A stretch of DNA of 64,000 nt from Patescibacteria group bacterium (GTDB lineage Bacteria > Patescibacteriota > UBA1384 > 2-12-FULL-50-11). Below the pieces are notes generated by a model. It did no database searches. It saw only the letters and a list, made by a program, of their open reading frames with translations, and was not told the origin of the DNA. The stretch spans positions 13,606 through 77,605 of the forward strand of contig JBBUAP010000001.1 in the NCBI GenBank assembly GCA_038058635.1, given 5' to 3'. Below, piece by piece: positions 1-64,000 of the stretch. The number at the start of each line of letters is the position of its first letter. Positions within the stretch are counted from its first letter, which is position 1. A program made the position numbers and the translations under genes.

Positions 1-9
1 GGCCAAGAC

Positions 10-354
10 TTGGGCGTCGACTATGTCGTGGTCTCGCGCTGCCACTGGTTGGTGCGATCTCCCTGGGTTGGACTGGGACCGAAGACGAAAGCACATGCGA
101 CGGTCGATTTGTGGATCATTGAAGTGCCGAAATCTGAGTTTGCGCTCAAAGCCGACCAGGTCAAGAGCGATTCCACGGAAAAAGCGCCTGACTGGAGACT
201 GGCCGTTGACCTATTTCTGGCGCCGATCTCCGCCTTCTCTGGCGGACCCAAGACGAACCACGAGATCAAGTCGGGCGTACTGTCGCTCGGCAAGGCCATC
301 CAGCCCTGGCTGGAGAAGATGCAAACCACAAGCAAGATTCGCATCGGCGGCTAG
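10..354 (+). CDS. hypothetical protein (3' part; the 5' end may lie outside the window)
   Basis: Open frame running to a stop at 354, with GC-rich codon usage. No recognisable motif. A long antisense ORF (21..344) also exists, so the strand is uncertain. Confidence 0.25.
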   Translation: MGVDYVVVSRCHWLVRSPWVGLGPKTKAHATVDLWIIEVPKSEFALKADQVKSDSTEKAPDWRLAVDLFLAPISAFSGGPKTNHEIKSGVLSLGKAIQPWLEKMQTTSKIRIGG

Positions 355-474
355 CGCCATCCCGAACCTAACGGTCGGGCTGAGACTCATCGAATGAGTT
401 TTAGTCCGGCCGCTTTTTTAGTTACAGTAGGTTTAGTAGTGAAGGTTCGAACTTTCACAACATGGAGGATTGTT

Positions 475-1728
475 ATGGAATCATTGTCTCGTCGAAGGTT
501 TTTGATCTTATCGATGGGCGCTGTTGGTGGATCGATCATCGGTTGCGGCGGCGGCGGTGCGGGTGGTTTTGGGGGCTTCCAGTCGCGGCAAGATCCGTTC
601 ACTGTGGCCGCTAACCAGGCCGTGAGTAAGATGTTCGGTGAGATTGGTGTCGAAATCGCTGCCGGGACATATCCCGATGGCGCTCAATTGATGCTGAAGC
701 AGTCTGGTCAGGCACTGCAAATGCCACCGACGACTAACTTCAAACTGGGCGCACCGGCGCTGGAGTTAAGCTCGAACGCCACAGCCACTAAAGACGTGGT
801 TGTGACGATTCCCGACGATGGTAAGCAATACATTGCCGGCATCGAAGTTGACGGCGAATGGTTGCCACTCCTGAAGATCAGGGCCAATGGCCGGATCAGA
901 TTTACCCTACCCGCCACTTTTGGTCGTTCGGCCGAAGACGGACCAGGACAAGTCTGGCGGTGGGTGATCGGCCTGGTCAAAGACAATCTGTCCGACACTG
1001 GGTATGCCATCAAACAACTGACTCCCGGTGCCCCTTTTGCTAGTTATAGCACGGTTTTGTGTGCTCACGGCATCTTGGACAACTGGCAGTCAATGAGGAA
1101 CTTCATCGGTCCGGCCCAAGCAAAATATGAAGCAAACGGTGTTTACTCGTTTGCCTTTCCCTGGAAAGCGGGCGCCAAAGCAGCTGGTATCGAACTTGCA
1201 GCACTACTGGCGCCGTACAGAAACCAACTCAAACGCATCACCATCATCGGCTACTCACAGGGAGTGCTAGCGGTTCGTTACGCTCTTGAGCGATTAGGGG
1301 CGTCGGCGTCGGTCAAGAACTGCATTTATCTCATGGGGCCAAATTTGGGAAGTATGCTGGCCAACCCGGTCGATTTCAGCTTCAACATCGGCAAGTTCTG
1401 GCTGAACGCCAATCTCAGCGGCTCGCTGTTTGATGTTGATATCAACGACCCGGCTATCAAGGAGTTTATGCCAGGAAACTCTTTCTTGCATGAACTCAAT
1501 TCTTCTCACGGCCTGCCACGCGCTGATGTCAACTACTTTCTCATGAATGGTGGAAAAGACTGGGTGGTTGACGCCAATAGTGGCCAAGCCATAGGCGTTC
1601 CGCTCGGAGAGTTGGTCAGTGGCACGGTCTGGCGAGGAACCGCTCCCGAAGCGAATCACTTCAATATCAAGTCTGATATGAATGTCATGTACAGAACCTT
1701 CGACTTATTGCCGTATTTCTCGCTGTAA
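475..1728 (+). CDS. secreted alpha/beta-hydrolase, lipase/esterase-like
   Basis: N-terminus MESLSRRRFLILSMGAVGGSIIGCGG carries a twin-arginine-like SRRRFL signal plus a lipobox-like IGC. GYSQG matches the GxSxG nucleophile elbow. Start chosen at the ATG at 475 inside ORF 394..1728. Confidence 0.55.
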   Translation: MESLSRRRFLILSMGAVGGSIIGCGGGGAGGFGGFQSRQDPFTVAANQAVSKMFGEIGVEIAAGTYPDGAQLMLKQSGQALQMPPTTNFKLGAPALELSSNATATKDVVVTIPDDGKQYIAGIEVDGEWLPLLKIRANGRIRFTLPATFGRSAEDGPGQVWRWVIGLVKDNLSDTGYAIKQLTPGAPFASYSTVLCAHGILDNWQSMRNFIGPAQAKYEANGVYSFAFPWKAGAKAAGIELAALLAPYRNQLKRITIIGYSQGVLAVRYALERLGASASVKNCIYLMGPNLGSMLANPVDFSFNIGKFWLNANLSGSLFDVDINDPAIKEFMPGNSFLHELNSSHGLPRADVNYFLMNGGKDWVVDANSGQAIGVPLGELVSGTVWRGTAPEANHFNIKSDMNVMYRTFDLLPYFSL

Positions 1729-1740
1729 CTCGACCCTCAA

Positions 1741-1784
1741 CGCCCAGCTCCAGTTTGAAGAACTGGGTCTGGGCGGTTTTCATA
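1741..1784 (+). terminator. hairpin plus T-run after the hydrolase gene
   Basis: cgcccag...ctgggcg inverted repeat followed by gttttcat, 13 nt after the stop at 1728. Confidence 0.45.
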
Positions 1785-1809
1785 TCTGTTATTAGGAAAT
1801 CTAGGTTCG

Positions 1810-1853
1810 AATAAATAAAATAAAGGGGAGAGGCGGTCTGGGTTGACCGCCTC
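1810..1853 (-). terminator. rho-independent terminator (minus strand)
   Basis: Perfect 9-bp stem gaggcggtc/gaccgcctc. On the minus strand it is followed by tccccTTTATTTTATTTATT. Confidence 0.45.
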
Positions 1854-2111
1854 TTCGGGTGCCTCGATCGAGGCAGAGTATGAGTGCCACTGGGCCGCTT
1901 CGAGTGAATCTAGGCGACGCCCAGCTATTTCAAGATCATCCCTCCCTAGGGATCGCAACCCTGTTGGGTTGCTTCAACCAGCTCATCAATGGGAGCTTTC
2001 ACCTTATTGGGTTTTCGAGGTCCATTCATCTTGTCGCGCCCTCCTGAAAGATTGGAGAGACCAGCATGATTACCTACTCCAAAAGGTTACTCCTCCGTCT
2101 TAAATGTTGTC

Positions 2112-2196
2112 AACCCCGCACTTAACAGCCCTTGTTCTTGCTTCGCAAGAACTAATTAAAACACGGCGGGTTTTAGAGGGCTGTTTAGTGCGGGGC
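2112..2196. repeat. 18-bp inverted repeat with a nested hairpin, just downstream of ileS
   Basis: Arms ccccgcacttaacagccc and gggctgtttagtgcgggg differ by one mismatch. They enclose a second hairpin, ttcttgc-ttc-gcaagaa. Confidence 0.5.
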
Positions 2197-2203
2197 GAGG
2201 CAC

Positions 2204-5041
2204 CTATTCAAATTTGTAGGCCAGTTCTTCGCTGTCGAGTTTGGTTAGGTCGGCCGAGTCAGCGATTGGTTCAATCGAGCGGAGCGAGACAGTTTTAGCA
2301 AGTTCGGTCGAATGTTTTTCGATTAAATTACGCAGTTCGTCGTCACGAGTGAAATAGTGGAAACTGGCCAGTTCGCCGACTTTTAGCCCGGCTTGTTTGC
2401 GCGCTTCTTGGAGCTTACGAGCTAACTCGCGGTAACGGCCTTCACTCTGAAGCTCCGGCGTCAGCTCAGTATTGATTCTGGTCTCTTGGCCAAATTCGAC
2501 GCTCTCGACATTCATCTCGTCTCGTAAAACCTCGATCAAATCTTCTCGATTGGCCAAGTCTTGCGAGCCACCAACAATCAAGCAAGATAGCGGTTGACGC
2601 AGCGGCATCTTGGCTTCGGCCCGTTGCATATGAGCGATTGAAGCCACTTCGCGGACAGTCCGCATTACTTCAATTGTTTCTTTCTCTTGATTCAAAACCG
2701 ATTCGTCGACTGTTGGGTAATCTTCCAGATGGACTGACTCTTTCGAGCCACCCAGCTGTTGGTAAAAATACTCACCGGTGAATGGCAAAGTCGGGGCAAA
2801 GGCAATCGCTGAACGAAGCAAAACGCGCCCTAAGGTCGCCAAAGCCGCCTCGTCACCCGCAACAAACCGATCTCGGGAGCGGCGAATATACCAAGTCGAG
2901 AGATCTTCAATAAAAGGCCGAATGGCTTTGGTCGACGCTTGAAAATCGAACTTGTCCAATCCTTCGGCATATTCTTGAATTGCCTCTTCCAGTCGGGCAA
3001 TAATCCACCGATCCAGGACAGTTGGCTCGGCTGTCGAATCTTTACTCCCAGAAAAGTTAGCCACGCCGGCGTAGGTCAAATAGTATTTTAAAGCGTTGTG
3101 CCAGACATTGAGCAAGCGCGATTGCTCGCGAATATCATCTTCACTAATAGCCAAGTCTTCGCCAGCCATAATCTTTGACCCCATAAAATAGAGCCGCAGT
3201 GATTCGGCGCCGAACTTTTCAATCGTCCCGCGCGGGTCGGGATAGTTGCCGTACGACTTGCTCATCTTGCGGCCGTCGTTACCCATCAATACCCCGTTCA
3301 CAGCAACATTCTTGAAGGCAATATTTCCTTTAAGGGCATTAGATAGAACATGAAGGTAGTAAAACCAACCTCGGAGCTGTCCCGTATATTCAATAATAAA
3401 ATCTGTTGGGAAATGCGTTTCAAACTCTTCTTTGTTTTCAAAAGGATAGTGATCTTGGCCGTACGGCATCGAACCAGATTCAAACCAACAATCCAAGACT
3501 TCTTTTACCCTTTGAGCTTTTTTTCCGTTAGGTAGCGTTAGTACAACTTCGTCTATTTTAGGACGATGCAAATCTGTAATTGTTTGGCCGCTCAATTTTT
3601 CTAATTCTGCGACTGACTCTGGTACGAAGATCTCTCCGTCTTCTGTCTCCCAAACGGGTAGTGGTGTTCCCCAGTAGCGGGTACGACTAATGGACCAATC
3701 AGGGGCGTTAGCAATGTTGTGAGCGAATCTCTTGTCACCGAAATGTTTAGGAATCCAATTAATTTTCTTATTGCTCTCCAAGAGCTCGCTTCGAAGCGGT
3801 TCGATCGACATGTACCAAGAAACTTGAGCTTTATAGATTAGCGGCGTCGAACAGCGATAGCAGTGAGGATAGGAGTGAGTGATGACTTCTTCTTTGAACA
3901 GCAATCCCCTTTTCAGAAGTTCGGCTGAAATCAAGGGGTTGGCTTTTTTGTAATACATCCCCGCCCACGGCGTCACTTCGGCCACAAAATGGCCAGCTTC
4001 ATCAACTGTTTCGTGCAGTGACAAGCCAACCTGTTCGCCAAGCTTGGTATCTTCTTCACCAAAGCCCGGGGCAATATGAACAATCCCCGTGCCTTCGTCC
4101 ATCGCCACGAAGTCGGCGGCATAGACCTGAAAATCGGTTTTGGAATTAGTCGGCAAGAAATTGTAAAGCGGCTCAAACTTTTGTCCAACCAGTTTCTGGC
4201 CTTTGAAGGTTTCGAGTACTTCGAAATCGCTTTCGGAGTAACGCGGCAGGGCTTCGTGGGCTAGAATATAAAACTTTTTACCGTCAGTAACTTTTACGTA
4301 TTCGGTCTTTTCGTCCACTGCCAAGCCTAAGTTAGCTGGTAACGTCCAGGGAGTTGTCGTCCAGGCAAGTAGATACGTGTCTTGGGAAGTCATCTTAAAA
4401 GCTATCGTTACGGCCGGATCCTCAACGTCCCGGTACGAATCATCGTCCATCGTCACCTCAAACTTACTTAGGGCCGTGGCACAACGGGGACAGTACAACG
4501 AGGTTCGACGACCGCGATATATCAAACCCTTGTCGTAAAGTTGTTTGAAAACCCAGATTACTGACTCCATAAATTCCAAAGAATCGGTTCGGTAGGCGCC
4601 TGTCATATCTGCCCAACGCCCGATGTGGTCGATATACCATTTCCAGGCATCAGATACCTCACCGACATAAGCCCTACAAGCTTCAATAAACTTATCGACT
4701 CCCAGCGCTTCGATGTCTTTTTTAACTTTTAACCCTAGTTGCTTCTCAACTTGGTTTTCGGCAGGTAAGCCATGGGTGTCCCAACCCCAAATACGCCGAA
4801 CGTATTTACCTTTCATCGTTTGGTAACGAGGAACAATGTCCTTAGCAATCGAAGGTAAGAGGGTTCCGTAGTGAGGAATACCCGTTATAAACGGCGGTCC
4901 ATCGTAAAACGAAAAAGTGTTTTCCTTTGGGTTCTTGTCTAGAGATTTCTGAAAAATCTTTTGGTCTTCCCAAAACTTTAAAACTTTCTCTTCAATATCA
5001 AAAAGAGATTTTGTTTCACCGGAAAGGTCGGGCTTAGTCAT
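2204..5041 (-). CDS. ileS: isoleucyl-tRNA synthetase, type 2 (eukaryote/archaeal-like)
   Basis: 945 aa. Class I aaRS with N-terminal YDGPPFITGIPHYG (HYGH-type motif typical of type 2 IleRS) and KMSKS as KMSKSYGN. Its ATG overlaps the hisS stop by 1 nt. Confidence 0.75.
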   Translation of the reverse strand: MTKPDLSGETKSLFDIEEKVLKFWEDQKIFQKSLDKNPKENTFSFYDGPPFITGIPHYGTLLPSIAKDIVPRYQTMKGKYVRRIWGWDTHGLPAENQVEKQLGLKVKKDIEALGVDKFIEACRAYVGEVSDAWKWYIDHIGRWADMTGAYRTDSLEFMESVIWVFKQLYDKGLIYRGRRTSLYCPRCATALSKFEVTMDDDSYRDVEDPAVTIAFKMTSQDTYLLAWTTTPWTLPANLGLAVDEKTEYVKVTDGKKFYILAHEALPRYSESDFEVLETFKGQKLVGQKFEPLYNFLPTNSKTDFQVYAADFVAMDEGTGIVHIAPGFGEEDTKLGEQVGLSLHETVDEAGHFVAEVTPWAGMYYKKANPLISAELLKRGLLFKEEVITHSYPHCYRCSTPLIYKAQVSWYMSIEPLRSELLESNKKINWIPKHFGDKRFAHNIANAPDWSISRTRYWGTPLPVWETEDGEIFVPESVAELEKLSGQTITDLHRPKIDEVVLTLPNGKKAQRVKEVLDCWFESGSMPYGQDHYPFENKEEFETHFPTDFIIEYTGQLRGWFYYLHVLSNALKGNIAFKNVAVNGVLMGNDGRKMSKSYGNYPDPRGTIEKFGAESLRLYFMGSKIMAGEDLAISEDDIREQSRLLNVWHNALKYYLTYAGVANFSGSKDSTAEPTVLDRWIIARLEEAIQEYAEGLDKFDFQASTKAIRPFIEDLSTWYIRRSRDRFVAGDEAALATLGRVLLRSAIAFAPTLPFTGEYFYQQLGGSKESVHLEDYPTVDESVLNQEKETIEVMRTVREVASIAHMQRAEAKMPLRQPLSCLIVGGSQDLANREDLIEVLRDEMNVESVEFGQETRINTELTPELQSEGRYRELARKLQEARKQAGLKVGELASFHYFTRDDELRNLIEKHSTELAKTVSLRSIEPIADSADLTKLDSEELAYKFE

Positions 5042-6261
5042 TATATCTCGTCTCGTTTGACCACTTCTTGTTTACCGGTTTCTAGATTCTTGACCTCAAC
5101 ACATCCCTGCTTCCAAGCTTCTTCCAACGGAATGATAATTGTTTTGTAGCCGCGCTTGTCGGCGTACTTAATCTGTTTACCGAGCTCGACGGCCGAGTCT
5201 AAGTAAACCTCGACTTTCTTCCCCTTCTCGCGTAATTCAGTTGCCCAGCGACGAGTTTCAATCTCGTTTTCCGGCAGGCAAACAATAAAGAACGCTTCAG
5301 GAGATTCAAGTCGCATGACCTCGCCGATGCGATCGACGCCAAACGAAATACCAACCGCCGGCAATTTCTGGCCGATCAAGCTCTCCACCAAACCGTCGTA
5401 GCGACCGCCGCCCATCAGTGTCCCGCCACCGTAGCTTTCTTCGACGCATTCAAAAATCGTGCCAGTGTAGTAGTCTAGTCCGCGAACCATCGCCAGATCA
5501 AACTTCATCTCCAGACCGATCGACTGACCGTATTTAACTAATTGTTTCAGCTCCGTCAGGGCTTCGAACTGGCCGAGTAGTCTTTCGATCTCGTCGAACG
5601 GCTCTTCTCGATCCAAAAATAGGCCGTTGACAGTCTTTTTCTGTGCTACCGTCAATCCCAGATCGCTGATTTCAGTGCCGAGTCGCTCGGGAGTGATTTT
5701 GTCTTTTTTGTCGAGCAGGCGCAGTAACGATTGGCGAGACTCTATTTTAATCTTTAGGTCTTCGAAAACCGCCTCAACTATTCGTCGGTCATTAATAACA
5801 CAGGTGATGTTCAATCCAAATTCTTTGGCGGCAGTATTTACAATTTCTAGTATTTCTTTCTCTCCCCCTCCCGATCCAACAACATCGATATCGGCTTGAG
5901 TGAATTGGCGAAATCGTCCGGCTTGAGGTTTTTCGGCCCGGAAAACCGGCCCAATCTCAAATCGTTTAAACGGCAACGCTAACTCTTGATAATTACCGGC
6001 GACAAATCTTGATAGCGGGACTGTCAGGTCGTAGCGAAGACCAACTTTTCGCTTACCGTTGTCCTCAAATAAATAAAGTAACTTCTGGGCTTCAGCACCG
6101 TAATTGCCGAGTAGGATCTCTTCTTTCTCGATGACTGGTGTTTCCAGCTCCTGGTAACCAAAACTTTGAAAGATCTTTTTTAGACAATCTAAAATCGCCG
6201 ACTTACTCGGCTCTAATTGATCGCGAAACCCCGATAACGGCAATAAATTGTCTCGATTCAT
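5041..6261 (-). CDS. hisS: histidyl-tRNA synthetase
   Basis: 406 aa. Class II motifs, GGRYDGL motif 3 region, HisRS-like anticodon-binding C-terminus. Confidence 0.85.
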   Translation of the reverse strand: MNRDNLLPLSGFRDQLEPSKSAILDCLKKIFQSFGYQELETPVIEKEEILLGNYGAEAQKLLYLFEDNGKRKVGLRYDLTVPLSRFVAGNYQELALPFKRFEIGPVFRAEKPQAGRFRQFTQADIDVVGSGGGEKEILEIVNTAAKEFGLNITCVINDRRIVEAVFEDLKIKIESRQSLLRLLDKKDKITPERLGTEISDLGLTVAQKKTVNGLFLDREEPFDEIERLLGQFEALTELKQLVKYGQSIGLEMKFDLAMVRGLDYYTGTIFECVEESYGGGTLMGGGRYDGLVESLIGQKLPAVGISFGVDRIGEVMRLESPEAFFIVCLPENEIETRRWATELREKGKKVEVYLDSAVELGKQIKYADKRGYKTIIIPLEEAWKQGCVEVKNLETGKQEVVKRDEI

Positions 6262-6288
6262 TACCGTATTCTACCCGACTGGACAGAA

Positions 6289-7179
6289 TTAACCAAAGTG
6301 ACTAACTGGAGTGATCGGTAAGTCCCGATCTTCAGGGTTGACGCTGACGAGGACGCAATTGTGTTTCTGCTGCCAAACGCGCAGAGCTTGATGTCGGGCG
6401 ATTAAATTCGCTCCGCCAACAACGGCGGCCTTATCCAAATCGGCTTCGGCAAACTTGGGTGGCAGAAGCGTTTCTAGCTCTTTGGCGTTCAAACCAAACT
6501 GCGTCTGGTGAGGAAACACTTGGCTGTAAAGGTGCGTCCCTACTCCGACGGGTAAAACCGTTAGGAAACGAGTTTGTTCGCGGCTAATCTTTTGGAGTAG
6601 GGCTAACTGGATTTGATCAACATTGGGTTCCAGGACGACTATTCCTTCGATCTGATGTTTGGCGCAGGTAGATTTGTTGCCGTGAAGAAAGCTAGACGCA
6701 ATTGCCAGAGCCAAGTAACCATGCTCGGCTGATTTTTGGGACAAGGCGCGGAATTTAGCAATTTTTTCGTCGTCAACCAAGTTTTCGATCTGTTCCAGCG
6801 GTCCGACTAGAACCGACTGCTTCTTAGTGCCGAGTGCTAGTAAAGACTGTTCGGCCAGCGGCCCAACTGACTGATGTTCGACCAAGATTCCCGTAGTGGC
6901 CTTCGACTTGAGCCGGATCGATCCAGCCGCCGAGACGATGATTTGTTCGAGCAGTGTCCCCCTAGAAAGATTGCTGCTGGCCAGCACTTTGAAGAGCCGG
7001 GCGAGCGGTTGATTGTTTGGTTCGAACCGCGCCACTTGCCAGCTTGTGACCAACCAGCCAAGAGGTTCAAGCACTGTTAGTGGCTGTTTAGTTACCTGGC
7101 GAGCGAGAATGGCCAAAACCAACAGAATCAAAACTACCAACAGCACTACCGGCATCAGCCAGAAAACAATTACCTCCAT
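6289..7179 (-). CDS. membrane-anchored hypothetical protein downstream of the sigma factor gene
   Basis: N-terminal TM helix (VIVFWLMPVVLLVVLILLVLAIL). No recognisable catalytic motif. Lies 55 nt downstream of the sigma-70 gene, so co-transcription is possible. Confidence 0.4.
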   Translation of the reverse strand: MEVIVFWLMPVVLLVVLILLVLAILARQVTKQPLTVLEPLGWLVTSWQVARFEPNNQPLARLFKVLASSNLSRGTLLEQIIVSAAGSIRLKSKATTGILVEHQSVGPLAEQSLLALGTKKQSVLVGPLEQIENLVDDEKIAKFRALSQKSAEHGYLALAIASSFLHGNKSTCAKHQIEGIVVLEPNVDQIQLALLQKISREQTRFLTVLPVGVGTHLYSQVFPHQTQFGLNAKELETLLPPKFAEADLDKAAVVGGANLIARHQALRVWQQKHNCVLVSVNPEDRDLPITPVSHFG

Positions 7180-7203
7180 TTGTTCAGTATATCCTGATCA
7201 TCT

Positions 7204-7234
7204 AAAAAAACTGTCACGATGTTGGTCGTGACAG
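7204..7234 (-). terminator. rho-independent terminator after the sigma factor gene
   Basis: 9-bp hairpin ctgtcacga/tcgtgacag abutting the stop codon. On the minus strand it is followed by TTTTTTT. Confidence 0.55.
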
Positions 7235-8089
7235 CTAGGGGGGTGCTATTCCCAATTGAATCGCCTGCTTCAGCATCAGTTCCAAACTGGCAATTTGGAT
7301 TTTACGAACCGTGCTTGGCGACAAACCAAGTTGCTTACCGATGCTAGTCAGCGACTGACCATCAACCAGATAGTATTGAGTTACTACCTGGCGCTGGATG
7401 TCGCTCAAACAGGGGAGAAGAGAGTCGATGATCTGCCTGTCAATATTGATTTCGAAGGCCAATTCAGCTCTCTGATCGGGCAGTAAATCGCCCAATCGAC
7501 AACTTCCCTTGCCGCTACTCGAGGTGACCTCACAGTCTAACGAAACTGGTCGTCGGTTGTCCTTAAGTAAGGACATAATTATCTCCGCTTCTCTCACGGA
7601 CGGCTTGGTCGGTACCCCATCAATCTTTCTCAACATTTCTCGGCGATTGATGATCAATTCAAGGGTGGGTTCAAGCCCTTCACGATCGCAGATTCGCTCC
7701 ATTCTTTTGAGGCCGTTAACCACATAGGTTGGTAGGCGAAGCCGACAATCAGACAAATCATCGCTCGTTTCGCGATTGATCGCCTGTCTAATCCAGTAGG
7801 TTGCATAAGTCGAGAATTTGTACTTCTTTTCAACCTTGAATTTATCAATGGCCTTATTGAGGCCTTTGATCCCCCGCTGAAACCTGTCTTCCAGCTCATT
7901 ATTTGTCCGCATTGCTCTAGCAATCTTCCGAACCAGCCGAACATTGTGGTCAATGAGTATTGCCCGCGCCGCCGCTGCGGCGTCAGGATCGCCTTTCTTT
8001 AATTGCTCGAATAAAAATCTCTCTTGCTCCCGTGTCAAAAGAGGCAAGTCGAATGAGGCCTTAAGGACCTCGAGTGAGTCTGAATTCAT
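7235..8089 (-). CDS. RNA polymerase sigma-70 family factor
   Basis: Region 2 motifs DHNVRLVRKIA and STYATYWIRQAI. Region 4 HTH LTSIGKQLGLSPSTVRKI. Confidence 0.8.
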   Translation of the reverse strand: MNSDSLEVLKASFDLPLLTREQERFLFEQLKKGDPDAAAAARAILIDHNVRLVRKIARAMRTNNELEDRFQRGIKGLNKAIDKFKVEKKYKFSTYATYWIRQAINRETSDDLSDCRLRLPTYVVNGLKRMERICDREGLEPTLELIINRREMLRKIDGVPTKPSVREAEIIMSLLKDNRRPVSLDCEVTSSSGKGSCRLGDLLPDQRAELAFEINIDRQIIDSLLPCLSDIQRQVVTQYYLVDGQSLTSIGKQLGLSPSTVRKIQIASLELMLKQAIQLGIAPP

Positions 8090-8235
8090 AACAAGGTCCT
8101 CCTAATTGTAGTGTGCGCCGTAGCGCCCTTCGAATACCTCAGGGTTTTTAGCCCTTCGACTCCTTTCAGTCGCTCAGGGTAGTTCGGGTCTCTTCGTCCT
8201 CTCAGTTTACACTGAGGGAGCGAAGCGACTCGAAG

Positions 8236-8275
8236 TGCGGTCCCAGGGGGATTCGAACCCCCGATCTTCAGAATG
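8236..8275 (-). repeat. duplicated 3' half of tRNA-Glu (exact 40-nt copy of 8378..8417)
   Basis: tgcggtcccagggggattcgaacccccgatcttcagaatg is identical to the 3' portion of the intact tRNA-Glu 140 nt away, covering the anticodon loop through the acceptor 3' strand. Confidence 0.8.
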
Positions 8276-8290
8276 TCGCAGCAATTTACA

Positions 8291-8322
8291 TGGCGGCGTG
8301 TACGGGAGTCGAACCCGTGATC
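8291..8322 (-). pseudogene. orphan tRNA 3' fragment (T-arm, acceptor 3' strand, CCA)
   Basis: Minus strand reads GATCACGGGTTCGACTCCCGTACACGCCGCCA. This is a T-stem/loop (ACGGG-TTCGACT-CCCGT), a 7-nt acceptor strand, discriminator G and CCA. No matching 5' acceptor strand (GGCGTGT) is found nearby. Confidence 0.5.
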
Positions 8323-8379
8323 TCCTGGATGTCGTGCCTGCGGCACTCGCTCTTCGCTGGCGTTCAGAGTGAGAACCTG

Positions 8380-8453
8380 CGGTCCCAGGGGGATTCGAAC
8401 CCCCGATCTTCAGAATGAGAATCTGATGTCCTAGGCCTCTAGACGATGGGACC
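8380..8453 (-). tRNA. tRNA-Glu (anticodon CUC)
   Basis: GGTCCCATCGTCTAGAGGCCTAGGACATCAGATTCTCATTCTGAAGATCGGGGGTTCGAATCCCCCTGGGACCG. The 7-bp acceptor is perfect. Anticodon loop TTCTCAT with U33 and A37. T-loop TTCGAAT. Confidence 0.85.
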
Positions 8454-8493
8454 AAAGTAAACTTGCTCTGATAGTTTAGCTCAAAAAGTCTTC

Positions 8494-8568
8494 TTAGTCG
8501 AGCAGTTCCCTGACTTTGGCGACGAGCTCCTTGGGGGTGACTTCGATTTAAAGAAAATATCCCTGAAC
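8494..8568 (-). pseudogene. decayed copy of the response-regulator gene 3' end
   Basis: About 80% identical to the 3' end of CDS 11277..11651. Minus-strand translation is VQGYFL*IEVTPKELVAKVRELLD*, with an internal stop, versus VQGYYLKTEITPKELVEKIEVLLTSS in the intact gene. Confidence 0.6.
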
Positions 8569-8590
8569 CTAATTTCAGCGACGTCAGGAA

Positions 8591-9280
8591 CTATAGGACA
8601 TTACTGTTAAGAACCCCCCACTTCTTAAAAGAGAAGAGCTTGGCTGGCCGATAGATACTATTCTTCTGCCTGCCGACTATCTCAACGATATCGAGCGCAA
8701 TAAACTTGCGACGGAAGTTCCGCTTGTCTAGCGGTCGAGCGAGAATGATTTCGTAGAGCTCTTGGAGTTGTGGGAGGGTAAATTGCCTGGGTAGCAAGCT
8801 CGAAATGATAGTGGTGTTTATCAATTTCGATTTCAAGCTTTCAGCTGCAACCTTGATCATGTCTTTGTGGTCAAAGGCTAACTCCGGCAAGGCGGAAACC
8901 GGAAACCACTGGCCGCTTTCTGTTGAATTTATATCAGTGGCTACAGCAGGGACCAGGGCCAGAAAGGCGACGGAAATCGCCCGGCTCCGTTTATCACGAT
9001 CGGGATCGCTGAAGGTGTGGAATTGTTCAATATGAACATCTTTGACCCCTACTTTTTCACTGAGATGGCGCCTGGCCGAGGCCTCAGCCGATTCGTCAGA
9101 ACGAATAACCCCACCTGGTACGCCATGTTGATGTCGGTAGTGCGGCGGCCGGTGAACCGGCATCAGAAAAACTTGGACTTTATTTTTGAGCACACTTAAA
9201 AGCACGACATCGACGGCGGCGATTGCCACCCTGAGTCGAGCTACAGTCTCAACGAAAGATTCTTTTGATTGTTTTGTCAT
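8591..9280 (-). CDS. NUDIX hydrolase family protein with a C-terminal winged-helix-like domain (NrtR-like architecture)
   Basis: Nudix-box-like GGVIRSDESAEASARRHLSEKVGV followed by about 90 aa of C-terminal domain. 229 aa. Confidence 0.55.
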   Translation of the reverse strand: MTKQSKESFVETVARLRVAIAAVDVVLLSVLKNKVQVFLMPVHRPPHYRHQHGVPGGVIRSDESAEASARRHLSEKVGVKDVHIEQFHTFSDPDRDKRSRAISVAFLALVPAVATDINSTESGQWFPVSALPELAFDHKDMIKVAAESLKSKLINTTIISSLLPRQFTLPQLQELYEIILARPLDKRNFRRKFIALDIVEIVGRQKNSIYRPAKLFSFKKWGVLNSNVL

Positions 9281-9343
9281 CGTTTAATTGAAATATATCA
9301 TTTATAAGAACAGGGGGGCTATTCGCCCCCCTAAGGTTTTCTA

Positions 9344-10255
9344 TCAAACAACTCGGTGAACAACACGTTCACCAACGGTAACGGTCACGGTGCTACCGGC
9401 CGGCCAGTCGACACCCTTTTCGATAATGCCATCTGAGAAGATGACGCCGCCCCTGGGCATCTCAGAGGTTAGTTTCAGCAAGGACCCGACGACAACTCGT
9501 CCGGTCACGATTGTCGCGCCGGTCACCGGCGAGGGGAACGGATCGCGAACGACGAAGACTAGCTCTAAGTCGGTCGGACCCGGTAGCTGCGTCAAAAGAT
9601 GGCGCCCCCGTTCTGGGATTAGACCATCGACCATCGCCACGATTGAACGTAACCAGCCGTTGGTCCCGACGCCAGTTGAGACGATCACGCCGTCCGACGA
9701 GTGTCGTTCCTCCCGACTACCAAAGGCAATCTTGTATCGGGCCGAAATGTGATCCCGGCGGCCGATAAAGATGTCGTTGATGCCCCAGACGACTTTGTCG
9801 TCGCTCGTCGTCGCTTTGACGAACGGCAGGTCCTCGACGAGGTACTTGCCATTCTTGACGCGAGTAATGACATCGCCAACCTGAGTTGGTCCAAATGGCA
9901 TTAGGTTGCCGATGATGCTGCTGGGATCGGGATTGATTCCGAGCACCAGTTGGTTTGTGACGTATTGAGCCAGGTTGACAAACAGTCCATCCGGCCCGCA
10001 GACGATCACCAGATCGTCGTCTCGAAAGAGAAACGTCGGCAAGTCGTTCCGAGAAACGGTGGTGACCGCCAGATCATTGGGGATCTGGCGGCGGACCGTT
10101 ATCAGAGCGTCTTGGTAGGTTGTGTGTTCGTCTCGATACGGAGCGATGGAGTCGCCCTTCGTTTCGAGAATGAACTGGGCCATCCCTTCAGTGAGATGCT
10201 CCCGGATCAACTCCTCGAGCCGAGTTGGTTTCGTAACCACGACGACACGATCCAT
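9344..10255 (-). CDS. NAD kinase family protein (divergent: GPDG instead of GGDG)
   Basis: DLVIVCGPDGLF in place of the GGDGT motif. NAD-kinase C-terminal-like DGVIVSTGVGTNGW (compare DGxxxSTPTGSTAY). GC-rich. Its start is coupled to the upstream gene stop (TAA-AG-ATG). Confidence 0.5.
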   Translation of the reverse strand: MDRVVVVTKPTRLEELIREHLTEGMAQFILETKGDSIAPYRDEHTTYQDALITVRRQIPNDLAVTTVSRNDLPTFLFRDDDLVIVCGPDGLFVNLAQYVTNQLVLGINPDPSSIIGNLMPFGPTQVGDVITRVKNGKYLVEDLPFVKATTSDDKVVWGINDIFIGRRDHISARYKIAFGSREERHSSDGVIVSTGVGTNGWLRSIVAMVDGLIPERGRHLLTQLPGPTDLELVFVVRDPFPSPVTGATIVTGRVVVGSLLKLTSEMPRGGVIFSDGIIEKGVDWPAGSTVTVTVGERVVHRVV

Positions 10256-10257
10256 CT

Positions 10258-11136
10258 TTAGCCTCCTTTTCTGCCGTTACTGGTAACCGCAGCGAGTAGC
10301 TCCGTCGTCAGGGCGACCGATCCGAGTTTTCCTTCCTTGGCGGCGACCATCAGTGAGGCGGCCATCAGTTTGCCGGAGTCGATGTCGATCATTGGCTTCA
10401 GACGAAGCTCGGTAGCTTCGGCTTCCGACCCGGCAAGTGCGACCATGTTCTTGCCCTGCTCGGCGACGAACATGGAACGATCAACTTCGAGCTTGAGGTT
10501 GGTCTCAGCCTCAAAAGCTCTAACCCTTCGCTCGTTATCGGCGGCTTTGAGCCGACGCTCGTGCCGGGCAGTATCCGCCGCCGAGAGCAGACCCTCGCGC
10601 TCTTCAGAGCCGATCGCTTCGTTGACTTCATCGTCGGATGGCTCGACCGTCGAGACCGAGCAGCTTTCGATTGTGACGCCACGCGCTACCAACGAGTTGG
10701 TCTCGCCAGCGATCGCCCTACGGATCGTTTCCTCAAATTGCGGCTGAGAGGTGACGGCAGTCGAGATATCGAGCTCAAGCGCCTGGGTCCGGATTGGACC
10801 AAGAACCTGATCGATCATGCTCTGCTGGAGTAACGCCTCCCATCTGCTGCGGTAGCCACCGCTGTGGTTGTCGACGGTGAAGTCGAAAGTGCTCTTGGCA
10901 ACCTGGCCGTTAAGCCTGGCCTGAATGCAGCCACTGACGGTGATTTGCTGCTTGTCGCGCGAGTACGCTTCGACAGAAAAGTTAACAACCTGTGCAATGG
11001 TTGGAACGACGGCCACAGTGGTCATCGGGCCGATCAGTCCACCCCAGCCGATCCCTCGGTCCTGGAACGTTCCTCGACTCAGAGTGAAAACGTGGCCAGT
11101 AGCACCAGCCGCGTGAAACAGTGTGATACCAAACAT
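10258..11136 (-). CDS. SPFH/band-7 (flotillin/stomatin-like) domain protein
   Basis: PHB-domain-like N-terminal half followed by an ERRLKAADNERRVRAFEAE coiled-coil region. About 60% GC, well above the window average. SD CAGGAGG precedes the ATG. Confidence 0.45.
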   Translation of the reverse strand: MFGITLFHAAGATGHVFTLSRGTFQDRGIGWGGLIGPMTTVAVVPTIAQVVNFSVEAYSRDKQQITVSGCIQARLNGQVAKSTFDFTVDNHSGGYRSRWEALLQQSMIDQVLGPIRTQALELDISTAVTSQPQFEETIRRAIAGETNSLVARGVTIESCSVSTVEPSDDEVNEAIGSEEREGLLSAADTARHERRLKAADNERRVRAFEAETNLKLEVDRSMFVAEQGKNMVALAGSEAEATELRLKPMIDIDSGKLMAASLMVAAKEGKLGSVALTTELLAAVTSNGRKGG

Positions 11137-11212
11137 CTTAGCCTCCTGGAGAGTCTCTCCGTTTCGCTCCTACATTATGTGAAGCTACGTTAGTGTATTT
11201 ACTACACTATAT

Positions 11213-11246
11213 AAATGTATTATATACACTTACTACAGCTTGTCAA
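11213..11246 (-). promoter_or_regulatory. consensus sigma-70 promoter for the GC-rich three-gene operon
   Basis: On the minus strand: TTGACA, 16-nt spacer, TATAAT. It sits in an AT-rich 140-nt spacer, about 80 nt upstream of the ATG at 11136. Confidence 0.55.
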
Positions 11247-11276
11247 TACCCTTTCTTTAGTAAATATCCCGTAAAT

Positions 11277-11651
11277 TTAGCTGGACGTTAGCAACACTTC
11301 AATTTTCTCAACGAGCTCTTTGGGGGTGATTTCGGTTTTTAGATAGTATCCCTGAACACGATTCTTGGCTTGCTCTTTATAGTCCGGGTTGGGTAGAGCG
11401 GTGAGAATGATAATCGGGATATGTTTGGTCTCCGGCAAGGTCCGGAAAACTTTGAGAGCCCCCAGCCCACCTTGGCGAGGAAGCATCAAGTCTAGCAAAA
11501 TGATATCGGGGTTATTGTTCAAGGCGACATCAATAGCCGATAAGCCGTCCCCCGCCTCAATAACCGTAAAGTTATGATGAGTGAAGGCCTCCTTATAGAG
11601 CCAGCGCAGTTCCTCGTTATCCTCGACTAACAATATCTTTTTTTGGCTCAT
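11277..11651 (-). CDS. single-domain response regulator (CheY-like receiver)
   Basis: ILLVEDNEELRWLY...DIILLDLMLP...IPIIILTA. 124 aa with no output domain. Confidence 0.85.
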   Translation of the reverse strand: MSQKKILLVEDNEELRWLYKEAFTHHNFTVIEAGDGLSAIDVALNNNPDIILLDLMLPRQGGLGALKVFRTLPETKHIPIIILTALPNPDYKEQAKNRVQGYYLKTEITPKELVEKIEVLLTSS

Positions 11652-11660
11652 CTCAATTCA

Positions 11661-14381
11661 TCATCGTAAATCAATTAATGTCTGGGTTTTAGCCCAAGAC
11701 AGCATCATCACCCGAGTTAGTTTACGCAGCTCATCAACCAAGACAATTGACAGCGCCACCATCAAGCAGAGAACCAGCGTCGGCCAGTCCAGTGCGGTCA
11801 ACCCCAAGACGCTACTGACTGCAGGCCAGTAAAGGGCACCTAGTTGTAAAACTGAGGCGATGCCAAACATCAACAAAAGCCACTTGTTGTTAAACCGACC
11901 CATCACAAACACCGAGGCCGTCGCCGAACGACTATTAAATAAGTTAAAAAGCTGAAAGAAGACTAGCGTCGTCAGGGTGGCCGAGCGAGCGTACACAGGG
12001 CCACTAGCAAACTGTCCGTAGACAAACAGCGCCCCCAGCGCCATGACGACCGATACCAGCATCATCCGAGCGATGGCTGATTTCGAAAGAATCTGCTCGT
12101 TCGGGTTCCGGGGGGGTCGTTTCATCAGGTCCTCTTCGGCCGGCTCAACCGATAAGGCCATCGAAGTTACTCCATCGGTAACCAGATTCATCCACAATAT
12201 CTGCACCGCCAAGACCGGTAATGGCCAGCCGAGCAGAACGGCGCCGATAATGACCATGATTTCCCCCAGACTAGTGGAGACGAGGTAGTAGACGATTTTT
12301 TTAATGTTTTCCCAAATTAACCGCCCTTCGGCAATGGCTGAAACGATGCCGGTGATGTTGTCATCAAGCAGGACCATATGAGACGCCTCAACGGCGATGT
12401 CGCTACCGCCACGACCCATCGCCACACCGATGTCGGCCTTTTTCAAGGCCGGGGCGTCGTTAACGCCGTCGCCAGTCATGGCGACTAACTGACCTTGCCG
12501 TTGGAGCCGTTCAATAATGAGCAGCTTGTCTCTGGGGGTCGCCCGGGCAATGACCGATACTTTCGATAGATCATGTCCAGCGATGTCTTGAGCATGAATT
12601 ATCTCGCCTTGATCAGCCAGGCCAAGTTTGCGGGCAATGTGTGAGGCCGTCAGTAAGTGGTCGCCCGTAATCATCATCGTCCGGACGCCGGCGTCTAGGG
12701 CTAAACTAATCGCTTTTTTGGCCTCGGGACGAATCGGGTCAGCCAGCGCCATAAAACCGACCCAAGTCAGATGCTGAACTAATTTGGCATTAATACTACT
12801 GGCATCTGGGTAGTCAGCGTAGGCCAGGGCGACCAGCCGATAGCCAGATTCGGCCAGCGTATCGGCTTGGCGGGTCAGGTTGTCTCGATCGGTTGGCAAC
12901 AAGCGGCGTTTCTTGCTCCCGGCCACAAAATCGCAAAGCGCAATTAAGCGCTCCGGTGAGCCCTTGACGATAATTCGGTGATGATGATCAAACTGATGGA
13001 TTGAAGCCGAGTAGCGCAACTCTTGATCGAAGGGTATTTCTAGGAGCTCGGGATACTCCCGCTCCTCCTCAAAGGCGTAATAGCCCGCTTTGGCCGCCAC
13101 CACCGCCAGCGCTGTCTCGGTCGGGTCGGTCAGCTGTCTGGCCCGATTTTTCAGCAGATCGTCTTTGGAGATCGATGACATCGTCGCCAGGCTGGCCAGT
13201 TTTAAGATTAAATTAAGTTGTGGCACTTTAGTCTCGGCGATCTTGTCGCCTGCTTCAAAAAACGAACCGGTCAGATCGAATCCTCGGCCCGTGACAGTGT
13301 ATTCACCCCCTGGCAGGACAATCTTTTCGACCATCATCGCTCCCTCGGTCAGCGTGCCGGTTTTGTCAACGCAGAGCGTTGTGATGCTACCCAGCGTCTC
13401 CGTTGCCGAGAGCTGACGAATCAGCGAGTGGCGACGAAACAATCTCGTTAAACCGACCGAGAGCGTCACCGTTAGGGCGATCGGCAGACCTTCTGGCACG
13501 ACCGAAACCAATAGAGCTAGTGTCGTCCGAAACATCTCCAGAGCAGGCACGCCGTTAACACTCCCGATGACAAAAGAGATCATTGATAAAACGATCGCGC
13601 AGAGTAGCAGGGCGGAGCCCAATGTCTGTAACTTTTTCTGCAAGTCGCTCGGCGCTTCTTTAACACCCAATACTTCCCGGGCGATACTACCGAGCTCCGT
13701 TCCCATACCAGTTGAATTAACGACGGCGACCCCACGGCCGGTGACGACGAGCGTCGCCAGATAAATCATATTGTCCCGATCGAGCAATGCCGAGGCCGAG
13801 CCAATAATCGTGTCACGTTTGTGGGCCGGTAGCGATTCGCCCGTCAACGGCGCTTGATTAACGCGCAAGCTCCTGGCTTCAATTAAGCGGGCGTCGGCCG
13901 GGACGCGATCGCCAGCTTCAACGATAATGATGTCACCCAGTACTAAATAACGGGCGGATATTTTTTGTTCGACCGATTCGCGGATCACTCGAGCTTGGGG
14001 AGCGAGGATGCTTCGTAATTTGCTGATCGTTTGTTCGGCGCGATACTCTTCAAAGAACCCGATGACGGAGTTGGCTACTATAACTGCTAGAATCACCCCT
14101 AACTCGGTCCACTGTCGTTCGTAAAGCGAGATTGCCGAGGCGGCTAACAGTATGTAAACGAATGGGCTGTTGAGTTGACGAAATAGCAGTTTGAATGGTG
14201 ACGGTCGGTCAGTTTTTTTGAGTTCGTTGTAACCATGCGTAGTTAGTCGATGTCTGGCCTCCTGGTTGGTCAGGCCGTGATGTTCGTTACTGTGTAACTC
14301 AGTTAAAACCTGGGTCTTCGGTTGCGACCAAAAATCTTTCGGTACTGGTCGAGCATGGGTTAGGTGTATTGATACCATCAA
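11661..14381 (-). CDS. P-type cation-transporting ATPase (Ca2+/Mg2+-type, P2)
   Basis: Phosphorylation motif CVDKTGTLTEG, hinge MTGDGVNDAPALKKADIGVAMG, 10 predicted TM segments, 906 aa. Confidence 0.9.
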   Translation of the reverse strand: MMVSIHLTHARPVPKDFWSQPKTQVLTELHSNEHHGLTNQEARHRLTTHGYNELKKTDRPSPFKLLFRQLNSPFVYILLAASAISLYERQWTELGVILAVIVANSVIGFFEEYRAEQTISKLRSILAPQARVIRESVEQKISARYLVLGDIIIVEAGDRVPADARLIEARSLRVNQAPLTGESLPAHKRDTIIGSASALLDRDNMIYLATLVVTGRGVAVVNSTGMGTELGSIAREVLGVKEAPSDLQKKLQTLGSALLLCAIVLSMISFVIGSVNGVPALEMFRTTLALLVSVVPEGLPIALTVTLSVGLTRLFRRHSLIRQLSATETLGSITTLCVDKTGTLTEGAMMVEKIVLPGGEYTVTGRGFDLTGSFFEAGDKIAETKVPQLNLILKLASLATMSSISKDDLLKNRARQLTDPTETALAVVAAKAGYYAFEEEREYPELLEIPFDQELRYSASIHQFDHHHRIIVKGSPERLIALCDFVAGSKKRRLLPTDRDNLTRQADTLAESGYRLVALAYADYPDASSINAKLVQHLTWVGFMALADPIRPEAKKAISLALDAGVRTMMITGDHLLTASHIARKLGLADQGEIIHAQDIAGHDLSKVSVIARATPRDKLLIIERLQRQGQLVAMTGDGVNDAPALKKADIGVAMGRGGSDIAVEASHMVLLDDNITGIVSAIAEGRLIWENIKKIVYYLVSTSLGEIMVIIGAVLLGWPLPVLAVQILWMNLVTDGVTSMALSVEPAEEDLMKRPPRNPNEQILSKSAIARMMLVSVVMALGALFVYGQFASGPVYARSATLTTLVFFQLFNLFNSRSATASVFVMGRFNNKWLLLMFGIASVLQLGALYWPAVSSVLGLTALDWPTLVLCLMVALSIVLVDELRKLTRVMMLSWAKTQTLIDLR

Positions 14382-14409
14382 TACCAGGATATCCTAAATC
14401 AGTCACAGC

Positions 14410-14520
14410 GGGGAATTACTGAATAACTAAATTACGAAATTACTGAATTAAAAGCTTCCACAATTCAGTAGCTTCGAACGAAGTGAGAAGCGAGCGAAGC
14501 GACATTCAGTAATTGTATAA
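14410..14520. promoter_or_regulatory. array of ATTACTGAAT / ATTCAGTAAT dyad repeats upstream of the ATPase operon
   Basis: ATTACTGAAT occurs twice and its reverse complement ATTCAGTAAT twice within 110 nt, immediately upstream of the ATPase start. Confidence 0.4.
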
Positions 14521-14534
14521 TTTAGTAATTATCT

Positions 14535-14702
14535 TCAGTTTGATGTGGTTTTTTGCTCGGCGTCTTCAAGCTGGTCGGCATTGAAAGAGTCGCCAGTATT
14601 ATTGGTCTCGTTTTTTGTCGTCGTCTTCCGATCCGTCATCACGCCGAGAATGATCAACACCACGACCAAAACTACCGCCACGCCATAAAAGACTTTCTTC
14701 AT
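14535..14702 (-). CDS. small membrane protein (hypothetical)
   Basis: MKKVFYGVAVVLVVVLIILGVM is a single TM helix followed by a polar tail. Weak support. Confidence 0.3.
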   Translation of the reverse strand: MKKVFYGVAVVLVVVLIILGVMTDRKTTTKNETNNTGDSFNADQLEDAEQKTTSN

Positions 14703-14800
14703 GCTACTGACACTAGACTTGGGTGGAATGGTAGTCAAGACCATCTGCCGAAGAAGGATTGCCTTGATAAATATTTAGCTCAAATTTTGGGTCTAGGGTG

Positions 14801-14829
14801 TTGACTTTTTAACGATTATATGGTATAGT
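14801..14829 (+). promoter_or_regulatory. sigma-70 promoter for the plus-strand GC-rich gene
   Basis: TTGACT, 17-nt spacer, TATAGT. A 130-nt leader follows before the SD AGGAG and the ATG at 14960. Confidence 0.5.
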
Positions 14830-14959
14830 CATGACGCTAATACGAGGTATTGGTGGTCGTGGTTGTACCGAACAGCCAAAGAAATCAGTGCGTTACCTTC
14901 GGGTAGCGGCACAAACGGGAGGGATGTCACCCGGGAAAGACATCAGGAGCACGTTTACA

Positions 14960-15718
14960 ATGAAAACAACGATATGGTGGGTCGGTCTGACCCTTTTCGT
15001 CCTCGGCACCCTTGGAGCATTTGCCCCTCCGGAGAACTATCCGGGTTGGTGGGCCAAGGCGTGGGGAATGACCTTCCCCTATCAAACGGACGCGACGAAG
15101 ACGCAGTCGCATGATCCGGCCGTCGCCGGCCAGATTTGGACCGGTCGCGGACTCAAGGGAGTTGGCGGGAACACCCGTCTCGAGCTCGAACAGCCGGCGC
15201 TCCGCAAAGAAGCGGCAGCCGGCGACGCAAGGGTCGATGGCAGGGCGCAGCATCGAGTCTATCTCGTCCTCGTGGCGGTGATTGGACTCTTCCTGATGTA
15301 CCTCGGTCTTCGTCAAGAGGATCGTGAGCGTGAGGAAAGACGGTTTGAGCGGCTCGAGGGACAGCTGCCGAACCAAACCACGCCCGACAGCACTAAGACA
15401 TCGGTGCCCTCACAACCGACAGTCTCCCAAGGCAAGAGCACACCTCTCGAGCCGATGAACGACGATCCCGAGCCTAACTGGTGGCAGCTTCTATGGGCGC
15501 CTTGGCGGCGCACTTCACGCGAGCGCCAGTCCGTGATCGCAGCCCCGACAGAGCCGATCGATATCAACATCGTCGTTGAGTCGTTCGACGGAGACAAGTC
15601 GAAAGCACGACATGTGCTGACGGCGAGCTTGCCGGCAATGACCGTTCATTCGGTCAAAGCCCACCTCAGGGTGGGTACCAACGACACCGTCCAGGAGATG
15701 GGTCTCGACGTCCACTAA
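14960..15718 (+). CDS. hypothetical membrane protein, GC-rich (probably foreign)
   Basis: Start at the ATG at 14960 with SD AGGAGC 9 nt upstream, within ORF 14831..15718. Two TM helices. About 62% GC with G/C-ending codons. It is the only plus-strand gene in a minus-strand block. Confidence 0.45.
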   Translation: MKTTIWWVGLTLFVLGTLGAFAPPENYPGWWAKAWGMTFPYQTDATKTQSHDPAVAGQIWTGRGLKGVGGNTRLELEQPALRKEAAAGDARVDGRAQHRVYLVLVAVIGLFLMYLGLRQEDREREERRFERLEGQLPNQTTPDSTKTSVPSQPTVSQGKSTPLEPMNDDPEPNWWQLLWAPWRRTSRERQSVIAAPTEPIDINIVVESFDGDKSKARHVLTASLPAMTVHSVKAHLRVGTNDTVQEMGLDVH

Positions 15719-15736
15719 GACGTCCCCCATCTCCCC

Positions 15737-15770
15737 GAGCGCAGGAATAAACCCCTGCGCTCGTTTTTTA
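15737..15770 (+). terminator. rho-independent terminator
   Basis: gagcgcagg-aataaaccc-cctgcgctc 9-bp stem followed by gtttttta. Confidence 0.6.
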
Positions 15771-15780
15771 TACCTATTTG

Positions 15781-15851
15781 TTCCGGGACTTGGATTCGAA
15801 CCAAGGTTGCCAGGCTCAGAACCTGGAGGCCTACCACTAGCCGATCCCGGA
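15781..15851 (-). tRNA. tRNA-Gln (anticodon CUG)
   Basis: TCCGGGATCGGCTAGTGGTAGGCCTCCAGGTTCTGAGCCTGGCAACCTTGGTTCGAATCCAAGTCCCGGAA. Perfect acceptor. Anticodon loop TTCTGAG. Confidence 0.85.
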
Positions 15852-15854
15852 GTA

Positions 15855-16541
15855 TTAATCCTTCGAGAAAGATATTAATTCAATAAACTTCGCTACCTCC
15901 AACTTTCTTGCTAACCTCACATCTCGATGCCTGAACTGTGGATTGTAACCAAGTCTCAAAAGCGCATTGTAAACATCCTCAAGTAAACTATGGTTGTAGC
16001 TTGTGTATTTTATCACGCAAGTATGATTATTTGAATCAACACAGAGGTTTCCGTCACTCTCAAACATCCCCTTTAGACAACGGACTAGATGCAAATTACT
16101 TCTTTTTATCCACGCGGGTACCCGTAGCTCGTGTCGTATCTTAATACCGGTCGGAAAATCAAGCCTAGACGAAATATGTTTTTGGTATAGATATACATCA
16201 ACACATTTGGAGTCCTTCCGGATCCGGATTGTAGGCTTCTTCTTAAAGATTTCCTCGGTTAACTTCGCTAACCGCCCAATTCTCTTCTGCTCCTTGGAAT
16301 TGAAGCATAGCGTTAGTTTCTCTGTTCTTGGGTATCGCTCGACACAGCCATCCCCTAGAAGTACGCCATAGAATTCGGCAGAATCAGGGCTGCGTTCTAG
16401 TTGTGCATAATATACTGGGTGAGCTACCTCCCATTTTCGAAAATTGCTTTGCATCCTACCCGACATAGTGAGCGACATTTTCATCAGGCTGGGATGATTA
16501 TCTTTAGTGAGACCCTTATTCCAAGGAGTTCTACCTTTCAT
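15855..16541 (-). CDS. LAGLIDADG-family homing endonuclease (double-motif, freestanding)
   Basis: Two LAGLIDADG-type motifs, FYGVLLGDGCV and CLKGMFESDGNL. N-terminal GRTPWNKG. AT-rich relative to its neighbours. It ends 3 nt before tRNA-Gln. Confidence 0.7.
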   Translation of the reverse strand: MKGRTPWNKGLTKDNHPSLMKMSLTMSGRMQSNFRKWEVAHPVYYAQLERSPDSAEFYGVLLGDGCVERYPRTEKLTLCFNSKEQKRIGRLAKLTEEIFKKKPTIRIRKDSKCVDVYLYQKHISSRLDFPTGIKIRHELRVPAWIKRSNLHLVRCLKGMFESDGNLCVDSNNHTCVIKYTSYNHSLLEDVYNALLRLGYNPQFRHRDVRLARKLEVAKFIELISFSKD

Positions 16542-16626
16542 ACTATAAGTATAACCTGATATTTTCCTACCACTAGACGATCACCGGAATTCTTTGAAAT
16601 TCTATCTGAAACAGGTTTGCTAGCCA

Positions 16627-18099
16627 CTACCTAGCTGAAAGTTTCTTGATCGCTGTATTGAGGCGCTTGGTCGACTCTTCCTTACCAATTACAGATAATA
16701 ATTCGAAAGCACCTGGTGAGGCGTCGCGACCAGACAAGGCGACTCGAACAGCCCAGAGCAGTTCGCCGTCCTTAATTTTCAAGTCCTCGGCGGCCCCACG
16801 CAGAGCCGGCTCGACTTCATCAAGTCCCAATGTTTTTAGTTCACTCACGACCTTAACGGCCGATTTCAGGGCGGCCAAAGTATTGGCTTCGGTCGATTTC
16901 TTGGCGACTAATAATGATTGTTCATATTTCGGGCTAATGAAGAAGTAACCAATCTGATCTTCGATTTCACTCAGTAGCTTGAGCCGATCGTGGACCAAAG
17001 CAATCGCATTCAAATAGTAGTCGGGCTCTTCCGTGACGGCTTTTTGCAGTTCATTATTGGTGATGAATTCGCGTCCGGCATCGGCCACTTCACCGATCGA
17101 TTTTTGGCGAAGATAGTAGCCGTTCATCCAAAGCAATTTTTCGGAATCGAAAATAGATGGACTTGTGCCAACTCGGTTGATTTCAAACTCATCGATCAGT
17201 TCCGACATTGAAAATATTTCCCGTTCAGTGCCCGAATTCCAGCCCAAAAGCGCGATGTAATTTACCAGAGCATCTGGCAGAAAGCCCTTGGCTTTATAGT
17301 CGTCCGAGATCGAAACCGGATTTTTGCGCTTGCTCATTTTTGAGCGGTCTTTGTTGAAAATAAGCGGGAAGTGACCGAATTGTGGGCTCAAAAAATTGAG
17401 GGCGTCAGCCAAAAGTATTTGTTTAGCGGTGTTGACTAAATGCTCCTCGCCCCGCAGGACATGGCTAATTTTCATCAGATTATCGTCAATAACATTTGAC
17501 AGGACAAACAGCGGCATACCGTCCGAGCGTTGAATGACGAAATCGCCAAACAAGCCGGCATCAAATTCGACCTTGCCTTTGATTAGATCGTCAAAACTGA
17601 CCTTTTGCGGTTCAACAACAAAACGGACGGCGCTAGAACGATGTTCTCGCTCGAACTGGTCGATCTCTGTGGCCGACAAATGCCGACATCGGCCGGAGTA
17701 TTTTGGGGCGGAGCCCTGGCTCTGCTGGCTCTCCCGTTCGGCCGCTAACTCTTCCGGCGTACAGTAACAACGGTAAGCCAGTTTCTTATCGATGAGTTGC
17801 AACACGAACGGGTCGTAAAGCCCGAGCCGTTCCTTTTGAAAGTACGGCCCGTAAGGCCCGCCGACTTCCGGTCCTTCGTCCCAGTCCATGCCGAGCCACT
17901 TCAACCCGTCGAGGATATCTTTCAGCGATGAGTCGTCGTGTCGTTGTTGATCGGTATCCTCTACTCGCACAACAAACTTACCGCCAAATTTCTTGGCAAA
18001 CAAATAATTGAACAGGGCTGTACGGGCCGTGCCAATATGGAACTTGCCGGTTGGGCTAGGAGCAATCCTTACTCTGATTTCGTCAGCCATTGAATTCAA
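16627..18099 (-). CDS. gltX: glutamyl-tRNA synthetase
   Basis: HIGH as PSPTGKFHIGTART and KMSKS as KMSKRKN. 490 aa. Confidence 0.9.
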   Translation of the reverse strand: MNSMADEIRVRIAPSPTGKFHIGTARTALFNYLFAKKFGGKFVVRVEDTDQQRHDDSSLKDILDGLKWLGMDWDEGPEVGGPYGPYFQKERLGLYDPFVLQLIDKKLAYRCYCTPEELAAERESQQSQGSAPKYSGRCRHLSATEIDQFEREHRSSAVRFVVEPQKVSFDDLIKGKVEFDAGLFGDFVIQRSDGMPLFVLSNVIDDNLMKISHVLRGEEHLVNTAKQILLADALNFLSPQFGHFPLIFNKDRSKMSKRKNPVSISDDYKAKGFLPDALVNYIALLGWNSGTEREIFSMSELIDEFEINRVGTSPSIFDSEKLLWMNGYYLRQKSIGEVADAGREFITNNELQKAVTEEPDYYLNAIALVHDRLKLLSEIEDQIGYFFISPKYEQSLLVAKKSTEANTLAALKSAVKVVSELKTLGLDEVEPALRGAAEDLKIKDGELLWAVRVALSGRDASPGAFELLSVIGKEESTKRLNTAIKKLSAR

Positions 18100-18445
18100 T
18101 TATTCCTCTGTGGTGTTTTATTTTGGGCTCGTTTTCGGCATCGTCTACTGTCACAACATCAATCCGAATATTATCCCTCTTATATTTCATCATTAGTTCG
18201 TGAGCAAGCAAAATCAATTTCTCGCGTTTACGAGGAGTTATCATCTCAATCGCCGCTCCTCGGAAGTTAGAAGTTTTGGCTTTGACCTCGACAATCACCA
18301 GCGTTTTCCCGTCGCCAGCCAGAATGTCGATCTCGCCGAATTTAGTCCGGAAGTTTCGTTTCAGAATCCGGAACTTCTTCTGCTTCAGAAGTCGCTCCGC
18401 CCAGCTCTCCCCCGTCTGGCCCAGTAATTTGCTCTGAAACGTCAT
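18083..18445 (-). CDS. YraN/UPF0102 family endonuclease-like protein
   Basis: [44 protein letters not shown]. Start chosen at MTFQSK inside ORF 18083..18598. It overlaps the 3' tail of rplS in another frame. Confidence 0.55.
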   Translation of the reverse strand: MTFQSKLLGQTGESWAERLLKQKKFRILKRNFRTKFGEIDILAGDGKTLVIVEVKAKTSNFRGAAIEMITPRKREKLILLAHELMMKYKRDNIRIDVVTVDDAENEPKIKHHRGIIEFNG

Positions 18446-18995
18446 CAGATATATCCTCGCTTGTTTCGGACGTTTCGGCAACGGCGTCGGAAGATTCTGG
18501 TTTACCCCGAGCATCGTCGAGGGGCAACTCGTCATTAGTTTCTGGCTCGGCCTGAGAAGCTTCAATACTAGCTTCTTGCTCGGACTCCTCTTTGGCAATC
18601 TCCTTCTGTTCGGCCGCTACCTCTTCCCAAACCGTACCTTCGACGCCCTTGTCTTTGAGTTTGAAGCGGCGTGACATAGCGTATTCACGGACGAAGTTAA
18701 GCTTAGCGCGACGGACTTTGCCGGATTTGACGCGTTCAACTTTAGTGACCCACGGCGAATGAAACGGAAATGTTCGCTCGACTCCGACTCCGTCAACGAC
18801 CTTACGGACAGTGAACGAACCCTGAAATGATTTAGTCGCCTTAGTACCAATGACTAAACCCTCAAAAATCTGAATGCGTTCTTTGCCGCCCTCGCGGATC
18901 TTGTAGTGGACCTTAACTGTTTCACCCGGTCGAACTTCAGCAACCTTGGTCTTCATTTGGGTGGCCTGAAACTGGTCGATCACCGCACTGTTCAT
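18342..18995 (-). CDS. rplS: 50S ribosomal protein L19 with a roughly 100-aa acidic C-terminal extension
   Basis: The N-terminal 115 aa match L19 ([31 protein letters not shown]). A D/E/S-rich low-complexity tail follows. Confidence 0.8.
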
Positions 18996-19267
18996 GATTT
19001 TACGGAAACGAATTTCTTTGTAGACCTGTTACCAGCAAAATTGATGACTTTACGCTCGGTAAATTTAACTTCGCCGTCGGCAACGGCAAAAATTGTATCA
19101 TCATTTCCAGCCATCACCCCGTCACCTAGAAAATATTTACTGCCGCGTTGACGGACGATGATCATGCCCTTTTTAACAACTTCGCCACCAAACAACTTCA
19201 CTCCCAGTCGTTTCGACTGCGAGTCTCGGTTATTCTTACTAGAACCTTTCGCTTTGGTATGGGCCAT
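18992..19267 (-). CDS. rpmA: 50S ribosomal protein L27
   Basis: [31 protein letters not shown]...IVRQRGSKY. Confidence 0.9.
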
Positions 19268-19369
19268 ATGTAGGGAAAATTATATCGAATTACTTGGGAA
19301 GCGTCAACGAGCTCAAAAGAAAGGCTGGCAGATCGTGCCAGCCAAGGGATGTCGTAAAGTCGTGAGGGC

Positions 19370-19624
19370 CTACATCAGACCCTCGATGTAGCTGATGAGT
19401 TCTTTGACCGTCGTCGTTCCGCTGACTTTGCCTGGATCGTCGGGAATTTCGATAGCCAGCTCATTCTCCAACTCCATCTGCATATCAACGAGATCAAGAC
19501 TATCGAGCCCGAGTTCGCCCAGCGTTGTTGCATCACTGATTTCACCGGAGAATTTTGAGCTTCGGTTGTTCTCTAAGACTTTGAGAACAGTCTCTCGTAA
19601 CTGAACACTATCGATACGTGCCAT
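19370..19624 (-). CDS. acpP: acyl carrier protein
   Basis: LGLDSLDLVDMQMELE phosphopantetheine-attachment motif (DSLD). Start at MARIDS inside ORF 19370..19696. Confidence 0.65.
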   Translation of the reverse strand: MARIDSVQLRETVLKVLENNRSSKFSGEISDATTLGELGLDSLDLVDMQMELENELAIEIPDDPGKVSGTTTVKELISYIEGLM

Positions 19625-19783
19625 AGGACTAAACCTCCAGCGCAGGTAGCGCAAGATGAAGCTTACCAATTTCCACTCGAATGGTAAACCATACAACGGA
19701 GCCCTGGTTATGCGCCCGTCAGATATTTCTTTGCGAAAAGACTATGCCTTTGAAAATTAGTACACGAATTCGCAACCGAAACT

Positions 19784-20554
19784 TTATCCAGCTCTCTCAA
19801 GTCCCGTACCCAATTTCCAAAGTGCCTCGAACTGCTGCCGGTAGGACTCGGCAATATGGCGGTTCTCAATAATAACAATAGAGGTATTATCTGGATCCAT
19901 TACTTCAAGTGCAACTTTGTGGCCGTAGATGACAATCGCCACTGGACCAATGTATTCCCCAGGAAGCTCTCGTATCGTTAATAATGGCTGGGCTTGAAAC
20001 TGACGGCTAAAATCCTGACCAGCAAAGGCAATCATCCGAAGTGAGATATTTCGCTTTGCAAAAGTTTTGGCTGCTTTTTCGTATAAAGGCCAGATTCCAT
20101 CAAGTCGCTCGAATATTTCTCCCTGGCCTCCTAGAATCAGGTACTCGTTGTCTTTCTTCAAGGTATCCAACAGATCGTTAATCAATACCCCAAACCCTTC
20201 CGCACCCTCAATAACACGAACCACGTGCGGTTGCCGCTGGTGCATGCCCTTGAGAATTGGTTGTAGTGCTTCAGCTACATAAACTTTGTCCCGAACCTCC
20301 TTTATCAACAGATCTGTATCGGTTACAGAAAAATACAAGCGCTTGTGCTTTTCGTACTTTCTTACCAGCGCGGCCTCCTCCAAGCGCTTAAGCGCTCGGT
20401 AGGCTTGCTCTCGGTGAAGCTTAACGTGCTCTAGCATCATCCCCACCGACGCCTCTCCCTGACGCAATATTTCAACATAAAGAGCAGCCTCGTGTGAGGA
20501 CAGCCCTATTTCTTCAAGTTGTTTCGTCACGTTATTGTGATTCATTTCCGCCAT
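19784..20554 (-). CDS. TrmB-family transcriptional regulator
   Basis: N-terminal TrmB-type wHTH (LSSHEAALYVEILRQGEASVGMMLEHVKLHREQAYRALKRLEEAALV) plus a C-terminal effector-like domain. Confidence 0.55.
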   Translation of the reverse strand: MAEMNHNNVTKQLEEIGLSSHEAALYVEILRQGEASVGMMLEHVKLHREQAYRALKRLEEAALVRKYEKHKRLYFSVTDTDLLIKEVRDKVYVAEALQPILKGMHQRQPHVVRVIEGAEGFGVLINDLLDTLKKDNEYLILGGQGEIFERLDGIWPLYEKAAKTFAKRNISLRMIAFAGQDFSRQFQAQPLLTIRELPGEYIGPVAIVIYGHKVALEVMDPDNTSIVIIENRHIAESYRQQFEALWKLGTGLERAG

Positions 20555-20672
20555 CTTTTATCTTGTCTAGAACCAGTTTATAACAAGCTCGTGTCAATGT
20601 CAATAGTTGTAACAACAATGTGTTGACATTCTCTACTATTCTGTTAATATTCGACGTAGAAAGGAGAGTAAA

Positions 20673-20711
20673 TGAATAGCCCCATAAAACCGCAGTTACC
20701 AAGCGCGTAAA
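20673..20711 (+). CDS. 12-codon upstream ORF (MNSPIKPQLPSA) with a strong SD, upstream of the YcaO gene
   Basis: AAAGGAGAG then 4 nt then ATG. Stop 37 nt upstream of the nearest YcaO start candidate (the TTG at 20740 opening the ORF). Confidence 0.3.
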
Positions 20712-20757
20712 TAGAAACATCCAGCAGTCACCCAGGTGATTGCTGGTGCAAAAAACT

Positions 20758-22311
20758 ATGAAAAATTACTACCTCCAGCCAGGATGGGAGATTATCCCCC
20801 GTGAGTCAGGAGTTGAACTTCTGCCACTGAACGATAGCCAGAAACCTCTGTTTTTGGAGAATTGTCGTGAAGTTCCAAGTGTTGCGGGGCTTTTTGAGGC
20901 ACTCCGTTCAGGAATCAGCACCAAGTCCGTCCTTCCGGGTTATAAAAGCACCCTTTCGAAGTTGATCGATCGTAAAGTAGTTGTACTTCACGATGAGCCC
21001 ACTGCCGCCAAGAAGATTCCCGGTTACTTAGGCGCGCTTTATAATCACTGTGTTGGTCACAACGGAATCGTCCACTCGGTCTCGACAGTCACACATTGCG
21101 AGGCGATAACAATTTCGGAGGCAATTGGGTTGAGCTCCAAGCTCATCAAGTACCAACCAACCTTAAACTACGGCTGGGGAGCAGACCCGAGCGCTGTGAT
21201 GGCAAAAATAAAGGCGATCGTTGAGTGCGTGGAGAGATTTGCGCTCTCAAATTACAGTTCCGAAAACTTACGCCTGGCTACTTGGAAAGAGGTGCAAAGA
21301 CACTCACTGACCGCCCGCGAGCTAAACACCTCGCCAAATACTTTGATCAGCGCCGGGGCAATAGAATGGGGCAAGCTAGATGAGTTAAACGGCTCAGGAT
21401 CCATTTACGCGCCACTCGACTTTCTCTATCACCCAGTCGACTACTGGTCTCTTGGTCGTCTGCCGGTCTGCCCAATGAATATCTCTGGGGTTGCCGGCCA
21501 CCAAACAAAGGAGGCCGCCGCGGTCAATGCGATTCTAGAGCTTTGTGAGCACGAGGCACTTATGGTGACTTGGTTTGGCAAGCGCAAGACTTCTACGATA
21601 AAGCGCGGAAGCATGGACACGACGTCCAAGAATCTTATTGATCTTTCGGAGCGTAACGGTTGGCGGATAATCGTTAAAGATATCAGCCTCGATCTTGTGC
21701 CTGTCGTCATGGCAATTGGGCTGGGGCCGGCGGGCAAAAGGGCGCTGACCATCGGCTCGAGTGCGGCCTTTAGTTCTAAATACGCCATCAAGAAGGCCGT
21801 CCTTGAAGTAGTGCGAACCATTCTGATGGATGAATCTCGGCTGACCAAACCGTCCGAAATCGAAGAAGAAAAAGTAAACGACATATCCACCCACGCCCAG
21901 TATTACTCCGCCCACAAGCGCCTGAAGCAGGTGGAATGGTTGTGGGAGGGAAGTCGGGAAGTTGAGGCTAAAGACCTCATGACTCACGGCCGTTTCATGA
22001 ATCGTCCCTTGGGTGAAGTCGCAAAATTGTGGGAGAAAGGTGGAGATCCCGAAAGACGGGAGTTGGCCTATATAAGCGAAATTTTGGGGCAGGCTGGCCA
22101 AAGGGTTTATCTAGGTGACATAACGCCGAAATCCATAAAAGACTCTCCTTTGCCGCTGGTAGTTGTACGAGCTCTTGTGCCCGAAATGACTCGAATGGTT
22201 GTTGGCTATAACCTAAGACCCGCCCCAACAACGCGCTACCGCTCGTTGCTAAAAAGATACTGCCCGAATAAGCAGGCATCAGCCCCGGCAAAAGTCCATC
22301 CGTTTAGCTAG
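20758..22311 (+). CDS. YcaO-domain protein (standalone)
   Basis: KAIVECVERFA (ExxER ATP/Mg-binding region) and GVAGHQTKEAAAVNAILELCEHEALMVTWF (YcaO core). No E1-like, dehydrogenase or TfuA partner is adjacent. Start chosen at the ATG at 20758; ORF opens at a TTG at 20740. Confidence 0.6.
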   Translation: MKNYYLQPGWEIIPRESGVELLPLNDSQKPLFLENCREVPSVAGLFEALRSGISTKSVLPGYKSTLSKLIDRKVVVLHDEPTAAKKIPGYLGALYNHCVGHNGIVHSVSTVTHCEAITISEAIGLSSKLIKYQPTLNYGWGADPSAVMAKIKAIVECVERFALSNYSSENLRLATWKEVQRHSLTARELNTSPNTLISAGAIEWGKLDELNGSGSIYAPLDFLYHPVDYWSLGRLPVCPMNISGVAGHQTKEAAAVNAILELCEHEALMVTWFGKRKTSTIKRGSMDTTSKNLIDLSERNGWRIIVKDISLDLVPVVMAIGLGPAGKRALTIGSSAAFSSKYAIKKAVLEVVRTILMDESRLTKPSEIEEEKVNDISTHAQYYSAHKRLKQVEWLWEGSREVEAKDLMTHGRFMNRPLGEVAKLWEKGGDPERRELAYISEILGQAGQRVYLGDITPKSIKDSPLPLVVVRALVPEMTRMVVGYNLRPAPTTRYRSLLKRYCPNKQASAPAKVHPFS

Positions 22312-22358
22312 CAGTTCTTTGGACAAAAACCCCCCTTGTTGTTACAACAAGTATTGCC

Positions 22359-25300
22359 ATGGCGCAGCCTAATTTTGTCCATCTTCATGTTCACTCCCAC
22401 TACTCGTTGCTTGATGGGTTGGGGAAGGTGCCGGAGTTGGTGGGACGGGCCAAGGAGCTCGGGATGCCAGCTCTAGCCATAACAGATCATGGCGTGATGT
22501 ACGGGGCGATTGATTTTTATTTGGAGTGTCAGAAGCAGGGCATCAAGCCGATTATCGGCGTCGAGGCCTATGTGGCCAGACGCAAAATGACCGACCGGAC
22601 CCCGGGCGAGGATACCAAGCCGTACCACCTTTTGCTCCTGGCTAAAAACTTCCAGGGTTACCAGAATCTGATTAAGTTGACTTCCGCCGCCCACCTAGAT
22701 GGCTACTACTACAAGCCCCGAATTGATCGTGATTTGCTCTCCCGCCATCACGAAGGCTTAATCGCCACCACCGCTTGCTTGGCCAGCGAGACTTCTCGCT
22801 TGATTGAGAACAAAGATTTTAAGGGCTTGAACCAAACCGTCGGCGAATACAGCGAAATCTTCGGTAAGGACAATTACTACCTCGAGCTTCAACACCATCC
22901 GTCTATCCCCGAACAGCAAGTGCTCAACACTCATCTCAAAAATTTGGCCGCCAAAACTGGCCTGCCACTAATTGCCACCAACGATGTTCACTATGTTAAC
23001 TCCGACGATCGGGTCGCCCACGACCAACTGATTTGTATCCAAACCGGTAAATTGGTCAGCGATACCGATCGGATGGTCTACGGCGGCGACTTCTCGCTTA
23101 AAGCCCCTCAAGAATTATTGGAAGCCTTCGGCGATGTACCCGAAGCGCTGTCCAATACCTTGAAAATTGCCGAAATGGTTGACCTTGAGATTCCGCTCGG
23201 CCAAAGTCTTTTGCCCCACTTCCAACTGCCTAAGGGCGAAACCGAAGAATCTTATCTGCGCGCTTGGTGCGAACAAGGCTTACAGAAGCGCTACGGCGAG
23301 ATTACTCTCGAAATTCGGGCCCGCCTAGATTACGAGCTGGAAACGGTCATGAAAACCGGCTTCCCGGGCTACTTCCTGATTGTGGCAGATATGATTAAAT
23401 TCGCCCGCTCCAAAGGTATCTACGTTGGCCCTGGTCGTGGCTCGGCCGCCGGCTCAATTATCGCTTTCGTCACCGGCATTACCAATGTTGATCCGCTCAA
23501 GTACGGTCTGCTTTTTGAGCGATTTCTAGACTTAAATCGCATCTCGATGCCAGATATCGATATGGATTTTGAAGACACGCGTCGCGGTGAAGTGATCGAA
23601 TATCTCAAAGAGAAGTACGGCGCTAACCATGTCGCCGGCATTATTACCTTCGGGACGATTATGGCTCGCGCCGCCATTCGGGACGTCGGTCGGGTGTTGG
23701 GTGTGCCGTACTCAAAGGTCGATGCCCTGGCTAAGCTGGTACCGCCACCCGTTCAAGGCCGTCACACCCCCTTGAAACAAATGGTTGCGGCGGCGCCGGA
23801 GCTAAAGGCAGCTTATGACAGCGATCCAGAGAACAAGCAATTAGTTGACGCCGCCACCAATCTTGAGGGAACGATTAGACACGCATCTCAACACGCCTGC
23901 GCTATTGTTATCTCGAAAGAGCCGCTCGAAAACTACGTCGCCGTCCAACCCTCGCAAGGCGGCGATGTCCACCAAATTACTCAATACTCGATGCTACCGA
24001 TTGAGAAGATAGGTTTGCTAAAAATGGATCTGCTGGGCTTGTCGAACTTGACGACGATGCATCGAGCGACCGAAATTATTGAGGCGGTTTACGGCCCTAA
24101 GATCGACATAGAGAACCTACCGCTCGACGACAAGGAGACTTTCGAGTTGCTGGCGCGGGGCGATTGTGTCGGCGTTTTTCAGCTCGAGAGCAGTGGTATG
24201 CGGCGTTATATTAAGGAACTGCGCCCGACTAAATTTGAAGACATCACGGCGATGGTTTCGCTCTATCGACCCGGCCCGATGCAATGGATTCAGAGTTTTA
24301 TCGACCGCAAGAATGGCCTAGAGGAGGTTAGATATCTCCACCCATTAGCCGAAAGTGCCCTTAAAGAAACCTACGGCATTCCCGTTTACCAGGAGCAGGT
24401 CATGCGAATGTCTAAGGATATGTGCGGTTTCACCGGCGCTGAGGCCGACACCTTGCGTAAAGCAATGGGAAAGAAGATTCCCAAGTTGATGAAGGAGATG
24501 AAGACCAAATTCATCGAAGGCGCCATAAATAACGGCGTCAGCAAGGAACAAGCGACCGACATCTTTCGTCAGCTAGAAGACTTTGCCGCTTACGCTTTTA
24601 ACAAAAGCCACGCCACATGTTATGCGCTGATCGCATTTCAAACCGCTTACTTGAAAGCCCACTACCCTGACTGTTTTATGGCGGCGGTGATGACAAGCGA
24701 CTTGGGTGATACCGACCGATTATCGATCGAGATCAGCGAATGCGAACGATTAGGTCTGACGGTTTTACCGCCTGACGTCAACGAGTCGTTCACCGACTTT
24801 GCTGTCGTGAAGGAAAAGAAGGCCGTCCGTTTTGGCTTAGGAGCGATTAAAAATGTCGGCACCATTCCTGCCCAATCGATTGTCACTGAAAGAAAGAAGA
24901 ACGGAATATTTACTGATTTGAATGATTTTATGGTTCGGAACTCCGCTCATCTCAACAAAAAAGTCCTGGAGAATATAATCAAAGCCGGGGCGCTTGACCG
25001 GTTTGAAGAGCGAGCTCGCCTAAACGCTGGAGTGGAATTGTTAGCCAAGTTTGTCAGTAACAGCGGTAAGACCGATGCCAGCCAGCTATCGATCTTCGGT
25101 GAAGGAGCAAGCAATAGCGCCGCGCCGGTACTAGAGCTACCGCAGGTCGCCACCGATAAGGCCGCTTACTTAATTTGGGAGAAAGAGCTGCTCGGACTTT
25201 ATCTGTCCGATCATCCGCTCAAACAGTTTTCGACGCTCTTGGCCGAAATTGCCACACCGATCACCGAGTTAGACATTAGTCTGTCTGGCCAGGTTGTTCG

Positions 25301-25847
25301 AGTTGGCGGGATTATTCACGCCCTAAAGAAAATTACGACCAAAAACGGCCAGACGATGGGCTTTATTGAGCTGGAAGATCTCACCGGCACCTTAGAACTA
25401 ATTGTCTTTCCGTCGCACTTCCAAGAATTAACCCACCTCTGGAAACCGGATATGATGGTCCTGATCGAAGGGAAGATCTCCGATAAAGACAATTCCGTCA
25501 AAGTCCTAGTCGATCGTGCTTGGGCCTTAAACGGGTTGAATCCGGTGAACCTGCCGAAAATAAATCAGCCAACGGCTAACGGCAATCAGCGATCAGCAAA
25601 TTATCAATCTCCGAAAGCCGACAGCCGAAAGCCGACAGCCGAAAGCTTTGTTATCGATCTCCCCAAAACGGCTACTAAAGAAACGATATCTCGATTAAAA
25701 CAGGTGCTTGAAGCTCATCCCGGTGCCCTGCCAGTTGAGCTACATATGATGCAGGGCGAGAAGCTCAAAGTGTTCCCAACCAAAGTAGCCGTCAAAACCT
25801 CACCGGAATTGAAAGAGCAGCTGAATAAAATCCTAGACAATAATTAG
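22359..25847 (+). CDS. dnaE: DNA polymerase III alpha subunit
   Basis: PHP domain HVHSHYSLLDGL. Polymerase core and OB-fold C-terminus. 1162 aa. Confidence 0.95.
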   Translation: MAQPNFVHLHVHSHYSLLDGLGKVPELVGRAKELGMPALAITDHGVMYGAIDFYLECQKQGIKPIIGVEAYVARRKMTDRTPGEDTKPYHLLLLAKNFQGYQNLIKLTSAAHLDGYYYKPRIDRDLLSRHHEGLIATTACLASETSRLIENKDFKGLNQTVGEYSEIFGKDNYYLELQHHPSIPEQQVLNTHLKNLAAKTGLPLIATNDVHYVNSDDRVAHDQLICIQTGKLVSDTDRMVYGGDFSLKAPQELLEAFGDVPEALSNTLKIAEMVDLEIPLGQSLLPHFQLPKGETEESYLRAWCEQGLQKRYGEITLEIRARLDYELETVMKTGFPGYFLIVADMIKFARSKGIYVGPGRGSAAGSIIAFVTGITNVDPLKYGLLFERFLDLNRISMPDIDMDFEDTRRGEVIEYLKEKYGANHVAGIITFGTIMARAAIRDVGRVLGVPYSKVDALAKLVPPPVQGRHTPLKQMVAAAPELKAAYDSDPENKQLVDAATNLEGTIRHASQHACAIVISKEPLENYVAVQPSQGGDVHQITQYSMLPIEKIGLLKMDLLGLSNLTTMHRATEIIEAVYGPKIDIENLPLDDKETFELLARGDCVGVFQLESSGMRRYIKELRPTKFEDITAMVSLYRPGPMQWIQSFIDRKNGLEEVRYLHPLAESALKETYGIPVYQEQVMRMSKDMCGFTGAEADTLRKAMGKKIPKLMKEMKTKFIEGAINNGVSKEQATDIFRQLEDFAAYAFNKSHATCYALIAFQTAYLKAHYPDCFMAAVMTSDLGDTDRLSIEISECERLGLTVLPPDVNESFTDFAVVKEKKAVRFGLGAIKNVGTIPAQSIVTERKKNGIFTDLNDFMVRNSAHLNKKVLENIIKAGALDRFEERARLNAGVELLAKFVSNSGKTDASQLSIFGEGASNSAAPVLELPQVATDKAAYLIWEKELLGLYLSDHPLKQFSTLLAEIATPITELDISLSGQVVRVGGIIHALKKITTKNGQTMGFIELEDLTGTLELIVFPSHFQELTHLWKPDMMVLIEGKISDKDNSVKVLVDRAWALNGLNPVNLPKINQPTANGNQRSANYQSPKADSRKPTAESFVIDLPKTATKETISRLKQVLEAHPGALPVELHMMQGEKLKVFPTKVAVKTSPELKEQLNKILDNN

Positions 25848-25849
25848 CC

Positions 25850-26374
25850 CTAGACTTGTCTCGGGCTTCTTTCTGGCTGGAGGCTTTGTTTTTGGATTTG
25901 GACGATCGCCTGCTGGACATCGTAGGGGCTGGTGACATCTTCGAGATCGATTTTTGAGTCGTCAGAAGCGGTCTTAATGACCACGGTGCCAAAGTTGAGC
26001 ATTGTTCGAATCGGGCCCTTGATCTCCGTCGAAATCTCTTGGATCCGGTGAATCTCGGCTTCGGAAATGACTCGGCCGAACAGACTGACTTGATCAATCT
26101 TGATCACGCGTTGGTTGGTGACGATGTAGTCGCAGCCGTTCCACATGAACCAAAAGTAAAAGCTGTAAAGTGCGCCGATTATTATGGTTGCGACAATGAC
26201 AATAGAGGTTATTTTCGACGCTCCAAAACCGAGCAAGGCGACAGCGACAACCGCAATAATCACTAGCCAGACTAGCAGGATAGGCATCAATAGCCAGACA
26301 TGTTGTTTGGTCACTAACGCCACCGTTTCATCGGAGCGCTGACCACGGAAAGAGTAGCTTTCGTTATTCGTCAT
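25850..26374 (-). CDS. membrane protein with a bacterial PH (bPH_2/YdbS-like) domain
   Basis: Two TM helices followed by a GCDYIVTNQRVIKID beta-rich domain. Start at MTNNES inside ORF 25850..26461. Confidence 0.45.
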   Translation of the reverse strand: MTNNESYSFRGQRSDETVALVTKQHVWLLMPILLVWLVIIAVVAVALLGFGASKITSIVIVATIIIGALYSFYFWFMWNGCDYIVTNQRVIKIDQVSLFGRVISEAEIHRIQEISTEIKGPIRTMLNFGTVVIKTASDDSKIDLEDVTSPYDVQQAIVQIQKQSLQPERSPRQV

Positions 26375-26385
26375 TCTTAACTCTT

Positions 26386-27426
26386 CTATATCTTCGTCTT
26401 TCCTCGGGTCTGGGGCAAGATGAACAGGGCCATGATTACCATCGTCGCCAGAACAGCCCAAAACTTGCCAGTTGTTTGAGTGTTGAGAGCGATCAGGCCA
26501 AAAATCAGACTAATGGCGTAAAAGACAAGCAGGATTGTTTTCTTGCCATATCCTCGGTCTAGCAAGCGGTGCGATAGATGACGACGGTCGGCCAGAAACG
26601 GTGACTGATGATGGATGATTCGACTGACAAATACTACCAAGGCGTCCAAAAAAGGGATCGCTAAAACCAGAAAAACCGTCGCGACTTTTCCACCAGAAAT
26701 TATCGCTAAGACCCCAATCAAGAATCCGAGAAACATCGAGCCAGTATCGCCTAAGAACACTTTCCCTCTTAAGTTATAGAACAGGAAACCGACTGTGGCG
26801 CCGAAACCGATTATCGCTAACATAGCGTTAGAGGGCTGGCTAACGACGCTACTTATCGATAGCAAGAATAAGATCATTAACGTTATTGAGCTAACTCCTC
26901 CGGCAACACCGTCAATACTATCAAGCCAGTTAATAACATTGCTGATCACCACCAACCAAACGATGACGAGAATTGATGAGTAGCTGCCGATGATTATCTG
27001 CTGGCCAAACGGATTTGATAGGGTCGGAATTAAGATCCCAAAGCTAGTAATAATAATGGCGGCGACAACCTGGCTCACCAACTTGGTCTGCCAAGAGAGC
27101 CCTTTAAAGTCGTCGAAGATATTGATGATAGTAAGCCAAATAACAGCCAGTAAAAACCCTGCTAAATTACGATCAATTCCTAGTATCGTTGTATTACCGA
27201 AGTTGAGTTGATCAACCGAGACTATCAGAATCACTCCGGCTGTAATTAGGAAGGCGACGACAATGCCAATCCCACCAGTCCGTGGCGTCGGTTGGGTGTG
27301 CTGGTCGCGCGGTCGTATCGCCGGCACGAACCAACCTTTTTTGTGGCAGAGTTTAATCAACCAGCCGTTGATGGTAACCGAGAGAATCAACGACATCAAG
27401 CCAAAAAGCCAGTAGGCTCCGGCCAT
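26386..27426 (-). CDS. glycosyltransferase family 4 polyprenyl-phosphate sugar-1-phosphate transferase (MraY/WecA-like)
   Basis: NIFDDFKGL and NVINWLDSIDGVAGG motifs. About 10 TM segments. 346 aa. Confidence 0.7.
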   Translation of the reverse strand: MAGAYWLFGLMSLILSVTINGWLIKLCHKKGWFVPAIRPRDQHTQPTPRTGGIGIVVAFLITAGVILIVSVDQLNFGNTTILGIDRNLAGFLLAVIWLTIINIFDDFKGLSWQTKLVSQVVAAIIITSFGILIPTLSNPFGQQIIIGSYSSILVIVWLVVISNVINWLDSIDGVAGGVSSITLMILFLLSISSVVSQPSNAMLAIIGFGATVGFLFYNLRGKVFLGDTGSMFLGFLIGVLAIISGGKVATVFLVLAIPFLDALVVFVSRIIHHQSPFLADRRHLSHRLLDRGYGKKTILLVFYAISLIFGLIALNTQTTGKFWAVLATMVIMALFILPQTRGKTKI

Positions 27427-27428
27427 AC

Positions 27429-27941
27429 TTACCAGGTGTTAGACTGATGGACGGTTTGATAATCAACCAGCTCGTCAGGCGTAAACCAGAGAGCGATCTC
27501 ACGCTCGGGGTGTTCGTCGGGGTCGGAAGCGTGGACGAGGTTACGGACGGCTCGGTCGGACTCGTTGGCGTGTTGGCGGGTAACATGGGCAAACATACCG
27601 CGGATGGTGCCAAATTCTGATTCGTTCGGATAAGTCGATCCAGCCAGTCGCTTAACATACTCAATCGCCTTAACACCCTCGACCACCATCGCGACAACAG
27701 GACCGGACAGAAGAAAATCGATCATCTGGGCTTGAATTTTATCACCTTCAAGTCCCCGTTTGTTTAGCCTCTCGCCCAAACCGTCGTAATGATTATCGGC
27801 CAGTTGCTTGTCGGCGGTGGTCATTTTCAAGCCGATAATCTTCAGGCCGCGCTCTTCCAGCTGAGTGATGATTTTACCGACTACACCGCGCTCAACACCG
27901 TCGGGCTTGACCAGGAAAAGGGTTCGTTCAATATGTGACAT
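27429..27941 (-). CDS. ndk: nucleoside diphosphate kinase
   Basis: ERTLFLVKPDGVERGVVGKI and NLVHASD (active-site His). Confidence 0.85.
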   Translation of the reverse strand: MSHIERTLFLVKPDGVERGVVGKIITQLEERGLKIIGLKMTTADKQLADNHYDGLGERLNKRGLEGDKIQAQMIDFLLSGPVVAMVVEGVKAIEYVKRLAGSTYPNESEFGTIRGMFAHVTRQHANESDRAVRNLVHASDPDEHPEREIALWFTPDELVDYQTVHQSNTW

Positions 27942-27965
27942 GATTGTATTTTAGCTAATCTGACC

Positions 27966-29243
27966 TTAAATTCCAAGGAATGTTTTGAAAATCTTGTCGT
28001 CTTTGTATGGGCCGATAACGGCTAGGACTTGGCGACCCTTGACTAGTAAGCGTTTTGCCAGCACCTGAATTTCTTCGGCGGTGACGGCCTGAACATTCTT
28101 TTTGGCCGTCTCAAAGTCTTCGGCCTCGCCGAGTAGTCGATCGGTGCCGTACCACATGGCCAGATCAACTGGTCGATCGGAGCTCAAATCAAACGAACCG
28201 CAGATCAAGGCCTTAGCTTTAGCTAGCTCGGCGTCGCCAACCAACTTCTCGCGCAAGATGGCGAACTCGGCGTCGAGTGCTTCGAGGGTTTGAGCGATTT
28301 TAGCGGTGTTAACGCCCCCCGAAACTGTAATTAGGCCAGTATCCTCAAATGATTGAAGGGATGAGCTGATGGAATAAGCCAGTCCCTTTTTCTCTCGGAT
28401 ATTAAGAAACAATCGCGAACTCATGCCTCGACCCAAAACGGCGTTCAAGACGATACCGGTATACTCATCTTTGGCGTGAGATGCCAAATCTTGATCAGCG
28501 ACCGCCAGCTGAAAATGGGTTTGGTCGGTTTCTTTGTGATAAAAATTCAAGCCCGTCGCACTCGGACCAATAAAGGGTTTCGGTAAAGTGACCGCTTGAG
28601 GCGTCAGCGATTCGGTCAGCTTAAGCACTTCGGTTTTGATATCTTTTTGGCCAATATCACCAACGGCGATAAAAAGTGCTTGGCCGGGGTGATAGTATTT
28701 GGCTCGGTAGTCTTCGAATTGCTGAATCGTCATTTTTTGAATGTTCTCTTCGCTACCGATAACCGACTGGCCAAGTTGGTTGTTGGGAAAGAGTATCGGT
28801 CCGAGTAGCTCGTCAACGAAACTTGATGGGTCGTCTTTCATCCGACGAATCTCTTCTATTATAACGCCGCGTTCGCGCTCTAAATCAGCCGGACGCAACA
28901 AGGCCTTAAACGCCAGTTCGAACGGCACCGTCACCCCAGTCTGCCAAGCGGCCGACGGCACAGTATTCCAGTAGGCGGTATGGTCGTTAGCCGTCCAAGC
29001 GTTGAAGTAGCCGCCGACACCCTCAATCGCTTGAGCGACAGCCAGTGTGTCGGGGTATTTGGCGGTGCCCTTAAAAACCATGTGCTCAAGGAAATGAGCG
29101 ATACCGTTGTTGGCAGCATCTTCGTAGCGACTACCGCTGCGAATAACTAAGAAATTGGTGACGGAGTGAAAGCCAGGCAGATCGACGAGCACCAGCTGGA
29201 GGCCGTTGGGTAAGGTTTGGAATTGGGGAATAAGTTTGGCCAT
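27966..29243 (-). CDS. M16-family zinc peptidase (pitrilysin/insulinase-like)
   Basis: Inverted zinc motif HFLEHMVFKGT (HxxEH). 425 aa. Confidence 0.85.
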   Translation of the reverse strand: MAKLIPQFQTLPNGLQLVLVDLPGFHSVTNFLVIRSGSRYEDAANNGIAHFLEHMVFKGTAKYPDTLAVAQAIEGVGGYFNAWTANDHTAYWNTVPSAAWQTGVTVPFELAFKALLRPADLERERGVIIEEIRRMKDDPSSFVDELLGPILFPNNQLGQSVIGSEENIQKMTIQQFEDYRAKYYHPGQALFIAVGDIGQKDIKTEVLKLTESLTPQAVTLPKPFIGPSATGLNFYHKETDQTHFQLAVADQDLASHAKDEYTGIVLNAVLGRGMSSRLFLNIREKKGLAYSISSSLQSFEDTGLITVSGGVNTAKIAQTLEALDAEFAILREKLVGDAELAKAKALICGSFDLSSDRPVDLAMWYGTDRLLGEAEDFETAKKNVQAVTAEEIQVLAKRLLVKGRQVLAVIGPYKDDKIFKTFLGI

Positions 29244-29356
29244 GGGCTTGATTGTACCTCGTCAGGAGCTTGAACGGAAGAGTCCTCTGGATACTCCAAG
29301 GGTTGGGATTTGACACCGAAATATTGGTCAGTTAGTCTGAATGTAAGGAGGGGATT

Positions 29357-30829
29357 TTGATTAGTGTACCGATCGACAGAATTGTGCCGTTAACCGACGC
29401 CCGCGACAACTTTAGTCGCCTCATTAGTGATATCGAAACCCTTTCTGACGGCTTGTACGTCCTGACCAAAGGCGGGAAACCGGCCATCGCTTTGATTAAT
29501 ATCAAGTATTTAGAGGAGATAATGGATGGCAAGATTGGTGAGAATCACGAATCACGGATCACGAATGCCGGATCAGATCATAAGCCGGAAATTAGTCGCA
29601 AAGTTCACGAGCCAATCCATCGGCCAGCGCCAGTTAAGTTACCGGAACTACCTAAACCCCCAATCGTGTCTAAACCCGACTTCGCTAAAGCTACGACGGA
29701 CAAGCCCAATTTCGAGGTGCCGCGGATTACAACAGCGCCAATCGGTCCCTCGGCTGAGATTACTTCGACTCCACTCCTCTCGACTGGGCTCCCCTCGACA
29801 CAGCTCGGGGTAAACGGGGTAAACCAGTTGCCAGGAGCTTCTTTGCCGTCAAGCAACTACGATGTTAAACCGACCATTAACCCGACCTGGACTGGTGAGG
29901 AAGCGACCGCAAAGCCGCTAGCACCTAGCAGTCTAGCTCCTAGCCAAAGCCCAACTTCTTTTGCACCGGTTCCAAAGCCAGAAGCTAGTAGCCAGTTGCC
30001 AGTTGCTCCGCCAGCTGGCGGATTGCCCCCGATTGCCCAATTAGACAAGCCCTCGCCCCTCGACTCCGCTCTGGGTAAACCTCCGCCGCCTCCGACACCA
30101 AGCAAACCGACGATCAATCCCTGGCCAATCATCCCGCCGAGGTCACCCCAAGTGACCGAGAAGGGATACGAGTCTACGACGACTGTCCCGCCGCGTCGGG
30201 ACGACGCAAGGGATACGAGCCCCGCGACTGTCCCGCCGCGACCGGTCAATACCGCCCTGCCTCTAGCCCCTAGCAGTCTAGCTCCTAGCCCATCATCTTT
30301 TACGACAGTTCCAAAGCCAGAAGCTAGTAGCCCCTCGACTGGTCTCCCCTCGACACAGCTCGGGGTAAACGGGGTAAACCCGCTGCCAGAAGCTTCATAT
30401 CCCAAGATGGTCGCTCCGCCGCCACCACCACCGCCGTCATCGCTACCAAGAATCCCTAGCAGTTTTCAAACCGTGCCAGTACCAATCAACGGCAATAAAC
30501 CCCCAACTACAGCGCCAGCTCCACTTCCCCCTCCCCCTATAACGACTGCTCCAGCACCGTTTGCTAATACATCGCCAGAAGCTCCTGTTGTCACTCCCTC
30601 GACTCCGCTCGGGACAAACCCCAAACCGGCCGATAGCATCTCCTTCGACCAGCCCCCAACGACCATTCCTGAACCAGGAGAAGATCTTCCAATGCCTTCG
30701 GCGTCTACTAGCAATCAACTTCTAGCAACTAGCACCGATTCGGTTCCTGCTCCAAAGCCAGAAGCTAGTAGCCAGTTGCCAGTTGCTCCTCCACAAGGCC
30801 AGGCGTCAGTTCAAGACTTAGAAATCTAG
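29357..30829 (+). CDS. Phd/YefM antitoxin-like N-terminal domain fused to a roughly 430-aa Pro/Ser/Ala-rich repeat region
   Basis: TTG start with AAGGAGG 7 nt upstream. N-terminus VPLTDARDNFSRLISDIETLSDGLYVLTKGGKPAIALINIKYLEEI. Three copies of the VPKPEASSQLPVAPP / TGLPSTQLGVNGVN repeat block, visible at the DNA level. Confidence 0.55.
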   Translation: MISVPIDRIVPLTDARDNFSRLISDIETLSDGLYVLTKGGKPAIALINIKYLEEIMDGKIGENHESRITNAGSDHKPEISRKVHEPIHRPAPVKLPELPKPPIVSKPDFAKATTDKPNFEVPRITTAPIGPSAEITSTPLLSTGLPSTQLGVNGVNQLPGASLPSSNYDVKPTINPTWTGEEATAKPLAPSSLAPSQSPTSFAPVPKPEASSQLPVAPPAGGLPPIAQLDKPSPLDSALGKPPPPPTPSKPTINPWPIIPPRSPQVTEKGYESTTTVPPRRDDARDTSPATVPPRPVNTALPLAPSSLAPSPSSFTTVPKPEASSPSTGLPSTQLGVNGVNPLPEASYPKMVAPPPPPPPSSLPRIPSSFQTVPVPINGNKPPTTAPAPLPPPPITTAPAPFANTSPEAPVVTPSTPLGTNPKPADSISFDQPPTTIPEPGEDLPMPSASTSNQLLATSTDSVPAPKPEASSQLPVAPPQGQASVQDLEI

Positions 30830-31413
30830 CTGTAGTGGCTGAAAAACCAGGCTGCAATCAGAGTTAATCCGGCACCAAGAATTGTGCCGGCGATAAGTTG
30901 ATTCGGCGAATGCTGTTTTAGCTGCAAGCGCGACCAAATGACCGGCAGTAAGACCAAGTACCCAAGCACAAACCAATTCCCTTGATAAACTACCAACAGA
31001 CTACTTAGGCCAGCAATGGTGGCGGCATGCAGGCTAATTTTCCAAACTGTCGTCACCACCGTCAGCGCCGCCAGCATCGTCACGAGAATGTAGCTCATCT
31101 CGGTAAAGGTGGCGTTTTGAAGTTTCGATTGAACAAGGAAACTACCGATCACCGCCCCCAGGGTTGAGAGCATCAGCGGTACAATTCGGTCGTGTCGTTC
31201 GGTCAGATCCAGGTCGACTGCCCCCTCTTTACGCCAGATATAAACGCTGTAAATAATCCCCGGCAGAACCAATAAACCGATACCGATAATGCTACCTTGC
31301 CAGAATTTTTCAAATGAATCGGTGTAACGACCGACCACCGTCACGACACTGACCGAAACCACCAGTGCTGGGTTAGTTAATAATGAAACTGTTTTAGCTA
31401 GTTTCAGGTGCAT
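30826..31413 (-). CDS. polytopic membrane protein (hypothetical)
   Basis: 5 to 6 TM helices. No diagnostic motif. Confidence 0.4.
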   Translation of the reverse strand: MHLKLAKTVSLLTNPALVVSVSVVTVVGRYTDSFEKFWQGSIIGIGLLVLPGIIYSVYIWRKEGAVDLDLTERHDRIVPLMLSTLGAVIGSFLVQSKLQNATFTEMSYILVTMLAALTVVTTVWKISLHAATIAGLSSLLVVYQGNWFVLGYLVLLPVIWSRLQLKQHSPNQLIAGTILGAGLTLIAAWFFSHYS

Positions 31414-32047
31414 TAGTTGACTGATATTTCTTTCTGCTGACTAGATTCCAAATCTTTTCGAGCAGTCTCTGTAAAGGACGATCAAGAGCAACTAATAATC
31501 CAAACCCGATCACTCCGATCAGCCAGCCACCTAGAATATCGCCAACGAAATGAAAACCGATAGCCACTCTGGCGATGCTCGATAAAACAGTTGCGACTAG
31601 AAAGATCCAGGCCCAGGTTTTTTGGCGGTAGTAAAACAGGGCGCAAGTCACAAATAGTAAGACCGCGGCGTGGTCAGATGGGAAAGCTTTTTGGGGTTGC
31701 TCCAGTAATAGCTCCTTGATGCCAGCAAAGGCAAACGGCCGATCACGAAAACCAAATTGAGTGTAAAAGAACTCACCGGCCAGCTTACTCATCACTTGCC
31801 AGGTAAAAATCGCCCCGATAAATATCTTCACCGCCACCCAACGGCTGGTTTTTTGCCAGACCAACCAAACTAAAGCGATTGGCAGTAAAAAGATCGGGTA
31901 TGAGGCAAAGATATAAGCTATCTTTTGAAGAGCGAGATTGTCTCTGGTAAAGCGGTACATTTCCTCCGTCAGATTTTGATCAACCACGATTAGTGACATA
32001 TCTGCTAAAGTATATCCGATGAAGCCAACTTGCCCAAGCAATGTCAC
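31394..32047 (-). CDS. PAP2-family phosphatase (undecaprenyl-diphosphatase-like)
   Basis: PAP2 motifs PSDHA and ARVAIGFHFVGD (SRxxxxxHxxxD-like). Membrane protein. Confidence 0.7.
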   Translation of the reverse strand: MTLLGQVGFIGYTLADMSLIVVDQNLTEEMYRFTRDNLALQKIAYIFASYPIFLLPIALVWLVWQKTSRWVAVKIFIGAIFTWQVMSKLAGEFFYTQFGFRDRPFAFAGIKELLLEQPQKAFPSDHAAVLLFVTCALFYYRQKTWAWIFLVATVLSSIARVAIGFHFVGDILGGWLIGVIGFGLLVALDRPLQRLLEKIWNLVSRKKYQSTNAPETS

Positions 32048-32085
32048 TCACAAGCTCGTTCGTCTTACTCACCAGCGTTCGTAAG

Positions 32086-33024
32086 ATGACAATCAGTCGA
32101 GCTGTTAAAGACTACCTTCGATTTCTAGCCACCGCCCGTGGCGCTTCAGCGCACACCGTTAAAAACTATCGCCACTACTTAGCTAGTTTCCAGAGCTGGG
32201 CCGAGTCGAACAGGGTGGAACATATCGAGAAGCTGACTGGCGAAGAAATCATCGACTACCAACTGGTTTTGCTTGACCCGGGCGGAGTTAAACGGAGCCG
32301 AGCGACTGTCAACTACTATTTAATCGCCCTACGATCGTTACTCAAATACTTGATTGGCCGCGATCTGGTAGTCTTACCGCCAGAAAAGGTAACTTTAAGT
32401 AAGGTGCCGGGGCGACAGGTTCACTTTTTGTCGCCAGAGGAGATGGGGGAGATGATCTCGTCAGAACCGCTTGAAAATATGTCCGACTACCGCGACCGAG
32501 CCATCATCTCTGTTTTATTTTCGACTGGCCTGCGAATTAGCGAGCTATTAGCTCTGAAGCGCAACCAAATTAATCTAGCCACCGGCGAATTTTCCGTTCG
32601 CGGTAAGGGCGGCAAAGTTCGACCGGTGTTTCTTTCTGAAAGTGCCCTTGACGCTCTCGGTGAGTATATCGATCAGCGCGCCGACACCAATCCGTTTGTC
32701 TTTGTCAGGCACCACAAAAAAAGTGCGCTCGATTCAACGAAGCTGCCGCTTTCCGGTCGAACTGTTCAGCGCTCTATTCGCGACATCGCCGCTCGAGCCG
32801 GCATTACCAAGCCAATCAGCCCCCATAAAATCCGCCATTCATTCGCCACCGATTTACTTCGCAACGGAGCCGATCTGCGCTCGGTCCAGGCCTTGCTTGG
32901 CCACTCGTCAATCACCACCACCCAAATTTATACTCATGTCACCGACAAAAGCCTGAAAGACATCCATCAGCGCTTCCACTCACCGAAAGCGAACTTGCCT
33001 CTTGATAGCGAGCAACATTCCTGA
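32086..33024 (+). CDS. tyrosine recombinase XerC/XerD family
   Basis: Core-binding domain plus catalytic LFSTGLRISEL...HKIRHSFATDLLRNGADLRSVQALLGHSSITTTQIYTHV (R..HxxR..Y). Start at MTISR inside ORF 32041..33024. Confidence 0.8.
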   Translation: MTISRAVKDYLRFLATARGASAHTVKNYRHYLASFQSWAESNRVEHIEKLTGEEIIDYQLVLLDPGGVKRSRATVNYYLIALRSLLKYLIGRDLVVLPPEKVTLSKVPGRQVHFLSPEEMGEMISSEPLENMSDYRDRAIISVLFSTGLRISELLALKRNQINLATGEFSVRGKGGKVRPVFLSESALDALGEYIDQRADTNPFVFVRHHKKSALDSTKLPLSGRTVQRSIRDIAARAGITKPISPHKIRHSFATDLLRNGADLRSVQALLGHSSITTTQIYTHVTDKSLKDIHQRFHSPKANLPLDSEQHS

Positions 33025-33040
33025 TAGAATTTTGAAAGAA

Positions 33041-33508
33041 ATGCCAACTAAGGAAAAAGAAATTGTAGAAACAGCGCCGGAAGTTGCGGAAGTAACTGCC
33101 GGTGATGTTGAAGTGGTTGAGGATCAAACATTAGAAGCTTCTGGTGCGACCGAAACCAAATCCGAGACAACAAATGCCCGGATGTATTTGCTGTCAGCTT
33201 TGGCAAAAGACGCCACCGGTGCTCTGGCCGAATTGACTGCTTTGGTCTCGACAGTTGGCTCAAGAGTTGAAAAAGCCGAAGACCTGGGTTTGAAAAAACT
33301 AGCTTTTCCAATTAATAAACATCTCGAACTATCGTTGGTATCGGTCTTTTTCAACGCCGACGCTCCAACTATAAAAGCCCTGGAAAGCGAACTTAAGCAC
33401 GCCGACACAATCGAGCGCCATCTGCTCTCCACCTGGCGAGCCGGTCTCGAAGAGCCAAAGCGCCGTCTAGCCGAACGACAGAAGCGAGAGGCAAGAGTCG
33501 ATGTTTAG
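33041..33508 (+). CDS. rpsF: 30S ribosomal protein S6 (start ambiguous; possible acidic N-terminal extension)
   Basis: S6 core KKLAFPINKHLELSLVSVFFNADAPTIKALESELKHADTIERHLL. Alternative start at the ATG at 33182 (MYLLS) gives 108 aa. No clear SD at either start. Confidence 0.65.
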   Translation: MPTKEKEIVETAPEVAEVTAGDVEVVEDQTLEASGATETKSETTNARMYLLSALAKDATGALAELTALVSTVGSRVEKAEDLGLKKLAFPINKHLELSLVSVFFNADAPTIKALESELKHADTIERHLLSTWRAGLEEPKRRLAERQKREARVDV

Positions 33509-33947
33509 TTTAAATCGCGCCACTATCGTTGGTAATCTGACTCGCGATCCAGAAACCCGAGCCATTCCGAGCGGTCAGACTGTCTGCTCTTTTGCAGTAG
33601 CCACCAATCGTCGCTGGAAAGACAAGGAAGGCAACACCAAAGAAGACACCCAGTACCACGAGGTAACCGCTTGGGGCAAGTTAGGCGAGTTAGCGGCCCA
33701 AATGCTCTCTAAGGGTAAAAAAGTTTACGTTGAAGGGCGTCTCCAGACCAATTCATGGGAAGGTACTGATGGCGCTAAACGAAGCCGGACCGAAATCGTC
33801 GCCGAGAACTTCATTCCCCTTTCACCAAAAGGCGATCTGCCAGTTAGTGATTTTGTTCCGAGTGCCAGCGACGAAAGTCCCAAAGAGAAGAAGGCCGATA
33901 AAACTGACACCGCCGAAGAAATAAACTTGGATGATATTCCTTTTTAG
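33501..33947 (+). CDS. ssb: single-stranded DNA-binding protein
   Basis: OB-fold N-terminus and the acidic C-terminal tail DDIPF. Confidence 0.9.
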   Translation: MFSLNRATIVGNLTRDPETRAIPSGQTVCSFAVATNRRWKDKEGNTKEDTQYHEVTAWGKLGELAAQMLSKGKKVYVEGRLQTNSWEGTDGAKRSRTEIVAENFIPLSPKGDLPVSDFVPSASDESPKEKKADKTDTAEEINLDDIPF

Positions 33948-33977
33948 AAATACCAATAACGAATAACGAAAAATATA

Positions 33978-34187
33978 ATGAAAAGACGAGTTGATTGTTA
34001 CTTTAAGAAAAACCGGGTGAAGGAGATCGATTATCGCGATACCCAAATGCTTAACCGCTACATCACTAGCTGGGGCAAGATTAAGTCTGCCCGTGAAACC
34101 AATACTTCTACCAAATATCAGCGTGTACTAGCGATAGCTATCAAACGCGCCCGCTACATGGGACTGCTCTCGGCCGCTAAACGCTAA
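33978..34187 (+). CDS. rpsR: 30S ribosomal protein S18
   Basis: [48 protein letters not shown]. Confidence 0.9.
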
Positions 34188-34189
34188 AA

Positions 34190-34741
34190 ATGCTTTCTTT
34201 AGCCCAGGTGAAGGTCGGCTCAAAGATAATGTTTCGTGATACGCCGCACGAAGTGATGAGCGCTAACCAGGTTCAAGCCGGACGGGGACAGGCCAAGCTC
34301 GACACTAAATTGCGCAATCTCTTGACCCAAGCGATTTTTGAACAAACTTTTCAGGGCAACGACAGGATTGAGGAAGCGTCTTTGCAATACAAAAATGCCA
34401 CATATCTTTACCCAGAAGGTGAGCTGGCCCAAGCGATGCTCGCCGATACCTTCGAACAAGTGCCGGTCAAACTCCCGCCCGAACGATTTAAATATTTAAA
34501 AGAAGGTCAGCCGATTGATCTCTTGTTCTGGCGTGATCAAGTAATTGATGTCCGCTCGCCGAAAAAAGTTGAACTGGAGGTCACCTACGCCGAACCAGCC
34601 GAAAAGGGCAACACCGTCAACGCCGCCCTCAAGCCGGCCACGCTGGAAACCGGCGCCACCGTCAACGTTCCTCTGTTTATAAAAACCGGCGACAAAATCA
34701 CTGTTAATACCGAGACCGGCCAGTACGACAGCCGAGCGTAG
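34190..34741 (+). CDS. efp: elongation factor P
   Basis: KIMFRDTPHEVMSANQVQAGRGQAKLDTKLRNLLT...YLYPEGE and the three-domain length (183 aa). Confidence 0.85.
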   Translation: MLSLAQVKVGSKIMFRDTPHEVMSANQVQAGRGQAKLDTKLRNLLTQAIFEQTFQGNDRIEEASLQYKNATYLYPEGELAQAMLADTFEQVPVKLPPERFKYLKEGQPIDLLFWRDQVIDVRSPKKVELEVTYAEPAEKGNTVNAALKPATLETGATVNVPLFIKTGDKITVNTETGQYDSRA

Positions 34742-34818
34742 CTCGGCAAGAATAAAGATTCTAGAATTATGAGTCAGGAAGGGATCTTGTTCCTTAATTC
34801 CTAATTCTCCTGACCTTG

Positions 34819-37800
34819 TCAGGGTACGATCTCGTACACTTTGGGGAGGGTGCCGGAGACGGAGGTGACGAGGTAACCGCGCTTGACCCCGCCGTAGTAG
34901 CCGACGACTTTGTAAGTATCGGTGGCGCCGAGGGCTTGGGCAGCGTTCAACACAAAGAGCAAGTCTTCGGCATCTGGTAATGTTGGCAGGTAGCGGGTGG
35001 CATCTGACTTACACTGGTAAAGATTGTTAAGTAACTCTGGGTCACCGTTGGCATCTTTTTTAATGTCACTTTTAGCACAGTAGCTATACCAGCCAGCTGT
35101 GGTACCCGTACTACCGCCCCGACTGCTGGCGATGGCATTTCCGACACCGACGCTGGTGGCCAAAATCGCTCCCCCTTTGTCGGTCGCGTTATTAATAGCC
35201 GTGTAGGCAACCAGGCCGGCGGATTTATCGCCATAATTCGTTGTCGCTCGACCGTAAAGCGTAGTGGCAGTACAGCCAAAGCTGAGGAGTTTGTCACAGC
35301 GGTACGGGCGGTAGCCGTCTTGATCCCAACGGCCATTAACACCAGCCCCTGACAGAGTCGGGACAGACATAATTAAACTGGCTAGAGGCGTACTTCCCTG
35401 GCTTTTAAATCTGGCACCTAAATCGCTTAAAATTGCCGTTCGGCCCCAACTCCAACCGTTATAAGGATTAGGATCGTTCGAATCAATTTGACTATTATTA
35501 CGACCCATACCACCCAACTGAGATAGTAATGGCTTTGAAGAGCAGACCGTACCAGCAGAACCATTGACTTGGCCAAGATAAGTACATACCTTGTTAGTGC
35601 CCCGATCGCTGCCCTGGAACTTCAGGGATTTATCAACGCCGCTAGGCCAGCCGGTAGCGTTGTCCTCGATGGTTTTAGTTAGAGAGACGGCGGTCGGATC
35701 GTTAGCGGCAAAGTTGTCGATAATATAGAAGCTGTTGTCGATATTATTTCCGCTATCGGGCCGGCCGAGCATTTTGGCACCGATCGAACTACCGTAGTCA
35801 GCGCTGGAAATGTCGGTTTTTTGTTTGCCTCCAAAGTAGACCAGTTTGGTTAATCCGCCGGATTTGTAGGCGACGAGTGAGCCACCAAATAGATTAGGGA
35901 TGTCGCTGGCCGAGTTGGGCGAGACATACTGGGGCGTCCAAGCGGCGTTACCAAAAGTCGGATTTGCTCCAGCGTTATCTTGTTTCCAGAGCGAGCCGTA
36001 CTGACCGAATGTCCCACCAACCATAAATAACTTACTGGCATTCTGAATGACTCTTGCCCCTGCAGTAAATATACTAGCCACCGCTCCGGCTCGTCGAGGT
36101 GAGGGGCGGTAAAGAAGGGTAGGATTTTTAGCGGAGAGGCGAATCTTCCAGGCCCCATTACCAACAACATCTTTGACCCACTCTGGAGCGTTGGTGGAAT
36201 CGTAATAATTCATTTGATGATCGGTGATAGTAACGAGACGATCGGTTCCACCAGCATTGGCAATTTGACTCGAGCTATAGCCGAACGGATGGGGAGAAGC
36301 GATCAGTTTGTCAAAGTAAATATTGAAAGTATTGTTTACAAAAGTTCGTCTTGTAACGATAAAGGTATAGGCGTTGACCGGGAAAGTCCCGGGTGGGTTA
36401 CCAGTATTAAGCCAAATCATCACCATCGCCCCGACACCCGGAACCCGACCAAGATTTGGCACGTTTTGGAGCGAGACATGATCAGAATAACCCTTGAAGG
36501 TACCTCCAATAGTCGTAGTTGTGTCAAACGACGGGGTCATAGTGACTTTGACGTTCTTTGAATCACCAGAAAGGCCGGAATCCCCTGGATAGTCCGGGTT
36601 ATGCCTCAGGCAGAGCTGTTTAGTTTCGTAGACTACACCACATGGCGAATTAGTAAACATGTCCTCAACAATGCCATGAAAAGTTTCGCGACTACCATCA
36701 CTTGTTCGTCGCTCTAGCGTTGCCCAGGCTCCAACAACAACTTTATCGGCATCATTGGGATCAATTTCCATTCGCCATTTCTTACTGTCGTCCCAGATTT
36801 TGTAAGTAATATTATTACGATCGGTGTAATCCTTATCTTTGACTGCCCCAAGGTTCACACCGCCACCTGTAATATTGCTAGTAGCAACTTGATAAGTGTA
36901 ATTCGACCGAATAACCTGAAAGTTGTAAACGCTACTAGTGGTAAAGTTGGGGTCGATTGTATTGTCCGTTGGCTGGGGCAACCAGGCGGCGCTAAGGGGC
37001 CCGGGATTAGTAGCCTTGTTCTTAAACTCTACATTCCACAAATCAGCGAAGCGTAGATTGTAGTTGATGTTTTTAGCGGCGCCTTCCCAGTATGAGGCCT
37101 TGGTTGGCGCTAGCGGTTGGAGAGCAAGGGTGGCACCGTAACGAGGCGAGGGGAAGGCGATAGCCGAATCGCTGGCAGCGATAGCACTGCCTTGATCTTG
37201 TACCACAAAGTCAGCAACGGCACTTTTGGTCTCATCGGAGACAAAATAGGCCTTACCATAAATATCGATATAGTTTATAAAGCCGGACAGGGTGTTGGTC
37301 AGACTAGTTGCGTCGTACTGCTCCAAGACAACCGAGTCTCCAACAGCGTAGCCGGTCGAGTCGCCACTCGAATCTAGTTGGCAAAAATAATGGCCAGCAT
37401 CTATGCCACCAACGCAGGTGTTGGTGGTGATCTGTCGCTTGACCACTTGGATCGCTAGAGACTTCATCGTAATCGATCCTTCAGAACCGTTATAACCGTA
37501 GACCATGAGTTCAACCATGTTGTTATTGTTGTAAACATTTTTTACTTTGCCCCAGGCGTAAAATTTACTGTCATCGGCTTTATTGCCGTACAGATAGACT
37601 TCATCGCCTTTGGCAAGCCCTGCGACGGCAGGATTAAGATAAATGAGCGAAGAAGCAGTACCATCAACCACAAGATCTTGGGATTCACCAGGTTTATTTT
37701 TTACTATCCAATTCCATCGCTCTAAGCCAGAGCGATCAGCCAGTGTTGAGGTAACACGAACGGTATAGCGTAGCCCACTCTGAATTTTCTTTGTTACGTC

Positions 37801-39981
37801 AATGGTTGAAGCATAGTCAATCTTTTCCCATGTATTAACCGCTGGACTCGCAGGATTTAGATCGAAGGCATAAACATCGTTGGTCACTCGCTTAGCAATC
37901 CTTAAACCCGGTCTGTTAGTGTAGAGACAGGTTGATTGGTTAGTCTCGCAGTTAATGTTGTTTGGTGCTAGCATTACTGCCTGGTGATAATAGCCGCCGA
38001 TCATCACTAAACGCTGGTTAACTGAATCGTATACCATCGAAGCGCCAGCGCGCTTACCAGGATTTGTATTACTTGGGGCCTTAAAAGTCCAAGCGAGATT
38101 CTGATCAGCCACTTCCGGATCGTAGATCCATAATTGATCGGATTCCGAGGCGTAGCCGCCATCGTAGTCGTTCATATTCACAGCCCCGCCGTAGTAAGCT
38201 ATTTTCGGGCCATTTTGTTCAAAATAAGTATAAGCCATCTCCCGGATTGGCAATGGGCTCTGGCGGAGTTTGTCAACGGTGAAATTAGTGAAGGATGTAC
38301 CGCTGCCGAAATTAACATTCGTCACTTTACCCCAAACCGGCTTATTGGGCGCTTTCGTCAAGCTAACTAAGTCGCCGACAGCCGGACAGATGGTCGCACA
38401 ATCGTGTCCGTTGGCGGGAGTAATGACAGTACCATTACTACCAATGCTGACCGAATCTATTGAATTAGCTGTTGAGAACTGCGGCGGCGCAAGCACAACG
38501 ATCGTGTCAACATCCGCCCCGGTTACCCAACCACCCGAAGCTTTATGTGGCGTATTATAATAGTTACCACTGAGATCATCACCACTACCCAACTTGAAGT
38601 CAACGCTAATCGCATCGACACCGTTACTGGTTGTGATTGGACCGATTTTTGTGAACTCTGCACTGTACAGTCGTCCCTGGTCTTGACCTCGGTACTTAGT
38701 TTCTAGTGACAGTGGTTGCTGATTTTTGTCAAGCAACAGCAAGGTAATCGATTGATTGAGACGCAATCCCTCAAGTGAGCCATAAACAAAACCACTAATG
38801 GTAGCACTGTTACTTCCGCCGGAAAATGTTTGGTTGTTGTCGGCCAATTTAATAAACGAAAAAGATTTTGCTCCCTTAACGATCGCCGTTCTCCAGCCTG
38901 AATCGGCGCTCGTCATCACTGGCTGGCTTTTCTTCGCCCAAGCTAGCGTGGCGTTTTCGGCATCATCAGTTTTGTACGGTGTTGAAAGATCGTCAGCCTC
39001 CGGGGTGTCGTTCCAGAGAGAGGGCTGAAGCCATTTCAGTTTGTAGTCGGTCGAGTTAACGAATAGGTCGCCAAAGCCGTATTGATAAAGTTGCGCATCA
39101 GATATTGAGGCGTCAATCCAGACCTTGAAATTGTTTTCTTTAATCGTTTTTTCAAATTTCTCTCGTAAATCTGTCGCTGTAATCCTATCGAACTTCGAAC
39201 CTGGAATAGTTGGAGGAAGCCCTGTGTCACTCCAGCGCGGCAAATAAGGAATATAGACAAAATCGACATTCTTGTAAAACGAGCTTACCCCGTCGGTGTC
39301 TTTTCTGGTTAAGAACTGATCTTGTGGTCCGCCGAGCTTAACCGTCCAATAATTCAGATCTTTTTGTTTGGCGCCAACTGGGGCGAAGGGATTGTAGAAG
39401 TGTCCCATATTGGTCAGCTGGGAAACGGTTTTGGCTTTGTCGGTGTCCGGAAGGGCGCCGTTACCAGGAATAATCCCCAGCGGGGTGTCGTTGACGATAT
39501 TGGCGTAGTTAAAAATCATCGCTGGGTTGGCGTCGTTGGTCTGGTTTTGTAAATACTGGCCGTCATTGGTCCATGGCAGTAAGACGATGACGCCGTTACA
39601 CCGTGGCAGAGAGGTGGAAATCTTTTGGTAAGTGGAGACGATTTTGCGCGGGCTGGGGCGAAAGGGAGTTGAGATCGGGGTCGTTTCTTCATTTTTATCA
39701 AGATCGAAAACCGTCCCGGTCGTCGCCGGCGGCGTGCCAGCGGCCAGTTTTTCTTTGAGCTTGACCAAAGCCGAGTCAGCGGCAGATTTGGCGACAGTGG
39801 CGTTAGCAATTTTGTCGGTCGAGGCCAGTTGGTCAAACCTAACCGCAATCGACGCCAAAGTCGTCGTCGTCAAAATGGCGATAATCATTACAGTCAAAAG
39901 CAACGCTGAAGCTGGACGGTTACTTTGATTAAACATCGTCGCCTCCCTCGATTCGTCCTTGATTCTCACATTGCTGCGCAA
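34819..39981 (-). CDS. giant (1720 aa) membrane-anchored surface protein, last gene of the pilus-like operon
   Basis: N-terminal signal anchor ASALLLTVMIIAILTTTTLASIAV followed by about 1650 aa of Gly/Asn/Thr/Ser-rich beta-type sequence. No catalytic motif. Co-directional with, and 78 nt downstream of, the pilin-like genes. Confidence 0.55.
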   Translation of the reverse strand: MRSNVRIKDESREATMFNQSNRPASALLLTVMIIAILTTTTLASIAVRFDQLASTDKIANATVAKSAADSALVKLKEKLAAGTPPATTGTVFDLDKNEETTPISTPFRPSPRKIVSTYQKISTSLPRCNGVIVLLPWTNDGQYLQNQTNDANPAMIFNYANIVNDTPLGIIPGNGALPDTDKAKTVSQLTNMGHFYNPFAPVGAKQKDLNYWTVKLGGPQDQFLTRKDTDGVSSFYKNVDFVYIPYLPRWSDTGLPPTIPGSKFDRITATDLREKFEKTIKENNFKVWIDASISDAQLYQYGFGDLFVNSTDYKLKWLQPSLWNDTPEADDLSTPYKTDDAENATLAWAKKSQPVMTSADSGWRTAIVKGAKSFSFIKLADNNQTFSGGSNSATISGFVYGSLEGLRLNQSITLLLLDKNQQPLSLETKYRGQDQGRLYSAEFTKIGPITTSNGVDAISVDFKLGSGDDLSGNYYNTPHKASGGWVTGADVDTIVVLAPPQFSTANSIDSVSIGSNGTVITPANGHDCATICPAVGDLVSLTKAPNKPVWGKVTNVNFGSGTSFTNFTVDKLRQSPLPIREMAYTYFEQNGPKIAYYGGAVNMNDYDGGYASESDQLWIYDPEVADQNLAWTFKAPSNTNPGKRAGASMVYDSVNQRLVMIGGYYHQAVMLAPNNINCETNQSTCLYTNRPGLRIAKRVTNDVYAFDLNPASPAVNTWEKIDYASTIDVTKKIQSGLRYTVRVTSTLADRSGLERWNWIVKNKPGESQDLVVDGTASSLIYLNPAVAGLAKGDEVYLYGNKADDSKFYAWGKVKNVYNNNNMVELMVYGYNGSEGSITMKSLAIQVVKRQITTNTCVGGIDAGHYFCQLDSSGDSTGYAVGDSVVLEQYDATSLTNTLSGFINYIDIYGKAYFVSDETKSAVADFVVQDQGSAIAASDSAIAFPSPRYGATLALQPLAPTKASYWEGAAKNINYNLRFADLWNVEFKNKATNPGPLSAAWLPQPTDNTIDPNFTTSSVYNFQVIRSNYTYQVATSNITGGGVNLGAVKDKDYTDRNNITYKIWDDSKKWRMEIDPNDADKVVVGAWATLERRTSDGSRETFHGIVEDMFTNSPCGVVYETKQLCLRHNPDYPGDSGLSGDSKNVKVTMTPSFDTTTTIGGTFKGYSDHVSLQNVPNLGRVPGVGAMVMIWLNTGNPPGTFPVNAYTFIVTRRTFVNNTFNIYFDKLIASPHPFGYSSSQIANAGGTDRLVTITDHQMNYYDSTNAPEWVKDVVGNGAWKIRLSAKNPTLLYRPSPRRAGAVASIFTAGARVIQNASKLFMVGGTFGQYGSLWKQDNAGANPTFGNAAWTPQYVSPNSASDIPNLFGGSLVAYKSGGLTKLVYFGGKQKTDISSADYGSSIGAKMLGRPDSGNNIDNSFYIIDNFAANDPTAVSLTKTIEDNATGWPSGVDKSLKFQGSDRGTNKVCTYLGQVNGSAGTVCSSKPLLSQLGGMGRNNSQIDSNDPNPYNGWSWGRTAILSDLGARFKSQGSTPLASLIMSVPTLSGAGVNGRWDQDGYRPYRCDKLLSFGCTATTLYGRATTNYGDKSAGLVAYTAINNATDKGGAILATSVGVGNAIASSRGGSTGTTAGWYSYCAKSDIKKDANGDPELLNNLYQCKSDATRYLPTLPDAEDLLFVLNAAQALGATDTYKVVGYYGGVKRGYLVTSVSGTLPKVYEIVP

Positions 39982-40058
39982 GGTTCGAATTAATCATCAC
40001 GGTAAGGAGAAGTGCGGATCCTGTTTTTGACAGTTCTTGTTCGTACATCTTTTTCATT

Positions 40059-41732
40059 TTAACCGGGCTCCAATCCACCGCCACAAACTGCAAGTGGGTC
40101 GCTGATAGTCAGATTAAAACTTTTGGTTGCGGTTTTAAGTGGGTCGGCGTTATCACGCACCCTAATGGTGAGACTATAAGAGTAAGGATACAATTTGCCG
40201 GCATCACAAGTCGGAGTACCGGAGATTATACCGCCAGTACTTAAAGCCAGCCCTGGCGGTAAACTGCCGGAATCAACTGTCCAAGTGTAAGATCCGCTCC
40301 CGCTAGCGGTCAGTTGGAATGGGACATAGACAGCATTGATACTGCCACTTGGCAGAGGGCTTGATGTCGTAATTGTCAGTGTTTGGCCACCACTTGGCGA
40401 GACCGTTAGAGAGAAAGTTTTCTCCGCATAGTTAGTTAGATTACTACTTTCGGCAGCCCTGATAAGGAAGCTGTAAACGCCAGCCGTCGTGGGAGTGCCG
40501 TCAATTTTACCACCAGCACTCATACTCATGCCGTTAGGCAAACCGCCGGATATAATCGTCCAGGTGCAGCTGCAAGGCATGGCAGGATCAACGCCTCTAT
40601 CAGCTTTTAATTGTCCCCCGGGTAATAGCACCCCCGGATTGTAACTTACTCCCACGGTGGCGTCTGGCAGTGGGGTAGTAGTTGTGATTACTATTTGATC
40701 ATCAATGACAAAGATCGACAGAGGTTGGGAGGCAGTACCAATGATGGGGGTGGCACTATCCGTAACCGTCACAGTAAAGTTATAGGTATGGCCAGCAGTG
40801 GGCGGGTTTGGTGTACCGGTAATTACTCCGGTAGTCGTCGACAAAGCCAGACCGTTGGGCAGAGACCCTGAAGTTATCGCCCAAGTGTATGGTGGCATAC
40901 CACCACTAACGACAACGCTTGTAGCATATGGCGGAGTACCGGCATGAGCATTCGGCAAGGTTGTCGTCTCAATTTTGAAAACGACTGTTGCTTCGTTGAC
41001 CAAGCCAATCGGCAATCCCTCCTGAATGGTTAGGGTTGGTTTTCGGGCCTCGCTAGTGCCGCCACTGCCTTTTTGGGCCGCCTCCAGCGTCAGCGAATAG
41101 CGCAGGAGCTGTTTGGTCACACAGGAGGAGGTAATGGTAGTGCAACCAACACTTTTCACTGCAAACTGGGCGGCTTTAACCACGGCCTGAACATTGGTTA
41201 GGCGATTTTGATAAATCGGACTAGTTGTCGGACAGAGACCGCCGGAATCGACATTATAAATCAGGATAGCGATGACTGTTCCGACTTTATTGATGGTATA
41301 TTTCTCCTCGCCTGTGGAGTCGGTAGTGGCGATGGCTCGGCCGATCACAGTACAGGTGTTGCCGGATTGTAAGTCGGAAAAAGCTTTGACCTGAATGGCG
41401 GCAAATGTCGTACCACCGTCGTTGGGAATAATTGGGGTGACTGCACCAACTGGAGCGTTAGCGACAGTTCGCCGAATGGCCTCGCCCACCCCGCGAGTGC
41501 TCTCGCTAATCGATGAACGGGCATCGGCTTTTTGAATCATGCCGTTAGTACCGACAACGGCGAATAGAGCAATACTTAAGGCGACAAGCAGTAAGGCGAC
41601 ACTGACAATAAGCTCAATCAAGGTGAATGCTCGGGTACGAGAATTTCTAATTTCGAATTTCGAATTTCGAAAATTTTGAGTTTTGAGTTTTAGTTTTGAC
41701 TTTTGACTTTTGACTTTTAAGTTAACTTTCAT
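40059..41732 (-). CDS. prepilin-like protein with a 35-aa Lys-rich leader and tandem Ig-like (He_PIG/cadherin-like) repeats
   Basis: Start at MKVNLK, overlapping the upstream stop (ATGA). Leader MKVNLKVKSQKSKLKLKTQNFRNSKFEIRNSRTRA then FTLIELIVSVALLLVAL. Three LPNGLALS..G.I.GTP repeats. Confidence 0.6.
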   Translation of the reverse strand: MKVNLKVKSQKSKLKLKTQNFRNSKFEIRNSRTRAFTLIELIVSVALLLVALSIALFAVVGTNGMIQKADARSSISESTRGVGEAIRRTVANAPVGAVTPIIPNDGGTTFAAIQVKAFSDLQSGNTCTVIGRAIATTDSTGEEKYTINKVGTVIAILIYNVDSGGLCPTTSPIYQNRLTNVQAVVKAAQFAVKSVGCTTITSSCVTKQLLRYSLTLEAAQKGSGGTSEARKPTLTIQEGLPIGLVNEATVVFKIETTTLPNAHAGTPPYATSVVVSGGMPPYTWAITSGSLPNGLALSTTTGVITGTPNPPTAGHTYNFTVTVTDSATPIIGTASQPLSIFVIDDQIVITTTTPLPDATVGVSYNPGVLLPGGQLKADRGVDPAMPCSCTWTIISGGLPNGMSMSAGGKIDGTPTTAGVYSFLIRAAESSNLTNYAEKTFSLTVSPSGGQTLTITTSSPLPSGSINAVYVPFQLTASGSGSYTWTVDSGSLPPGLALSTGGIISGTPTCDAGKLYPYSYSLTIRVRDNADPLKTATKSFNLTISDPLAVCGGGLEPG

Positions 41733-42193
41733 TCTATTATCCTCGCCGTAGTCATCTGTCTCTGCACCCCTTTGCCCCAAGAGGTGGTGGCGTTGACGAG
41801 GTAGCTAGTACCGGTCAAACGGATGACGACTGATGGCACAAATTGTAGTTTGCTCGTTCCAATTTGAATAGTGGCTTTGGTTTTCTGTAGGACACAGGAT
41901 CCGCTGGTGTCCACCGGGCAGACAACATAGCAAGTTTTACCTTCGCCAATACAATCAAGACCGGGGGGGGCTGGAGTGCCGTAGGTCGTTGCGAAATTTG
42001 CTCCTTTAGTCCTTTTCTCCAGCGCCACGAAAGAGAGTGACTGCTCGTTCAATCCTAGGGCAATTTGTTTGAGCTCCGTCGTTTCGGTCAGCCGGGCGGC
42101 GGCGTTATTGAGCGTTGCCATGGCCACCCCGACCATAATCAAAAAGGCAATCGCAAAAATCACCTCGATTAATGAGAATGATCGCTTCATCAT
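41729..42193 (-). CDS. minor pilin/pseudopilin-like protein
   Basis: MMKRS then FSLIEVIFAIAFLIMV class III-type N-terminus with E5. 154 aa. Start overlaps the upstream stop by 4 nt. Confidence 0.6.
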   Translation of the reverse strand: MMKRSFSLIEVIFAIAFLIMVGVAMATLNNAAARLTETTELKQIALGLNEQSLSFVALEKRTKGANFATTYGTPAPPGLDCIGEGKTCYVVCPVDTSGSCVLQKTKATIQIGTSKLQFVPSVVIRLTGTSYLVNATTSWGKGVQRQMTTARIIE

Positions 42194-43530
42194 TGTGGGG
42201 TTTCCACACAGGGATTAATTATTTGAGCCAACCCCCGACCAACGAACAATTGGGCTAATCTGTTCTTCAAGCGATCGGTAGACCTAGTAATTGGAACAAT
42301 CGGATTGCAGGCGGTGGCGTTACCGCCCGGGTCAATCTGCACAATCGGCGGTGGCAGGACATCGCTGGGCGGGTCAGAGATTATCGAGCCGCAAGAAAGG
42401 ACGAAGTCCTTAGACCTCGGTTTGAGTCGGAGGTCAGTCAGATTATCACGACCATTGACCGAAGGCTGAGTAAGCTTAATTGCATCAAGTGCTGATACTA
42501 TCACGGTCACTGTTTTGGGTTGGTTGGCAACTGTAAAAGTGTCAGTCGTAAATTGGAAGCGAACCGGGTATTTGGTTGGGTCACCAGGGTCATATGGAGC
42601 CAGGTCATAAAAGTAGCTGATAGCTAGTGGCTGTGAAGGCGCCGTACCAACTTTCCATTCAATGTTGTAGGCAACAAATAAATTAGGGTCGCCTTCGGAG
42701 GTAGCGTCATTAACCCGGTCATTGGCTCTCGGATAGCTTATGGTGATATCTGATTGCGAAGTACCACAGGCAACTGATACCGTAAATTTGCTCGCATCAG
42801 CCACATCGGTCCATTTTGGAACGAGATCGTCAACAACTGGCGTGAAATAACTTTGGGGGTTAGAGCGAGAGATAGCGACTTGATGAGTGACACGATCGAG
42901 CGTCACATAGCGTTTGTCGCCGACTTTTTGGCTTCCTAGAGTGACAACTAAATAGCGAGCGACGGTGGCGCCGTTATCTTTGTCTTTGCCTGCCCAGTTG
43001 GCCAAGAAAAGTTGGCCAGATTTGAACGCCGGGTTGGCAAAACTGCCACAACTGAAGCCGTTCTCGCCGACGGCAAATCGTATCACCGCCTGGTCGTCAT
43101 CGACAGTTTGATTGGAGGGGTAGAACGACGAAACATAAATTCCGCGCGGCAATTTGATGTTGCGCAGGGTGGTAAATCCGCCCGGCACATCACTGCCATC
43201 GCATTGGACTAGCCCGCGTTCGAGAGCGACGGTGTTGGTCGTCACTTCGCCGTTAGCCGTACCGTTGGTGGCGGCTTTGGTAAACTTGCCGAACGAGACC
43301 TGGAACACCTGTGGAGCGCCCGAGCTGTCGTTTTTGTCCGGTGCTTGAGAGCGAGTCTGGGCTTCGATAATCACCTGACGAACTTGGCTGGCGCTGGAAT
43401 CCAATAACATTCGATCGCTCCGATTGAAGAAATTGGGGATACTAGTAATGCCAATAACGGTGATGACGGCAATCACCACTAAAAGCTCGACCAGGGAGTA
43501 GGCAGAACGATTAGTAGGCCACGACAACAT
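42190..43530 (-). CDS. prepilin-like protein (large)
   Basis: ...TNRSA then YSLVELLVVIAVITVIGI N-terminus. Start ambiguous (ATGs at 43593, 43548, 43530), all overlapping the upstream gene end. Confidence 0.5.
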   Translation of the reverse strand: MLSWPTNRSAYSLVELLVVIAVITVIGITSIPNFFNRSDRMLLDSSASQVRQVIIEAQTRSQAPDKNDSSGAPQVFQVSFGKFTKAATNGTANGEVTTNTVALERGLVQCDGSDVPGGFTTLRNIKLPRGIYVSSFYPSNQTVDDDQAVIRFAVGENGFSCGSFANPAFKSGQLFLANWAGKDKDNGATVARYLVVTLGSQKVGDKRYVTLDRVTHQVAISRSNPQSYFTPVVDDLVPKWTDVADASKFTVSVACGTSQSDITISYPRANDRVNDATSEGDPNLFVAYNIEWKVGTAPSQPLAISYFYDLAPYDPGDPTKYPVRFQFTTDTFTVANQPKTVTVIVSALDAIKLTQPSVNGRDNLTDLRLKPRSKDFVLSCGSIISDPPSDVLPPPIVQIDPGGNATACNPIVPITRSTDRLKNRLAQLFVGRGLAQIINPCVETPQ

Positions 43531-44452
43531 CGAGGTCTCCTGCCACATCTTTGCAATCTGGGTTAGCAATATAGCTACTTGCACTACTGACAATTGGCTC
43601 GTAAGTTACTTTATTATCGGGAGTAATAACCGAGCTATCCGCAGACTTTCTTTTGCATTGGTACAGGTATTTGCCGTCATAAACATTAGCACCGCCCAGG
43701 ACATATAGAGAACCGTAAAAGTTGTAATTAATGTCAGTCAGGACATTGGAATCTGAATCTGAATCGTCGTCAAGATGGCGAACAACTGAACCAGAGCCAC
43801 GATAGTAGCGTTTTAGCGCAGTAGTTTGGTTGAATAAGAAACTTGCGTCAGAGTCGGTAGCCGAGTTTTCTAGATTTGAGGTCACGACCACATCGCCATA
43901 GTCATAAGAAACTCGATACTGGTATTTATCCCAAGCATTGGCCGACATCGGCTTGGGATCGGCCAGCAGGCGGTCCATATAACGCAGGCAGATCAGAAAA
44001 TGATTTACTGAAACGAACCCAGGCTTGAGCGTAATCTTTGGCGCACCCGCCGTCGCATTATTAAGTTGATCGATTGTTGGGTCGAGTGGGTTAGTGCTGG
44101 AGAATTGGGCGGAGTCGCCGCCGCTAGCTGGTAAACCATTGCAGGCCACAATATCGGTGCCGAGACCGAAGTTTGAGTTAATATTCAAGTCGGTTGCGTT
44201 GCCCTGATCGCCTAGGCTAAATGTCGGATTCGGATAAATCTTGAAGTCGGCTTTGAACAGATTGATTCCTGATAAGAAACTGTTGATCTCGGCTTTGCGT
44301 TTGGCATCACGACTCCGTTTCTGAACCGGCACAACGGCGACCGTTACTAGGGTGATCAGTATGCCGATAATGGTAATGACAACCAACAATTCGATCAGCG
44401 TGAACGCAGATCGAGAATTTAGAATTTTGAATTTAGAATTTAGAATTTTCAT
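43511..44452 (-). CDS. type IV pilin-like protein (probable major subunit) with a repetitive Lys-rich leader
   Basis: MKILNSKFKILNSRSA then FTLIELLVVITIIGILITL. The leader is encoded by (AAATTCT)5 on the coding strand. Confidence 0.65.
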   Translation of the reverse strand: MKILNSKFKILNSRSAFTLIELLVVITIIGILITLVTVAVVPVQKRSRDAKRKAEINSFLSGINLFKADFKIYPNPTFSLGDQGNATDLNINSNFGLGTDIVACNGLPASGGDSAQFSSTNPLDPTIDQLNNATAGAPKITLKPGFVSVNHFLICLRYMDRLLADPKPMSANAWDKYQYRVSYDYGDVVVTSNLENSATDSDASFLFNQTTALKRYYRGSGSVVRHLDDDSDSDSNVLTDINYNFYGSLYVLGGANVYDGKYLYQCKRKSADSSVITPDNKVTYEPIVSSASSYIANPDCKDVAGDLDVVVAY

Positions 44453-44564
44453 TTCCCCTCGAATTCCATACTAACAGGATTCATGACTTACTTCTTGATT
44501 CTTGATTCATAACTGCGAGGCATTGCCGAGAAGCGAGCGTTAGCGACATTCTTGATTCTTCCTG

Positions 44565-45770
44565 CTAGAATGATCCCGTTAAGCTGTAGATTGGTTGAAG
44601 AACAGATATAACAATAAACGCCACTGCTCCACCGAGGATGACGATGATAAAAGGCTCGATAAGAGCCGAGAAAGTGCGCAGTTTACCGTCGACTTCCTGC
44701 TCAAAATAATCCGCCAAGGTTGAGGCCGAGCCGCCCAAATCGCCTGACTGCTGACCAACAAAAAGTAACTGGGTCATCATCTTTGGGAAATATTTGTTAT
44801 CTTGCATCGTTGAAGTCACGGCCGCGCCTTGTTCGAGCGAGTGCATTAGTAATTTGAGCGTCCGGCGGAAGATTGTATTAGGGGTGGAGTCGGCGATGAT
44901 GCCAACGGCTTCCAGAATCGGCACGCCTGCCGCCAGCAATAGTGACAGCGTTCGATTGAAACGAGCCAGATAAACCTGGAGAGTCAGCGGTCCGAAGATC
45001 GGAAAATGTAATCCGAGATAGCTACTAACTTCCTTGCCTGGCTTGGTCATGGTGAAGAGTTTGATAATTACGACCAGCCCGATGACGATAGCAATCAACA
45101 GTACCCACTCGTTAATCAAAAAGTCGGTGATCGCTAGTAAAATCTTCGTCGAAACCGGCAATTCGGTTTCTTGGGAGCTGAAAATGTCTTTAATCGGCGG
45201 GATAACTTTGGTCAAGATAATTGCTCCGACGACAATCATCACCACGAAGATAAATGCCGGGTAAATCATCGCCCCACGAACCTTGCCGACGAACTCGGCC
45301 GCTCGAGCGGTGCTCGAGGCCAAATCGTCCAGAACCTTAACCATGTTACCCGTCGCTTCACCAGCTCGGACTACCCCAACCTCCACTTCGGGAAAGGTCT
45401 TGGGCTGACCAGCCATTGCCACCGACAGCGCAAAGCCGTTTTCCAGCGACTGGTGGATTTGACGCATCACTTTGCGGAGTCGCTTGTTCGGTGTCTCGGC
45501 GACTATATCAATTGCTTGAGTAATACCAACGCCAGCTTTCAACATTGTTGAAAGCTCCCGGTACATAATCGACCGGTCTTTGGCCGAAACTTTGCCGGCC
45601 GAGAACTTGCCTAAAACCGACCCCTCTTCAACGATCGAGATGACAGTGTAATTGCGGCTTTGAAGTAGCCGACGAACTGCCGCAAGCGTACCAGTCGCTC
45701 GGCCAGAGCGGATATGACCTTTTTCATCTTTGACTTTATACCGAAAAAAAGGCTTTGCTGTTTTCTTCAT
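44565..45770 (-). CDS. pilC: type IV pilus assembly platform protein PilC (GspF family)
   Basis: Two GspF-type repeats and three TM segments. Start at MKKTAK with GGAGGG immediately upstream, inside ORF 44565..45911. Confidence 0.8.
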   Translation of the reverse strand: MKKTAKPFFRYKVKDEKGHIRSGRATGTLAAVRRLLQSRNYTVISIVEEGSVLGKFSAGKVSAKDRSIMYRELSTMLKAGVGITQAIDIVAETPNKRLRKVMRQIHQSLENGFALSVAMAGQPKTFPEVEVGVVRAGEATGNMVKVLDDLASSTARAAEFVGKVRGAMIYPAFIFVVMIVVGAIILTKVIPPIKDIFSSQETELPVSTKILLAITDFLINEWVLLIAIVIGLVVIIKLFTMTKPGKEVSSYLGLHFPIFGPLTLQVYLARFNRTLSLLLAAGVPILEAVGIIADSTPNTIFRRTLKLLMHSLEQGAAVTSTMQDNKYFPKMMTQLLFVGQQSGDLGGSASTLADYFEQEVDGKLRTFSALIEPFIIVILGGAVAFIVISVLQPIYSLTGSF

Positions 45771-45824
45771 CCCTCCATAAAAAAGTGTAAAGCATTGAAG
45801 GGGAATTAGAAATACTAGAAAGAC

Positions 45825-45915
45825 ATACGGGCGCTTGAAATACATCGCTACGAGCGGGACTTGGAGTACCAAAAGCCCGTATCGATATATTTCAAGCGCC
45901 CGTATCGACATATAT
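45825..45915. promoter_or_regulatory. 18-bp perfect inverted repeat plus direct repeats in the pilC/PRC-barrel divergent intergenic region
   Basis: atacgggcgcttgaaata (45825..45842) and its reverse complement tatttcaagcgcccgtat (45888..45905). Also direct repeats gcccgtatcga(t/c)atat, two copies 23 nt apart. Confidence 0.45.
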
Positions 45916-45972
45916 TAAGTTTTCGTATCTCATCACTTGAAACTTGCCAGTTGATGCTGAATACTTGATGTA

Positions 45973-46476
45973 ATGATCTTGGAGGTCTCGCAATTATTAA
46001 GTGCGGCGGTCCGTTCGGCTGATGGCAAGAAAATTGCTTCGGTTGATCGGGTGATTATTGACGGCCGCGACGCTCGTATCGCCGGATTTCAAACCAGTGC
46101 TCGGACGGTCTTAACGCGTTTTGGCCGAATTGATTACGTTGACACCCTGGCGGTGGAGAGGGGTGAAGTCGTGATTGATGGCGATAAGGTAATTCAGAAA
46201 GATTTGAAACCGTTTGATTTGTTGCGACGACAGTACGGCGTCGTTTTGGGCGTGACTGCTAAGACTGAATCGGGTCGCAAAATCGGTAAAGTTACTGACC
46301 TAGCGATTGATGCCGACACCGGGCTGATTGTCCGCTTTTACCTCGGCCAGTTCCTGAATGAGCGGATTATTCCTCGTCAATTTCTGGTTTCTATCACCCC
46401 TAAACAAGTTGTATTTAAGGATATCGTCATCGCTCCGACTTTCGACCAGATTGCCGTTAGCCAGTCCGCCGCCTAG
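45973..46476 (+). CDS. PRC-barrel domain protein
   Basis: Two PRC-barrel-like segments (VDRVIIDGRDARIAGFQ and GKVTDLAIDADTGLIVRFYL). Confidence 0.45.
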   Translation: MILEVSQLLSAAVRSADGKKIASVDRVIIDGRDARIAGFQTSARTVLTRFGRIDYVDTLAVERGEVVIDGDKVIQKDLKPFDLLRRQYGVVLGVTAKTESGRKIGKVTDLAIDADTGLIVRFYLGQFLNERIIPRQFLVSITPKQVVFKDIVIAPTFDQIAVSQSAA

Positions 46477-46511
46477 AAATCTCTATTTTTCCGGTCATAT
46501 GGATTGACTAA

Positions 46512-46796
46512 ATGCAATTATTTCCATATACTTACCCTGCCTTGATCCTGCCCGAGGAGACACCTATGGAAAATATTCATGTGGTTAACAAAAAGCTTGG
46601 GAAAGGGGAAGTTCGCCTTGAGTGTGGGGAAATATTACGGACACCTCACCGCAGAACGATCGATGATCTCCCATCGCTAGACGGCGAAGGAGTCTGTCTC
46701 GATTGCCGACGCCAATGGAACAAGGAAGTTTTGAATCACTCTCCCGAGTATGTCACCGGCACGATCGTCAAACGACCATTTGCCGCTGCCGCCTAG
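46512..46796 (+). CDS. small zinc-ribbon protein (hypothetical)
   Basis: CxxC pairs: RLECGE and VCLDCRRQ. Confidence 0.35.
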   Translation: MQLFPYTYPALILPEETPMENIHVVNKKLGKGEVRLECGEILRTPHRRTIDDLPSLDGEGVCLDCRRQWNKEVLNHSPEYVTGTIVKRPFAAAA

Positions 46797-46812
46797 CCCC
46801 CGCCCGAATCAT

Positions 46813-46862
46813 CCGCCCGCCACTGGGGCGGATTTTTAAAAAAGTGGGGCCCGAAGGCCCCG
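46813..46862. terminator. bidirectional terminator (two hairpins flanking a T/A tract)
   Basis: ccgccc-gccactg-gggcgg, then atttttaaaaaa, then ggggcc-cgaa-ggcccc. Confidence 0.5.
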
Positions 46863-47054
46863 GAGTCTCTGACTTTCTTGACGTCAGATAGGACAAGCAA
46901 ATCAAAAGTGCAAATGCAATGACACAGAACCACAACGCTTTCCTTTTTCTCGGGTCGCGTCCGTAATTTTCCACTTCTACCTCCCAGTAAAACGGAGATT
47001 TCACGATACCACACCGCTCAATAAAAGTTAACCCAGCTAGTTTTTCGCCCGAGA

Positions 47055-47267
47055 CTAGCTCGGGCGATTTTGATCGTATAGCTCATTGAATTCTGCAAGA
47101 TCGTGCTCCAGAGCGTTCCAGTCACGAGTTACCCCAAATTCCTGCATCCGTCTCGAACTGTACAGATACAGTTCCTTCCAAAACTTGGCTTGCTCGTTTT
47201 TCGCCTGAGCGTATGCTCCCAAGAGTATCAAGGCCGCTACAAGGGCGTAGGTCATCGTCCCCTTCAC
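47055..47267 (-). CDS. small secreted/membrane protein (hypothetical)
   Basis: Signal-peptide-like MTYALVAALILLGAYAQA. 70 aa. Confidence 0.35.
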   Translation of the reverse strand: MKGTMTYALVAALILLGAYAQAKNEQAKFWKELYLYSSRRMQEFGVTRDWNALEHDLAEFNELYDQNRPS

Positions 47268-47356
47268 CTCCTCATTTTCTAAATCAATTTTACCTCTATC
47301 CCCGCAAAAATCCAGCCAGCGGAACCTGACTGACAGTGATTAAATTGTGGCTGAAG

Positions 47357-47623
47357 CTAGCTGTCTTCGCCGGTTCGGAAGCCGATGCTCTTTTTCTCGT
47401 CGGTGTCGGTGCCAATGACTTTTGTCATCACTTCCAACAAGGCCTTGGCGTGTTCCAGCGACATCCCGATTCGGGCCACCACTTGTTGCTTCTGGTGACT
47501 GCCAAGACTCTGGGCAATCTCTAGATTAATCCCAAACGGCGTTCTGTTCACTAAAACTGAATCGGTGTAGAGAACGGGGGTAGCATTACTCATCATGATT
47601 TCTGGTTTTTGTTCTTCTGTCAT
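47357..47623 (-). CDS. small hypothetical protein (DUF3467-like)
   Basis: 88 aa. PFGINLEIAQSLG...ARIGMSLEHAKAL resembles DUF3467-type small proteins (from memory). Confidence 0.35.
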   Translation of the reverse strand: MTEEQKPEIMMSNATPVLYTDSVLVNRTPFGINLEIAQSLGSHQKQQVVARIGMSLEHAKALLEVMTKVIGTDTDEKKSIGFRTGEDS

Positions 47624-47693
47624 TTATCTCCTTTCGTCTGTTTGACAATGCAATTAATTTGATACGGCCAGTATACCACTCGGAGTGTCCGCG

Positions 47694-47709
47694 CCGTTTT
47701 CTTTTGGCG
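47694..47709 (+). repeat. 16-nt motif CCGTTTTCTTTTGGCG, copy 1
   Basis: Perfect 16-mer. Four copies within 1.5 kb, all in the same orientation. Confidence 0.8.
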
Positions 47710-47771
47710 AAATTATCACATTAAAAAATGCCCGCCGAAAGTTCGGGGGCAAGTAAACAAGGCGTAAGACC

Positions 47772-48188
47772 TTAACGCATGCTGACGATCGGGTTACCGA
47801 GGTGATTCTGTGAGTAGGCAGGTAATCCAAACAAAGTCTCAGGCTGCCAGAGCTCATAAGGACGAAGTCCCATTGCTGCTTCAAGCGCAACGGGGACGCA
47901 ACGCGCAGACGGAGGGATTCCCCATTTTGCCTCAAGAGTTGCCAAAGACAAAGTCCCGTCTCCGTGATCTACGATGCGCCAACTACCCGAGGGAAGTGTT
48001 AGCCGGAGAGCAGCGTCTTGCGTAAGGTAGTAAGTCCTCACACTTCTTTTCATCAGACCGAAATTACCCTCGTGACCCAAATCAGAACGCTTGGCTTTGA
48101 ACCTGGTGGTAGTGCCATCGTCATGAACTACGTAAGTTGAGCCCCGAGCTGTTTGAAATCCACACTCAGACTTTTCTGGTTCGCTCAC
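47772..48188 (-). CDS. hypothetical protein
   Basis: 138-aa ORF with no recognisable motif. Preceded by the 16-nt motif. Confidence 0.35.
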   Translation of the reverse strand: MSEPEKSECGFQTARGSTYVVHDDGTTTRFKAKRSDLGHEGNFGLMKRSVRTYYLTQDAALRLTLPSGSWRIVDHGDGTLSLATLEAKWGIPPSARCVPVALEAAMGLRPYELWQPETLFGLPAYSQNHLGNPIVSMR

Positions 48189-48278
48189 TTTCTATGTGCA
48201 CCTCCTAAAGATGTGAGTTGATTATACAGAATCTGAAGCGACTAATCAATGACTCCTCTTGCCTATAGCAAGGTAAAA

Positions 48279-48294
48279 CCGTTTTCTTTTGGCG
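48279..48294 (+). repeat. 16-nt motif CCGTTTTCTTTTGGCG, copy 2 (followed by GGGAAAT)
   Basis: Perfect 16-mer in a divergent intergenic region. Confidence 0.8.
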
Positions 48295-48379
48295 GGGAAA
48301 TGCTTCTGTTGTCTTGAATCTTTCACGCCGATCTCTTATAATACTGCCAACGTTGCATCAGCAGATATTGGAGGAAAAC

Positions 48380-48715
48380 ATGCTAGCAATTCTGATCGTT
48401 CTAGGATTCGTCTGCGCTATTGGAAGCTTGTTGCTCTTTGCACATTTAGCGTCATATCCCGAGCCCCGCGGCCCCAAACCAAAGGGCCTCACCATGTTCT
48501 TTCTCGGGATGGCCGCACTCACCTTCTTCACGGCCGCCCTGCTTGTTTCAGCCATCGGGAGCAGCTCACAAAAGCCAGCATTCCAAGACGGTTCCCCCAA
48601 TCGGGTGGAGCCGTTTTCTTTTGGCGGGGAAATTAGTCGCCTAGGATTTTGTGGTAAAACTCGTACTTGGCACGGTGGTAATCTCGGTAAGGCTTCCCGT
48701 CATATTTCAGCTTGA
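48380..48715 (+). CDS. small two-TM membrane protein (hypothetical)
   Basis: SD GGAGG 6 nt upstream of the ATG. Two hydrophobic helices. The 3' end overlaps the convergent gene and motif copy 3. Confidence 0.3.
   Translation: MLAILIVLGFVCAIGSLLLFAHLASYPEPRGPKPKGLTMFFLGMAALTFFTAALLVSAIGSSSQKPAFQDGSPNRVEPFSFGGEISRLGFCGKTRTWHGGNLGKASRHISA
48611..48626 (+). repeat. 16-nt motif CCGTTTTCTTTTGGCG, copy 3 (followed by GGGAAAT)
   Basis: Perfect 16-mer at the convergent junction of the 48380..48715 and 48633..49139 genes. Confidence 0.8.
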
Positions 48716-49139
48716 TCGCTTCGAATTCCTTGGTGATCTTTTGGTCGCTAGTCATTATCTCCGTCACCTTTAACTGACGTGCCATACTCTCGTCTACTTC
48801 CGACAGATAGAACTCCACCTCAAACCCTTCTCGCTTAAATAGCCATTCGTAGAAATTTTTACCAACATGTGACGGCTCGCCGTATAAACCCTTGAGAGCT
48901 GGCAGTAGCTTGGGATGATCTGACTGTGGTGCCAAGGTGTAGACATCTATATCGTTCTGACCGGCAATCTTGGCCGCCGCTGAACCAATCATCACAATAT
49001 TGGCAACCGGTAAAACTCGGTGAACTTCGTCAATAATCTGCTGGCCGATTTCGGTTGTCTTTGGATCGTATGACTGAATCTTAACGATCTTGTTGGCTGG
49101 AAAGTGAAGTAAAAACTTTTCTTCGTTATCGGTTAGCAT
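48633..49139 (-). CDS. GrpB-like nucleotidyltransferase-fold protein
   Basis: IVMIGSAAAKIAGQNDIDVYTLAP (compare GrpB hIGStavpGlaAKPiIDI). 168 aa. Confidence 0.45.
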   Translation of the reverse strand: MLTDNEEKFLLHFPANKIVKIQSYDPKTTEIGQQIIDEVHRVLPVANIVMIGSAAAKIAGQNDIDVYTLAPQSDHPKLLPALKGLYGEPSHVGKNFYEWLFKREGFEVEFYLSEVDESMARQLKVTEIMTSDQKITKEFEAIKLKYDGKPYRDYHRAKYEFYHKILGD

Positions 49140-49165
49140 ACTGGCAGTTTAGCAAAAACTCCGAG

Positions 49166-49181
49166 CCGTTTTCTTTTGGCG
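49166..49181 (+). repeat. 16-nt motif CCGTTTTCTTTTGGCG, copy 4
   Basis: Perfect 16-mer, 27 nt upstream of the minus-strand start at 49139. Confidence 0.8.
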
Positions 49182-49197
49182 TACAATTCGCCTCTTA

Positions 49198-50094
49198 CTA
49201 TCTAAGACCGTGACACCGCTTGTACTTCTCAGGCTGGCCGTTCGCCCTTTTCTTAGTCATACACGGACATGGGTCGTTTACAGATACGTTAATGAGGTTA
49301 AGTGACTTCGACAAATAGTAGTAAGGATCTGTAAGACTCTTGAGATTCACGTCTGCAATTTCCCTTAGGGTGTTGGAGTATATCTCCATATTCACCAAGA
49401 TCTTTCTCAGTGACTTCTCTTCATCAGCACGGAGTCTAATCAATCGGGAGGTACAAATAATATCCTTCTCAGTAAGTCCCTTACGTGTAGGGAAAGAGGT
49501 GATTTTTTTCTTGCCCGATAGCACTACGTAGTCATTGTTATCAAATTTAAGCGTCTGATTCGATAGATCAGACACGTAAACAACTTTATACCCGTGCTTA
49601 ACATTATTGTTACCAATTAGTACCGACGTAGACCCGTCATAGAGTGCGCCTAGCATCATCAGGTTTTTCTGTGCTGCCGCCACCCCTAGCGCTGAGCGCT
49701 TTTTGAGCTTACTGAGGTCTACCTTATAAACCTTAGCCACCCTTTCTTCAGAGATACCCTTGCCACATTCCTCATAAAACTCTTTCGTGTGAGAGGTGCT
49801 GGATTCTAGATAACTCATCCACCTACTTGACTCAGCTAGCACAAAAACAAGGTGTAGTTGGTCGCACAACTCAAACCATAGATTAAAGATTTTGTTTAGC
49901 GCATTGATTTGTAACTTCCTTTCTTCGGCGTTTTGGTACAAATCGAACATATAGGCTGCGATGTCGAGTTGGGATCTGTAGTTATAGTCAGTTATCGACT
50001 CGTAGATAATTCGGAGGTAACGGTTCGAGTTGTGCTTTCTCAACTCACACTGTTCTTGCTTTGTTAGAGATTTGTATTCGATAGGATCGTTCAT
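49198..50094 (-). CDS. hypothetical protein with a C-terminal SEC-C-like metal-binding motif, AT-rich
   Basis: C-terminal NDPCPCMTKKRANGQPEKYKRCHG resembles the SEC-C motif. About 42% GC, against more than 50% for its neighbours. Confidence 0.4.
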   Translation of the reverse strand: MNDPIEYKSLTKQEQCELRKHNSNRYLRIIYESITDYNYRSQLDIAAYMFDLYQNAEERKLQINALNKIFNLWFELCDQLHLVFVLAESSRWMSYLESSTSHTKEFYEECGKGISEERVAKVYKVDLSKLKKRSALGVAAAQKNLMMLGALYDGSTSVLIGNNNVKHGYKVVYVSDLSNQTLKFDNNDYVVLSGKKKITSFPTRKGLTEKDIICTSRLIRLRADEEKSLRKILVNMEIYSNTLREIADVNLKSLTDPYYYLSKSLNLINVSVNDPCPCMTKKRANGQPEKYKRCHGLR

Positions 50095-50161
50095 TTACTA
50101 ACGAAGTGCGGGTGGGATTTTCCCCCCGCACCACTTATATTCTTGCTAGTTCATCCTCCGC

Positions 50162-52082
<1,921 letters not shown>

Positions 52083-52112
52083 TGAACCTCCTTTGGAATT
52101 TTTACTCATTTT

Positions 52113-52193
52113 GCAAACGAAAGTTTGCGAAAGAAAAAGTTTTCTTTTTCATATTATGTTGCCTTATTGTAAAGCTCACTTTACATTTGTCAA
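52113..52193 (-). promoter_or_regulatory. groESL sigma-70 promoter (TTGACA-16-TACAAT) with a 6-bp-arm inverted repeat in the 5'UTR
   Basis: On the minus strand: TTGACA (52193..52188), 16-nt spacer, TACAAT (52171..52166). IR GCAAAC-gaaa-GTTTGC at 52113..52128. It does not match the CIRCE consensus. Confidence 0.5.
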
Positions 52194-52389
52194 CATGAGT
52201 CGCAAAAGGTGCCTCCGCCGCAATGAGTGGTACGACGGAGGCTATGGAAGGTATCGGACCAGGTATCTCGGTCGTTGCCGAGACGCTATTGGTCAGTAAG
52301 CCGTTGACTCTAACATGCACCGAAGCGATGCGTTTGGCAAGACAAAGAAGTGGTCGCGGGTTTACCCCGCGACCTTAAGATTGATCGAC

Positions 52390-53010
52390 TCACTTGGGCT
52401 TCGCCACACCTTTGGCAAAAACCAGTAGGTGGCTGGGAACTACCATGCCCGGCGAAATCGATGAACCTCCATCTAGGTGGATGATCGATTCAAATCCCCA
52501 TTTATGAGCCAACCAGGCGCAAGTGTCGGCACTGCCTTTGACCACTACCCGAAAGTAGTAATGGTTTTTGACAGCGACGAACTGACGCCAGTGACTATCT
52601 CCGGGACGAGGCGGTGAACGCATCCCGCCGATCGCCCAGTTTGGCATGCCCCAAGGCAACATCGTCTGATAATCGGCAAAGATCTTAACGGTGTTATCGA
52701 GGTAGACAGCCAATACTGGCCGCTTGGGCCGGGCGGGGATGATCACCTGCCGGTGCTTGATGTAGAGATCGACTTGATAAGGCACCTTGGCTCCATCGAT
52801 CGATTTCTTGCCGAAAAAACAGGCGTTTCTGGCAACTGTCGCGTCGTTTTCTGTCTCAACCCACTTGGCAGTTCGGCCGCCCGGGTAGTGGCGAAACTCC
52901 AGTCGATCAGTCTGCATATCGAAAGTCTCAACCGAGAAGTTCAGCTTCCTTGCGGCGGCGCTAGCGCAAAGCAACAGAAGCGTGACAATAGTGCCGATGA
53001 TGTAGCGCAT
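52390..53010 (-). CDS. secreted phosphodiester glycosidase-like protein (NAGPA/DUF2233-like)
   Basis: Signal peptide. IHLDGGSSISPG resembles the LDGGGSS motif of the phosphodiester glycosidase family. Confidence 0.4.
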   Translation of the reverse strand: MRYIIGTIVTLLLLCASAAARKLNFSVETFDMQTDRLEFRHYPGGRTAKWVETENDATVARNACFFGKKSIDGAKVPYQVDLYIKHRQVIIPARPKRPVLAVYLDNTVKIFADYQTMLPWGMPNWAIGGMRSPPRPGDSHWRQFVAVKNHYYFRVVVKGSADTCAWLAHKWGFESIIHLDGGSSISPGMVVPSHLLVFAKGVAKPK

Positions 53011-53506
53011 GGCTTCCTCCTTGCGAAGTACGATTAACTAAAGGTAGCGCCGAAATAGCGGCTCGGCAAACTTGTCAAGAAACACTGCTCTATAACAGAG
53101 CCGACTTTTCGGGTAAACCTTGGTGTTATGAAAAGTTTACCCGAAATAGCGGTACGACAAGATTGTCAAGAATGACTACTCTTCGGCAAAGTGAACTGGA
53201 TCTACACAAGTATTAAAGGGATTAACAAGCCAATCCCAGCTGCAAGCAGCTGGGACGGGGTGGTTAGGTCGGCCTCTAGTCGTGCCTCGTCACGAGCCTC
53301 CAAAGGTCGTGGAGTCCTGCCCTGAGATAGTCCCACCAAGGGTGGTGGGGCCGTTCTTTCGGGAAAGTGTCGATGCTGTAGTCATGCCCATTCACAGTAG
53401 CCATGTTAGCCTCACTTCAAATCGACCGTACTCTACCACGGTATCACAAAAAAGTCAAGGGTTTAACACTACATTTTTCAAGAGTCGTCAGAACGGCTAC
53501 AATCGA

Positions 53507-54484
53507 CATGACATGGAAAAAAGATTGGTCAGCGGTATCAAGCCATCAGGCACCCTCCATATCGGTAACTATTTGGGAGCGATTAAACAGTGGGTTGATC
53601 TGCAGAGCGACTACGACTGCTACTTTTTTGTTGCTGACTATCATGCGTTGACGCAAAAGCCGTCACCGGAAGTGATTCACGAGCAGACACTAGGGACAGT
53701 GGCGATGCTGGTTGCTCTCGGAGTTGACCCAAAAAACTGCGTCCTCTTTGTTCAGTCCCAGATTCCCGAACAGGCGGAGCTGAATTGGTTACTTTCGCCG
53801 TTTGTGACAGTTGGCCAACTCAACCGGATGACTCAATACAAGGAAAAGTCTGACCGCCACGGCCAAAATGTTGGCCTGCTGACTTACCCGGTTTTAATGG
53901 CCGCCGATATTCTTATCTACGACGCCGAAGTTGTGCCGGTTGGTGACGATCAGGTCCAGCATTTAGAATTGGCTAGGGAAGTTGTGCGTAGCTTTAATGC
54001 TCACGCTGGCAAAACTTTCACCGAGCCCAAACCACTTTTGACCAAGGCCGCTCGGATTATGGCTTTGAACGATCCGAAACATAAGATGTCTAAATCCATC
54101 CCTGGCTCCGCCATCGGCTTGCTCGACGACGAGGCCACCGTTACCGCGACTATTCGCAAAGCAGTGACCGATTCCGATCCCAATTCCACCAAGAGGAGTC
54201 CGGGAGTAGAGAATTTATTTACAATTCTTGAGGGCTTTAGTGACGAAGAGACTGTTCAGCAATTTCAGGATAAATATAAAGATGGCCAGCTCAAATACTC
54301 CGAGCTCAAAGAGCAGTTGATCGAAGATGTGATGGCGTTTCTGGGTCCAGTTCAGAAAGCTTATGCAAGTTTGCTGGCCCAGCCTGACCAACTGGAGCTG
54401 ATCATTAACGAGGGCACGGCCAAGGCCCGTCCGATTGCGAGCGCCAAGCTGGCAATCGTCAAAAAAAACCTCGGCCTACTTTAA
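53507..54484 (+). CDS. trpS: tryptophanyl-tRNA synthetase
   Basis: HIGH as GTLHIGNYLG and KMSKS as KMSKSIPGSAIGL. Start at MEKRLVSG inside ORF 53282..54484. Confidence 0.85.
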   Translation, partial: HDMEKRLVSGIKPSGTLHIGNYLGAIKQWVDLQSDYDCYFFVADYHALTQKPSPEVIHEQTLGTVAMLVALGVDPKNCVLFVQSQIPEQAELNWLLSPFVTVGQLNRMTQYKEKSDRHGQNVGLLTYPVLMAADILIYDAEVVPVGDDQVQHLELAREVVRSFNAHAGKTFTEPKPLLTKAARIMALNDPKHKMSKSIPGSAIGLLDDEATVTATIRKAVTDSDPNSTKRSPGVENLFTILEGFSDEETVQQFQDKYKDGQLKYSELKEQLIEDVMAFLGPVQKAYASLLAQPDQLELIINEGTAKARPIASAKLAIVKKNLGLL

Positions 54485-54566
54485 CCCCTTGAATTCTCGG
54501 CCAATTTTGTTATCATTTTTCCCTACGCACGAAGCGTACAAGCACATCGAGTCAAGGAGGACAAAA

Positions 54567-54917
54567 GTGTCAGATCGAGAACGACCGATCTCTCAACCGA
54601 ACCACGGCCAACATCATTTCGCAGCGGGACTGGGTGAATTAGGTGTTCATCCTCGCAAATTGGGCGACGCGGACAATGAGCTGCTGGACTGTCGACGAAA
54701 CTGCTTTTTCTGCGGGACGCCGACTTGCTACGCGATCTTAGAGGAGCGGATTGTGGAAGTTGAGGCTGGTGTGGAGATGGCCTGTCCAGGAAAGAGCAAG
54801 CCATTCATAGCCGACATCGACTACTTCTGCGCAGTCTGCGCCACTTGTCGGGAGCGACACAACATCCCGCCAGCGCCAACAACAGCTATCAGTGCCCACA
54901 AGACGCTCAAGGGCTAA
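54567..54917 (+). CDS. small Cys-rich protein (putative zinc-binding), GTG start
   Basis: AAGGAGG then 6 nt then GTG. CRRNCFFCGTPTC...CPGK...CAVCATC. Confidence 0.4.
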   Translation: MSDRERPISQPNHGQHHFAAGLGELGVHPRKLGDADNELLDCRRNCFFCGTPTCYAILEERIVEVEAGVEMACPGKSKPFIADIDYFCAVCATCRERHNIPPAPTTAISAHKTLKG

Positions 54918-54925
54918 CGCCCTCT

Positions 54926-54950
54926 CGGGGTTGGGTCGATCAGGCCCAAC
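54926..54950. terminator. bidirectional terminator hairpin
   Basis: gggttggg-tcgatcagg-cccaaccc between convergent genes. Confidence 0.5.
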
Positions 54951-54951
54951 C

Positions 54952-56352
54952 CTATTTCTTTGAATTGGTCGAATTGACTAACTCTGTCAGTTCGGCGGTT
55001 TTTTGGTCGCAAGTAGATTTATCTTTGGCCTCGACATTTAAGCGCAGAAGATTTTCGGTATTGCTGGCGCGGAGATTGAAGCGCCAAGATTCAAAAGTAA
55101 TTGACAGCCCCTCGGTGCGGTCGATCGAGCCGTCGGCATATTGTTGTTCGATTTTGGCTAGCATTTTATCCTTGTCGGATACTTCGAAGTTGATTTCACC
55201 AGAGATGATATACTTTTCTTCCATTAGTCTGACCATTTCAGAGACCGATTCCTTGGTTTTGGCGACAATATTTAGAAACAGTAAAAACGGGATTAAACCG
55301 TTATCAGCGAAATAGAAATCCCGGAAAAAGAAGTGGCCGGAAAGTTCGCCGCCGAAAACAGCGTCATTTTCTCGCATAGTGCTTTTATAAAAAGCGTGTC
55401 CAACCCTACTAAGAACTGGTGTCCCGCCAGCAGTGGTAATGACTTTGGTGTTGACCCAGGCAGTCCGTTGATCGTAGGCAATCTTCTGACCCGGATTTTC
55501 TTGTAGAATATGGTTGGTGAGTAATGCCGATAAGTAACAGCTTTCGATGGCCTTACCTTTTTCATCGACAACGAAGAAACGATCGCCATCTGCATCCCAG
55601 GCAACCCCAAAATCGGCCTTAGTTTCAATGATTAACTCACTTGTCTCTTGACGATTTTCCGGCCGTGATGGGTCGGGTCGGCCTTTGGGGAATGTACCGT
55701 CGGGCTGGAAATTGAGTTCGATTAAATTGATGTGGTTGCTGTTCAAGCGCTCGAGAAATCTTTGGGCTAACGGGCCAGACAAGCCAAAATTATTGTTGGC
55801 GACGATCTTCAGAGCCGGGGCAGAGTCAAAGTGAACGAATTTGGTTAAATAGTCGAAATAATCTTCTTCGACATCTCGAGTTTCAACGGTCCCTTCGGTT
55901 AGCGAAGCTAAGTTGTCGTCAGATTCGGCTAACGCTTGAATCTCTTTCAGGCCGCTGTCGCTTGAAATCGCTTCGACGCCGGATCGAACCAACTTCAGGC
56001 CGTTGAATTCGGCTGGATTGTGAGAAGCCGATACCTGGATACCGCCGTCAAAGTGGTAGAAACCAACGGCAAAATAAAGCATCTCGGTTGGCACTGGCCC
56101 GATGTCTTCGACATTAACGCCAGCTTCAGTCAGGCCATCAATAACCGCTTTTTGTAGCTTTGGCCCACTCAATCGAACGTCTCGACCGACAGCAATGCGC
56201 AGGGACTGGGAGCTAGGTACTGGGGGTTGGTTGCTATCCTTCAATAAAAATCTCGCGTAGGCCATGGTGATACGCTTAACTTTCTTTTCGTCAATTTCAT
56301 CCGGATAAACGCCGCGGATGTCATATGCTTTGAAGATTTGGTCAAAATTCAT
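54952..56352 (-). CDS. phosphoglucomutase/phosphomannomutase (alpha-D-phosphohexomutase)
   Basis: Active-site SASHNPAEFNGLK, metal-binding DADGDR and sugar-binding GGELSGH. Confidence 0.9.
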   Translation of the reverse strand: MNFDQIFKAYDIRGVYPDEIDEKKVKRITMAYARFLLKDSNQPPVPSSQSLRIAVGRDVRLSGPKLQKAVIDGLTEAGVNVEDIGPVPTEMLYFAVGFYHFDGGIQVSASHNPAEFNGLKLVRSGVEAISSDSGLKEIQALAESDDNLASLTEGTVETRDVEEDYFDYLTKFVHFDSAPALKIVANNNFGLSGPLAQRFLERLNSNHINLIELNFQPDGTFPKGRPDPSRPENRQETSELIIETKADFGVAWDADGDRFFVVDEKGKAIESCYLSALLTNHILQENPGQKIAYDQRTAWVNTKVITTAGGTPVLSRVGHAFYKSTMRENDAVFGGELSGHFFFRDFYFADNGLIPFLLFLNIVAKTKESVSEMVRLMEEKYIISGEINFEVSDKDKMLAKIEQQYADGSIDRTEGLSITFESWRFNLRASNTENLLRLNVEAKDKSTCDQKTAELTELVNSTNSKK

Positions 56353-56425
56353 ATTCTGATTCTATTAAATTAAAGGGTAAAAAGGAACCGCCCCGGGTTA
56401 GGGGGCGGCAGATTCGCTGGTTGGG

Positions 56426-56824
56426 TTAGTCGACCCACCAAGCTACACTTCGTGATCGACGTTCATCCCGAGTCACGTACTCGACTTCGACTTCAGGAGA
56501 GGGCTCCTGCAAGCCCAGGTGAGCGATCATCTTCTTGAGCCCAGTCTCGTAAGCTTTGACAAAGCCCCACTCTCCCCCTTTTTCGTTTCCGGCCTTGCTA
56601 CGTTTCCAGGCAAGCTTTCTTGCCGCTTCGAGAACGATGGGATTCGCTTCGCTGCGGTGTTTCATCTCGGAAAATGGCTTCTGCTCTGGAATGGCCTTGA
56701 CCGGCACACCCTCTGGGCAAAGCACAGTATTCAGAATGAGATACTCACTTTTCGACAGGATCCCACCCTTCCATGCGAGCTTATCCTTTCTGCTCAAAAG
56801 CAGGCCCGTAATTTGTTCTATCAA
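56426..56824 (-). CDS. hypothetical protein
   Basis: 132-aa ORF with no recognisable motif. Confidence 0.35.
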   Translation of the reverse strand: MIEQITGLLLSRKDKLAWKGGILSKSEYLILNTVLCPEGVPVKAIPEQKPFSEMKHRSEANPIVLEAARKLAWKRSKAGNEKGGEWGFVKAYETGLKKMIAHLGLQEPSPEVEVEYVTRDERRSRSVAWWVD

Positions 56825-56950
56825 GCTGCTTCCACCTCCTTGTGTGGTATGACAAAAATACTAGCACAAACAGGGTAAAAAGTCAAGGAGAACGCCTGTA
56901 ATTTCCGGTTTCTTGACGGTGCGTTAAACTAACCGTAGTGTGGCCAGAGT

Positions 56951-58561
56951 ATGGCAACGAGGGTGATTGTCGTTACCGGCGGGGTATTATCCGGCCTTGG
57001 AAAAGGTATTATCGCTGCCTCCCTGGGCAATCGCCTCCAAGCCCGAGGATACTCCGTTTTCACTCAAAAATTTGACCCGTACCTCAACGTCGATGCCGGC
57101 ACCCTTAACCCCGGTGAGCACGGCGAATGTTTTGTGACTGTTGACGGCGCCGAAACCGATTTAGACCTCGGCCACTACGAACGCTTCTTGGATGTCGAAC
57201 TGTCACGCGATTCTTCAATTATGAGCGGCCAAATCTACCAAGCCGTGATCGAGAAAGAACGGCGCGGCGAATACTTAGGCAAAACTGTTCAAGTCATTCC
57301 TCACATTACTAACGAGATTAAAAGCCGCATCGATCAAACTTGTCGACAAACTAAGGTCGATTTTTTGATTATTGAAATTGGTGGCACGGTCGGTGACATT
57401 GAGGGTCGACATTTTCTGGAAGCCGTCCGCCAATACGCCATTGAGCATCCGCGTAAAGTTGCCTTTGTCCATCTGGCCTATCTGCCCTATTTACATACCT
57501 CCAAAGAAATTAAAACCAAACCAGTCCAGAACTCGCTCCGCGACTTACAGTCGCTCGGTATTCAACCGCAGCTAGTGTTCTGCCGAGCCGATTACCCAGT
57601 TGCCCTGGAACACTTGGAAAAAATTGCCATGTTTGCCGGTTTGCCCAAGAATGCCGTCATCACCATCCCGACCGTCGAAACCATTTACGAAGTACCGTTG
57701 TTGCTGGAAAAAGCTGGGGCCGATTGGTTACTGCTGAAATATTTCGGTTTGCGAAGTCCGCGTGAGCCAAAACCTCTCTGGCACGATTTAGTCAGACGCA
57801 TCAAGGCACCGAAAAAGCACGCTGTCCGCATTGCCATGGTCGGCAAGTATCTAACGATGAACGACACCTATTTTTCCGTTGTCGAAGCTTTAAAGGCTGC
57901 TTGCTGGGCTCACAATTGCGACCTCGTCCTAGACTTTGTTGATGCTGAAAAAATTGTTGTCTCTGGAACTCGTGCTTTGACTAAATACAACGGTATCTGT
58001 GTTCCTGGTGGTTTTGGCGGTCGGGGTGTCGAGGGGATAATTAAAGCGATTCAATGCGCTCGAGTCAAAAATATTCCTTATCTGGGCTTGTGTTACGGCT
58101 TGCAGTTGGCCGTCATCGAGTTTGCCCGTAACGCCTTGAAGCTTGGAGGTGCTCACACAACGGAGATTAACAAAAAAAGTCCGCACCCAGTGATCAGTAC
58201 TATGGCCGAGCAAGAAGCGATCCTCAAAGAAAGTAATTACGGCGGTAGTATGCGGCTGGGCTCGTACCCCTGCGAGCTCGCCAAAGGTAGTCTAGCTCAC
58301 CATCTATACAAACAACCTCTCGTTCACGAACGACATCGGCATCGCTATGAGTTCAATAACGGTTACCGAGATCAGTTTGAAAGGACGGGTACTTGGCGCT
58401 TTAGTGGTAGCTCTCCAGACGGCAAGCTAATTGAGATTATCGAGCTGATCGATCATCCGTTTTTCATCGCCTGCCAATTTCATCCGGAATTTGCCAGCCG
58501 TCCCCACCGACCGCATCCGCTATTTTTGGGCTTAGTGGCAGCAGCCCTAGCAATCCAGTAA
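56951..58561 (+). CDS. pyrG: CTP synthase
   Basis: N-terminal VVTGGVLSGLGKGI and a C-terminal GATase domain with GLCYGLQ. Confidence 0.95.
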   Translation: MATRVIVVTGGVLSGLGKGIIAASLGNRLQARGYSVFTQKFDPYLNVDAGTLNPGEHGECFVTVDGAETDLDLGHYERFLDVELSRDSSIMSGQIYQAVIEKERRGEYLGKTVQVIPHITNEIKSRIDQTCRQTKVDFLIIEIGGTVGDIEGRHFLEAVRQYAIEHPRKVAFVHLAYLPYLHTSKEIKTKPVQNSLRDLQSLGIQPQLVFCRADYPVALEHLEKIAMFAGLPKNAVITIPTVETIYEVPLLLEKAGADWLLLKYFGLRSPREPKPLWHDLVRRIKAPKKHAVRIAMVGKYLTMNDTYFSVVEALKAACWAHNCDLVLDFVDAEKIVVSGTRALTKYNGICVPGGFGGRGVEGIIKAIQCARVKNIPYLGLCYGLQLAVIEFARNALKLGGAHTTEINKKSPHPVISTMAEQEAILKESNYGGSMRLGSYPCELAKGSLAHHLYKQPLVHERHRHRYEFNNGYRDQFERTGTWRFSGSSPDGKLIEIIELIDHPFFIACQFHPEFASRPHRPHPLFLGLVAAALAIQ

Positions 58562-58574
58562 GTCGCTAGGGACA

Positions 58575-58607
58575 TTGTAGGGCCAGGCCCTACAGACTTT
58601 TACGGTG
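58575..58607 (+). terminator. hairpin plus T-run after pyrG
   Basis: gtagggcc-a-ggccctac followed by agacttttac. Confidence 0.45.
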
Positions 58608-60486
58608 TTGGTGGGTTGGTCGGTAGGAGCGACTCGTTCGTGCCGACTAAGAAACGGGCGGGCCAGACTTTGTAAACCGATTTAAAAACTTGCTTGTTGA
58701 TGACCTGGCCGGCTCTGGTAACGGTATAAGTGACAACGGCCGTGGCGCCGGCGTGGGGTTTCTCAATCTGTTTCTGCTCACCTTTGGGCAGGGTGTCGGT
58801 ATCGGCGTAAATCGGCTCGCCGGGTTGAATGATATTGGAGACGATCGGCGCGGTAATACTGGAAGTTCGACCGTCGCTGGTCCCCCAAAATTCGAACTGG
58901 ACTTTGCTACCAACCACTCGACCCTGAATCAGGATATAACCAGGGGTATCGTTGACAAATTTTAAGTCTGGTTTTGGAAAATATATCGTCGCGTCCAGCC
59001 CGACTGGCGGCTCGTAGTAACTAACGCGGTAGGAGTGATTTTTTCGTTCGGTGACCGGTAGTCCAGCGTTCATCATCGCTCGAAACAGCGTCGTCGACAC
59101 CTGACACAAACCGCCGCCAAACTCCGGCGTCGTTCGATTTTCTTTGATCACTAACTCCGGTAGATAGCCAGTTGTATTGTCGATAGCACCGAGCTTGGCG
59201 ATAGTTGAAAAAGTTTCACCCGGCTTGATTAGAGCGCTTTGTAAAATAGAAACGCCGTTAGTAATGTTGTGCCGGCGGTTGGCTGGTGAGCCGGCAAAGC
59301 TGGTTTCGCCGTAACCGATTCGCTCTTTGATGCCGAGCGTTGCCAGATTGGCTTCGTTGATGGTTGGGGTTTGGGTTTTCATAGTTAGTTCGATGGTTGG
59401 ATTGACATCGGTTCCCTCCAAGGCCCCTAAAATGGCCTCGGCCGAAACGGCTAGATCGACGACCGTACCGATCTTCGAAGCTTTGACGATTGCTAGCTGA
59501 CCATCTTTGATGACCAACTGCGGTTCGGCGGCCGGGGAGTCGGTTTGATCGCTAATGCCCGTCAAATAATTCTGGACTTTCTCGGCCGTAAACGCGACCG
59601 TTAAGAACTTGGGGCTGGCGCTTTCGGAAGTCTGACCTCCGCCCGCCGGCGGATATCCCACCAGTTGGCGGATCTCTTTTCGATTTAGTTTTTTATTGCC
59701 GGTAGCCCACTTCAGCGTCAGTTGGCGTACGGATAATAATTCTAGTTTGGCCGTTAGCTCGTCAACATTGCCCAAAACAATCGTTGGGGTGTCGAGCCTC
59801 TTCTCAATCGTGATCGTCCCGCCGGTAAAACTATTGAGGAAAGCCAGGGCTTGGTTGGTCACATTCGCCTCATCGACAACTTCACCAGACTTCTCTGTGG
59901 TCGTCACTAATTTATCACTGACTAACTCGGCCGAGGCATTGATGGCCGGATTGTTGATTTTGTCGGCAATCTGGCTGACTTTGGCCGCCAACAGGTCTTC
60001 ATCATAGTTACTGACTGGGTCTAGATGGGTTTTGATAAATGCTGAACGGAGCTGGTGGAAAAAACTAATTAATCGGCTGGTATCTTCGCGGCCGTAGCCG
60101 AATATTTGGTTGGCGGTTGTTTCCAGATCAACCTGCCAGTCGATATCTTTAGAACTAAACTCAAGCGTCTCTTCGCCTTGTCGGAGAATGATCTTCTGCT
60201 CGCCTTGAGCGATCGTTAATTTGGTTAGTTCACTAGTCAATTGCTCTCGAGTCATCCCCTGAAATTGGTTAGAACCAATCACAACATTCGGATAGACCCG
60301 ATCGAGATAGCGCAAGCTAAAGCCAAGATAGCCGAGCGCCAAAACAGCGACGACCGATAAAGTCCAAGCGCTGTATTTGATCGCCGGTTTGGTTGATCTG
60401 TACAGCCCAACTACCCGTCCCCAGACGGTTTTTTTCGTCTCTCCACCCATTATGGTTTGAAAGTAACGGTTTAGAGCTCTGCGCAC
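58600..60486 (-). CDS. VanW-family protein with an N-terminal membrane anchor
   Basis: FGGGLCQVSTTLFRAMMNAGLPVTERKNHSY (VanW core). 628 aa. Confidence 0.65.
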   Translation of the reverse strand: MRRALNRYFQTIMGGETKKTVWGRVVGLYRSTKPAIKYSAWTLSVVAVLALGYLGFSLRYLDRVYPNVVIGSNQFQGMTREQLTSELTKLTIAQGEQKIILRQGEETLEFSSKDIDWQVDLETTANQIFGYGREDTSRLISFFHQLRSAFIKTHLDPVSNYDEDLLAAKVSQIADKINNPAINASAELVSDKLVTTTEKSGEVVDEANVTNQALAFLNSFTGGTITIEKRLDTPTIVLGNVDELTAKLELLSVRQLTLKWATGNKKLNRKEIRQLVGYPPAGGGQTSESASPKFLTVAFTAEKVQNYLTGISDQTDSPAAEPQLVIKDGQLAIVKASKIGTVVDLAVSAEAILGALEGTDVNPTIELTMKTQTPTINEANLATLGIKERIGYGETSFAGSPANRRHNITNGVSILQSALIKPGETFSTIAKLGAIDNTTGYLPELVIKENRTTPEFGGGLCQVSTTLFRAMMNAGLPVTERKNHSYRVSYYEPPVGLDATIYFPKPDLKFVNDTPGYILIQGRVVGSKVQFEFWGTSDGRTSSITAPIVSNIIQPGEPIYADTDTLPKGEQKQIEKPHAGATAVVTYTVTRAGQVINKQVFKSVYKVWPARFLVGTNESLLPTNPPTP

Positions 60487-60491
60487 AAGAG

Positions 60492-62507
60492 CTACTTGAG
60501 AATCAAGGCGATTATCAGGATCGCCACGATGTTGACGATCTTAATCATCGGATTGATGGCGGGGCCGGCGGTGTCTTTGTACGGATCGCCGACGGTGTCG
60601 CCGGTGATTGAAGCTTTGTGAGCTTCCGAGCCCTTGCCACCGTGATGGCCTTCTTCGATATATTTCTTGGCGTTGTCCCAGGCGGCGCCGCCGTTAGTCA
60701 TGGAGAGAGCGACGAAGATACCGGTGACAATTGAGCCGATCAGTAAGCCACCCAAGGCGGCCGGACCGAGCAAGTAACCGACAGCGATTGGCACGACGAC
60801 CGGGATCAAAGCCGGGACAATCATTTCTTTGAGAGCGGCGGCGGTGACGATATCGACCGCTCGGGCGTAATCGGGCTTGACTTTACCCTCGAGAATTCCC
60901 CGGCGTTCGCTGAACTGGCGACGAACTTCGGTCACCACTGCGCCAGCGGCTCGGCCGACGGCTTCCATCGAGATAGCGCTAAAGATATACGGCAACATGC
61001 CGCCGATAAATAGGCCAACGATAACATACGGATCAGATAGATCAAAGGAGATTGTTTTACCTTGTGCGATTATTTCTTGGGTGTATGAGCCGAACAGTAC
61101 TAGTGCGGCCAATCCGGCTGAAGCGATAGCATAACCCTTAGTGACAGCTTTGGTGGTGTTGCCAACGGCATCGAGCTCATCAGTAACTTTGCGGACATTC
61201 TCTGGCAAGCCGCTCATTTCAGCAATCCCACCAGCGTTATCGGTGATGGGCCCAAAAGCGTCGATGGCGACAATCATACCGGTCAACGACAGCATCGAGA
61301 AAGCCGAAACAGCGACGCCGAACAGGCCGGCCAGCTTGAAGGCGACCAGTGAACCGATGGCAATTACTAGCACCGGCAACATCGTTGAGCGCATCGATAG
61401 AGCCAGGCCAGCAATAATATTAGTGCCGTGCCCAGTCTCTGATGCTTGAGCAACTTTTTTGACAGGAGAATATCGAGTCGAAGTGTAGTACTCGGTAATC
61501 AACATCATCGCGGCCGTAACAATTATGCCGATTATTGAAGTGGCGAAAATTTTGTTGATATCAAAATTGGTTGAAGATCCCAACAACCATTTGGTAACGG
61601 GGAAAAAGCCGGCGGCAGCTAGGACAGCGGTGACAATCAAGCCTTTATACATCGCCCCCATAATGTTTTCTTTTCGTCCGAGACGGACAAACCAACTACC
61701 GATGATTGAAGCGATAACGGAGACAGCACCAAGAGCGAGCGGGAAGAGAATGACATTTTGGTTGTCTTTGAAGATAATTGAGCCGAGCAGCATCGCCGAA
61801 ACAGCGGTAACGACATAGGTTTCGAACAGATCAGCGGCCATACCGGCACAGTCGCCAACATTGTCGCCGACATTGTCAGCAATAACGGCTGGGTTACGAG
61901 GATCGTCTTCAGGAATACCAGCCTCGAGTTTACCGACTAAATCGGCACCAACGTCAGCCGCTTTGGTAAAAATGCCGCCACCGAGCCGAGCAAAGATTGA
62001 AATCAGTGAACCCCCGAAGGCCAAACCGACCATGGCCGGAACATCTTTCGTCGCCCAGTAAAAGAGGGTGGTGCCGAGCAATCCTAGGCCAACAACCATT
62101 AGGCCAGTGACTGCTCCGCCACGAAAAGATAAAGACAGGGCTTTGGCTAGGCCAGTCTTGGCTGCTTCGGCTGTTCGAACATTAGCTCGAACCGAAACAT
62201 TCATTCCAATGTAGCCACAGAGGCCGGACAAAATTGCGCCGGTCAAGAAGCCAAGAGCAATAGTCCAGTTGAGTAAAAAGCCAAGTAGTGCAAAAACGAG
62301 AATAGCAACCACGGCAACAGTTCGGTACTGGCGGTTCAAGTAGGCTTTTGCGCCCTGCTGGATCGCTTCGGAAATTTCAATCATCTTGGCGTCGCCCTTG
62401 GGCTGTTTATTAATCCAGGTCACCAGCCATAAACTATAAAGCACGGTTAAAACGCCGGCTCCGGTTGCTCCATATAAAACTGTTTGCAATGTGGACATTC
62501 CTCTCAA
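60492..62507 (-). CDS. hppA: membrane-bound proton/sodium-translocating pyrophosphatase
   Basis: [18 protein letters not shown] and [14 protein letters not shown]. About 16 TM segments. Confidence 0.95.
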
Positions 62508-62678
62508 CTCCTTTCAGTAATTCTTAACAGGTCAAATATTAGCGGATGTTTGGGGTATAGGCAAGAGATTGAGGAAAGTGGGCTTGCCCCGCACCATCTG
62601 CTCCGGGCAAGAACAGGACGAAGTCCGTTTTGCCGGAAAGTTTGGTGCGTGGGTTTACTTTCGGGCGGTTTTGCCTTA

Positions 62679-63797
62679 ATGATTAATCTGATGCGCGCTA
62701 AAACTGCACCGGAAATTTACCTGACTATCGAAGATAAACAGCTCGGCATGACTGGCTTCTTGGTCGTTGAGAGCACAGCTGTTGGCCCAGGTAAGGGTGG
62801 GATGCGAATGACGGCCAATGTCACTCTCGAAGAAGTAGCGCGTTTAGCCGACACTATGACCTGGAAGAATAGTTTATTTGAGTTACCGTTTGGTGGCGCT
62901 AAGTCTGGAATTGTTTGGGAAGGTGGGGACGCGAAGAAGAAAGAACAATTTGTCCGCTCCTTTGCCCGTCAAATCAAAAAATATATCCCCAAACAGTATG
63001 TCGCTGGACCGGATGTAAACTCCGGGGAGGAAGAAATGGTGTGGATTGCTGACGAATTGAAACTCTGGGGCGCCTCCACCGGTAAACCGGCGAGTTTCTG
63101 CGAGACAAAGAATGGCAAGAAGTTCTGCGGCCTGCCGCACGAACTCGGCAGTACTGGTTACGGCGTCGCTGTCTCCGCCGGTGTCACCGCCAAACTACTT
63201 GAAATGGATCCGTCGCAAACTTCGGTTGGAATACATGGCTTCGGCAATGTTGGAACTTTTGCCGCCAAGCATCTCTTAGAAGCTGGCTTCAAGGTTGTGC
63301 TAATCGCTGGCTCTAAGGGAGGCCTTTATCGACCCAAGGGCTTTACCTTGGCAGAAATCGAGGCCGTCATCGCCCGGCGTCAGACCCTCTTCGACCTGCC
63401 GGGAAAGAAATTAACCGACGACCAATTCTGGTCCACACCCATTGACATCTTGATTCCGGCTTCGGTCACTAATGTCATTAACGAAACCAACTTTAAAACT
63501 ATCCAAGCCAAGCTGATCGTCGAGGGCGGCAACATTCCGATGACTGAAGATATCGAGCAACAGCTCCACCGTCACGGCAAGGTGATCGTCCCCGATTTCG
63601 TCGCTAATGGCGGCGGCATCATTTCTTCCTACGCCGAATTGCAAGGATTCAGTCCAGATCAGATGTTTACATTAGTAGAAGAAAAAATCACTCGGGCCAC
63701 GACCGAAGTAATGGAAAAAAGCATCTCCGCTAGCCATTACGCTCGCGATGTCGCCATCAAACTTGCCAAGACCAACCTAGCTAAGCTGTCGGCTTAA
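62679..63797 (+). CDS. Glu/Leu/Phe/Val dehydrogenase family (glutamate dehydrogenase-like)
   Basis: KGGMRMT and GGAKSGIVWEG (catalytic Lys region), with a Rossmann GFGNVG. Start at MINLMRAK inside ORF 62484..63797. Confidence 0.75.
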   Translation: MINLMRAKTAPEIYLTIEDKQLGMTGFLVVESTAVGPGKGGMRMTANVTLEEVARLADTMTWKNSLFELPFGGAKSGIVWEGGDAKKKEQFVRSFARQIKKYIPKQYVAGPDVNSGEEEMVWIADELKLWGASTGKPASFCETKNGKKFCGLPHELGSTGYGVAVSAGVTAKLLEMDPSQTSVGIHGFGNVGTFAAKHLLEAGFKVVLIAGSKGGLYRPKGFTLAEIEAVIARRQTLFDLPGKKLTDDQFWSTPIDILIPASVTNVINETNFKTIQAKLIVEGGNIPMTEDIEQQLHRHGKVIVPDFVANGGGIISSYAELQGFSPDQMFTLVEEKITRATTEVMEKSISASHYARDVAIKLAKTNLAKLSA

Positions 63798-64000
63798 GAG
63801 AGCCTTCTCCTGTCTCATCAACCTGTCTCAAAGCTAATCCCGCAAAAAGTAAGACTAGCCAGATTGCGGCCTGACCGGTGTAGTGGTTGATAAAAATTCC
63901 AGCCACTGCCAGCCCAAGTGTTGCGGCACCGATTACGATTGTCGTAATGGTTTTGGTACGCAGTAACGACCAAACGAGCGTGATCCAAAAACCCAAATAA
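63781..64000 (-). CDS. membrane protein fragment (3' part; truncated by the window end)
   Basis: Hydrophobic ORF running off the window. Confidence 0.25.
   Translation of the reverse strand, partial: YLGFWITLVWSLLRTKTITTIVIGAATLGLAVAGIFINHYTGQAAIWLVLLFAGLALRQVDETGEGSLKPTA

Follow-up and report, generated by a model that had tools for sequence, protein, structure and literature searches.

Partial copies of tRNA-Glu(CUC) beside the intact gene in a Berkelbacteria chromosome: possible remnants of attachment sites at a recombination hot spot

Downstream of an intact tRNA-Glu(CUC) gene in the chromosome of a groundwater bacterium from the Hainich, a member of Candidatus Berkelbacteria (Patescibacteria/CPR), lie two additional 3' halves of tRNA-Glu genes, one an exact copy from the resident gene and the other from the allele of a related lineage. 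The explanation that we favor, with confidence that is about evenly balanced, is that the locus consists of decayed and reshuffled attachment-site remnants at a recombination hot spot at tRNA-Glu(CUC). An integration step at this gene is what we infer from it, and the remnants are most likely non-functional as tRNAs. The preliminary description of this DNA had seen here the footprint of site-specific integration and excision, a view that holds in part: the extent of the duplicated block, the foreign alleles, the hot-spot character of the locus and the empty sites in relatives agree with it, while the lack of an integrase or element, the spacing of 142 nt and the conserved spacer module S do not. 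The features that matter in the window, which is the whole 64-kb stretch of DNA that was analyzed, are as follows.

7235..8089: gene of a sigma-70-family protein, its start codon 146 nt downstream of the last tRNA fragment
8185..8235, minus strand: ancestral downstream flank ("hairpin A", CTTCGAGTCGCTTCGCTCCCTCAGTGTAAACTGAGAGGACGAAG..), which runs on into the sigma gene's leader
8236..8275, minus strand: O_A, the second copy of the 40-nt repeat, identical to the resident tRNA-Glu's 3' half and adjoining the ancestral downstream flank
8276..8290, minus strand: 15-nt linker TGTAAATTGCTGCGA between O_E and O_A
8291..8331, minus strand: O_E (CATCCAGGAGATCACGGGTTCGACTCCCGTACACGCCGCCA), 3' half from C36 to the discriminator, plus CCA, of a foreign "type E" tRNA-Glu(CUC) allele
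8332..8377, minus strand: spacer S, 46 nt (GGTTCTCACTCTGAACGCCAGCGAAGAGCGAGTGCCGCAGGCACGA), identical in 43 of 46 positions to that of locus L017
8378..8417, minus strand: the first copy of the repeat, the 3' 40 nt of the resident tRNA
8379..8453, minus strand: intact tRNA-Glu(CUC), "type A" allele
8491..8568, minus strand: displaced original 3' end of the response-regulator gene, an 85% match to 11311..11357 (direct repeat of ~50 nt)
about 8591..11276: separate 2.8-kb insertion upstream of the tRNA, with genes for a Band7 protein, a 303-aa protein and NrtR
32041..33024: gene of a XerC/D-like recombinase between PAP2 and ribosomal-protein/SSB genes, 24 kb from the tRNA

The intact gene is recognized by ARAGORN and by the Rfam tRNA model (63.5 bits over 8380..8453) and does not encode CCA. 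It is identical to the gene of L017 in 75 of 75 positions and to that of L064 in 74 of 75; numbers of this kind denote the related loci. The window has two exact copies of the 40-mer TGCGGTCCCAGGGGGATTCGAACCCCCGATCTTCAGAATG, one at 8236..8275 and the other at 8378..8417, with 0 mismatches, and 100 shuffles gave 0 matches. Read on the tRNA strand (CATTCTGAAGATCGGGGGTTCGAATCCCCCTGGGACCGCA), it extends from C36, the third anticodon base, to discriminator G73 plus "CA". This confirms the exact duplication of a 40-nt 3' portion of tRNA-Glu from the anticodon loop to the acceptor. The position of the exact copy downstream had likewise been given correctly, but its distance is 142 nt from start to start rather than 140 nt, with 102 nt in between. 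O_A also matches the tRNA of L064 in 40 of 40 positions. As in an att site, the 3' portion of a tRNA is directly repeated with one copy inside an intact tRNA, and the boundary of the repeat lies in the anticodon loop, a canonical crossover sublocation (the sublocations of tRNA attachment sites are summarized in PMC9897764).

The locus is 100% identical, base for base, in ERZ1292629 and ERZ1292640, which are independent assemblies from Hainich groundwater, and is therefore not an assembly artefact; short k-mer (Logan) contigs stop within the 40-nt repeat, as a true repeat predicts. That the pieces form a single unusual tRNA gene, intron-containing, split or permuted, or that they arose in assembly, is the least credible of the alternatives and hardly deserves belief. 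An intron would fit the boundary between positions 35 and 36, which is the group I intron site of Patescibacteria in tRNA-Asn as well as in tRNA-Asp (PMC13011429), and S starts with a copy of the anticodon loop. The upstream tRNA is nevertheless complete and canonical and is the only part matched by Rfam, ARAGORN, run on four array loci at a lowered threshold and allowing introns of 0-300 nt, detects no additional tRNA, no intact relative carries an insert, and O_E is without a 5' partner in the window. Joint function of the fragments as one intron-containing or permuted tRNA, named beforehand as the finding that would overturn the integration reading, was thus rejected on the negative results of Rfam and of ARAGORN with introns. 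A group I intron at 35/36 was considered separately and rejected: U35 is present, but S has 40-46 nt and ends in A, not G, in any of the three splice registers. The 3' end of a tmRNA was also dismissed, as ARAGORN finds none and the acceptor, read from the sequence, has no G3:U70 pair.

The middle fragment O_E carries the 3' strand of the anticodon stem, the variable loop, the T arm, the 3' strand of the acceptor, discriminator G and CCA. The window contains neither a second copy of it nor a 5' partner for it. The preliminary description had rightly reported an orphan T arm with acceptor strand and CCA, to which the anticodon-stem strand and the variable loop are now added. Its origin from a different tRNA could not be upheld. 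O_E belongs to the same isoacceptor, of which it is the 3' half in another allelic form, matching the intact tRNA-Glu(CUC) in 39 of 41 positions in L063, 35 of 41 in L020 and 31 of 41 in L019. The parent tRNA with the 5' acceptor GGCGTGT, for which a search had been proposed, does exist: it is intact in L063 (GGCGTGT...CATCCAGGAGATCACGGGTTCGATTCCCGTACACGCCG), the MAG of a related member of Berkelbacteria, where it occupies the same locus. O_E is therefore an allelic half from a related lineage. Its acceptor strand ACACGCC is unable to pair with the resident 5' strand GGTCCCA, so that it was never part of a working tRNA in this host, and a simple serial integration in which each half serves in turn fails for O_E. 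Since the halves come from heterologous alleles, foreign DNA must have entered at the locus. The linker that follows is conserved in 12 of 15 positions in L016, at the same place between O_E and O_A. It ends in GCGA, followed by CAT, as do the 3' end of S and that of a dispersed repeat, M, described below. The ancestral flank beyond O_A is nearly identical in L015, L017 and L019, where it directly follows the 3' end of the tRNA or of a fragment.

The assignment of the organism to Candidatus Berkelbacteria comes from homologues. About ten syntenic loci were gathered through homologues of HisRS and of the sigma factor. In their ancestral order, P-type ATPase and then response regulator precede tRNA-Glu(CUC), after which come the leader, sigma factor, 296-aa protein, HisRS and IleRS. 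Aligning the relatives, the route suggested earlier to the ancestral arrangement, did recover it: in four loci the flank follows the tRNA directly, which represents the simple or empty-site state.

L019: simple state, allele B, flank CTTCGAGTCGCTTCG.. directly after the intact tRNA
L054: simple state, allele B
L064: simple state, allele A
L063: simple state, allele E

In some relatives the flank after a lone tRNA begins with CTTCGAG.... The window, L017, L058 and L059, and in part L016, have arrays in which the number of additional tRNA-Glu 3' halves ranges from one to three. In L017 the allele-A tRNA is followed by S and by a half that is like that of the window as far as the T arm, then switches to the acceptor strand CCAGAGC and continues into the ancestral flank. 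L016 carries the composite of the window (T arm and acceptor of O_E, linker, O_A) at 77 of 81 identical positions. L058 and L059 belong to the same species, being 99.7% identical from a 297-aa gene onward and unrelated upstream. L059 has the order S-half-S-half-S-half with the acceptor strands TGGCGCC, CCAGAGC and TGGGACC but lacks an intact tRNA. In L058 the tRNA is intact and is joined by S, a half with a 39-nt S-like insert in the T loop that the same fragment of L059 lacks, a second S and a truncated half, as well as a displaced 15-nt 5' fragment. The loci L020-L022 contain a further allele with an encoded CCA, a fragment bounded in the T loop and flanking direct repeats; a T-loop-bounded fragment is also found in L016. 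All extra halves start at C36, end 2-3 nt past G73 and, in five genomes, join the same ..CGA end of S or of the linker. Their T stems (GGGGG/CCCCC, ACGGG/CCCGT, CGGGG/CCCCG) differ by compensatory changes that keep the pairing, which indicates that the halves derive from different alleles that were once functional. Replication slippage alone, by which all halves would be recent copies of the resident tRNA, is contradicted by this composition.

One spacer S of 40-46 nt precedes each half in the arrays, and an alignment of seven units from four genomes shows it to be more conserved than the tRNA halves that it separates. The blocks TTCTCACT, AGCGAG and CGACAT are invariant in the seven units. 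The start of S, GGTTCTCA in the window, copies the end of the anticodon stem and the loop, and whether it reads AGATTCTCA or GGTTCTCA depends on which stem type the half of that unit has; the other end is ..CGA directly before "CAT". Between these ends, CTC.CTCT and AGAG.GAG form a 7-bp hairpin that is paired in 42 of 42 cells, has 2 covarying pairs and carries an invariant A.C mismatch and tandem G.A pairs. S has no match among Rfam families or among phage, plasmid and viral contigs. Several identities for it were tried and discarded. A degenerate tRNA 5' half does not fit because it is the type of anticodon stem, rather than the acceptor, with which the start covaries, and S does not pair with its own half. 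In a CRISPR-like array the "spacers" would all be tRNA-Glu halves, the S units of L059 diverge (~80% identity by eye) and cas genes are absent. The spacing of an ECF-type promoter (GAAC..CGAC) would vary from 20 to 27 nt, and the core boxes do not fit an integron attC-like site. The spacer is not accounted for by standard integrase models, and may be either the conserved end of an element family or a recombination-prone repeat.

The core of S is the repeat M (CTYYGAAC..AGTGARRAGCGAGCG..AGCGACAT, 34-41 nt, with the hairpin). A profile of S detected five copies of it away from tRNA genes in about 300 kb of Berkelbacteria DNA.

Window, 14472..14505: upstream of the ATPase gene, in the opposite orientation to the orthologous copy of L017
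L017: upstream of the ATPase gene
L020, 5307..5327: upstream of the ATPase gene
L019, 6457..6490: downstream of IleRS
Window, 44527..44549: between pilus genes

These copies had nhmmer E-values of 1e-6 to 0.2 after they had been added to the model, and they are too few, in such sparse data, for M to be called a mobile family. Four of the five are situated between direct repeats of 8-12 nt, and covariation in the hairpin extends to them. Their right flanks weakly resemble tRNA positions 36-48, with 7-9 of 13 identical in four copies and 3 of 13 in that of L019; the chance of 9 or more of 13 is about 2%. It is conceivable, though rather unlikely, that M itself is active, as a miniature non-autonomous element or as the site of a trans-acting recombinase, and drives the arrays of S and halves by insertion at CAT-TCNG-like sites, among them the anticodon loop of tRNA-Glu. 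Besides the dispersed copies in the window, L019 and L020, their direct repeats, their tRNA-like flanks and the covarying hairpin, this would explain the 39-nt M-like T-loop insert of L058 that is absent in L059 and the conservation of S above that of the halves. Only 2 dispersed copies exist in 64 kb, however, the direct repeats beside them are of unequal length, in AT-rich DNA that is itself locally repetitive, and no gene for a RAYT, an IS or another transposase was found in the 64-kb window. The first model, made from S alone, detected the dispersed copies just at E = 0.002-0.03, and 35-45 bp is below the size of any mobile DNA known to us. A more particular version, to which we give slightly less weight still, takes the S core as the recognition site of a trans-acting Berkelbacteria recombination system that captures tRNA halves into integron-like cassette arrays and inserts at look-alike sites. 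Such a system could be the single Xer-like recombinase of the window or an enzyme with single-stranded DNA as its substrate in the course of transformation. If the S core were a recombination site of this kind, the "scars" would be the element itself and the smallest known site-specific mobile module.

Derivation of the remnants from integrated elements, the reading preferred here, draws on how far the halves extend and in which register, on their descent from heterologous alleles, on empty sites in relatives and on the plasticity of the surroundings. Against it stands the presence of the same S module in four genomes, where successive fragments are separated by just 15-50 nt of DNA, unlike the outcome of independent random deletions of elements. 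Nor is S obviously an arm of attP, because its core also occurs at intergenic sites without a tRNA. No integrase, excisionase or element body is present at the tRNA in the window or in the ~10 related loci, and a comparison of essentially all larger ORFs with Pfam detected no transposase, phage or conjugation genes in the 64 kb, which are entirely housekeeping apart from the Xer-like recombinase. Uncharacterized neighbor proteins have no match in PHROGs. The search proposed earlier for an integrase and a mobile element at this tRNA in relatives found neither; the nearest sign is a 5'-truncated ORF of a large serine recombinase in L015, which adjoins the ancestral flank at the expected position of the tRNA. 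A matching attP on a free element was looked for in IMG/VR, JGI metagenomes, INPHARED phages and PLSDB plasmids, none of which gave a genuine match; three IMG/VR matches turned out to be coincidences in coding sequence. A scan of GTDB genomes with the sigma protein yielded nothing useful.

The missing integrase gives some weight to recombination of an integrase-free kind, which we regard as improbable by comparison but as the foremost of the rival explanations. DNA of relatives would have been taken up, as circularised or linear fragments, and joined through homology at tRNA-Glu or at the 3' end of the response-regulator gene, by a Campbell-type single crossover, homology-facilitated illegitimate recombination or template switching at hairpins; partial duplications would arise at the edges of homology, and unequal crossing-over would build and reshuffle the arrays. 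Type IV pilus / T2SS-type genes are found in the window, the identity of the region is a mosaic (93-100% for the tRNA and S versus 49% for the sigma protein), and the small fillers with 2-nt junction repeats and the displaced 5' fragment of L058 are like the products of microhomology-mediated repair. Another point in its favor is the 2.8-kb insertion, which lacks an integrase and is also flanked by a displaced 3' end and a direct repeat of ~50 nt with 85% identity. What speaks against this route is the identical start at C36 and the identical ..CGA junction in five genomes, since edges set by homology or microhomology should scatter. Moreover, the homology of the alleles reaches 5' of C36 (the loop TTCT is invariant), yet this part is left out of the fragments.

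The surroundings of the tRNA are variable to a degree typical of a hot spot. The genes around it in the window are chromosomal housekeeping genes. Those of the sigma factor, the 296-aa protein, HisRS and IleRS lie to one side, and to the other lie those of NrtR/Nudix, the 303-aa protein, the Band7 protein, a response regulator that consists of a receiver only, and the P-type ATPase. In nearly every relative, the stretch from the response regulator to the 296-aa gene differs in gene content, with thymidine kinase, UbiA, NrtR/Band7 and HTH/KTI12/methyltransferase genes among the variable ones; the sigma gene is present, absent (L020, L058) or of another class. The 2.8-kb block in the window sits in the 3' end of the response-regulator gene, of which the original end was pushed next to the tRNA; alignment with L017 and L019 identifies 8491..8568 as the orthologous 3' end plus flank. 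This insertion is an event of the same style as the tRNA array, with no recombinase gene there either.

The sigma protein, at 51% identity, had suggested that the composite was kept across a deep divergence, a view that was corrected as the sigma gene is an allele of unusual divergence. The neighboring 296-aa gene reaches just 75% nucleotide identity, versus 93-95% for S and the fragments (43/46, 77/81), and the contrast in conservation is consequently real but smaller than the sigma gene suggested. As S and the composite of O_E, linker and O_A lie far above the neighboring genes in identity, they are either under selection or recently exchanged. A further rival reading takes the region as a functional RNA or regulatory region, in which the promoter of tRNA-Glu reads through the hairpins of S and the T arms into the sigma gene and the pieces act as signals for processing, stability or attenuation, or as operators. 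This is a doubtful proposition that ranks below the recombination-based ones. The upstream flank, S, the linker, hairpin A and the Shine-Dalgarno region are far more conserved than the adjacent genes, a promoter and terminator scan detected no terminator-like site from the tRNA to the sigma gene, the S hairpin covaries, and the predicted fold of the region is more stable than those of shuffled versions (z = -4.05), with much of this z-score due to the tRNA and the T arms. The array and the sigma gene do not go together, however: L019, L054, L064 and L063 keep the sigma gene without an array, it is absent in L020 and L058, and array composition differs within one species. Upstream of the ATPase gene, the M copy of the window lies in inverted orientation, so that a function there is not that of a strand-specific RNA, and the region matches no Rfam family.

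Under the attachment-site reading, DNA of related lineages, carrying the 3' half of its own tRNA-Glu, would have been joined repeatedly into the anticodon-loop region by site-specific recombination. The joining would resemble that of tyrosine-integrase elements, each event pushing the earlier 3' half downstream, and the attP of such an element would be expected as ..CGA-CAT(3' half)-GGTTCTCAC... The element bodies would later have been lost, and the leftover units may have been shuffled among lineages by homologous recombination, with S, the tRNA and the flanks as anchors. The end product in the window would be the exact 40-nt pair around a 102-nt remnant made up of S, the foreign O_E and the linker.

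Partial tRNA duplications are routine markers of integration, and in this respect the core finding is ordinary. It records, however, a tRNA-linked hot spot in a CPR lineage in which mobile elements are almost unknown, and shows structural polymorphism within species in groundwater populations. The remnants keep alleles of one tRNA from several lineages and are direct evidence of DNA exchange between Berkelbacteria species. The spacer could lead to the recombination machinery of these reduced genomes. For the annotation of tRNAs in CPR MAGs and for assemblers the locus is a warning, as contigs break at such repeats.

Several known systems invite comparison. Group I introns are inserted at 35/36 of genes for tRNA-Asn as well as for tRNA-Asp in Patescibacteria and have a universal 3'-terminal G (PMC13011429). 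The phylum and the boundary after U35 are the same here, but 40 nt face more than 200, there is no terminal G, the insert is not in an intact tRNA, and the isoacceptor is another one. A search of the region with Rfam found no intron family. Nanoarchaeum has split tRNA genes in which a tRNA-Glu 3' half is common to two 5' halves. In both cases tRNA-Glu 3' halves stand alone and have their start in the anticodon loop; the host is a bacterium in the present case, a complete tRNA-Glu adjoins, matching 5' halves and complementary leader and trailer sequences are absent, and the acceptor strands are incompatible. With REP sequences and MITEs the S core shares a length of 34-41 nt, intergenic location, a hairpin, occurrence at unrelated sites in both orientations and short direct repeats. 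It differs in having very few copies, in that no RAYT or transposase was seen and in its fusion to tRNA-Glu halves at a fixed nucleotide.

Attachment sites in the anticodon loop, with an identity block from the loop past the 3' end of the tRNA, were reportedly described by Reiter and colleagues in 1989 and by Williams in 2002 (NAR 30:866). Crossover in the anticodon loop characterizes one class of tyrosine-integrase att sites, the class I sublocation of Williams, of which P22 at thrW is an example. The 40-nt block, the intact tRNA upstream, the displaced half at the original flank and the foreign alleles are as in the att duplications of this class; the mere 102 nt between the repeats, the absence of an element, a middle half incompatible with the host and spacers formed by a conserved module are not. 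Streptococcal CIMEs are integrase-less remnants that are flanked by att sites. In the tycheposon islands of Prochlorococcus, stacks of partial tRNAs from successive integrations occur together with degenerated elements (bioRxiv 10.1101/2020.12.28.424599). With these islands and with CIMEs the Berkelbacteria locus has in common the stacked partial tRNAs with the older ones pushed inward, the hypervariable neighborhood and the fragmented recombinase genes in some genomes, but it consists of units of ~88 nt instead of kilobases of cargo, separated by a conserved hairpin spacer that is also dispersed elsewhere. Stacks of tRNA attachment-site remnants are known, and the unusual part of this locus is the conserved hairpin spacer together with its dispersed relatives.

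The sigma-70-family gene next to tRNA-Glu(CUC) is represented in close relatives by very divergent alleles (49-51% amino-acid identity) and is missing from L020 and L058, two loci of related Berkelbacteria; for comparison, the neighbouring 296-aa protein shows 73-81% identity, and HisRS 85% where known (L017, L019). The leader of the gene, by comparison, hardly varies among relatives; it includes hairpin A and the Shine-Dalgarno region.

Window 7235..8089, sigma-70-family gene
Window 8090..8235, its leader

On the other side of the tRNA, the 3' end of a response-regulator gene is interrupted by a 2.8-kb block, through the insertion of which the gene acquired a new C-terminus. About 78 nt that formed the gene's original 3' end now lie displaced beside the tRNA (8491..8568), and a 47-nt stretch of them matches 11311..11357 at 85% identity. 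L017 and L019 are without the block, and it contains no recombinase.

Window, about 8591..11276, 2.8-kb block encoding a Band7/SPFH protein, a 303-aa unknown protein and an NrtR-Nudix regulator

The core of S, the hairpin-containing spacer before the tRNA-Glu 3' halves, is homologous to a short dispersed repeat, M (CTYYGAAC..AGTGARRAGCGAGCG..AGCGACAT), four of whose five copies are flanked by direct repeats of 8-12 nt. Upstream of the P-type ATPase gene, the window and L017 carry the copy in opposite orientations.

Window 14472..14505 (+), M copy
Window 44527..44549 (+), M copy
L017 4545..4578, M copy
L019 6457..6490, M copy
L020 5307..5327, M copy

Relatives also differ at the tRNA-Glu locus itself. 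L020 carries an allele-C tRNA-Glu, followed after about 110 nt by a fragment running from the T loop to the 3' end (GAATCCCGTACCCGCCG), and 28-nt direct repeats (CGCCGGAATACCACATCTGGCAAAGCGT) enclose this entire segment. L058 (region 1343..1600) differs from L059, within the same species, by a 39-nt S-like insertion in the T loop of a dead tRNA half, and its intact tRNA is preceded by a 15-nt tRNA 5' fragment and a 38-nt GAGCGA-rich filler; these small insertions have junction repeats of 1-2 nt and are templated-looking. L015 lacks the tRNA-Glu, and a truncated recombinase ORF there stops exactly where the ancestral flank downstream of the tRNA begins. In this lineage, Logan (k=31) contigs (L003, L006, L014, L016) end inside or beside the tRNA-half repeats, and short-read assemblies therefore break systematically at this locus.

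L020 8538..8940, allele-C tRNA-Glu with encoded CCA, plus fragment
L015 70..513, minus strand, 5'-truncated large-serine-recombinase ORF, PF07508 Recombinase domain only

A second tRNA of the window, tRNA-Gln(CUG), is separated by 4 nt from an upstream LAGLIDADG-domain ORF, which GluRS (16627..18099) adjoins. L017, L020 and L054 have other small ORFs at this position, the LAGLIDADG ORF being found in the window strain.

Window 15780..15851, tRNA-Gln(CUG)
Window 15855..16541, same strand as the tRNA, LAGLIDADG-domain ORF (228 aa)

This ORF is a free-standing, homing-endonuclease-like gene next to a tRNA.

Follow-up and report, generated by a model that had tools for sequence, protein, structure and literature searches.

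An integrase-less cassette in a Saccharibacteria-type genome carries an SPFH gene, an NADK2-like gene and an NrtR-family regulator gene

The 64-kb stretch of Patescibacteria DNA analysed here (the window), which comes from a Saccharibacteria-type genome, contains an inserted minus-strand cassette of ~2.8 kb (about 11357 to 8569). The cassette encodes an SPFH/Band-7 protein, a protein with the NAD kinase fold that is closest to mitochondrial NADK2, and an NrtR-family regulator; the promoter in front of the first two genes is overlapped by palindromes with the core of published NrtR operators. On balance, and with modest confidence, we interpret the locus as an old, integrase-less insertion that carries an accessory, mobile, NrtR-controlled module of NAD(P) metabolism. 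The three minus-strand genes that a sequence-only reading of this DNA had named SPFH-like, NAD-kinase-like and NUDIX were all recovered, the last as a Nudix domain joined to an NrtR winged helix (Table 1).

Table 1. Features of the cassette and its surroundings (window coordinates)
Feature	Position	Strand	Basis
Single-domain response-regulator gene, 124 aa	11277..11651	-	Pfam Response_reg 1.1e-17
Inner copy of direct repeat, in functional response-regulator 3′ end; left cassette junction	11304..11357	-	Repeat search, alignment
Sigma-70-type promoter TTGACA-16-TATAAT of the SPFH/kinase operon	11219..11246	-	12/12 consensus match
NrtR-type operator 1, TAAGTGTATATAATACATTTA (gene strand), overlapping the -10 box	11212..11232	.	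GT-N7-AC core
NrtR-type operator 2, ATAGTGTAGTAAATACACTAA, perfect palindrome just downstream of the -10 box	11190..11210	.	
SPFH/Band-7 protein, 292 aa: SPFH domain, ~80-residue helix, C-terminal segment	10258..11136	-	Pfam
NAD-kinase-fold protein of NADK2/C5orf33 type, 303 aa, CGPDG for GGDG	9344..10255	-	
GC-rich terminator-like hairpin with weak T tail, between kinase and NrtR genes	9311..9333	-	
NrtR-family regulator, 229 aa, Nudix-like and winged-helix DNA-binding domains	8591..9280	-	Pfam
Decayed original response-regulator 3′ end; right cassette junction	8478..8572	-	Repeat search, alignment
Intact tRNA-Glu(CTC), neighbour of the cassette	8379..8453	-	ARAGORN; Rfam 63.5 bits
Two tRNA-Glu 3′-part fragments beyond the intact tRNA	8236..8331	-	Repeat search, comparison with L009

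Insertion at the 3′ end of a response-regulator gene

The cassette lies between two versions of the same gene end. A repeat search matched 8515-8568 to 11304-11357 (81% identity over 54 nt, both from the response-regulator 3′ end), which bears out the decayed duplicate proposed earlier. The outer copy translates as VQGYFL*IEVTPKELVAKVRELLD*, and its C-terminal part resembles, in alignment, the response regulator of the related locus L034 rather than the window's current one. The window's response regulator ends in ...ELVEKIEVLLTSS, as does that of L009, and the L034 protein ends in ...ELVAKARELVETG; the last ~18 codons of the window gene (the 11304-11357 repeat and what follows it) are thus of a type unlike the ancestral C-terminus. 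In L034, where the gene order is ATPase, response regulator, thymidine kinase, tRNA-Glu, sigma factor and a 296-aa protein, the trio is absent and the thymidine kinase gene stands in its place, so that the synteny check suggested for the stretch from response regulator to tRNA-Glu returned an empty site.

Because the repeats derive from the response-regulator 3′ end, and the tRNA-Glu gene is intact and lies outside them, the target of insertion is the response-regulator gene and not the tRNA, and the 3′ repeat is the true boundary of the cassette. Of the earlier proposal of horizontal acquisition at a tRNA site, the acquisition stands and the site does not. The tRNA fragments invoked as a border are present (8236-8275 exactly repeats 40 nt from the 3′ part of the window's tRNA-Glu, and 8292-8331, a second tRNA-like piece, matches the L009-type tRNA-Glu), but, seen from the cassette, both come after the intact tRNA and form part of another variable spot.

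Four observations speak for horizontal acquisition: the empty site in L034, the flanking repeats, the GC-richness of two of the genes, and flanking genes that vary between loci carrying the pair. The insertion is not recent, since a second species (L009/L033) has the trio at the same position, with ~80% nucleotide identity. Judged against the 53 long ORFs of the window (mean GC 0.501±0.035, GC3 0.541±0.055), the SPFH gene (GC 0.582, GC3 0.669) and the kinase-like gene (0.567 and 0.664) are GC-rich and the NrtR gene (0.491 and 0.530) is ordinary; the supposed GC-rich island of three genes therefore shrinks to the SPFH/kinase pair, whose GC exceeds that of the flanking DNA both in the window and in 13 of 16 loci elsewhere.

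Genomic islands at gene 3′ ends likewise have direct repeats derived from the target's 3′ end, island DNA that restores the gene, a relative with an empty site, and foreign base composition. In contrast to such islands, the cassette is only 2.8 kb long, has its target in a protein-coding gene and not in the tRNA gene beside it, is already present in two species, and encodes no integrase or other mobility protein: ORF and Pfam checks found only the three genes between the repeats.

The SPFH protein and its kinase-like partner

In each of the 31 loci with upstream sequence, the SPFH gene directly precedes the kinase-like gene; three distant family members have the same arrangement, and a natural fusion of 574 aa on a Chloroflexota contig (P0186) joins both proteins in one chain. 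Looking for the same genes in other genomes, as had been suggested, thus recovered the pair side by side in every locus examined; an NrtR-like gene adjoins it at 13 of the 28 non-redundant loci and is oriented there in three different ways, and a survey of neighbours found no other recurrent gene family around the pair. Individual loci place genes related to NAD or ADP-ribose nearby, including NADAR and Nudix genes (L002), an NAPRTase gene (L007), and genes for an ADP-ribosylglycohydrolase and a SLOG protein (L036). The kinase family is large: clustering at 90% identity gives about 3400 clusters, and clustering at 50% identity gives 252 (E up to 1e-30). The pairing of an SPFH protein with an NAD-kinase-like protein appears not to have been described previously.

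SPFH proteins are membrane scaffolds for proteases and channels. The cassette protein scores 38.5 bits against PF01145 (Pfam gathering cut-off 23.6), and its AF2 model (pLDDT 82.7) has a long helix at residues 169-250; the best Foldseek matches are HflK/C, erlin, prohibitin, flotillin and vault MVP, and the modelled succession of SPFH domain and long coiled-coil helix is the architecture of cage-forming members. The protein appears, on this model, to lack a membrane anchor: no clear transmembrane segment was found in the 19-residue Kyte-Doolittle profile (maximum 1.1-1.7), which peaks in an SPFH core strand, and the N-terminus is modelled as beta strands. HflK/C-FtsH, QmcA-YbbJ/NfeD and stomatin-STOPP share with the cassette an SPFH domain, a long coiled-coil helix, a C-terminal cap and a tight operon with a dedicated partner. 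Here, however, the place of the protease or NfeD protein is taken by a predicted soluble nucleotide kinase, no N-terminal membrane anchor is evident in the SPFH protein, and the partners are sometimes fused.

The kinase-like protein is modelled (AF2, pLDDT 86.5) with the two-domain NAD kinase fold. A profile search of the PDB gave human NADK2 at E 1.2e-13 and bacterial NADKs at E 2e-5 or weaker, and in Foldseek the best match was 7r4l (E 2e-20, TM 0.76), with NAD kinases making up all of the top significant PDB matches. We count against the NAD-kinase reading that no Pfam NAD-kinase match was obtained at E up to 0.01 and that the best NCBIfam NADK score was 30.7 bits, relative to a cut-off of 309. 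The replacement of GGDG by GPDG, noticed earlier, proved to be a family trait: CGPDG, with its Asp, is invariant in 27 close homologues, and among the 150 best family representatives the motif reads G(Q/P/R)DG, with GGDG in only 2 and the catalytic Asp retained. This altered phosphate-binding loop means that the donor or substrate may differ from ATP and NAD. Other motifs align with those of NADK2. In the NE/D-type motif, N160 is nearly invariant and D161 invariant; the glycine-rich conserved region II, SSSG..STGxGSxGW, is also kept (SSSG..STGVGSxGW in the 27 homologues), with S187 and W201 invariant. C5orf33/NADK2 has Ser and Trp where canonical NADKs have Asp and Tyr, and its motif 1 is an N(T/S)DP loop (PMC3535332), to which the NPDP of the cassette protein corresponds approximately, with Pro for Thr/Ser (NTDP in NADK2).

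Human mitochondrial NADK2 (C5orf33; PDB 7r4j, 7n29), the best match in both sequence and fold, and plant NADK3 are the nearest known counterparts, sharing the two domains, an N-terminal helical segment, the N-x-D-P loop, the NE/D-type motif and the Ser/Trp substitution (PMC3535332). They differ from the cassette protein in sequence (only ~20% identity) and in having GGDG rather than G(P/Q/R)DG; the human protein has 442 residues, with a 'C5orf33 additional region', and its extra length is missing from the 303-aa cassette protein. The cassette kinase is moreover bacterial, always encoded behind an SPFH gene, and of predicted activity. With canonical bacterial NadK/PpnK (PF01513, PF20143) it has in common the fold and the position of the catalytic Asp; unlike these universal enzymes, it is accessory, patchy in distribution, altered at GGDG and outside the Pfam models, with NCBIfam scores ~10-fold below the cut-offs.

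Regulator, promoter and transcription units

The third protein has the NrtR-like layout ascribed to it before, matching NUDIX (PF00293, 2.5e-11) and NrtR_WHD (PF21906, 6.8e-21). Its Nudix box is degenerate (RHLSEK, consensus REUXEE), and it scores 129.6 bits against the NCBIfam NrtR equivalog model, below the cut-off of 400. Among PDB entries, 3gz5, deposited as a MutT/nudix family protein, matches at 8.7e-26 and BtAraR at 1.6e-30; BtAraR, the best match, is an arabinose-responsive member of the NrtR family, so that ADP-ribose is only a candidate effector.

The textbook promoter upstream of the SPFH gene was confirmed as the sole 12/12 match in the scanned region (8300-11700), and its TATAAT is kept in L009. 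Overlapping it are two 21-bp palindromes, TAAGTGTA-N5-TACACTTA, with the NrtR core GT-N7-AC; these are the only matches to AGTGTA-N5-TACACT in the 64 kb with up to 2 mismatches, so no NAD salvage gene of the window lies under such a site. In about 20 of 28 loci the same palindrome, whose consensus was built from 29 sites, precedes the SPFH gene. Nearly all sites fall within 150 nt upstream of that gene, and in the whole of the locus DNA (about 449 kb) ~1 match is expected by chance (our own calculation). Published NrtR sites are 21-bp palindromes with a GT-N7-AC core (PMC2330246), and the window's operators agree with them in core and symmetry.

In one related genome (L029), the motif also precedes an operon of an NMN-adenylyltransferase/Nudix-like gene (a weak assignment, its matches falling far short of the cut-off) and a NAMPT-type phosphoribosyltransferase gene (a firm one). 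The suggestion of a function linked to NAD or ADP-ribose is supported by this occurrence, together with the NrtR-type operator at the cassette's own promoter. Characterised NrtR regulons (Rodionov et al. 2008, PMC2330246) similarly combine a regulator of Nudix-like and winged-helix domains with a 21-bp GT-N7-AC operator overlapping the promoter, and co-regulate NAD salvage genes, as here in L029; that study, in contrast, names neither NAD kinase (0 occurrences) nor an SPFH gene, and the host phylum Patescibacteria is outside its coverage. Outside Patescibacteria, the pair often lacks both NrtR gene and operator (L001, L004, L018, L028), which we count against our preferred reading.

The SPFH and kinase genes meet at a TAA-AG-ATG junction (TAAAGATG) that couples translation of the second to that of the first. 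The three genes had been taken for one unit, with this coupling between the first two and then a gap; the coupling holds, but the 63-nt gap contains a hairpin with a 9-bp GC stem (9333-9311), and four other lineages (L002, L010, L013, L026) have a hairpin and then a T-run at the matching spot. This hairpin, conserved and terminator-like, parts the pair from the NrtR-like gene, so that transcription of all three genes as one unit is improbable.

A candidate NAD-linked module

In the reading that we favour, the cassette would have integrated at the 3′ end of the response-regulator gene and supplied a replacement, the original end being left to decay beside tRNA-Glu. The SPFH protein and the NADK2-type homologue, made from a two-gene operon, would form a physical complex in which an SPFH oligomer scaffolds or encloses the kinase, and the kinase would phosphorylate NAD(H) or a very close NAD-derived nucleotide. 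The NrtR-family protein, from its separately terminated gene, would act as a repressor that binds both palindromes, at the -10 box and just downstream, and thereby keeps the consensus promoter closed. Characterised NrtRs suggest by analogy that it would come off when ADP-ribose, the product of NAD cleavage, builds up; NAD consumption would then induce the kinase pair along with NAD salvage. A bolder version, which we put forward tentatively and regard as rather doubtful, has an apparently anchorless SPFH protein forming a dedicated cage or ring around the NADK2-type kinase, a hitherto unrecognised pair of SPFH protein and client like HflK/C-FtsH. Such a cage would respond to ADP-ribose by compartmentalising or gating the 2′-phosphorylation of NAD(H) or an NAD-derived nucleotide, and the family might be the prokaryotic sister group of the eukaryotic clade of mitochondrial NADK2 and plant NADK3.

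Could the fold serve another chemistry? The kinase-like protein might act on ADP-ribose, on NAADP-type or other dinucleotides, or on a lipid, or might be a non-catalytic, nucleotide-binding partner of the SPFH scaffold. The replaced second Gly of GGDG in nearly all of the 150 best representatives and the missing Pfam NAD_kinase match lean that way, as does the nature of usual SPFH partners, which (for the Foldseek targets) are membrane or proteolytic clients rather than metabolic kinases. We nevertheless hold a different substrate or a non-catalytic role unlikely: the catalytic Asp, the NE/D-type motif and the NADK2-specific Ser/Trp positions (PMC3535332) are invariant, every significant structural match is an NAD kinase, and the NrtR operator ties the pair to NAD genes. 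That same operator, shared in Patescibacteria with NAD salvage genes, fits metabolic control better than conflict, the setting of another alternative, in which the pair is an anti-phage or counter-defence module that senses NAD cleavage or ADP-ribose signals and converts or depletes NAD or a nucleotide signal, with the SPFH oligomer as sensor or membrane effector. An accessory, patchy and compositionally foreign pair in variable contexts would suit such a module, as would its position between a TIR/SEFIR-AAA gene and BREX genes on a Planctomycetota contig (L004), its proximity to a SLOG-domain protein and an ADP-ribosylglycohydrolase in Chloroflexota, and the NADAR and Nudix genes upstream of it in L002.

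A defence role had been mentioned in the sequence-only reading, and the searches gave it almost no support. PADLOC-DB v2 and PHROG had no match to the SPFH or kinase protein (the third protein has a weak Nudix match in the former, PDC-S07, 5.6e-5), no copy of the pair occurs in 2.9 million viral contigs, and a clear defence neighbourhood, the TIR and BREX genes of L004, is found in one of about 30 loci; protein conservation across phyla is, moreover, very high (~60%), as is unusual for arms-race genes, and we consider a conflict module quite unlikely. Far less probable again is that nothing was inserted, the trio being ancestral housekeeping genes that include the lineage's own NAD kinase, its composition noise, and L034 the genome that lost it. 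The second species with the trio in place, the ordinary composition of the NrtR gene and the equal GC-richness of other window genes (e.g. 14831-15718) could be so explained; but loss in L034 would not create the decayed L034-type response-regulator end that flanks the trio, a strict-pattern scan of 185,579 species genomes recovered the family from just 24, the pair sits in unrelated contexts in other Saccharibacteria, and its GC exceeds that of the flanks in the 13 of 16 loci noted above.

The locus is an example of small-scale gene transfer, in which a cassette with no integrase supplied a resident gene of a reduced genome with a new 3′ end as it entered. The kinase family, missed by Pfam NAD-kinase models and closest in sequence to mitochondrial NADK2, may mark the bacterial counterpart of that enzyme. 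If the partnership is borne out, a nucleotide kinase would be a new type of SPFH client, in a two-protein system that is tractable to study. Cofactor metabolism in Patescibacteria is poorly understood, and an operator shared with NAD salvage genes gives the pair a testable link to NAD turnover.

Layout and base composition of the cassette

Three minus-strand genes, encoding an SPFH/Band-7 protein, a kinase-like protein and an NrtR-like protein (NrtR being a NAD-linked repressor family with Nudix and winged-helix domains), lie between a response-regulator gene and tRNA-Glu(CTC). A Pfam search gave no match for the kinase-like protein, and the Nudix box of the NrtR-like protein, judged by eye, is degenerate (RHLSEK versus the consensus REUXEE). 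Much of the architecture proposed in the sequence-only reading was recovered: a perfect TTGACA-16-TATAAT promoter at 11246-11219, a coupled stop/start between the SPFH and kinase-like genes (TAAAGATG), a gap ahead of the NrtR-like gene (63 nt, given earlier as 64 nt), a decayed duplicate of the response-regulator 3' end (8515-8568, 54 nt, 81% identical to 11304-11357), and two tRNA-like fragments (8236-8275 and 8292-8331), in whose region no Rfam family besides the intact tRNA reaches its gathering score.

Features of the cassette and its immediate surroundings (window coordinates)
Feature	Position	Strand	Family matches
Response-regulator gene	11277-11651	minus	
Palindrome overlapping the -10 box	11212-11232		
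Palindrome just downstream of the -10 box	11190-11210		
SPFH/Band-7 gene, 292 aa	10258-11136	minus	PF01145, 38.5 bits (cut-off 23.6)
Kinase-like gene, 303 aa	9344-10255	minus	Weak NCBIfam NAD kinase matches, ~30 bits (cut-offs at least 211)
NrtR-like gene, 229 aa	8591-9280	minus	Nudix domain and NrtR winged-helix domain (Pfam)
tRNA-Glu(CTC), intact	8379-8453	minus	

The response regulator is a single-domain protein whose gene starts 9 nt after a 906-aa ORF (11661-14381) for a putative P-type ATPase-like protein. This gene pairing is kept in four compared loci (L009, L033, L034 and L035), with no histidine kinase in view nearby.

GC and GC3 were compared with the averages over the window's 53 long ORFs (0.501±0.035 and 0.541±0.055, respectively). 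The SPFH gene (GC 0.582, GC3 0.669) and the kinase-like gene (0.567, 0.664) lie ~2 SD over the window mean, whereas the NrtR-like gene (0.491, 0.530) is not raised, so that the proposed GC-rich trio is reduced to a pair. This pair exceeds its flanks in GC in 13 of 16 other loci (~0.57-0.60 versus 0.44-0.57); the excess therefore goes with the module and is not specific to the window genome. An unrelated 295-aa plus-strand ORF (14831-15718) exceeds all others in the window in GC (0.593; GC3 0.659); it adjoins tRNA-Gln (15780-15851), matches nothing in Pfam or PHROG, and could likewise be of foreign origin.

Insertion at the response-regulator 3' end

A genome-collection scan retrieved a close Saccharibacteria relative (L009), with flanks ~80% nucleotide-identical to the window and the same gene order: ATPase, response regulator, SPFH, kinase-like, NrtR, tRNA-Glu, sigma factor, a 296-aa protein and HisRS. 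A further locus with the trio at the same place, L033, belongs to the same species as L009 (98.8% identity). On a metagenome contig slightly farther from the window (L034; ATPase 81% identical in amino acids), the site is found without the trio, the order being ATPase, response regulator, thymidine kinase, tRNA-Glu, sigma factor and 296-aa protein. For the thymidine kinase gene of this contig (2346-3020; Pfam TK, 2.9e-25), neither the window nor L009 has a homologue; L009 seems to retain a remnant of the L034-type thymidine kinase terminator region.

The tRNA-side repeat copy in the window translates to VQGYFL*IEVTPKELVAKVRELLD* and matches the C-terminus of the L034 response regulator (...KELVAKARELVETG), whereas the functional response-regulator gene of the window and L009 has a different C-terminus (...KELVEKIEVLLTSS). 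The cassette therefore brought its own response-regulator-like 3' end, displacing the original, which is now interrupted by a stop codon in the window and is further decayed in L009. The insertion is older than the split between the window lineage and L009, and younger than their split from L034. The flanking repeats enclose no integrase. The earlier proposal of acquisition at a tRNA site was rejected, because the repeats derive from the response-regulator gene and the tRNA-Glu is intact and outside them.

Two further variable segments were observed. A 953-nt stretch (8868-9820), covering the kinase-like gene's 3' half, the hairpin that follows and the NrtR gene's 5' part, is 100% identical to L009, against only 77-90% identity in the DNA around it; the patch is absent from L033, and reflects either a very recent exchange by recombination between two species of Saccharibacteria or a co-assembly chimera in L009. 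Past the intact tRNA-Glu, the two tRNA-Glu 3'-part fragments (8236-8331) comprise one exact copy of the window's tRNA and one that fits the L009-type tRNA-Glu sequence, L009 has more tRNA pieces broken up by GC-rich hairpins (9800-10130), and the neighboring sigma-70 gene (window 7235-8089) shares just 26-30% identity with its positional counterparts in L009 and L034. These features suggest a second, independent hot-spot of replacement at the tRNA-Glu 3' end.

A conserved SPFH/kinase pair

An AF2 model of the kinase-like protein (pLDDT 86.5) matches only NAD kinases in structure, with human mitochondrial NADK2 as the best hit (7r4l, E 2e-20, TM 0.76) and bacterial NADKs next; the sequence profile concurs (NADK2, E 1.2e-13; bacterial NADKs, E 2e-5 or weaker). 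Family members retain the catalytic Asp and the N-D (NE/D-type) motif as well as the glycine-rich region. In GGDG, the second glycine is substituted family-wide, by Pro in the close subfamily and by Gln, Pro or Arg more widely, with GGDG itself present in just two of 150 representatives. In contrast to canonical NADKs, which have Asp and Tyr at two positions, the family carries Ser and Trp there, the C5orf33/NADK2 signature described by Ohashi et al. (PMC3535332). A tblastn search with E. coli NadK gave no hit to a canonical nadK in the window or the compared loci, a result that covers just 64 kb of the genome.

The SPFH protein, with no evident N-terminal membrane segment, is modeled (AF2, pLDDT 82.7) as an SPFH domain, then a helix of ~80 residues, then a short C-terminal part. 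Because its profile gave only chance matches against PDB sequences, a fold search was needed; this revealed resemblance to HflK/C, erlin, prohibitin, flotillin, stomatin and the vault protein, all of which form ring- or cage-like assemblies.

Homologs of the kinase-like protein fall into 3397 clusters at 90% identity, mainly from Patescibacteria, along with bins labeled Verrucomicrobiae, Planctomycetota, Gammaproteobacteria and Chloroflexota; when extended by an exhaustive profile search, the family comprises 252 clusters at 50% identity (E up to 1e-30). An SPFH gene lies directly upstream in all 31 loci with upstream DNA available, as does a Band_7 gene in each of three distant family members examined, and in a 574-aa Chloroflexota protein (P0186) the SPFH and kinase parts are naturally fused (SPFH::kinase). 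Such strict adjacency, coupled translation and fusion are classical signs of partnership, suggesting that the two proteins act together, whether physically or in a tightly coupled function. The only other recurring neighbor is the NrtR-like gene, which adjoins the pair in 13 of 28 non-redundant loci, variously downstream, upstream on the same strand, or divergent; neighbor clustering (qualitative, with crude ORF picking that let in GC-rich antisense ORFs) yielded no fourth conserved gene.

Predicted NrtR-type control and possible functions

The two 21-bp palindromes at the window promoter, 22 bp apart (TAAGTGTATATAATACATTTA and ATAGTGTAGTAAATACACTAA), are the sole AGTGTA-N5-TACACT matches in the 64 kb when up to 2 mismatches are allowed. 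In ~20 of 28 loci, some of them with no adjoining NrtR gene, this motif recurs upstream of the SPFH gene (within ~150 nt) or ahead of an NrtR-SPFH operon (consensus from n=29 sites, TAAGTGTATAnnnTACACTTA); by our own calculation, chance alone would give ~1 match over the 449 kb scanned. The motif fits the NrtR sites of Rodionov et al. (PMC2330246), 21-bp palindromes with a GT-N7-AC core, in a study that does not mention NAD kinase. In another compared locus (L029), two operator copies precede a two-gene operon encoding an NMN-adenylyltransferase/Nudix-like protein (NCBIfam matches far under cut-off) and a NAMPT-type phosphoribosyltransferase (PRK09198, 604 bits, plus a NAMPT_N domain), which by these matches resembles the NAD-salvage operons that an NrtR regulon would be expected to contain. 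Since the motif is shared with these salvage genes and fits NrtR sites, the SPFH/kinase operon belongs to a predicted NrtR-type regulon in Patescibacteria.

In L007/L008, a second operator copy (at 9019, downstream of the kinase gene) is followed at 9235-15624 by genes for a PP2C phosphatase, a protein-kinase-like product and two unknown proteins, with a NAPRTase gene farther on, suggesting additional regulon members.

The earlier view of the trio as a single unit holds for the coupled SPFH and kinase-like genes but not for the NrtR-like gene, from which they are separated by a GC-rich hairpin with equivalents, followed by a T-run, in L002, L010, L013 and L026. Given this conserved terminator hairpin, a three-gene transcript was rejected; together with an operator-like half-site ahead of the NrtR gene in L010 and L013, it indicates that the trio probably forms two transcription units.

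Anecdotally, neighbors of the pair are in keeping with an NAD-turnover theme: NADAR and Nudix proteins (L002), NAPRTase (L007), an ADP-ribosylglycohydrolase with a SLOG protein (L036), and a TIR protein (L004). L036, on the same Chloroflexota contig as L027, carries at 1-6471, ahead of the SPFH::kinase fusion, a SLOG-domain protein, an NrtR-like regulator, the ADP-ribosylglycohydrolase and a 213-aa unknown, an ADP-ribose-themed neighborhood outside Patescibacteria.

The L004 and L036 contexts and the patchy, mobile distribution suggest a role for the pair in defense or conflict, a function also entertained in the sequence-only reading; however, PADLOC and PHROGs returned no match to the two core proteins, a kinase profile search gave no confirmed viral-contig match, and the operator is common to the pair and salvage genes, so that such a role seems unlikely. 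That the trio represents an ancestral housekeeping nadK is contradicted by the flanking repeat of the response-regulator 3' end, the empty site in L034, and the rarity of the family (24 of 185,579 species genomes in a strict-pattern scan). Because of its G(P/Q/R)DG loop, it is plausible that the kinase-like protein acts on a different substrate.

The locus is a mobile cassette with a conserved SPFH/NADK2-like pair, in which a predicted NrtR-type operator would occlude a strong promoter. ADP-ribose would release the repressor, as in characterized NrtRs, and the kinase, which an SPFH oligomer would hold or enclose, would phosphorylate NAD(H), tying NADP supply to NAD turnover and salvage; weak points are the altered GGDG loop and the regulator's best PDB sequence match, the arabinose-responsive BtAraR. 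Each component is of a known family, and the combination was not found in the searchable literature: SPFH/NAD kinase pairing, NAD kinase in an NrtR regulon and NAD kinase in Patescibacteria gave no reports, and a looser search on Band-7, NAD kinase and Nudix returned only unrelated papers. That combination consists of the strict and at times fused pairing of an SPFH protein with an NADK2-type kinase, the family-wide GGDG variant, and predicted NrtR-type control in Patescibacteria.

Follow-up and report, generated by a model that had tools for sequence, protein, structure and literature searches.

The locus considered here raises the question of how a homing endonuclease gene came to lie between a glutamyl-tRNA synthetase gene and an intact tRNA-Gln gene, and what exactly it was inserted into. 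It was found in a 64,000-nt stretch of DNA from a groundwater bacterium of the Patescibacteria group, referred to throughout as the window. The features of this locus described below are on the reverse strand and are taken in their own 5' to 3' direction.

The endonuclease gene and its neighbors

The glutamyl-tRNA synthetase gene, gltX (16627..18099; Pfam tRNA-synt_1c at 1.1e-95 plus Anticodon_2), is context, outside the element itself, and has orthologs 82–93% identical in Berkelbacteria-like genomes. Downstream of it is an intact, full-length endonuclease ORF with an ATG start (15855..16541, 228 aa), separated by a 3-nt spacer, TAC (15852..15854), between its stop codon and position 1 of a complete and canonical tRNA-Gln(CTG) (15780..15851; 57.8 bits in Rfam). 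The close spacing to an intact tRNA is as described in the first-pass annotation. The window has a second tRNA gene, for tRNA-Glu (8379–8453), and a second endonuclease gene was considered there, but the adjoining 229-aa ORF encodes a Nudix/NrtR-type regulator.

The product is predicted to be a monomeric two-motif LAGLIDADG homing endonuclease, cleaving DNA site-specifically. In profile searches it scores 43.5 bits with Pfam LAGLIDADG_3 (cut-off 22.5), a match covering the second half only; the first half reaches 13.2 bits with LAGLIDADG_2, which is below threshold. Motif 1 is LLGDG (D64) and motif 2 KGMFESDG (E161, D163), and an alignment of 18 homologs shows no variation at D64 and E161 and only D or E at position 163. 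An AlphaFold2 model (pLDDT 89.6) has two alpha-beta-beta-alpha-beta-beta-alpha halves, i.e., a pseudo-dimeric fold, on a protein that also carries a helical N-terminal PWNKGxTK extension. The best PDB matches of the model in Foldseek are I-DmoI, PI-PfuI, and I-Tsp061I (probability 1.00). WhiA is also among the structural matches; however, the catalytic acids are conserved and no HTH domain was found by Pfam profiles or in the model, at the C-terminus or elsewhere, so the protein was not placed with the WhiA-like domesticated regulators.

The gene had been described as freestanding, and this is borne out. A permissive Rfam scan of 15600–16750 (E up to 10) returned tRNA only, with no group I or other intron family. 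No Hint domain was detected with Pfam, and the ORF, independent between a tRNA fragment described below and the tRNA, has its own ATG and stop codon and is not in frame within a host protein, as an intein-associated endonuclease would be. The noncoding DNA flanking it on either side, between the fragment and the tRNA, amounts to just 23 and 3 nt. By the ORF list and Pfam the insert contains the LAGLIDADG ORF alone, with no integrase gene; an integrase-type element was set aside on this ground and because the part of the tRNA that is duplicated is the 5' end, with no 3' copy downstream in the window. The AT-richness reported earlier is likewise evident, with a GC content of 0.421 in the ORF versus 0.491 in gltX, 0.597 in the tRNA, and 0.498 in the window, and a GC3 of 0.437 versus 0.552 in gltX. 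The composition of the gene is foreign.

A tRNA fragment upstream of the gene

Located 23 nt upstream of the endonuclease ATG is a 24-nt sequence, TCCGGTGATCGTCTAGTGGTAGGA (16565..16588), which reads as a relic of the native tRNA-Gln comprising the 5' acceptor strand and the D-arm to about position 24. It was overlooked in the first-pass annotation. Together with the functional tRNA it forms a 17-nt direct repeat, identical at 16 of 17 positions and 736 nt apart. A 16-mer within it, TCGTCTAGTGGTAGGA, has no mismatches to the family consensus derived from other loci, where 0.66 matches at up to three mismatches would be expected by chance in the whole window, and is identical at all 16 positions to the uninvaded tRNA of a relative, L168, whose allele begins TCCGGGATCGTCTAGTGGTAGGATAGCAGAATCTGGATCTGC. 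The fragment starts directly after a conserved spacer motif, AATTTCARAGWAT; in another relative, L167, a tRNA-like start (TGCC) follows the same motif, 32 nt before the called tRNA. Its acceptor strand is damaged and the downstream tRNA is complete, and an archaeal-type or split tRNA assembled from the fragment and the 3' half downstream was rejected. No 3' relic of the native tRNA was found downstream of the functional one in the window, where nothing scored above shuffled background.

Two -10-like hexamers can be read from the sequence, neither called by a generic promoter scan. TAGAAT (16599..16604), 10 nt upstream of the fragment and without a -35, may be the native tRNA promoter. TATACT (16548–16553), which has no TG extension, lies in the AT-rich 23-nt leader that forms the left end of the element (16542..16564) and ends 6 nt upstream of the ATG. 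If the leader does function as a promoter, as its sequence suggests, the endonuclease mRNA would be leaderless. The D-arm fragment was also considered as a -35 box, a reading that found no support: its last bases, GTAGGA or TAGGAA, are poor matches to TTGACA, and its spacing from the -10 is variable, ranging in some loci between 5 and 29 nt.

Comparable fragments are widespread among homologous loci. A 16-mer with at most four mismatches to TCGTCTAATGGTAGGA precedes the start codon in 72 of 116 loci, against a background best of 6–7 mismatches, and the exact 9-mer is present in 50 of 79. About a third of loci have no recognizable relic, including L013–L015, the closest relatives of the window protein. 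The position of the fragment follows the start codon in endonucleases with short, medium, and long N-terminal forms, and its end is constant across loci, after GGTAG(GA) and about 30 nt before the ATG (median 30 nt for the 61 loci with a fragment). Of these 61, 43 have a TAnnnT hexamer just ahead of the ATG, its end lying 6 nt from the start codon in 36 loci and 5 nt from it in 7, and 37 have TGnTAnnnT. Within relics the D-arm part is better conserved than the acceptor part, which could mean that it has a function of its own, for example as an operator or homology arm, beyond being a mere relic. Short repeats of the tRNA 3' end occur downstream in L016, L092, L079, and L049, but most loci have no 3' relic downstream of the functional tRNA, the median alignment score being at background.

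Empty and occupied sites in related genomes

Two close relatives, L167 (gltX 90% identical) and L168 (85%), lack the endonuclease gene, and their gltX is followed after some 70 nt by an intact tRNA-Gln(CTG); the comparison of gltX/tRNA-Gln spacing suggested in the first-pass annotation is thereby available. Relative to these genomes the endonuclease gene is an insertion, and the relic in the window sits where their intact tRNA starts. In L112 (gltX 87% identical) the site is occupied, as in the window, by the same relic followed by an endonuclease gene with the same first ~22 codons, but the remainder of the protein is only ~30% identical. From about 16470 to 15860, DNA identity between the two drops from 80–90% to 35–50%, and it rises again in the tRNA. 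A second site shows the same polymorphism for presence and absence: in L194, L196, and L197, tRNA-Gln(CTG) comes after fmt without an endonuclease gene, while in the occupied L033 a relic begins at the same base as the empty-site tRNA, after CTCAAAACACT, with the endonuclease gene and then a tRNA behind it. In each of the five uninvaded alleles there is just one tRNA-Gln(CTG).

The closest relatives of the endonuclease belong to other phyla, and frameshifted and truncated copies occur among its homologs. A selfish insertion, as first proposed, is supported by the empty sites in L167 and L168, and the outcome named beforehand as refuting it was not seen: both catalytic acids are conserved, and presence of the gene varies within the clade. 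The insertion point, however, appears not to be intergenic but inside the tRNA gene, in the D-arm at about position 22–25, with the native 5' fragment left upstream, and gltX is incidental. In L195, a GIY-YIG gene together with a complete foreign tRNA-Gln(CTG) divides the native tRNA into a 5' piece (positions 1–15) and a 3' piece (about 18–72), an independent parallel of the same design.

Association with tRNA-Gln in other lineages

Homologous loci were compared in more than 100 genomes of Patescibacteria, Omnitrophota, Margulisiibacteriota, and other groups. In every one of the more than 120 that could be tested (33–54% identity), the endonuclease gene is 0–26 nt upstream of tRNA-Gln. This holds for tRNA-Gln(CTG) in four of four initial loci and in 77 of 80 metagenome loci, the other three sequences ending no more than 71 nt from the ORF, as well as in all untruncated genome loci at 32% identity or above, including the N-masked L110. 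In about nine loci the ORF stop codon is inside the tRNA. By comparison, none of 23 distant viral relatives has any tRNA within 2.5 kb; with relatives in the viral collection at 31% identity or less and none near a tRNA, a phage origin was rejected. The tRNA-linked LAGLIDADG family forms some 50 clusters at 50% identity, and related families flank tRNA-Gln(UUG) and tRNA-Leu(CAA).

The genes upstream of the homologs are of at least six kinds (gltX, an alginate-export gene, T2SSE, ftsX, fmt, and an unknown gene). L006 and L010 have common synteny. The conserved partner is therefore the tRNA-Gln gene and not the gltX/tRNA junction, an association specific to gltX is rejected, and the original argument that glutamyl-tRNA synthetase and tRNA-Gln form a functional pair explains nothing. 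In Mantel tests, endonuclease divergence correlates with that of the tRNA acceptor stem (r = 0.35) and not with the D-arm or anticodon arm, a result that is informative and indicates much vertical inheritance while leaving the route of transfer unsettled.

Differences between relic and functional tRNA

The functional tRNA-Gln in the window is a mosaic. Its 5' segment (15829..15851, raw positions 1–23), the putative replacement copy, has a G-C pair in the D-stem (TCGGC...GGC), as does that of L112, where the relic and the uninvaded alleles of L167 and L168 have T-A. In the remainder (15780..15828), the T-arm and 3' acceptor strand are identical to those of the relatives, but the anticodon arm is foreign, unlike that of L168 or L112, a difference consistent with a co-conversion tract. 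The replacement copy has two mismatches to the target consensus and the relic none, and the replacement copy would have arrived together with the element.

Such differences are the rule, the relic being identical to its own functional copy in just one of 63 loci. GTC is the D-stem type of 46 of the 63 relics, while TGC and GTG types make up about 25 of the 63 functional copies and are never found in relics. The relic and four of the five uninvaded alleles here have GTC or ATC (the exception, L197, has TGC), and the functional copies of the window and L112 have GGC/GCC. The changed D-stem may shield the replacement copy from cleavage. In the L012 group, though, the functional copy retains a consensus D-arm, so a D-stem change cannot be the sole protection.

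Proposed duplication of the interrupted segment and alternative explanations

The locus is probably a tRNA-Gln(CUG) gene invaded by a homing endonuclease cassette and restored by duplication, a reading in which we have good, if not full, confidence. In invaded alleles, the endonuclease gene is preceded by the first ~22–24 nt of the original tRNA, at the place where that tRNA once began, and followed by a complete tRNA. The enzyme, with a target read from the relics and empty sites, would cut uninvaded tRNA-Gln(CUG) genes around positions 22–25, within a recognition site of perhaps 20 bp centered on the cut and extending from the D-loop to the anticodon; a site reaching the anticodon would explain the isoacceptor specificity. 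Repair of the break from an invaded allele, using the relic for homology on the left and the 3' part of the tRNA on the right, would copy in the leader with its promoter-like -10, the endonuclease gene, and replacement tRNA positions 1–24. The tRNA would thus be restored by a duplicate of the interrupted segment rather than by RNA or protein splicing, and the replacement copy, with compensated D-stem changes and in the window also anticodon-stem changes, would probably be uncuttable. Transcription of the endonuclease gene would begin at or beside its ATG and run on through the tRNA; RNase P, by processing the 5' end of the tRNA, would then set the 3' end of the message. Several points run counter to the model: about a third of loci lack a recognizable relic, the L012 group keeps a consensus D-arm in its functional copy, the relic D-arm may have a function of its own, the acceptor-stem correlation points to much vertical inheritance, the -10-like hexamer of the window has no TG extension and escaped the generic scan, a homology arm of 14–24 nt is short, and the relic acceptor strand mismatches that of the functional tRNA in L028, L029, L036, L054, and L061, which simple one-step homing does not predict.

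A different view of the strict linkage to tRNA-Gln, kept up by proteins merely 33–54% identical, is that the gene encodes a domesticated LAGLIDADG protein, not mobile, that is a stable vertical partner of tRNA-Gln(CUG) as a WhiA-like regulator or an expression or processing factor. The apparently co-transcribed layout, the synteny of L006 and L010, the correlation of the endonuclease tree with the acceptor stem, the structural match to WhiA, and the operator-like retention of the relic D-arm at a fixed distance from the start codon would all suit such a role. A stable partner should not, however, be missing from L167, L168, L194, L196, and L197 or be replaced by a different version at the same site in L112, and invariant catalytic acids without a C-terminal HTH, defective copies, foreign composition, and nearest relatives in other phyla also speak for mobility; we regard domestication as distinctly improbable. 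Still harder to sustain is the reading of the gene as an ordinary intergenic endonuclease and of the fragment as the decayed first member of an old tandem tRNA-Gln pair. Tandem tRNA-Gln genes are common in bacteria and the fragment is decayed in many loci, but the uninvaded alleles all have one tRNA only. In the second lineage the start of the fragment coincides with that of the single tRNA, and in the gltX lineage the fragment directly follows the shared spacer motif; it always ends at the same tRNA position, about 30 nt before the ATG, and at the GIY-YIG locus L195 both halves of the split native tRNA have been kept. This explanation is very unlikely.

A third possibility is that the mobile unit consists of the endonuclease and a complete cargo tRNA-Gln(CUG), which destroyed the native gene, the 3' part of the latter being deleted later. 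L195 is exactly such an arrangement, with a GIY-YIG gene; at some LAGLIDADG loci the functional tRNA departs from the relic in both of its acceptor strands; and the four loci with short repeats of the tRNA 3' end downstream could retain traces of the lost part. In the window, however, the T-arm and 3' acceptor strand are those of the relatives' native allele, only the stretch from the D-arm to the variable loop being different, and neither there nor in most other loci is there a 3' relic. A cargo tRNA seems unlikely, and its outcome would merge with that of the duplication model after recombination between the two 3' copies.

Wider implications

To our knowledge, homing endonuclease genes are thought to persist in essential genes only by way of self-splicing introns or inteins, and otherwise between genes. 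If restoration by duplication is correct, the window locus and its more than 100 relatives would represent a third solution in bacterial chromosomes, a tRNA gene interrupted and repaired by a duplicated, altered segment. That this is a general and unrecognized splicing-free route for homing endonucleases into structural-RNA genes of Patescibacteria, Omnitrophota, and neighboring phyla, “duplication instead of splicing,” is a more tentative proposal that we consider possible but somewhat doubtful. If true, the cassette would carry a mutated, uncuttable replacement for the interrupted tRNA segment, the two halves of the target flanking it as portable homology arms, and at least two nuclease families (LAGLIDADG and GIY-YIG) and several tRNAs (Gln-CUG, Gln-UUG, and, in mirror form, Leu-CAA) would be involved. 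An arms race would then drive unusual diversity in the D-arm and anticodon stem of tRNA-Gln in host lineages, and the D-arm fragment that is kept may in addition be an operator for the nuclease's own promoter. The locus also points to selfish nucleases as a force behind the diversity of tRNA sequences in reduced genomes.

The family would be a large and phylogenetically wide one of tRNA-gene-specific LAGLIDADG enzymes. With targets that can be read from the relics, recognition, immunity, and co-conversion are therefore testable with synthetic substrates, and the family offers new meganuclease scaffolds. It would also account for “orphan” tRNA fragments and LAGLIDADG ORFs left unexplained in the annotation of candidate-phyla genomes.

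Comparison with known systems

Full-text literature searches yielded no account of tRNA-Gln-linked LAGLIDADG genes, of tRNA targets with a duplicated 5' end, or of an element that interrupts a tRNA gene and mends it at the DNA level with a duplicated, altered segment. Several known systems share parts of this design. The archaeal monomeric double-motif enzymes I-DmoI, I-Tsp061I, and PI-PfuI have the fold and the two catalytic motifs in common with the window protein (Foldseek E 3e-7, TM 0.54–0.68), while sequence matches are weak (8.8e-5 for 1dq3, 4e-3 for I-DmoI; 14–21% identity) and the helical PWNKG N-terminal extension is lacking in the archaeal proteins. These are encoded within spliced-out rRNA introns or inteins, whereas the window gene is in neither and appears to occupy a bacterial tRNA gene.

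SegB of phage T4 is, like the window gene, freestanding. It is a GIY-YIG enzyme encoded in a phage tRNA gene cluster, with a 27-bp site that includes a conserved tRNA stem-loop motif, and it promotes the inheritance of itself and the flanking tRNA genes (PMC2330249). Unlike the window enzyme, it is phage-borne, belongs to a different nuclease family, and recognizes the T-psi-C arm of several tRNA genes (PMC2330249), and no split target or duplicated tRNA segment has been described for it. In terms of the T4 Seg/Mob type of intronless homing, the window gene is independent of any intron or intein, and the -10-like hexamer that ends 5–6 nt before the ATG in 43 of the 61 fragment-bearing loci is a candidate for an expression signal of the gene's own.

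Patescibacteria also harbor LAGLIDADG genes (I-ShaI and others) in rRNA insertion sequences, forming site-specific families across distant hosts (PMC11270868). The host phylum and the targeting of structural RNAs are common to these and the window gene, but the rRNA-associated enzymes are mostly single-domain, and the insertions in which they lie, in many cases group I or II introns, are excised from the RNA; tRNA is not mentioned in that study (PMC11270868). Group I introns bearing endonucleases do occur in bacterial tRNA genes, at anticodon-loop positions from 33/34 to 36/37 of tRNA-Asn, Asp, Arg, fMet, or Leu, in a report that mentions neither tRNA-Gln nor freestanding LAGLIDADG genes (PMC13011429). 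They share with the window locus a homing endonuclease gene interrupting a tRNA gene, but the latter has no ribozyme, is interrupted in the D-arm, and would be restored by duplication.

The restoration itself has closer counterparts elsewhere. Integrase-bearing islands and prophages insert into tRNA genes and restore them with a partial copy, but they encode an integrase, duplicate the 3' part, and run to kilobases, while the window element, at about 0.75 kb, lacks an integrase and it is the 5' part that is duplicated. Fungal mitochondrial endonuclease ORFs, as Paquin et al. reportedly described in 1994, bring with them a duplicate of the gene end, for example in Allomyces atp6. The logic there is the same, with the insert carrying a copy of the displaced segment, the gene remaining intact, and the native piece left as a relic. 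The Allomyces type, however, involves an organelle protein-coding gene with its 3' end duplicated and the ORF fused in frame, whereas in the window the gene is a chromosomal tRNA and the duplicated end is the 5' one.

Locus Layout and the Endonuclease Protein

The LAGLIDADG ORF (15855–16541, reverse strand; 228 aa) lies between its upstream neighbor gltX (16627–18099, reverse strand) and tRNA-Gln(CTG) (15780–15851, reverse strand), the first base of which is 3 nt past the ORF stop codon. Its GC content is 0.421, against 0.491 for gltX, 0.597 for the tRNA, and 0.498 for the window, and GC3 is 0.437, against 0.552 in gltX. No intron-like RNA was detectable at the locus. The first-pass annotation, which had described an AT-rich, freestanding ORF with two LAGLIDADG motifs, ending 3 nt before an intact tRNA-Gln and with no visible intron, was correct throughout on these points.

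Both motifs are present, as LLGDG (D64) and FESDG (E161, D163), and the Pfam LAGLIDADG_3 match scores 43.5 bits (cut-off 22.5). Alignment of 18 homologues shows no variation at D64 or E161 and only D or E at position 163. An AlphaFold2 model (pLDDT 89.6) has a two-fold alpha-beta-beta-alpha-beta-beta-alpha architecture preceded by an N-terminal extension of ~50 residues; in the PDB it most closely resembles I-DmoI, PI-PfuI, and I-Tsp061I, all monomeric archaeal enzymes. By sequence, motifs, and modeled fold this is a bona fide monomeric member of the family, with cleavage activity predicted. Long forms at other loci (including L024, L040, L050, and L081) are extended at the N-terminus by ~68 residues, which include a CxxC motif and weakly match the ROS/MucR zinc finger (E 0.022); the extension may be an added DNA-binding module.

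On the other side of the tRNA, and convergent with it, is a gene without clear family (14831–15718, forward strand; GC 0.59), terminated by a strong hairpin and T-run at 15736–15763. The segment 14831–15763 is syntenic with neither of the related loci L167 and L112; variability thus extends to the DNA immediately 3′ of the tRNA. A second endonuclease gene was considered near the window's second tRNA, tRNA-Glu(CTC) (8379–8453), and rejected: the 229-aa ORF 138 nt upstream (tRNA and ORF together, 8379–9280) encodes a Nudix/NrtR-type regulator.

Linkage to tRNA-Gln

Homologues of the window endonuclease are 34–54% identical to it. In four of four homologous loci with differing upstream genes (an alginate-export gene, T2SSE twice, and an unknown gene), tRNA-Gln(CTG) begins 6–10 nt past the stop codon. 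A metagenome scan gave 80 loci, 77 with tRNA-Gln(CTG) immediately downstream on the same strand; in the other three the contig stops within 71 nt of the ORF. A genome scan, limited to one genome per species, gave 75 loci, with hosts in many Patescibacteria classes, Omnitrophota, Margulisiibacteriota, and WOR-1, and further bins labeled by their depositors as Planctomycetia, Gammaproteobacteria, and Chlamydiae. Here tRNA-Gln follows every untruncated relative of at least 32% identity, including that of locus L110, where the tRNA enters masked sequence. The gap from stop codon to tRNA is 0–26 nt across the family, and in ~9 loci the stop codon falls within the tRNA. Clustering at 50% identity divides the family core into ~50 groups. 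A negative control came from 23 distant viral relatives, none of which has a tRNA within 2.5 kb.

Two small groups have other tRNA neighbors. In an Omnitrophota subgroup (L130, L132–L135) with a distinct HTH-like N-terminus, the downstream tRNA is tRNA-Gln(TTG), not CTG; in L130 and L132 a 5′ tRNA fragment persists upstream, with a D-arm of another type (GTGTAATGGTAACA). In three Anaerolineae loci (L142–L144), a relative at 33–38% identity is located 25 nt after tRNA-Phe(GAA) and 7 nt before tRNA-Gly(GCC), with no tRNA fragment seen.

The Upstream tRNA Fragment

At 16565–16588, 23 nt upstream of the ATG, the first ~24 nt of tRNA-Gln, acceptor 5′ strand and D-arm, occur a second time (TCCGGTGATCGTCTAGTGGTAGGA). 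In a repeat search this fragment pairs with the tRNA in direct orientation over 17 nt, 16/17 identical and 736 nt apart. A 16-mer consensus from other genomes, TCGTCTARTGGTAGGA, has no mismatches to the fragment and two to the functional tRNA; 0.66 matches with up to three mismatches are expected by chance in the whole window. Among 116 loci, 72 have a 16-mer within four mismatches of TCGTCTAATGGTAGGA upstream of the start codon, where the background best is 6–7 mismatches, and about a third have no recognizable relic. Of 79 loci, 50 have the exact 9-mer TA[AG]TGGTAG, its position tracking the start codon in short, medium, and long N-terminal forms. In all cases similarity to the tRNA stops after GGTAG(GA), at about position 22–24. 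The AT-rich leader between fragment and ATG has a median length of 30 nt. In 61 loci compared, a TAnnnT hexamer ends 6 nt (36 loci) or 5 nt (seven loci) before the ATG, with a TGn extension in 37; it is a putative promoter, by inference giving a leaderless message that would be read through into the tRNA.

Empty and Occupied Sites

Placement by gltX makes the organism a Berkelbacteria-like member of the Patescibacteria. In two relatives, L167 and L168 (gltX 90 and 85% identical), ~70 nt separate gltX from an intact tRNA-Gln(CTG), and the endonuclease gene is absent. In a third, L112 (gltX 87%), the spacer, tRNA fragment, and first ~22 codons are 80–90% identical to the window; beyond these codons the endonuclease is of a different subfamily, with identity down to ~30%. 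DNA identity between the two drops to 35–50% at about 16470–15860 and recovers within the tRNA.

In both the window and L112 the fragment begins directly after a conserved spacer motif, AATTTCARAGWAT. In L167 (4513–4534) the bases after this motif are TGCC, the four with which tRNA-Gln starts, then ~28 unrelated nt and the intact tRNA (TGCCGGG…), which is called as beginning 32 nt further on than this TGCC; the TGCC and ~28 nt may have been left behind by a lost cassette. The fragment 16-mer is identical (16/16) to the uninvaded L168 tRNA. Relative to that sequence, the functional tRNAs of the window and L112 have a compensated D-stem change, pair 11–24 going from T-A to G-C (TCGGC…GGCC). In the window tRNA the anticodon arm differs as well; the T-arm and acceptor 3′ strand match those of its relatives exactly.

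In a second lineage, the fragment of the occupied locus L033, after fmt (CTCAAAACACT, then TGCCGGG), starts at the base where the intact tRNA-Gln(CTG) starts in its endonuclease-free relative L197. Two more endonuclease-free loci, L194 and L196, have fmt immediately followed by tRNA-Gln(CTG).

Several loci (L168, at 4611–4712; L016/L095; L092; L079; L049) have GC-rich, hairpin-forming inserts of 55–150 nt directly after tRNA-Gln(CTG), each ending in a 16–24-nt direct repeat of the tRNA 3′ end. These may be scars of another, T-loop insertion, or small mobile elements.

Proposed Homing by Duplication

These results point to a mobile, selfish element, because the gene is polymorphic in presence among close relatives, the cassette has been swapped in L112, its nearest endonuclease relatives belong to other phyla, frameshifted (L136, L138) and 5′-truncated (L140, L146) copies occur, and its composition is foreign. 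The first-pass annotation had also proposed a selfish insertion, and the empty sites, swap, degraded copies, and composition bear this out. It had put the insertion at a conserved gltX/tRNA-Gln junction: adjacency to tRNA-Gln holds, but gltX is not the partner, since homologues adjoin tRNA-Gln with other upstream genes, and the 24-nt upstream copy, which it overlooked, places the gene in all likelihood inside the tRNA-Gln(CUG) gene instead. Judging from sequence comparison, we consider it probable that this is a tRNA-Gln(CUG)-specific homing cassette, encoding a predicted nuclease and compensated by a 5′ duplication. The native 5′ piece of the tRNA gene remains in place upstream of the endonuclease gene, and the complete downstream tRNA would be rebuilt from a replacement 5′ segment and the 3′ part. 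The interrupted gene would thus be restored by duplication, as against splicing for an intron or intein. A ~20-bp LAGLIDADG site centered on the junction would span D-loop to anticodon, which would explain the strict isoacceptor specificity.

The replacement copy may escape cleavage through sequence change. Relic D-stems are GTC in 46 of 63 loci and ATC in six; TGC and GTG, found in ~25 of 63 functional copies, occur in no relic, and relic and functional copy are the same at one locus only (1/63). Endonuclease divergence correlates with that of the tRNA acceptor stem (r = 0.36 and 0.34; 0/300 permutations as high) and not with the D-arm or anticodon arm. The pattern fits fast turnover of the tRNA region presumably read by the enzyme. 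Immunity through the D-stem remains conjectural in view of the L012 group of loci, whose functional copy retains the consensus D-arm, and of L197, one of five uninvaded alleles, with TGC rather than GTC or ATC. The relic acceptor strand is mismatched to the functional tRNA in some loci. Information content is <0.5 bits/position in the acceptor part of the relic, against 1.0–2.0 in the D-arm part. This D-arm conservation may reflect target requirements of the enzyme or, alternatively, a role of the fragment as homology arm or operator that keeps it under selection.

Similar Designs and Known Systems

Further arrangements suggest that the design is shared beyond the tRNA-Gln LAGLIDADG family. 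Distant LAGLIDADG relatives (23–28% identity; among genome contigs L145–L166) start 1–15 nt after tRNA-Leu(CAA), and in three of these loci a 13–20-nt copy of the tRNA 3′ end is found past the stop codon (L147, 3549–3575; L148, 3549–3590; L164, 3603–3630), the mirror of the tRNA-Gln arrangement. In L195 (1051–1842) a small GIY-YIG gene, then a complete foreign tRNA-Gln(CTG), divide the native tRNA into 1–15 and ~18–72, and in L046 (1550–1972) a GIY-YIG gene separates the tRNA from a 14-nt repeat of the tRNA 3′ end. The small GIY-YIG genes near tRNA-Gln(CTG) encode ~80 aa; in six further loci one is 35–190 nt downstream of the tRNA (L033, L085, L063/L065, L062, L010), and L195 has a second copy ~230 nt downstream. 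There is no small tRNA-flanking GIY-YIG gene in the window.

The tRNA-Gln-linked cassette is widespread and directly testable. It has the logic of inserts in fungal mitochondrial protein genes, which bring a duplicate of the displaced gene end. In Patescibacteria, LAGLIDADG genes occur in rRNA insertions (PMC11270868) and group I introns in tRNA-Asn and tRNA-Asp genes (PMC13011429); a full-text literature search including both papers found no description of the tRNA-Gln-linked family or its architecture. In function, the nearest counterpart is SegB of phage T4 (PMC2330249). This GIY-YIG enzyme is freestanding, has a conserved tRNA stem-loop within its site, and promotes its own spread along with that of adjacent tRNA genes.

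Follow-up and report, generated by a model that had tools for sequence, protein, structure and literature searches.

The gene at 29357-30829 encodes a protein in which a Phd/YefM-type antitoxin head is followed by a long proline-rich tail, and it is single-copy, syntenic and vertically inherited, with no toxin-antitoxin module at its locus. It lies in a 64-kb stretch of DNA from a Patescibacteria group bacterium, which is referred to here as the window. Since no toxin partner accompanies it, the protein probably serves as a scaffold or regulator in some housekeeping process, and the explanation that we prefer, to which we would give an even chance, is a domesticated antitoxin fold, solo and vertically inherited, that would act as a dimeric anchor joined to a disordered tether with partner-binding motifs. 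The domain is already known, as opposed to the architecture and the family, for which the literature searched holds no description: a full-text search found no account of a long proline-rich tail on a Phd/YefM head, nor of this CPR family, although such an absence is not proof.

The gene, its neighbours and its family

The open reading frame is a real gene (Table 1), and its exact protein has already been recorded as a MAG hypothetical protein, AAB669_00185 (P0004), of a Patescibacteria group bacterium, with contigs of up to 495 kb. A ribosome-binding site of the GGAGG type is found at the equivalent place in most orthologous loci, and in most of the 16 intergenic regions aligned from the Berkelbacteria clade a TTGACA hexamer is followed by TAnnCT, the exceptions being locus L007, which has TTGACG, and locus L010, where the second hexamer is a variant. 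This promoter-like element is missed by a scanner that relies on the E. coli consensus because its second hexamer has only three of six matches; the consensus promoter and terminator scan returned nothing relevant, and no terminator between the gene and the convergent PAP2 gene. At the codon level, comparison with orthologues has shown many synonymous changes, in head and tail alike and also at conserved residues, and against one of them (L002) the tail carries 130 synonymous and 137 non-synonymous differences over 338 aligned codons. Judged by these comparisons, the tail is evidently translated in the annotated frame and under selection. An open reading frame on the opposite strand (29857-30405, 182 aa, glycine-rich) is a shadow of the proline codons and was rejected as a gene.

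Table 1. Positions of the gene, its start signals, domains, motifs and repeats in the 64-kb window
Feature	Position	Strand	Residues	Basis or remark
Promoter-like element: TTGACA (29310-29315), 17-nt spacer, TAGTCT (29333-29338)	29310-29338	+		Intergenic alignment
Shine-Dalgarno sequence AAGGAGG	29345-29351	+		5 nt before the TTG start; read from the sequence
CDS, 490 aa + stop	29357-30829	+		ORF listing of the window; exact boundary agreement
Head, Phd/YefM fold, beta-alpha-beta-beta-alpha	29357-29527	+	1-57	AlphaFold2, Foldseek, orthologue profile matches
Tail, predicted intrinsically disordered, proline-rich	29528-30826	+	58-490	AlphaFold2, composition, hydropathy
Repeat copy 1 of 2, peptide STGLPSTQLGVNGVN	29776-29841	+		Partner 30331-30396; 92% over 66 nt
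Short motif 1, INPTWTG	29876-29896	+	174-180	W178 invariant; orthologue alignment
Composite repeat, peptides PLAPSSLAPS and PKPEASSQLPVAPP	29906-30013	+		Partner 30251-30352, 6-nt indel; partial third copy 30746-30793
Short motif 2, NPWPIIPPR	30116-30142	+	254-262	W256 and P257 invariant; orthologue alignment
Polyproline block, YPKMVAPPPPPPPSSLPRIPSSFQTVPVP	30398-30484	+	348-376	Identical in close orthologues P0007 and L001
Short motif 3, SISFDQPPTTIPEPGED	30635-30685	+	427-443	I428 and F430 invariant; consensus TIxFDxPPKTxxEPGE; alignments
C-terminal tip, VQDLEI	30809-30826	+	485-490	D487 and I490 invariant; alignments

The gene that follows encodes a PAP2 phosphatase (30826-31413), which is convergent, as the earlier note had described it, and overlaps by 4 nt. 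This tight overlap was rejected as a general feature, being 4 nt in the Berkelbacteria clade as opposed to a median gap of 107 nt in the clade in which the gene is linked to DedA. Gene order is identical in 18 Berkelbacteria-clade loci, of which 16 were derived from genomes and two from an independent look-up. To the left of the gene, all pointing leftward, are the genes for DnaE, a bPH-domain protein, a GT4 phosphosugar transferase, Ndk and an M16 peptidase; the gene itself points rightward and is followed by two PAP2 genes pointing leftward and then by XerC, S6, SSB, S18 and EF-P, which point rightward.

The lack of a nearby toxin partner, which had also been remarked on, extends well beyond the window. 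No adjacent toxin gene was present in any of about 85 loci examined from several clades, and among the 20 leftover small open reading frames of the 64-kb window there was no match to the RelE, YoeB, Doc or PIN toxin families. In every locus examined, the downstream gene is either convergent (PAP2, DedA) or a housekeeping gene. Antitoxins typically have a patchy, mobile and often multi-copy distribution, as opposed to the one copy in the window, which was the sole family member found there by profile search, and the identical synteny in 18 genomes.

A word-index search with residues 1-100 of the single sequence gave only three matches, and the family emerged through a genome scan and profile searches. 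Among species-representative genomes the scan picked out 14 loci, all from MAGs of Berkelbacteria and other Patescibacteria, which encode the head and after it some 220-430 aa of proline-rich tail, for total lengths of 283-478 aa; the orthologue of GWA2_46_7 carries a +1 frame break, which may be real or an artefact. In an exhaustive search of 1.84 billion representatives (clusters at 50% identity), the head profile retrieved 399 sequences at E<=1e-3, 224 of them at E<=1e-10. Nearly all of them have long tails of low complexity. Of the 150 best representatives, 138 have a length of at least 130 aa (median 227 aa), so that an architecture once called unusual on any reading is the rule for this head subfamily. 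Between clades the tail varies in length from 40 to more than 430 aa; the tails of other clades are acidic and rich in P, S, T and A, and several of them end in conserved acidic-hydrophobic tips of their own, such as EPEDMxID, DDMPIG, SDSDLFV and QPVKISIN.

Several further neighbourhoods were found in this wider family. In two more distant clades the M16-Ndk-GT4 genes are divergent and upstream in both, and the only such locus that extends downstream (L026) continues with DedA, BacA, PAP2 and then XerC. Another arrangement places the gene between XerC and the series YchF, S6, SSB and EF-P, with gaps of 8-32 nt; in one case the upstream XerC carries an intein. In yet another, the gene stands after FtsK and before a RodZ-like HTH_25 protein, which is followed by RecA. 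In the largest clade, of 41 loci, a convergent DedA/VTT gene comes directly after the gene in 34 and lies no more than three open reading frames away in 40, with GtrA and rmlABCD upstream. Some of the homologues have been named 'type II toxin-antitoxin system Phd/YefM family antitoxin' by NCBI.

An antitoxin-type head

The head is accepted as a Phd/YefM homologue on the combination of E-value and predicted fold, even though the window copy misses the curated cut-offs. Against PF02604, residues 1-68 of this copy score 23.3 bits (E 5.6e-5) and the full-length protein 17.8 bits, where the cut-off is 29.8; against TIGR01552 the score is 14.5 where the cut-off is 20.8. The earlier note had proposed a Phd/YefM-type signature, which a profile score below significance was to refute, and the single copy does fall below the Pfam and NCBIfam cut-offs, but this result is overturned by the orthologues and by the structure. 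PF02604 matches the head in all 14 orthologues at E<=0.01 (best E 3.7e-8), and a profile built from orthologue heads retrieves M. tuberculosis RelB (9g12) at E 8.8e-4. An AlphaFold2 model of residues 1-64, made from 15 sequences, has a pLDDT of 88 and a pTM of 0.71, and contains strands at residues 9-11, 33-38 and 41-47 and helices at 12-28 and 49-56. When this model was compared with the PDB by Foldseek, the top 45 matches were all Phd, YefM, M. tuberculosis RelB/RelJ, VapB46 N-domain or PfiA antitoxins, with probabilities of up to 1.00, query-normalised TM-scores of up to 0.69, and rmsd values that go down to 1.3 A and lie at 1.3-2.3 A for most of the top matches. It is the addition of the orthologue matches and the structure to the score of the window copy that makes the assignment convincing.

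In characterised antitoxins the Phd/YefM head is a dimeric DNA-binding module, and the segment just past its second helix is where the antitoxin holds its toxin. The head signature 'xARxNFS ... LTK/RxGKP' is present in the protein described here, and it was also observed that residues 58-110, right after helix 2, are variable and gapped in the orthologue alignment. In E. coli YefM, residues R10 and R31 are essential for binding to the operator DNA (PMC4803016). Of these, R10 aligns with the invariant R16, an arginine within the head signature, while R31 falls beside K38, the MAFFT alignment being off by one residue. Head identity is 61-81% between genomes, and in the same genomes Ndk is about 50% identical, M16 about 60% and EF-P about 55%.

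Compared with the type II antitoxins of this fold (PF02604; P1 Phd, E. coli YefM and M. tuberculosis RelB/RelJ), the protein has the same beta-alpha-beta-beta-alpha head, the same signature and a C-terminal part that is likewise disordered. The antitoxins differ in having an adjacent toxin gene, where there is none beside the gene described here, and in having a C-terminal part of 30-40 aa, as opposed to a tail of 430 aa (5-8 times longer). In those proteins, which total about 70-95 aa, a short toxin-binding segment after the head is conserved; it is not conserved in the orthologues aligned here, and the present protein has 490 aa and its family a median of 227 aa. The gene further departs from these antitoxins in being single-copy, vertically inherited and at a fixed position in the core genome, with a head more conserved than neighbouring housekeeping proteins and a window copy that falls short of the curated thresholds of Pfam and NCBIfam.

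A disordered tail with conserved motifs

The description of the tail as low-complexity and rich in P, S and A holds: residues 61-490 are 23.5% proline, 11.6% serine, 9.5% threonine and 8.8% alanine, and this region is nearly neutral in charge (29 K+R, 33 D+E). The maximum Kyte-Doolittle hydropathy over 19 aa is 0.79, so that there is no membrane segment in the tail. Over the full-length AlphaFold2 model the pLDDT averages 49.7, and DSSP assigns neither helix nor strand past residue 69, which is consistent with disorder; the polyproline block is the sole stretch of the tail with a pLDDT near 80, and this low-confidence model gave no sign of motifs docking onto the head.

Within this sequence, the tail of the Berkelbacteria clade keeps four short linear motifs, including the free C-terminus, while the residues between them drift and short repeats are gained or lost, as far as alignments of orthologues reveal. 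Residues W178, W256, I428, F430, D487 and I490 are invariant in 14 genome-derived orthologues, in which full-length identity goes down to 36%. In a set of 21 database sequences, I428, F430, D487 and I490 are likewise invariant, while at least 90% of the sequences keep W178 and W256. No tail has more or fewer than two tryptophans, which lie within motifs, and the polyproline run is kept clade-wide with P358 invariant. P0007 is the closest homologue, at 82% identity, and relative to it all indels are in the tail and between the motifs.

Known ligand types were compared with these motifs by eye. Readings as SH3 ligands (PxxPxR), as WXG or type VII elements, or as clamp-binding peptides are unsupported, because the key positions vary. 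The beta-clamp-binding consensus is QL[SD]LF or QLxLxL at the terminus, and the tip VQDLEI, together with DMxID, DMPIG and DLFV from other clades, shares only an alternating hydrophobic pattern with it.

The tail had also been said to contain three large repeats, nearly the same in their DNA, as the product of recent internal duplication. What is present instead is a set of short, dispersed duplications of 40-66 nt, encoding peptides of 15-19 aa: a 66-nt pair (92% identical), a 40-nt pair (88%) and three copies of a 48-nt unit (94% and 71%), two of which have an exact core of 38 nt in common. Because the repeats coincide with the indels that separate the gene from P0007, where the 66-nt repeat is absent or shorter, recent internal duplication is real, if small in scale. 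The three repeat cores are confined to this gene within the window, and the possibility that they are copies of a genome-wide element was rejected.

Single-stranded DNA-binding protein (SSB) offers a parallel for this layout. In SSB, an oligomeric DNA-binding head is followed by a disordered linker rich in proline and glycine and by the acidic-hydrophobic C-terminal tip DDDIPF, which makes the protein a recruitment hub for other proteins; the SSB encoded in the window ends in LDDIPF. The protein described here similarly combines a folded head with an extended linker of low complexity and ends in a short, strictly conserved free C-terminus of acidic-hydrophobic character (VQDLEI), although this is an analogy only and partner binding by the tip is predicted. 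It is unlike SSB in having a Phd/YefM head as opposed to an OB fold, and in having a much longer linker with internal motifs.

Possible roles and competing readings

The preferred explanation is that a Phd/YefM-type fold has been taken out of its toxin-antitoxin context in a large CPR/Patescibacteria family. A dimer of heads would anchor the protein, most likely to DNA, since the arginine that is essential for operator binding by YefM has been kept. Two long flexible tails would then display the motifs and the acidic-hydrophobic tip and may recruit one or more partner proteins, in a head, disordered linker and conserved tip logic that would resemble that of SSB. There are other examples of small antitoxin-type folds at work in the chromosome: MraZ has an AbrB/MazE-like fold in a housekeeping role, and MatP has a ribbon-helix-helix head and a C-terminal tail that binds a division protein. 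Like these two, the present protein would have a small fold, dimeric and DNA-binding, that antitoxins also possess, and it is encoded by a conserved chromosomal gene near division or envelope genes, while the fold itself is different from that of either. The full-text literature search found no case of a Phd/YefM head recruited to a housekeeping role.

The fixed neighbours, which include genes of undecaprenyl-phosphate recycling, XerC, FtsK, a RodZ-like protein and RecA, suggest a housekeeping role in envelope growth, division or chromosome handling, as opposed to the neutralisation of a toxin. The themes of these neighbours are inconsistent between clades, being envelope in some and DNA in others, and small CPR genomes can pass on a conserved order even where there is no functional link. 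A bolder version, in which this protein is the first example of a so far unrecognised CPR-wide housekeeping family of chromosome- or promoter-anchored scaffolds whose long disordered arms and clade-specific tips physically link DNA to the machinery of division and of the envelope (FtsK/Xer, RodZ-like protein, lipid-carrier recycling), is put forward as a speculation that we think unlikely to hold as a whole.

The main rival is a plain transcription factor, in which the head would repress or activate flanking envelope genes and the tail would serve as a sensor or as a docking region for a co-regulator; the targets proposed are the M16-Ndk-GT4 operon on the divergent side or the PAP2/DedA genes on the convergent side. 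Such a protein, already suggested as a transcription factor with a disordered tail, agrees with the Phd/YefM head and with the conservation of R16; characterised heads of this type are operator-binding repressors (PMC4803016). In several clades the gene and either the M16 operon or GtrA point away from each other, and its constant neighbours GT4, PAP2, BacA, DedA and GtrA use or recycle polyprenyl phosphate. What weakens this live option is the lack of a conserved operator: in the intergenic alignment of the 16 Berkelbacteria-clade loci (67-210 nt), whose heads are very similar, conservation is limited to the promoter hexamers and the ribosome-binding site, with no shared palindrome or inverted repeat, which counts against classical autorepression at the gene's own promoter. 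A simple repressor would, moreover, not need a motif-bearing tail of 250-430 aa, and in other clades the neighbours are XerC or FtsK instead. We regard a specific transcription factor as possible, though it is some way from probable.

That the protein is still a type II antitoxin, acting in trans on a toxin encoded elsewhere and holding it through one of the tail motifs, appears improbable. Its head is homologous to those of antitoxins, whose disordered C-termini take on a fold when they bind the toxin, some homologues bear the antitoxin name at NCBI, and the part of the genome covered is 64 kb only; yet an adjacent toxin is missing from all of the roughly 85 loci, the single copy in the window and its fixed order among core genes are unlike a mobile toxin-antitoxin module, conservation of the head exceeds that of housekeeping enzymes, and the region right past helix 2, in place of being conserved, is variable. 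Less probable again is a proline-rich protein that is secreted or, an option that the earlier note had offered, located at the cell surface; in an episymbiont it could, for example, span the wall or serve in adhesion. Extended regions rich in P, S and T are typical of wall-spanning segments, and there are envelope genes nearby, but the protein has no signal peptide, no membrane segment and no LPxTG-type sorting motif, and its N-terminus is a folded head of cytoplasmic type. It is just as hard to credit that the head alone is functional and the tail a tolerated low-complexity expansion without a role of its own. The wide range of tail lengths between clades would fit, as would the short duplications and, in relatives, inserts derived from heptamers that make up part of the tail; against this stand the invariant Trp, Ile, Phe and Asp residues and the fixed C-terminal hexapeptide, retained in dozens of sequences despite free drift, and the near absence of tail-less family members.

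A domesticated head with a motif-bearing tether would also be of interest for what it implies about its hosts. Much of bacterial diversity belongs to the Patescibacteria, which have tiny genomes in which few genes are kept without need. A basic function is therefore likely for this single-copy protein in its fixed position, given the small number of dispensable genes, a head more conserved than Ndk or EF-P, and a drifting tail with invariant residues. Automatic annotation that labels such genes 'type II toxin-antitoxin system Phd/YefM family antitoxin' probably misleads. If the preferred explanation is true, the family would provide a clear case both of an antitoxin fold recruited to a role unrelated to toxins and, for bacteria, of short-linear-motif logic, and if the coupling of DNA to the envelope were true as well, it would represent a nucleoid-to-envelope tether of a new kind, present in bacteria without many of the canonical division regulators. 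The four motifs serve as defined peptide baits with which partners can be sought.

Flanking junctions and the antisense frame

At its 3' end, the Phd/YefM-fold gene overlaps the convergent PAP2 gene by 4 nt (window 30826-30829), where the palindrome CTAG is common to the stop codons of both, and no terminator-like hairpin is found between the two genes at this junction. The same 4-nt stop-codon overlap between orthologue and PAP2 is present in several Berkelbacteria loci; the DedA-linked clade, the largest other clade of the family, is without it and shows a median gap of 107 nt to its convergent gene. On the upstream side, a TACAAT box (within window 29244-29260) lies only ~7-12 nt 5' of the ATG of the divergent M16 peptidase gene and has been kept in close relatives, which suggests that the peptidase mRNA would be leaderless or carry a very short leader. 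The Gly-rich ORF antisense to the tail (Table) was considered as a gene and rejected, as it mirrors the CCN codons of the tail, and its annotation is unwarranted.

Coordinates of further features in the window
Feature	Window position	Strand	Remark
Gly-rich ORF, 182 aa	29857-30405	-	antisense to proline-rich tail
Period-7 tandem repeat	25611-25646
Period-7 tandem repeat	29542-29575
Period-7 tandem repeat	41641-41723
Period-7 tandem repeat	44414-44448
YcaO cyclodehydratase gene	20740-22311
Small protein gene	19370-19696		phosphopantetheine-attachment domain

A split orthologue and heptanucleotide repeats

In Berkelbacteria GWA2_46_7 (LCMV01000019.1; locus L001, 1460-2600), the orthologue is broken by a +1 frame change at ~1900-1930, such that the annotated product has 166 aa, comprising the head and a short tail, while the next frame stays open and encodes the remaining tail in conserved form, with its motifs and the C-terminal VQDLEI tip. 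This orthologue is without the INPTWTG segment (tail motif 1), and the identical 166-aa product also occurs on an independent Logan contig. The frame change may be programmed, may truly divide the gene in two, or may mark a pseudogene.

Heptanucleotide (period-7) tandem repeats occur at several sites in the window, mostly within ORFs or at ORF ends (Table). The variable tail inserts of two homologous database proteins, P0008 and P0024, resemble translated heptamer repeats (e.g., QPSAISHQPSA and LGTRNSELE), and together these repeats and inserts suggest that heptamer expansion feeds the low-complexity coding sequence of this lineage.

Other genes

Window 34819-44452 contains a 1720-aa ORF to which no Pfam family matches at E<=1e-5. 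Next comes a gene whose product has He_PIG Ig-like domains, and beyond it lies one whose product carries an N-terminal methylation (type IV pilin-like) motif. A 154-aa ORF with a hydrophobic pilin-like N-terminus is also present in this region, which resembles a gene cluster for a pilus or for surface proteins. Elsewhere (window 19370-22311), the phosphopantetheine-attachment small-protein gene is found near the YcaO cyclodehydratase gene. At another locus carrying a relative of the gene, a XerC-like tyrosine recombinase lies directly 5' of the family gene (L020, 2-1999) and contains an intein whose endonuclease domain is of the LAGLIDADG type.
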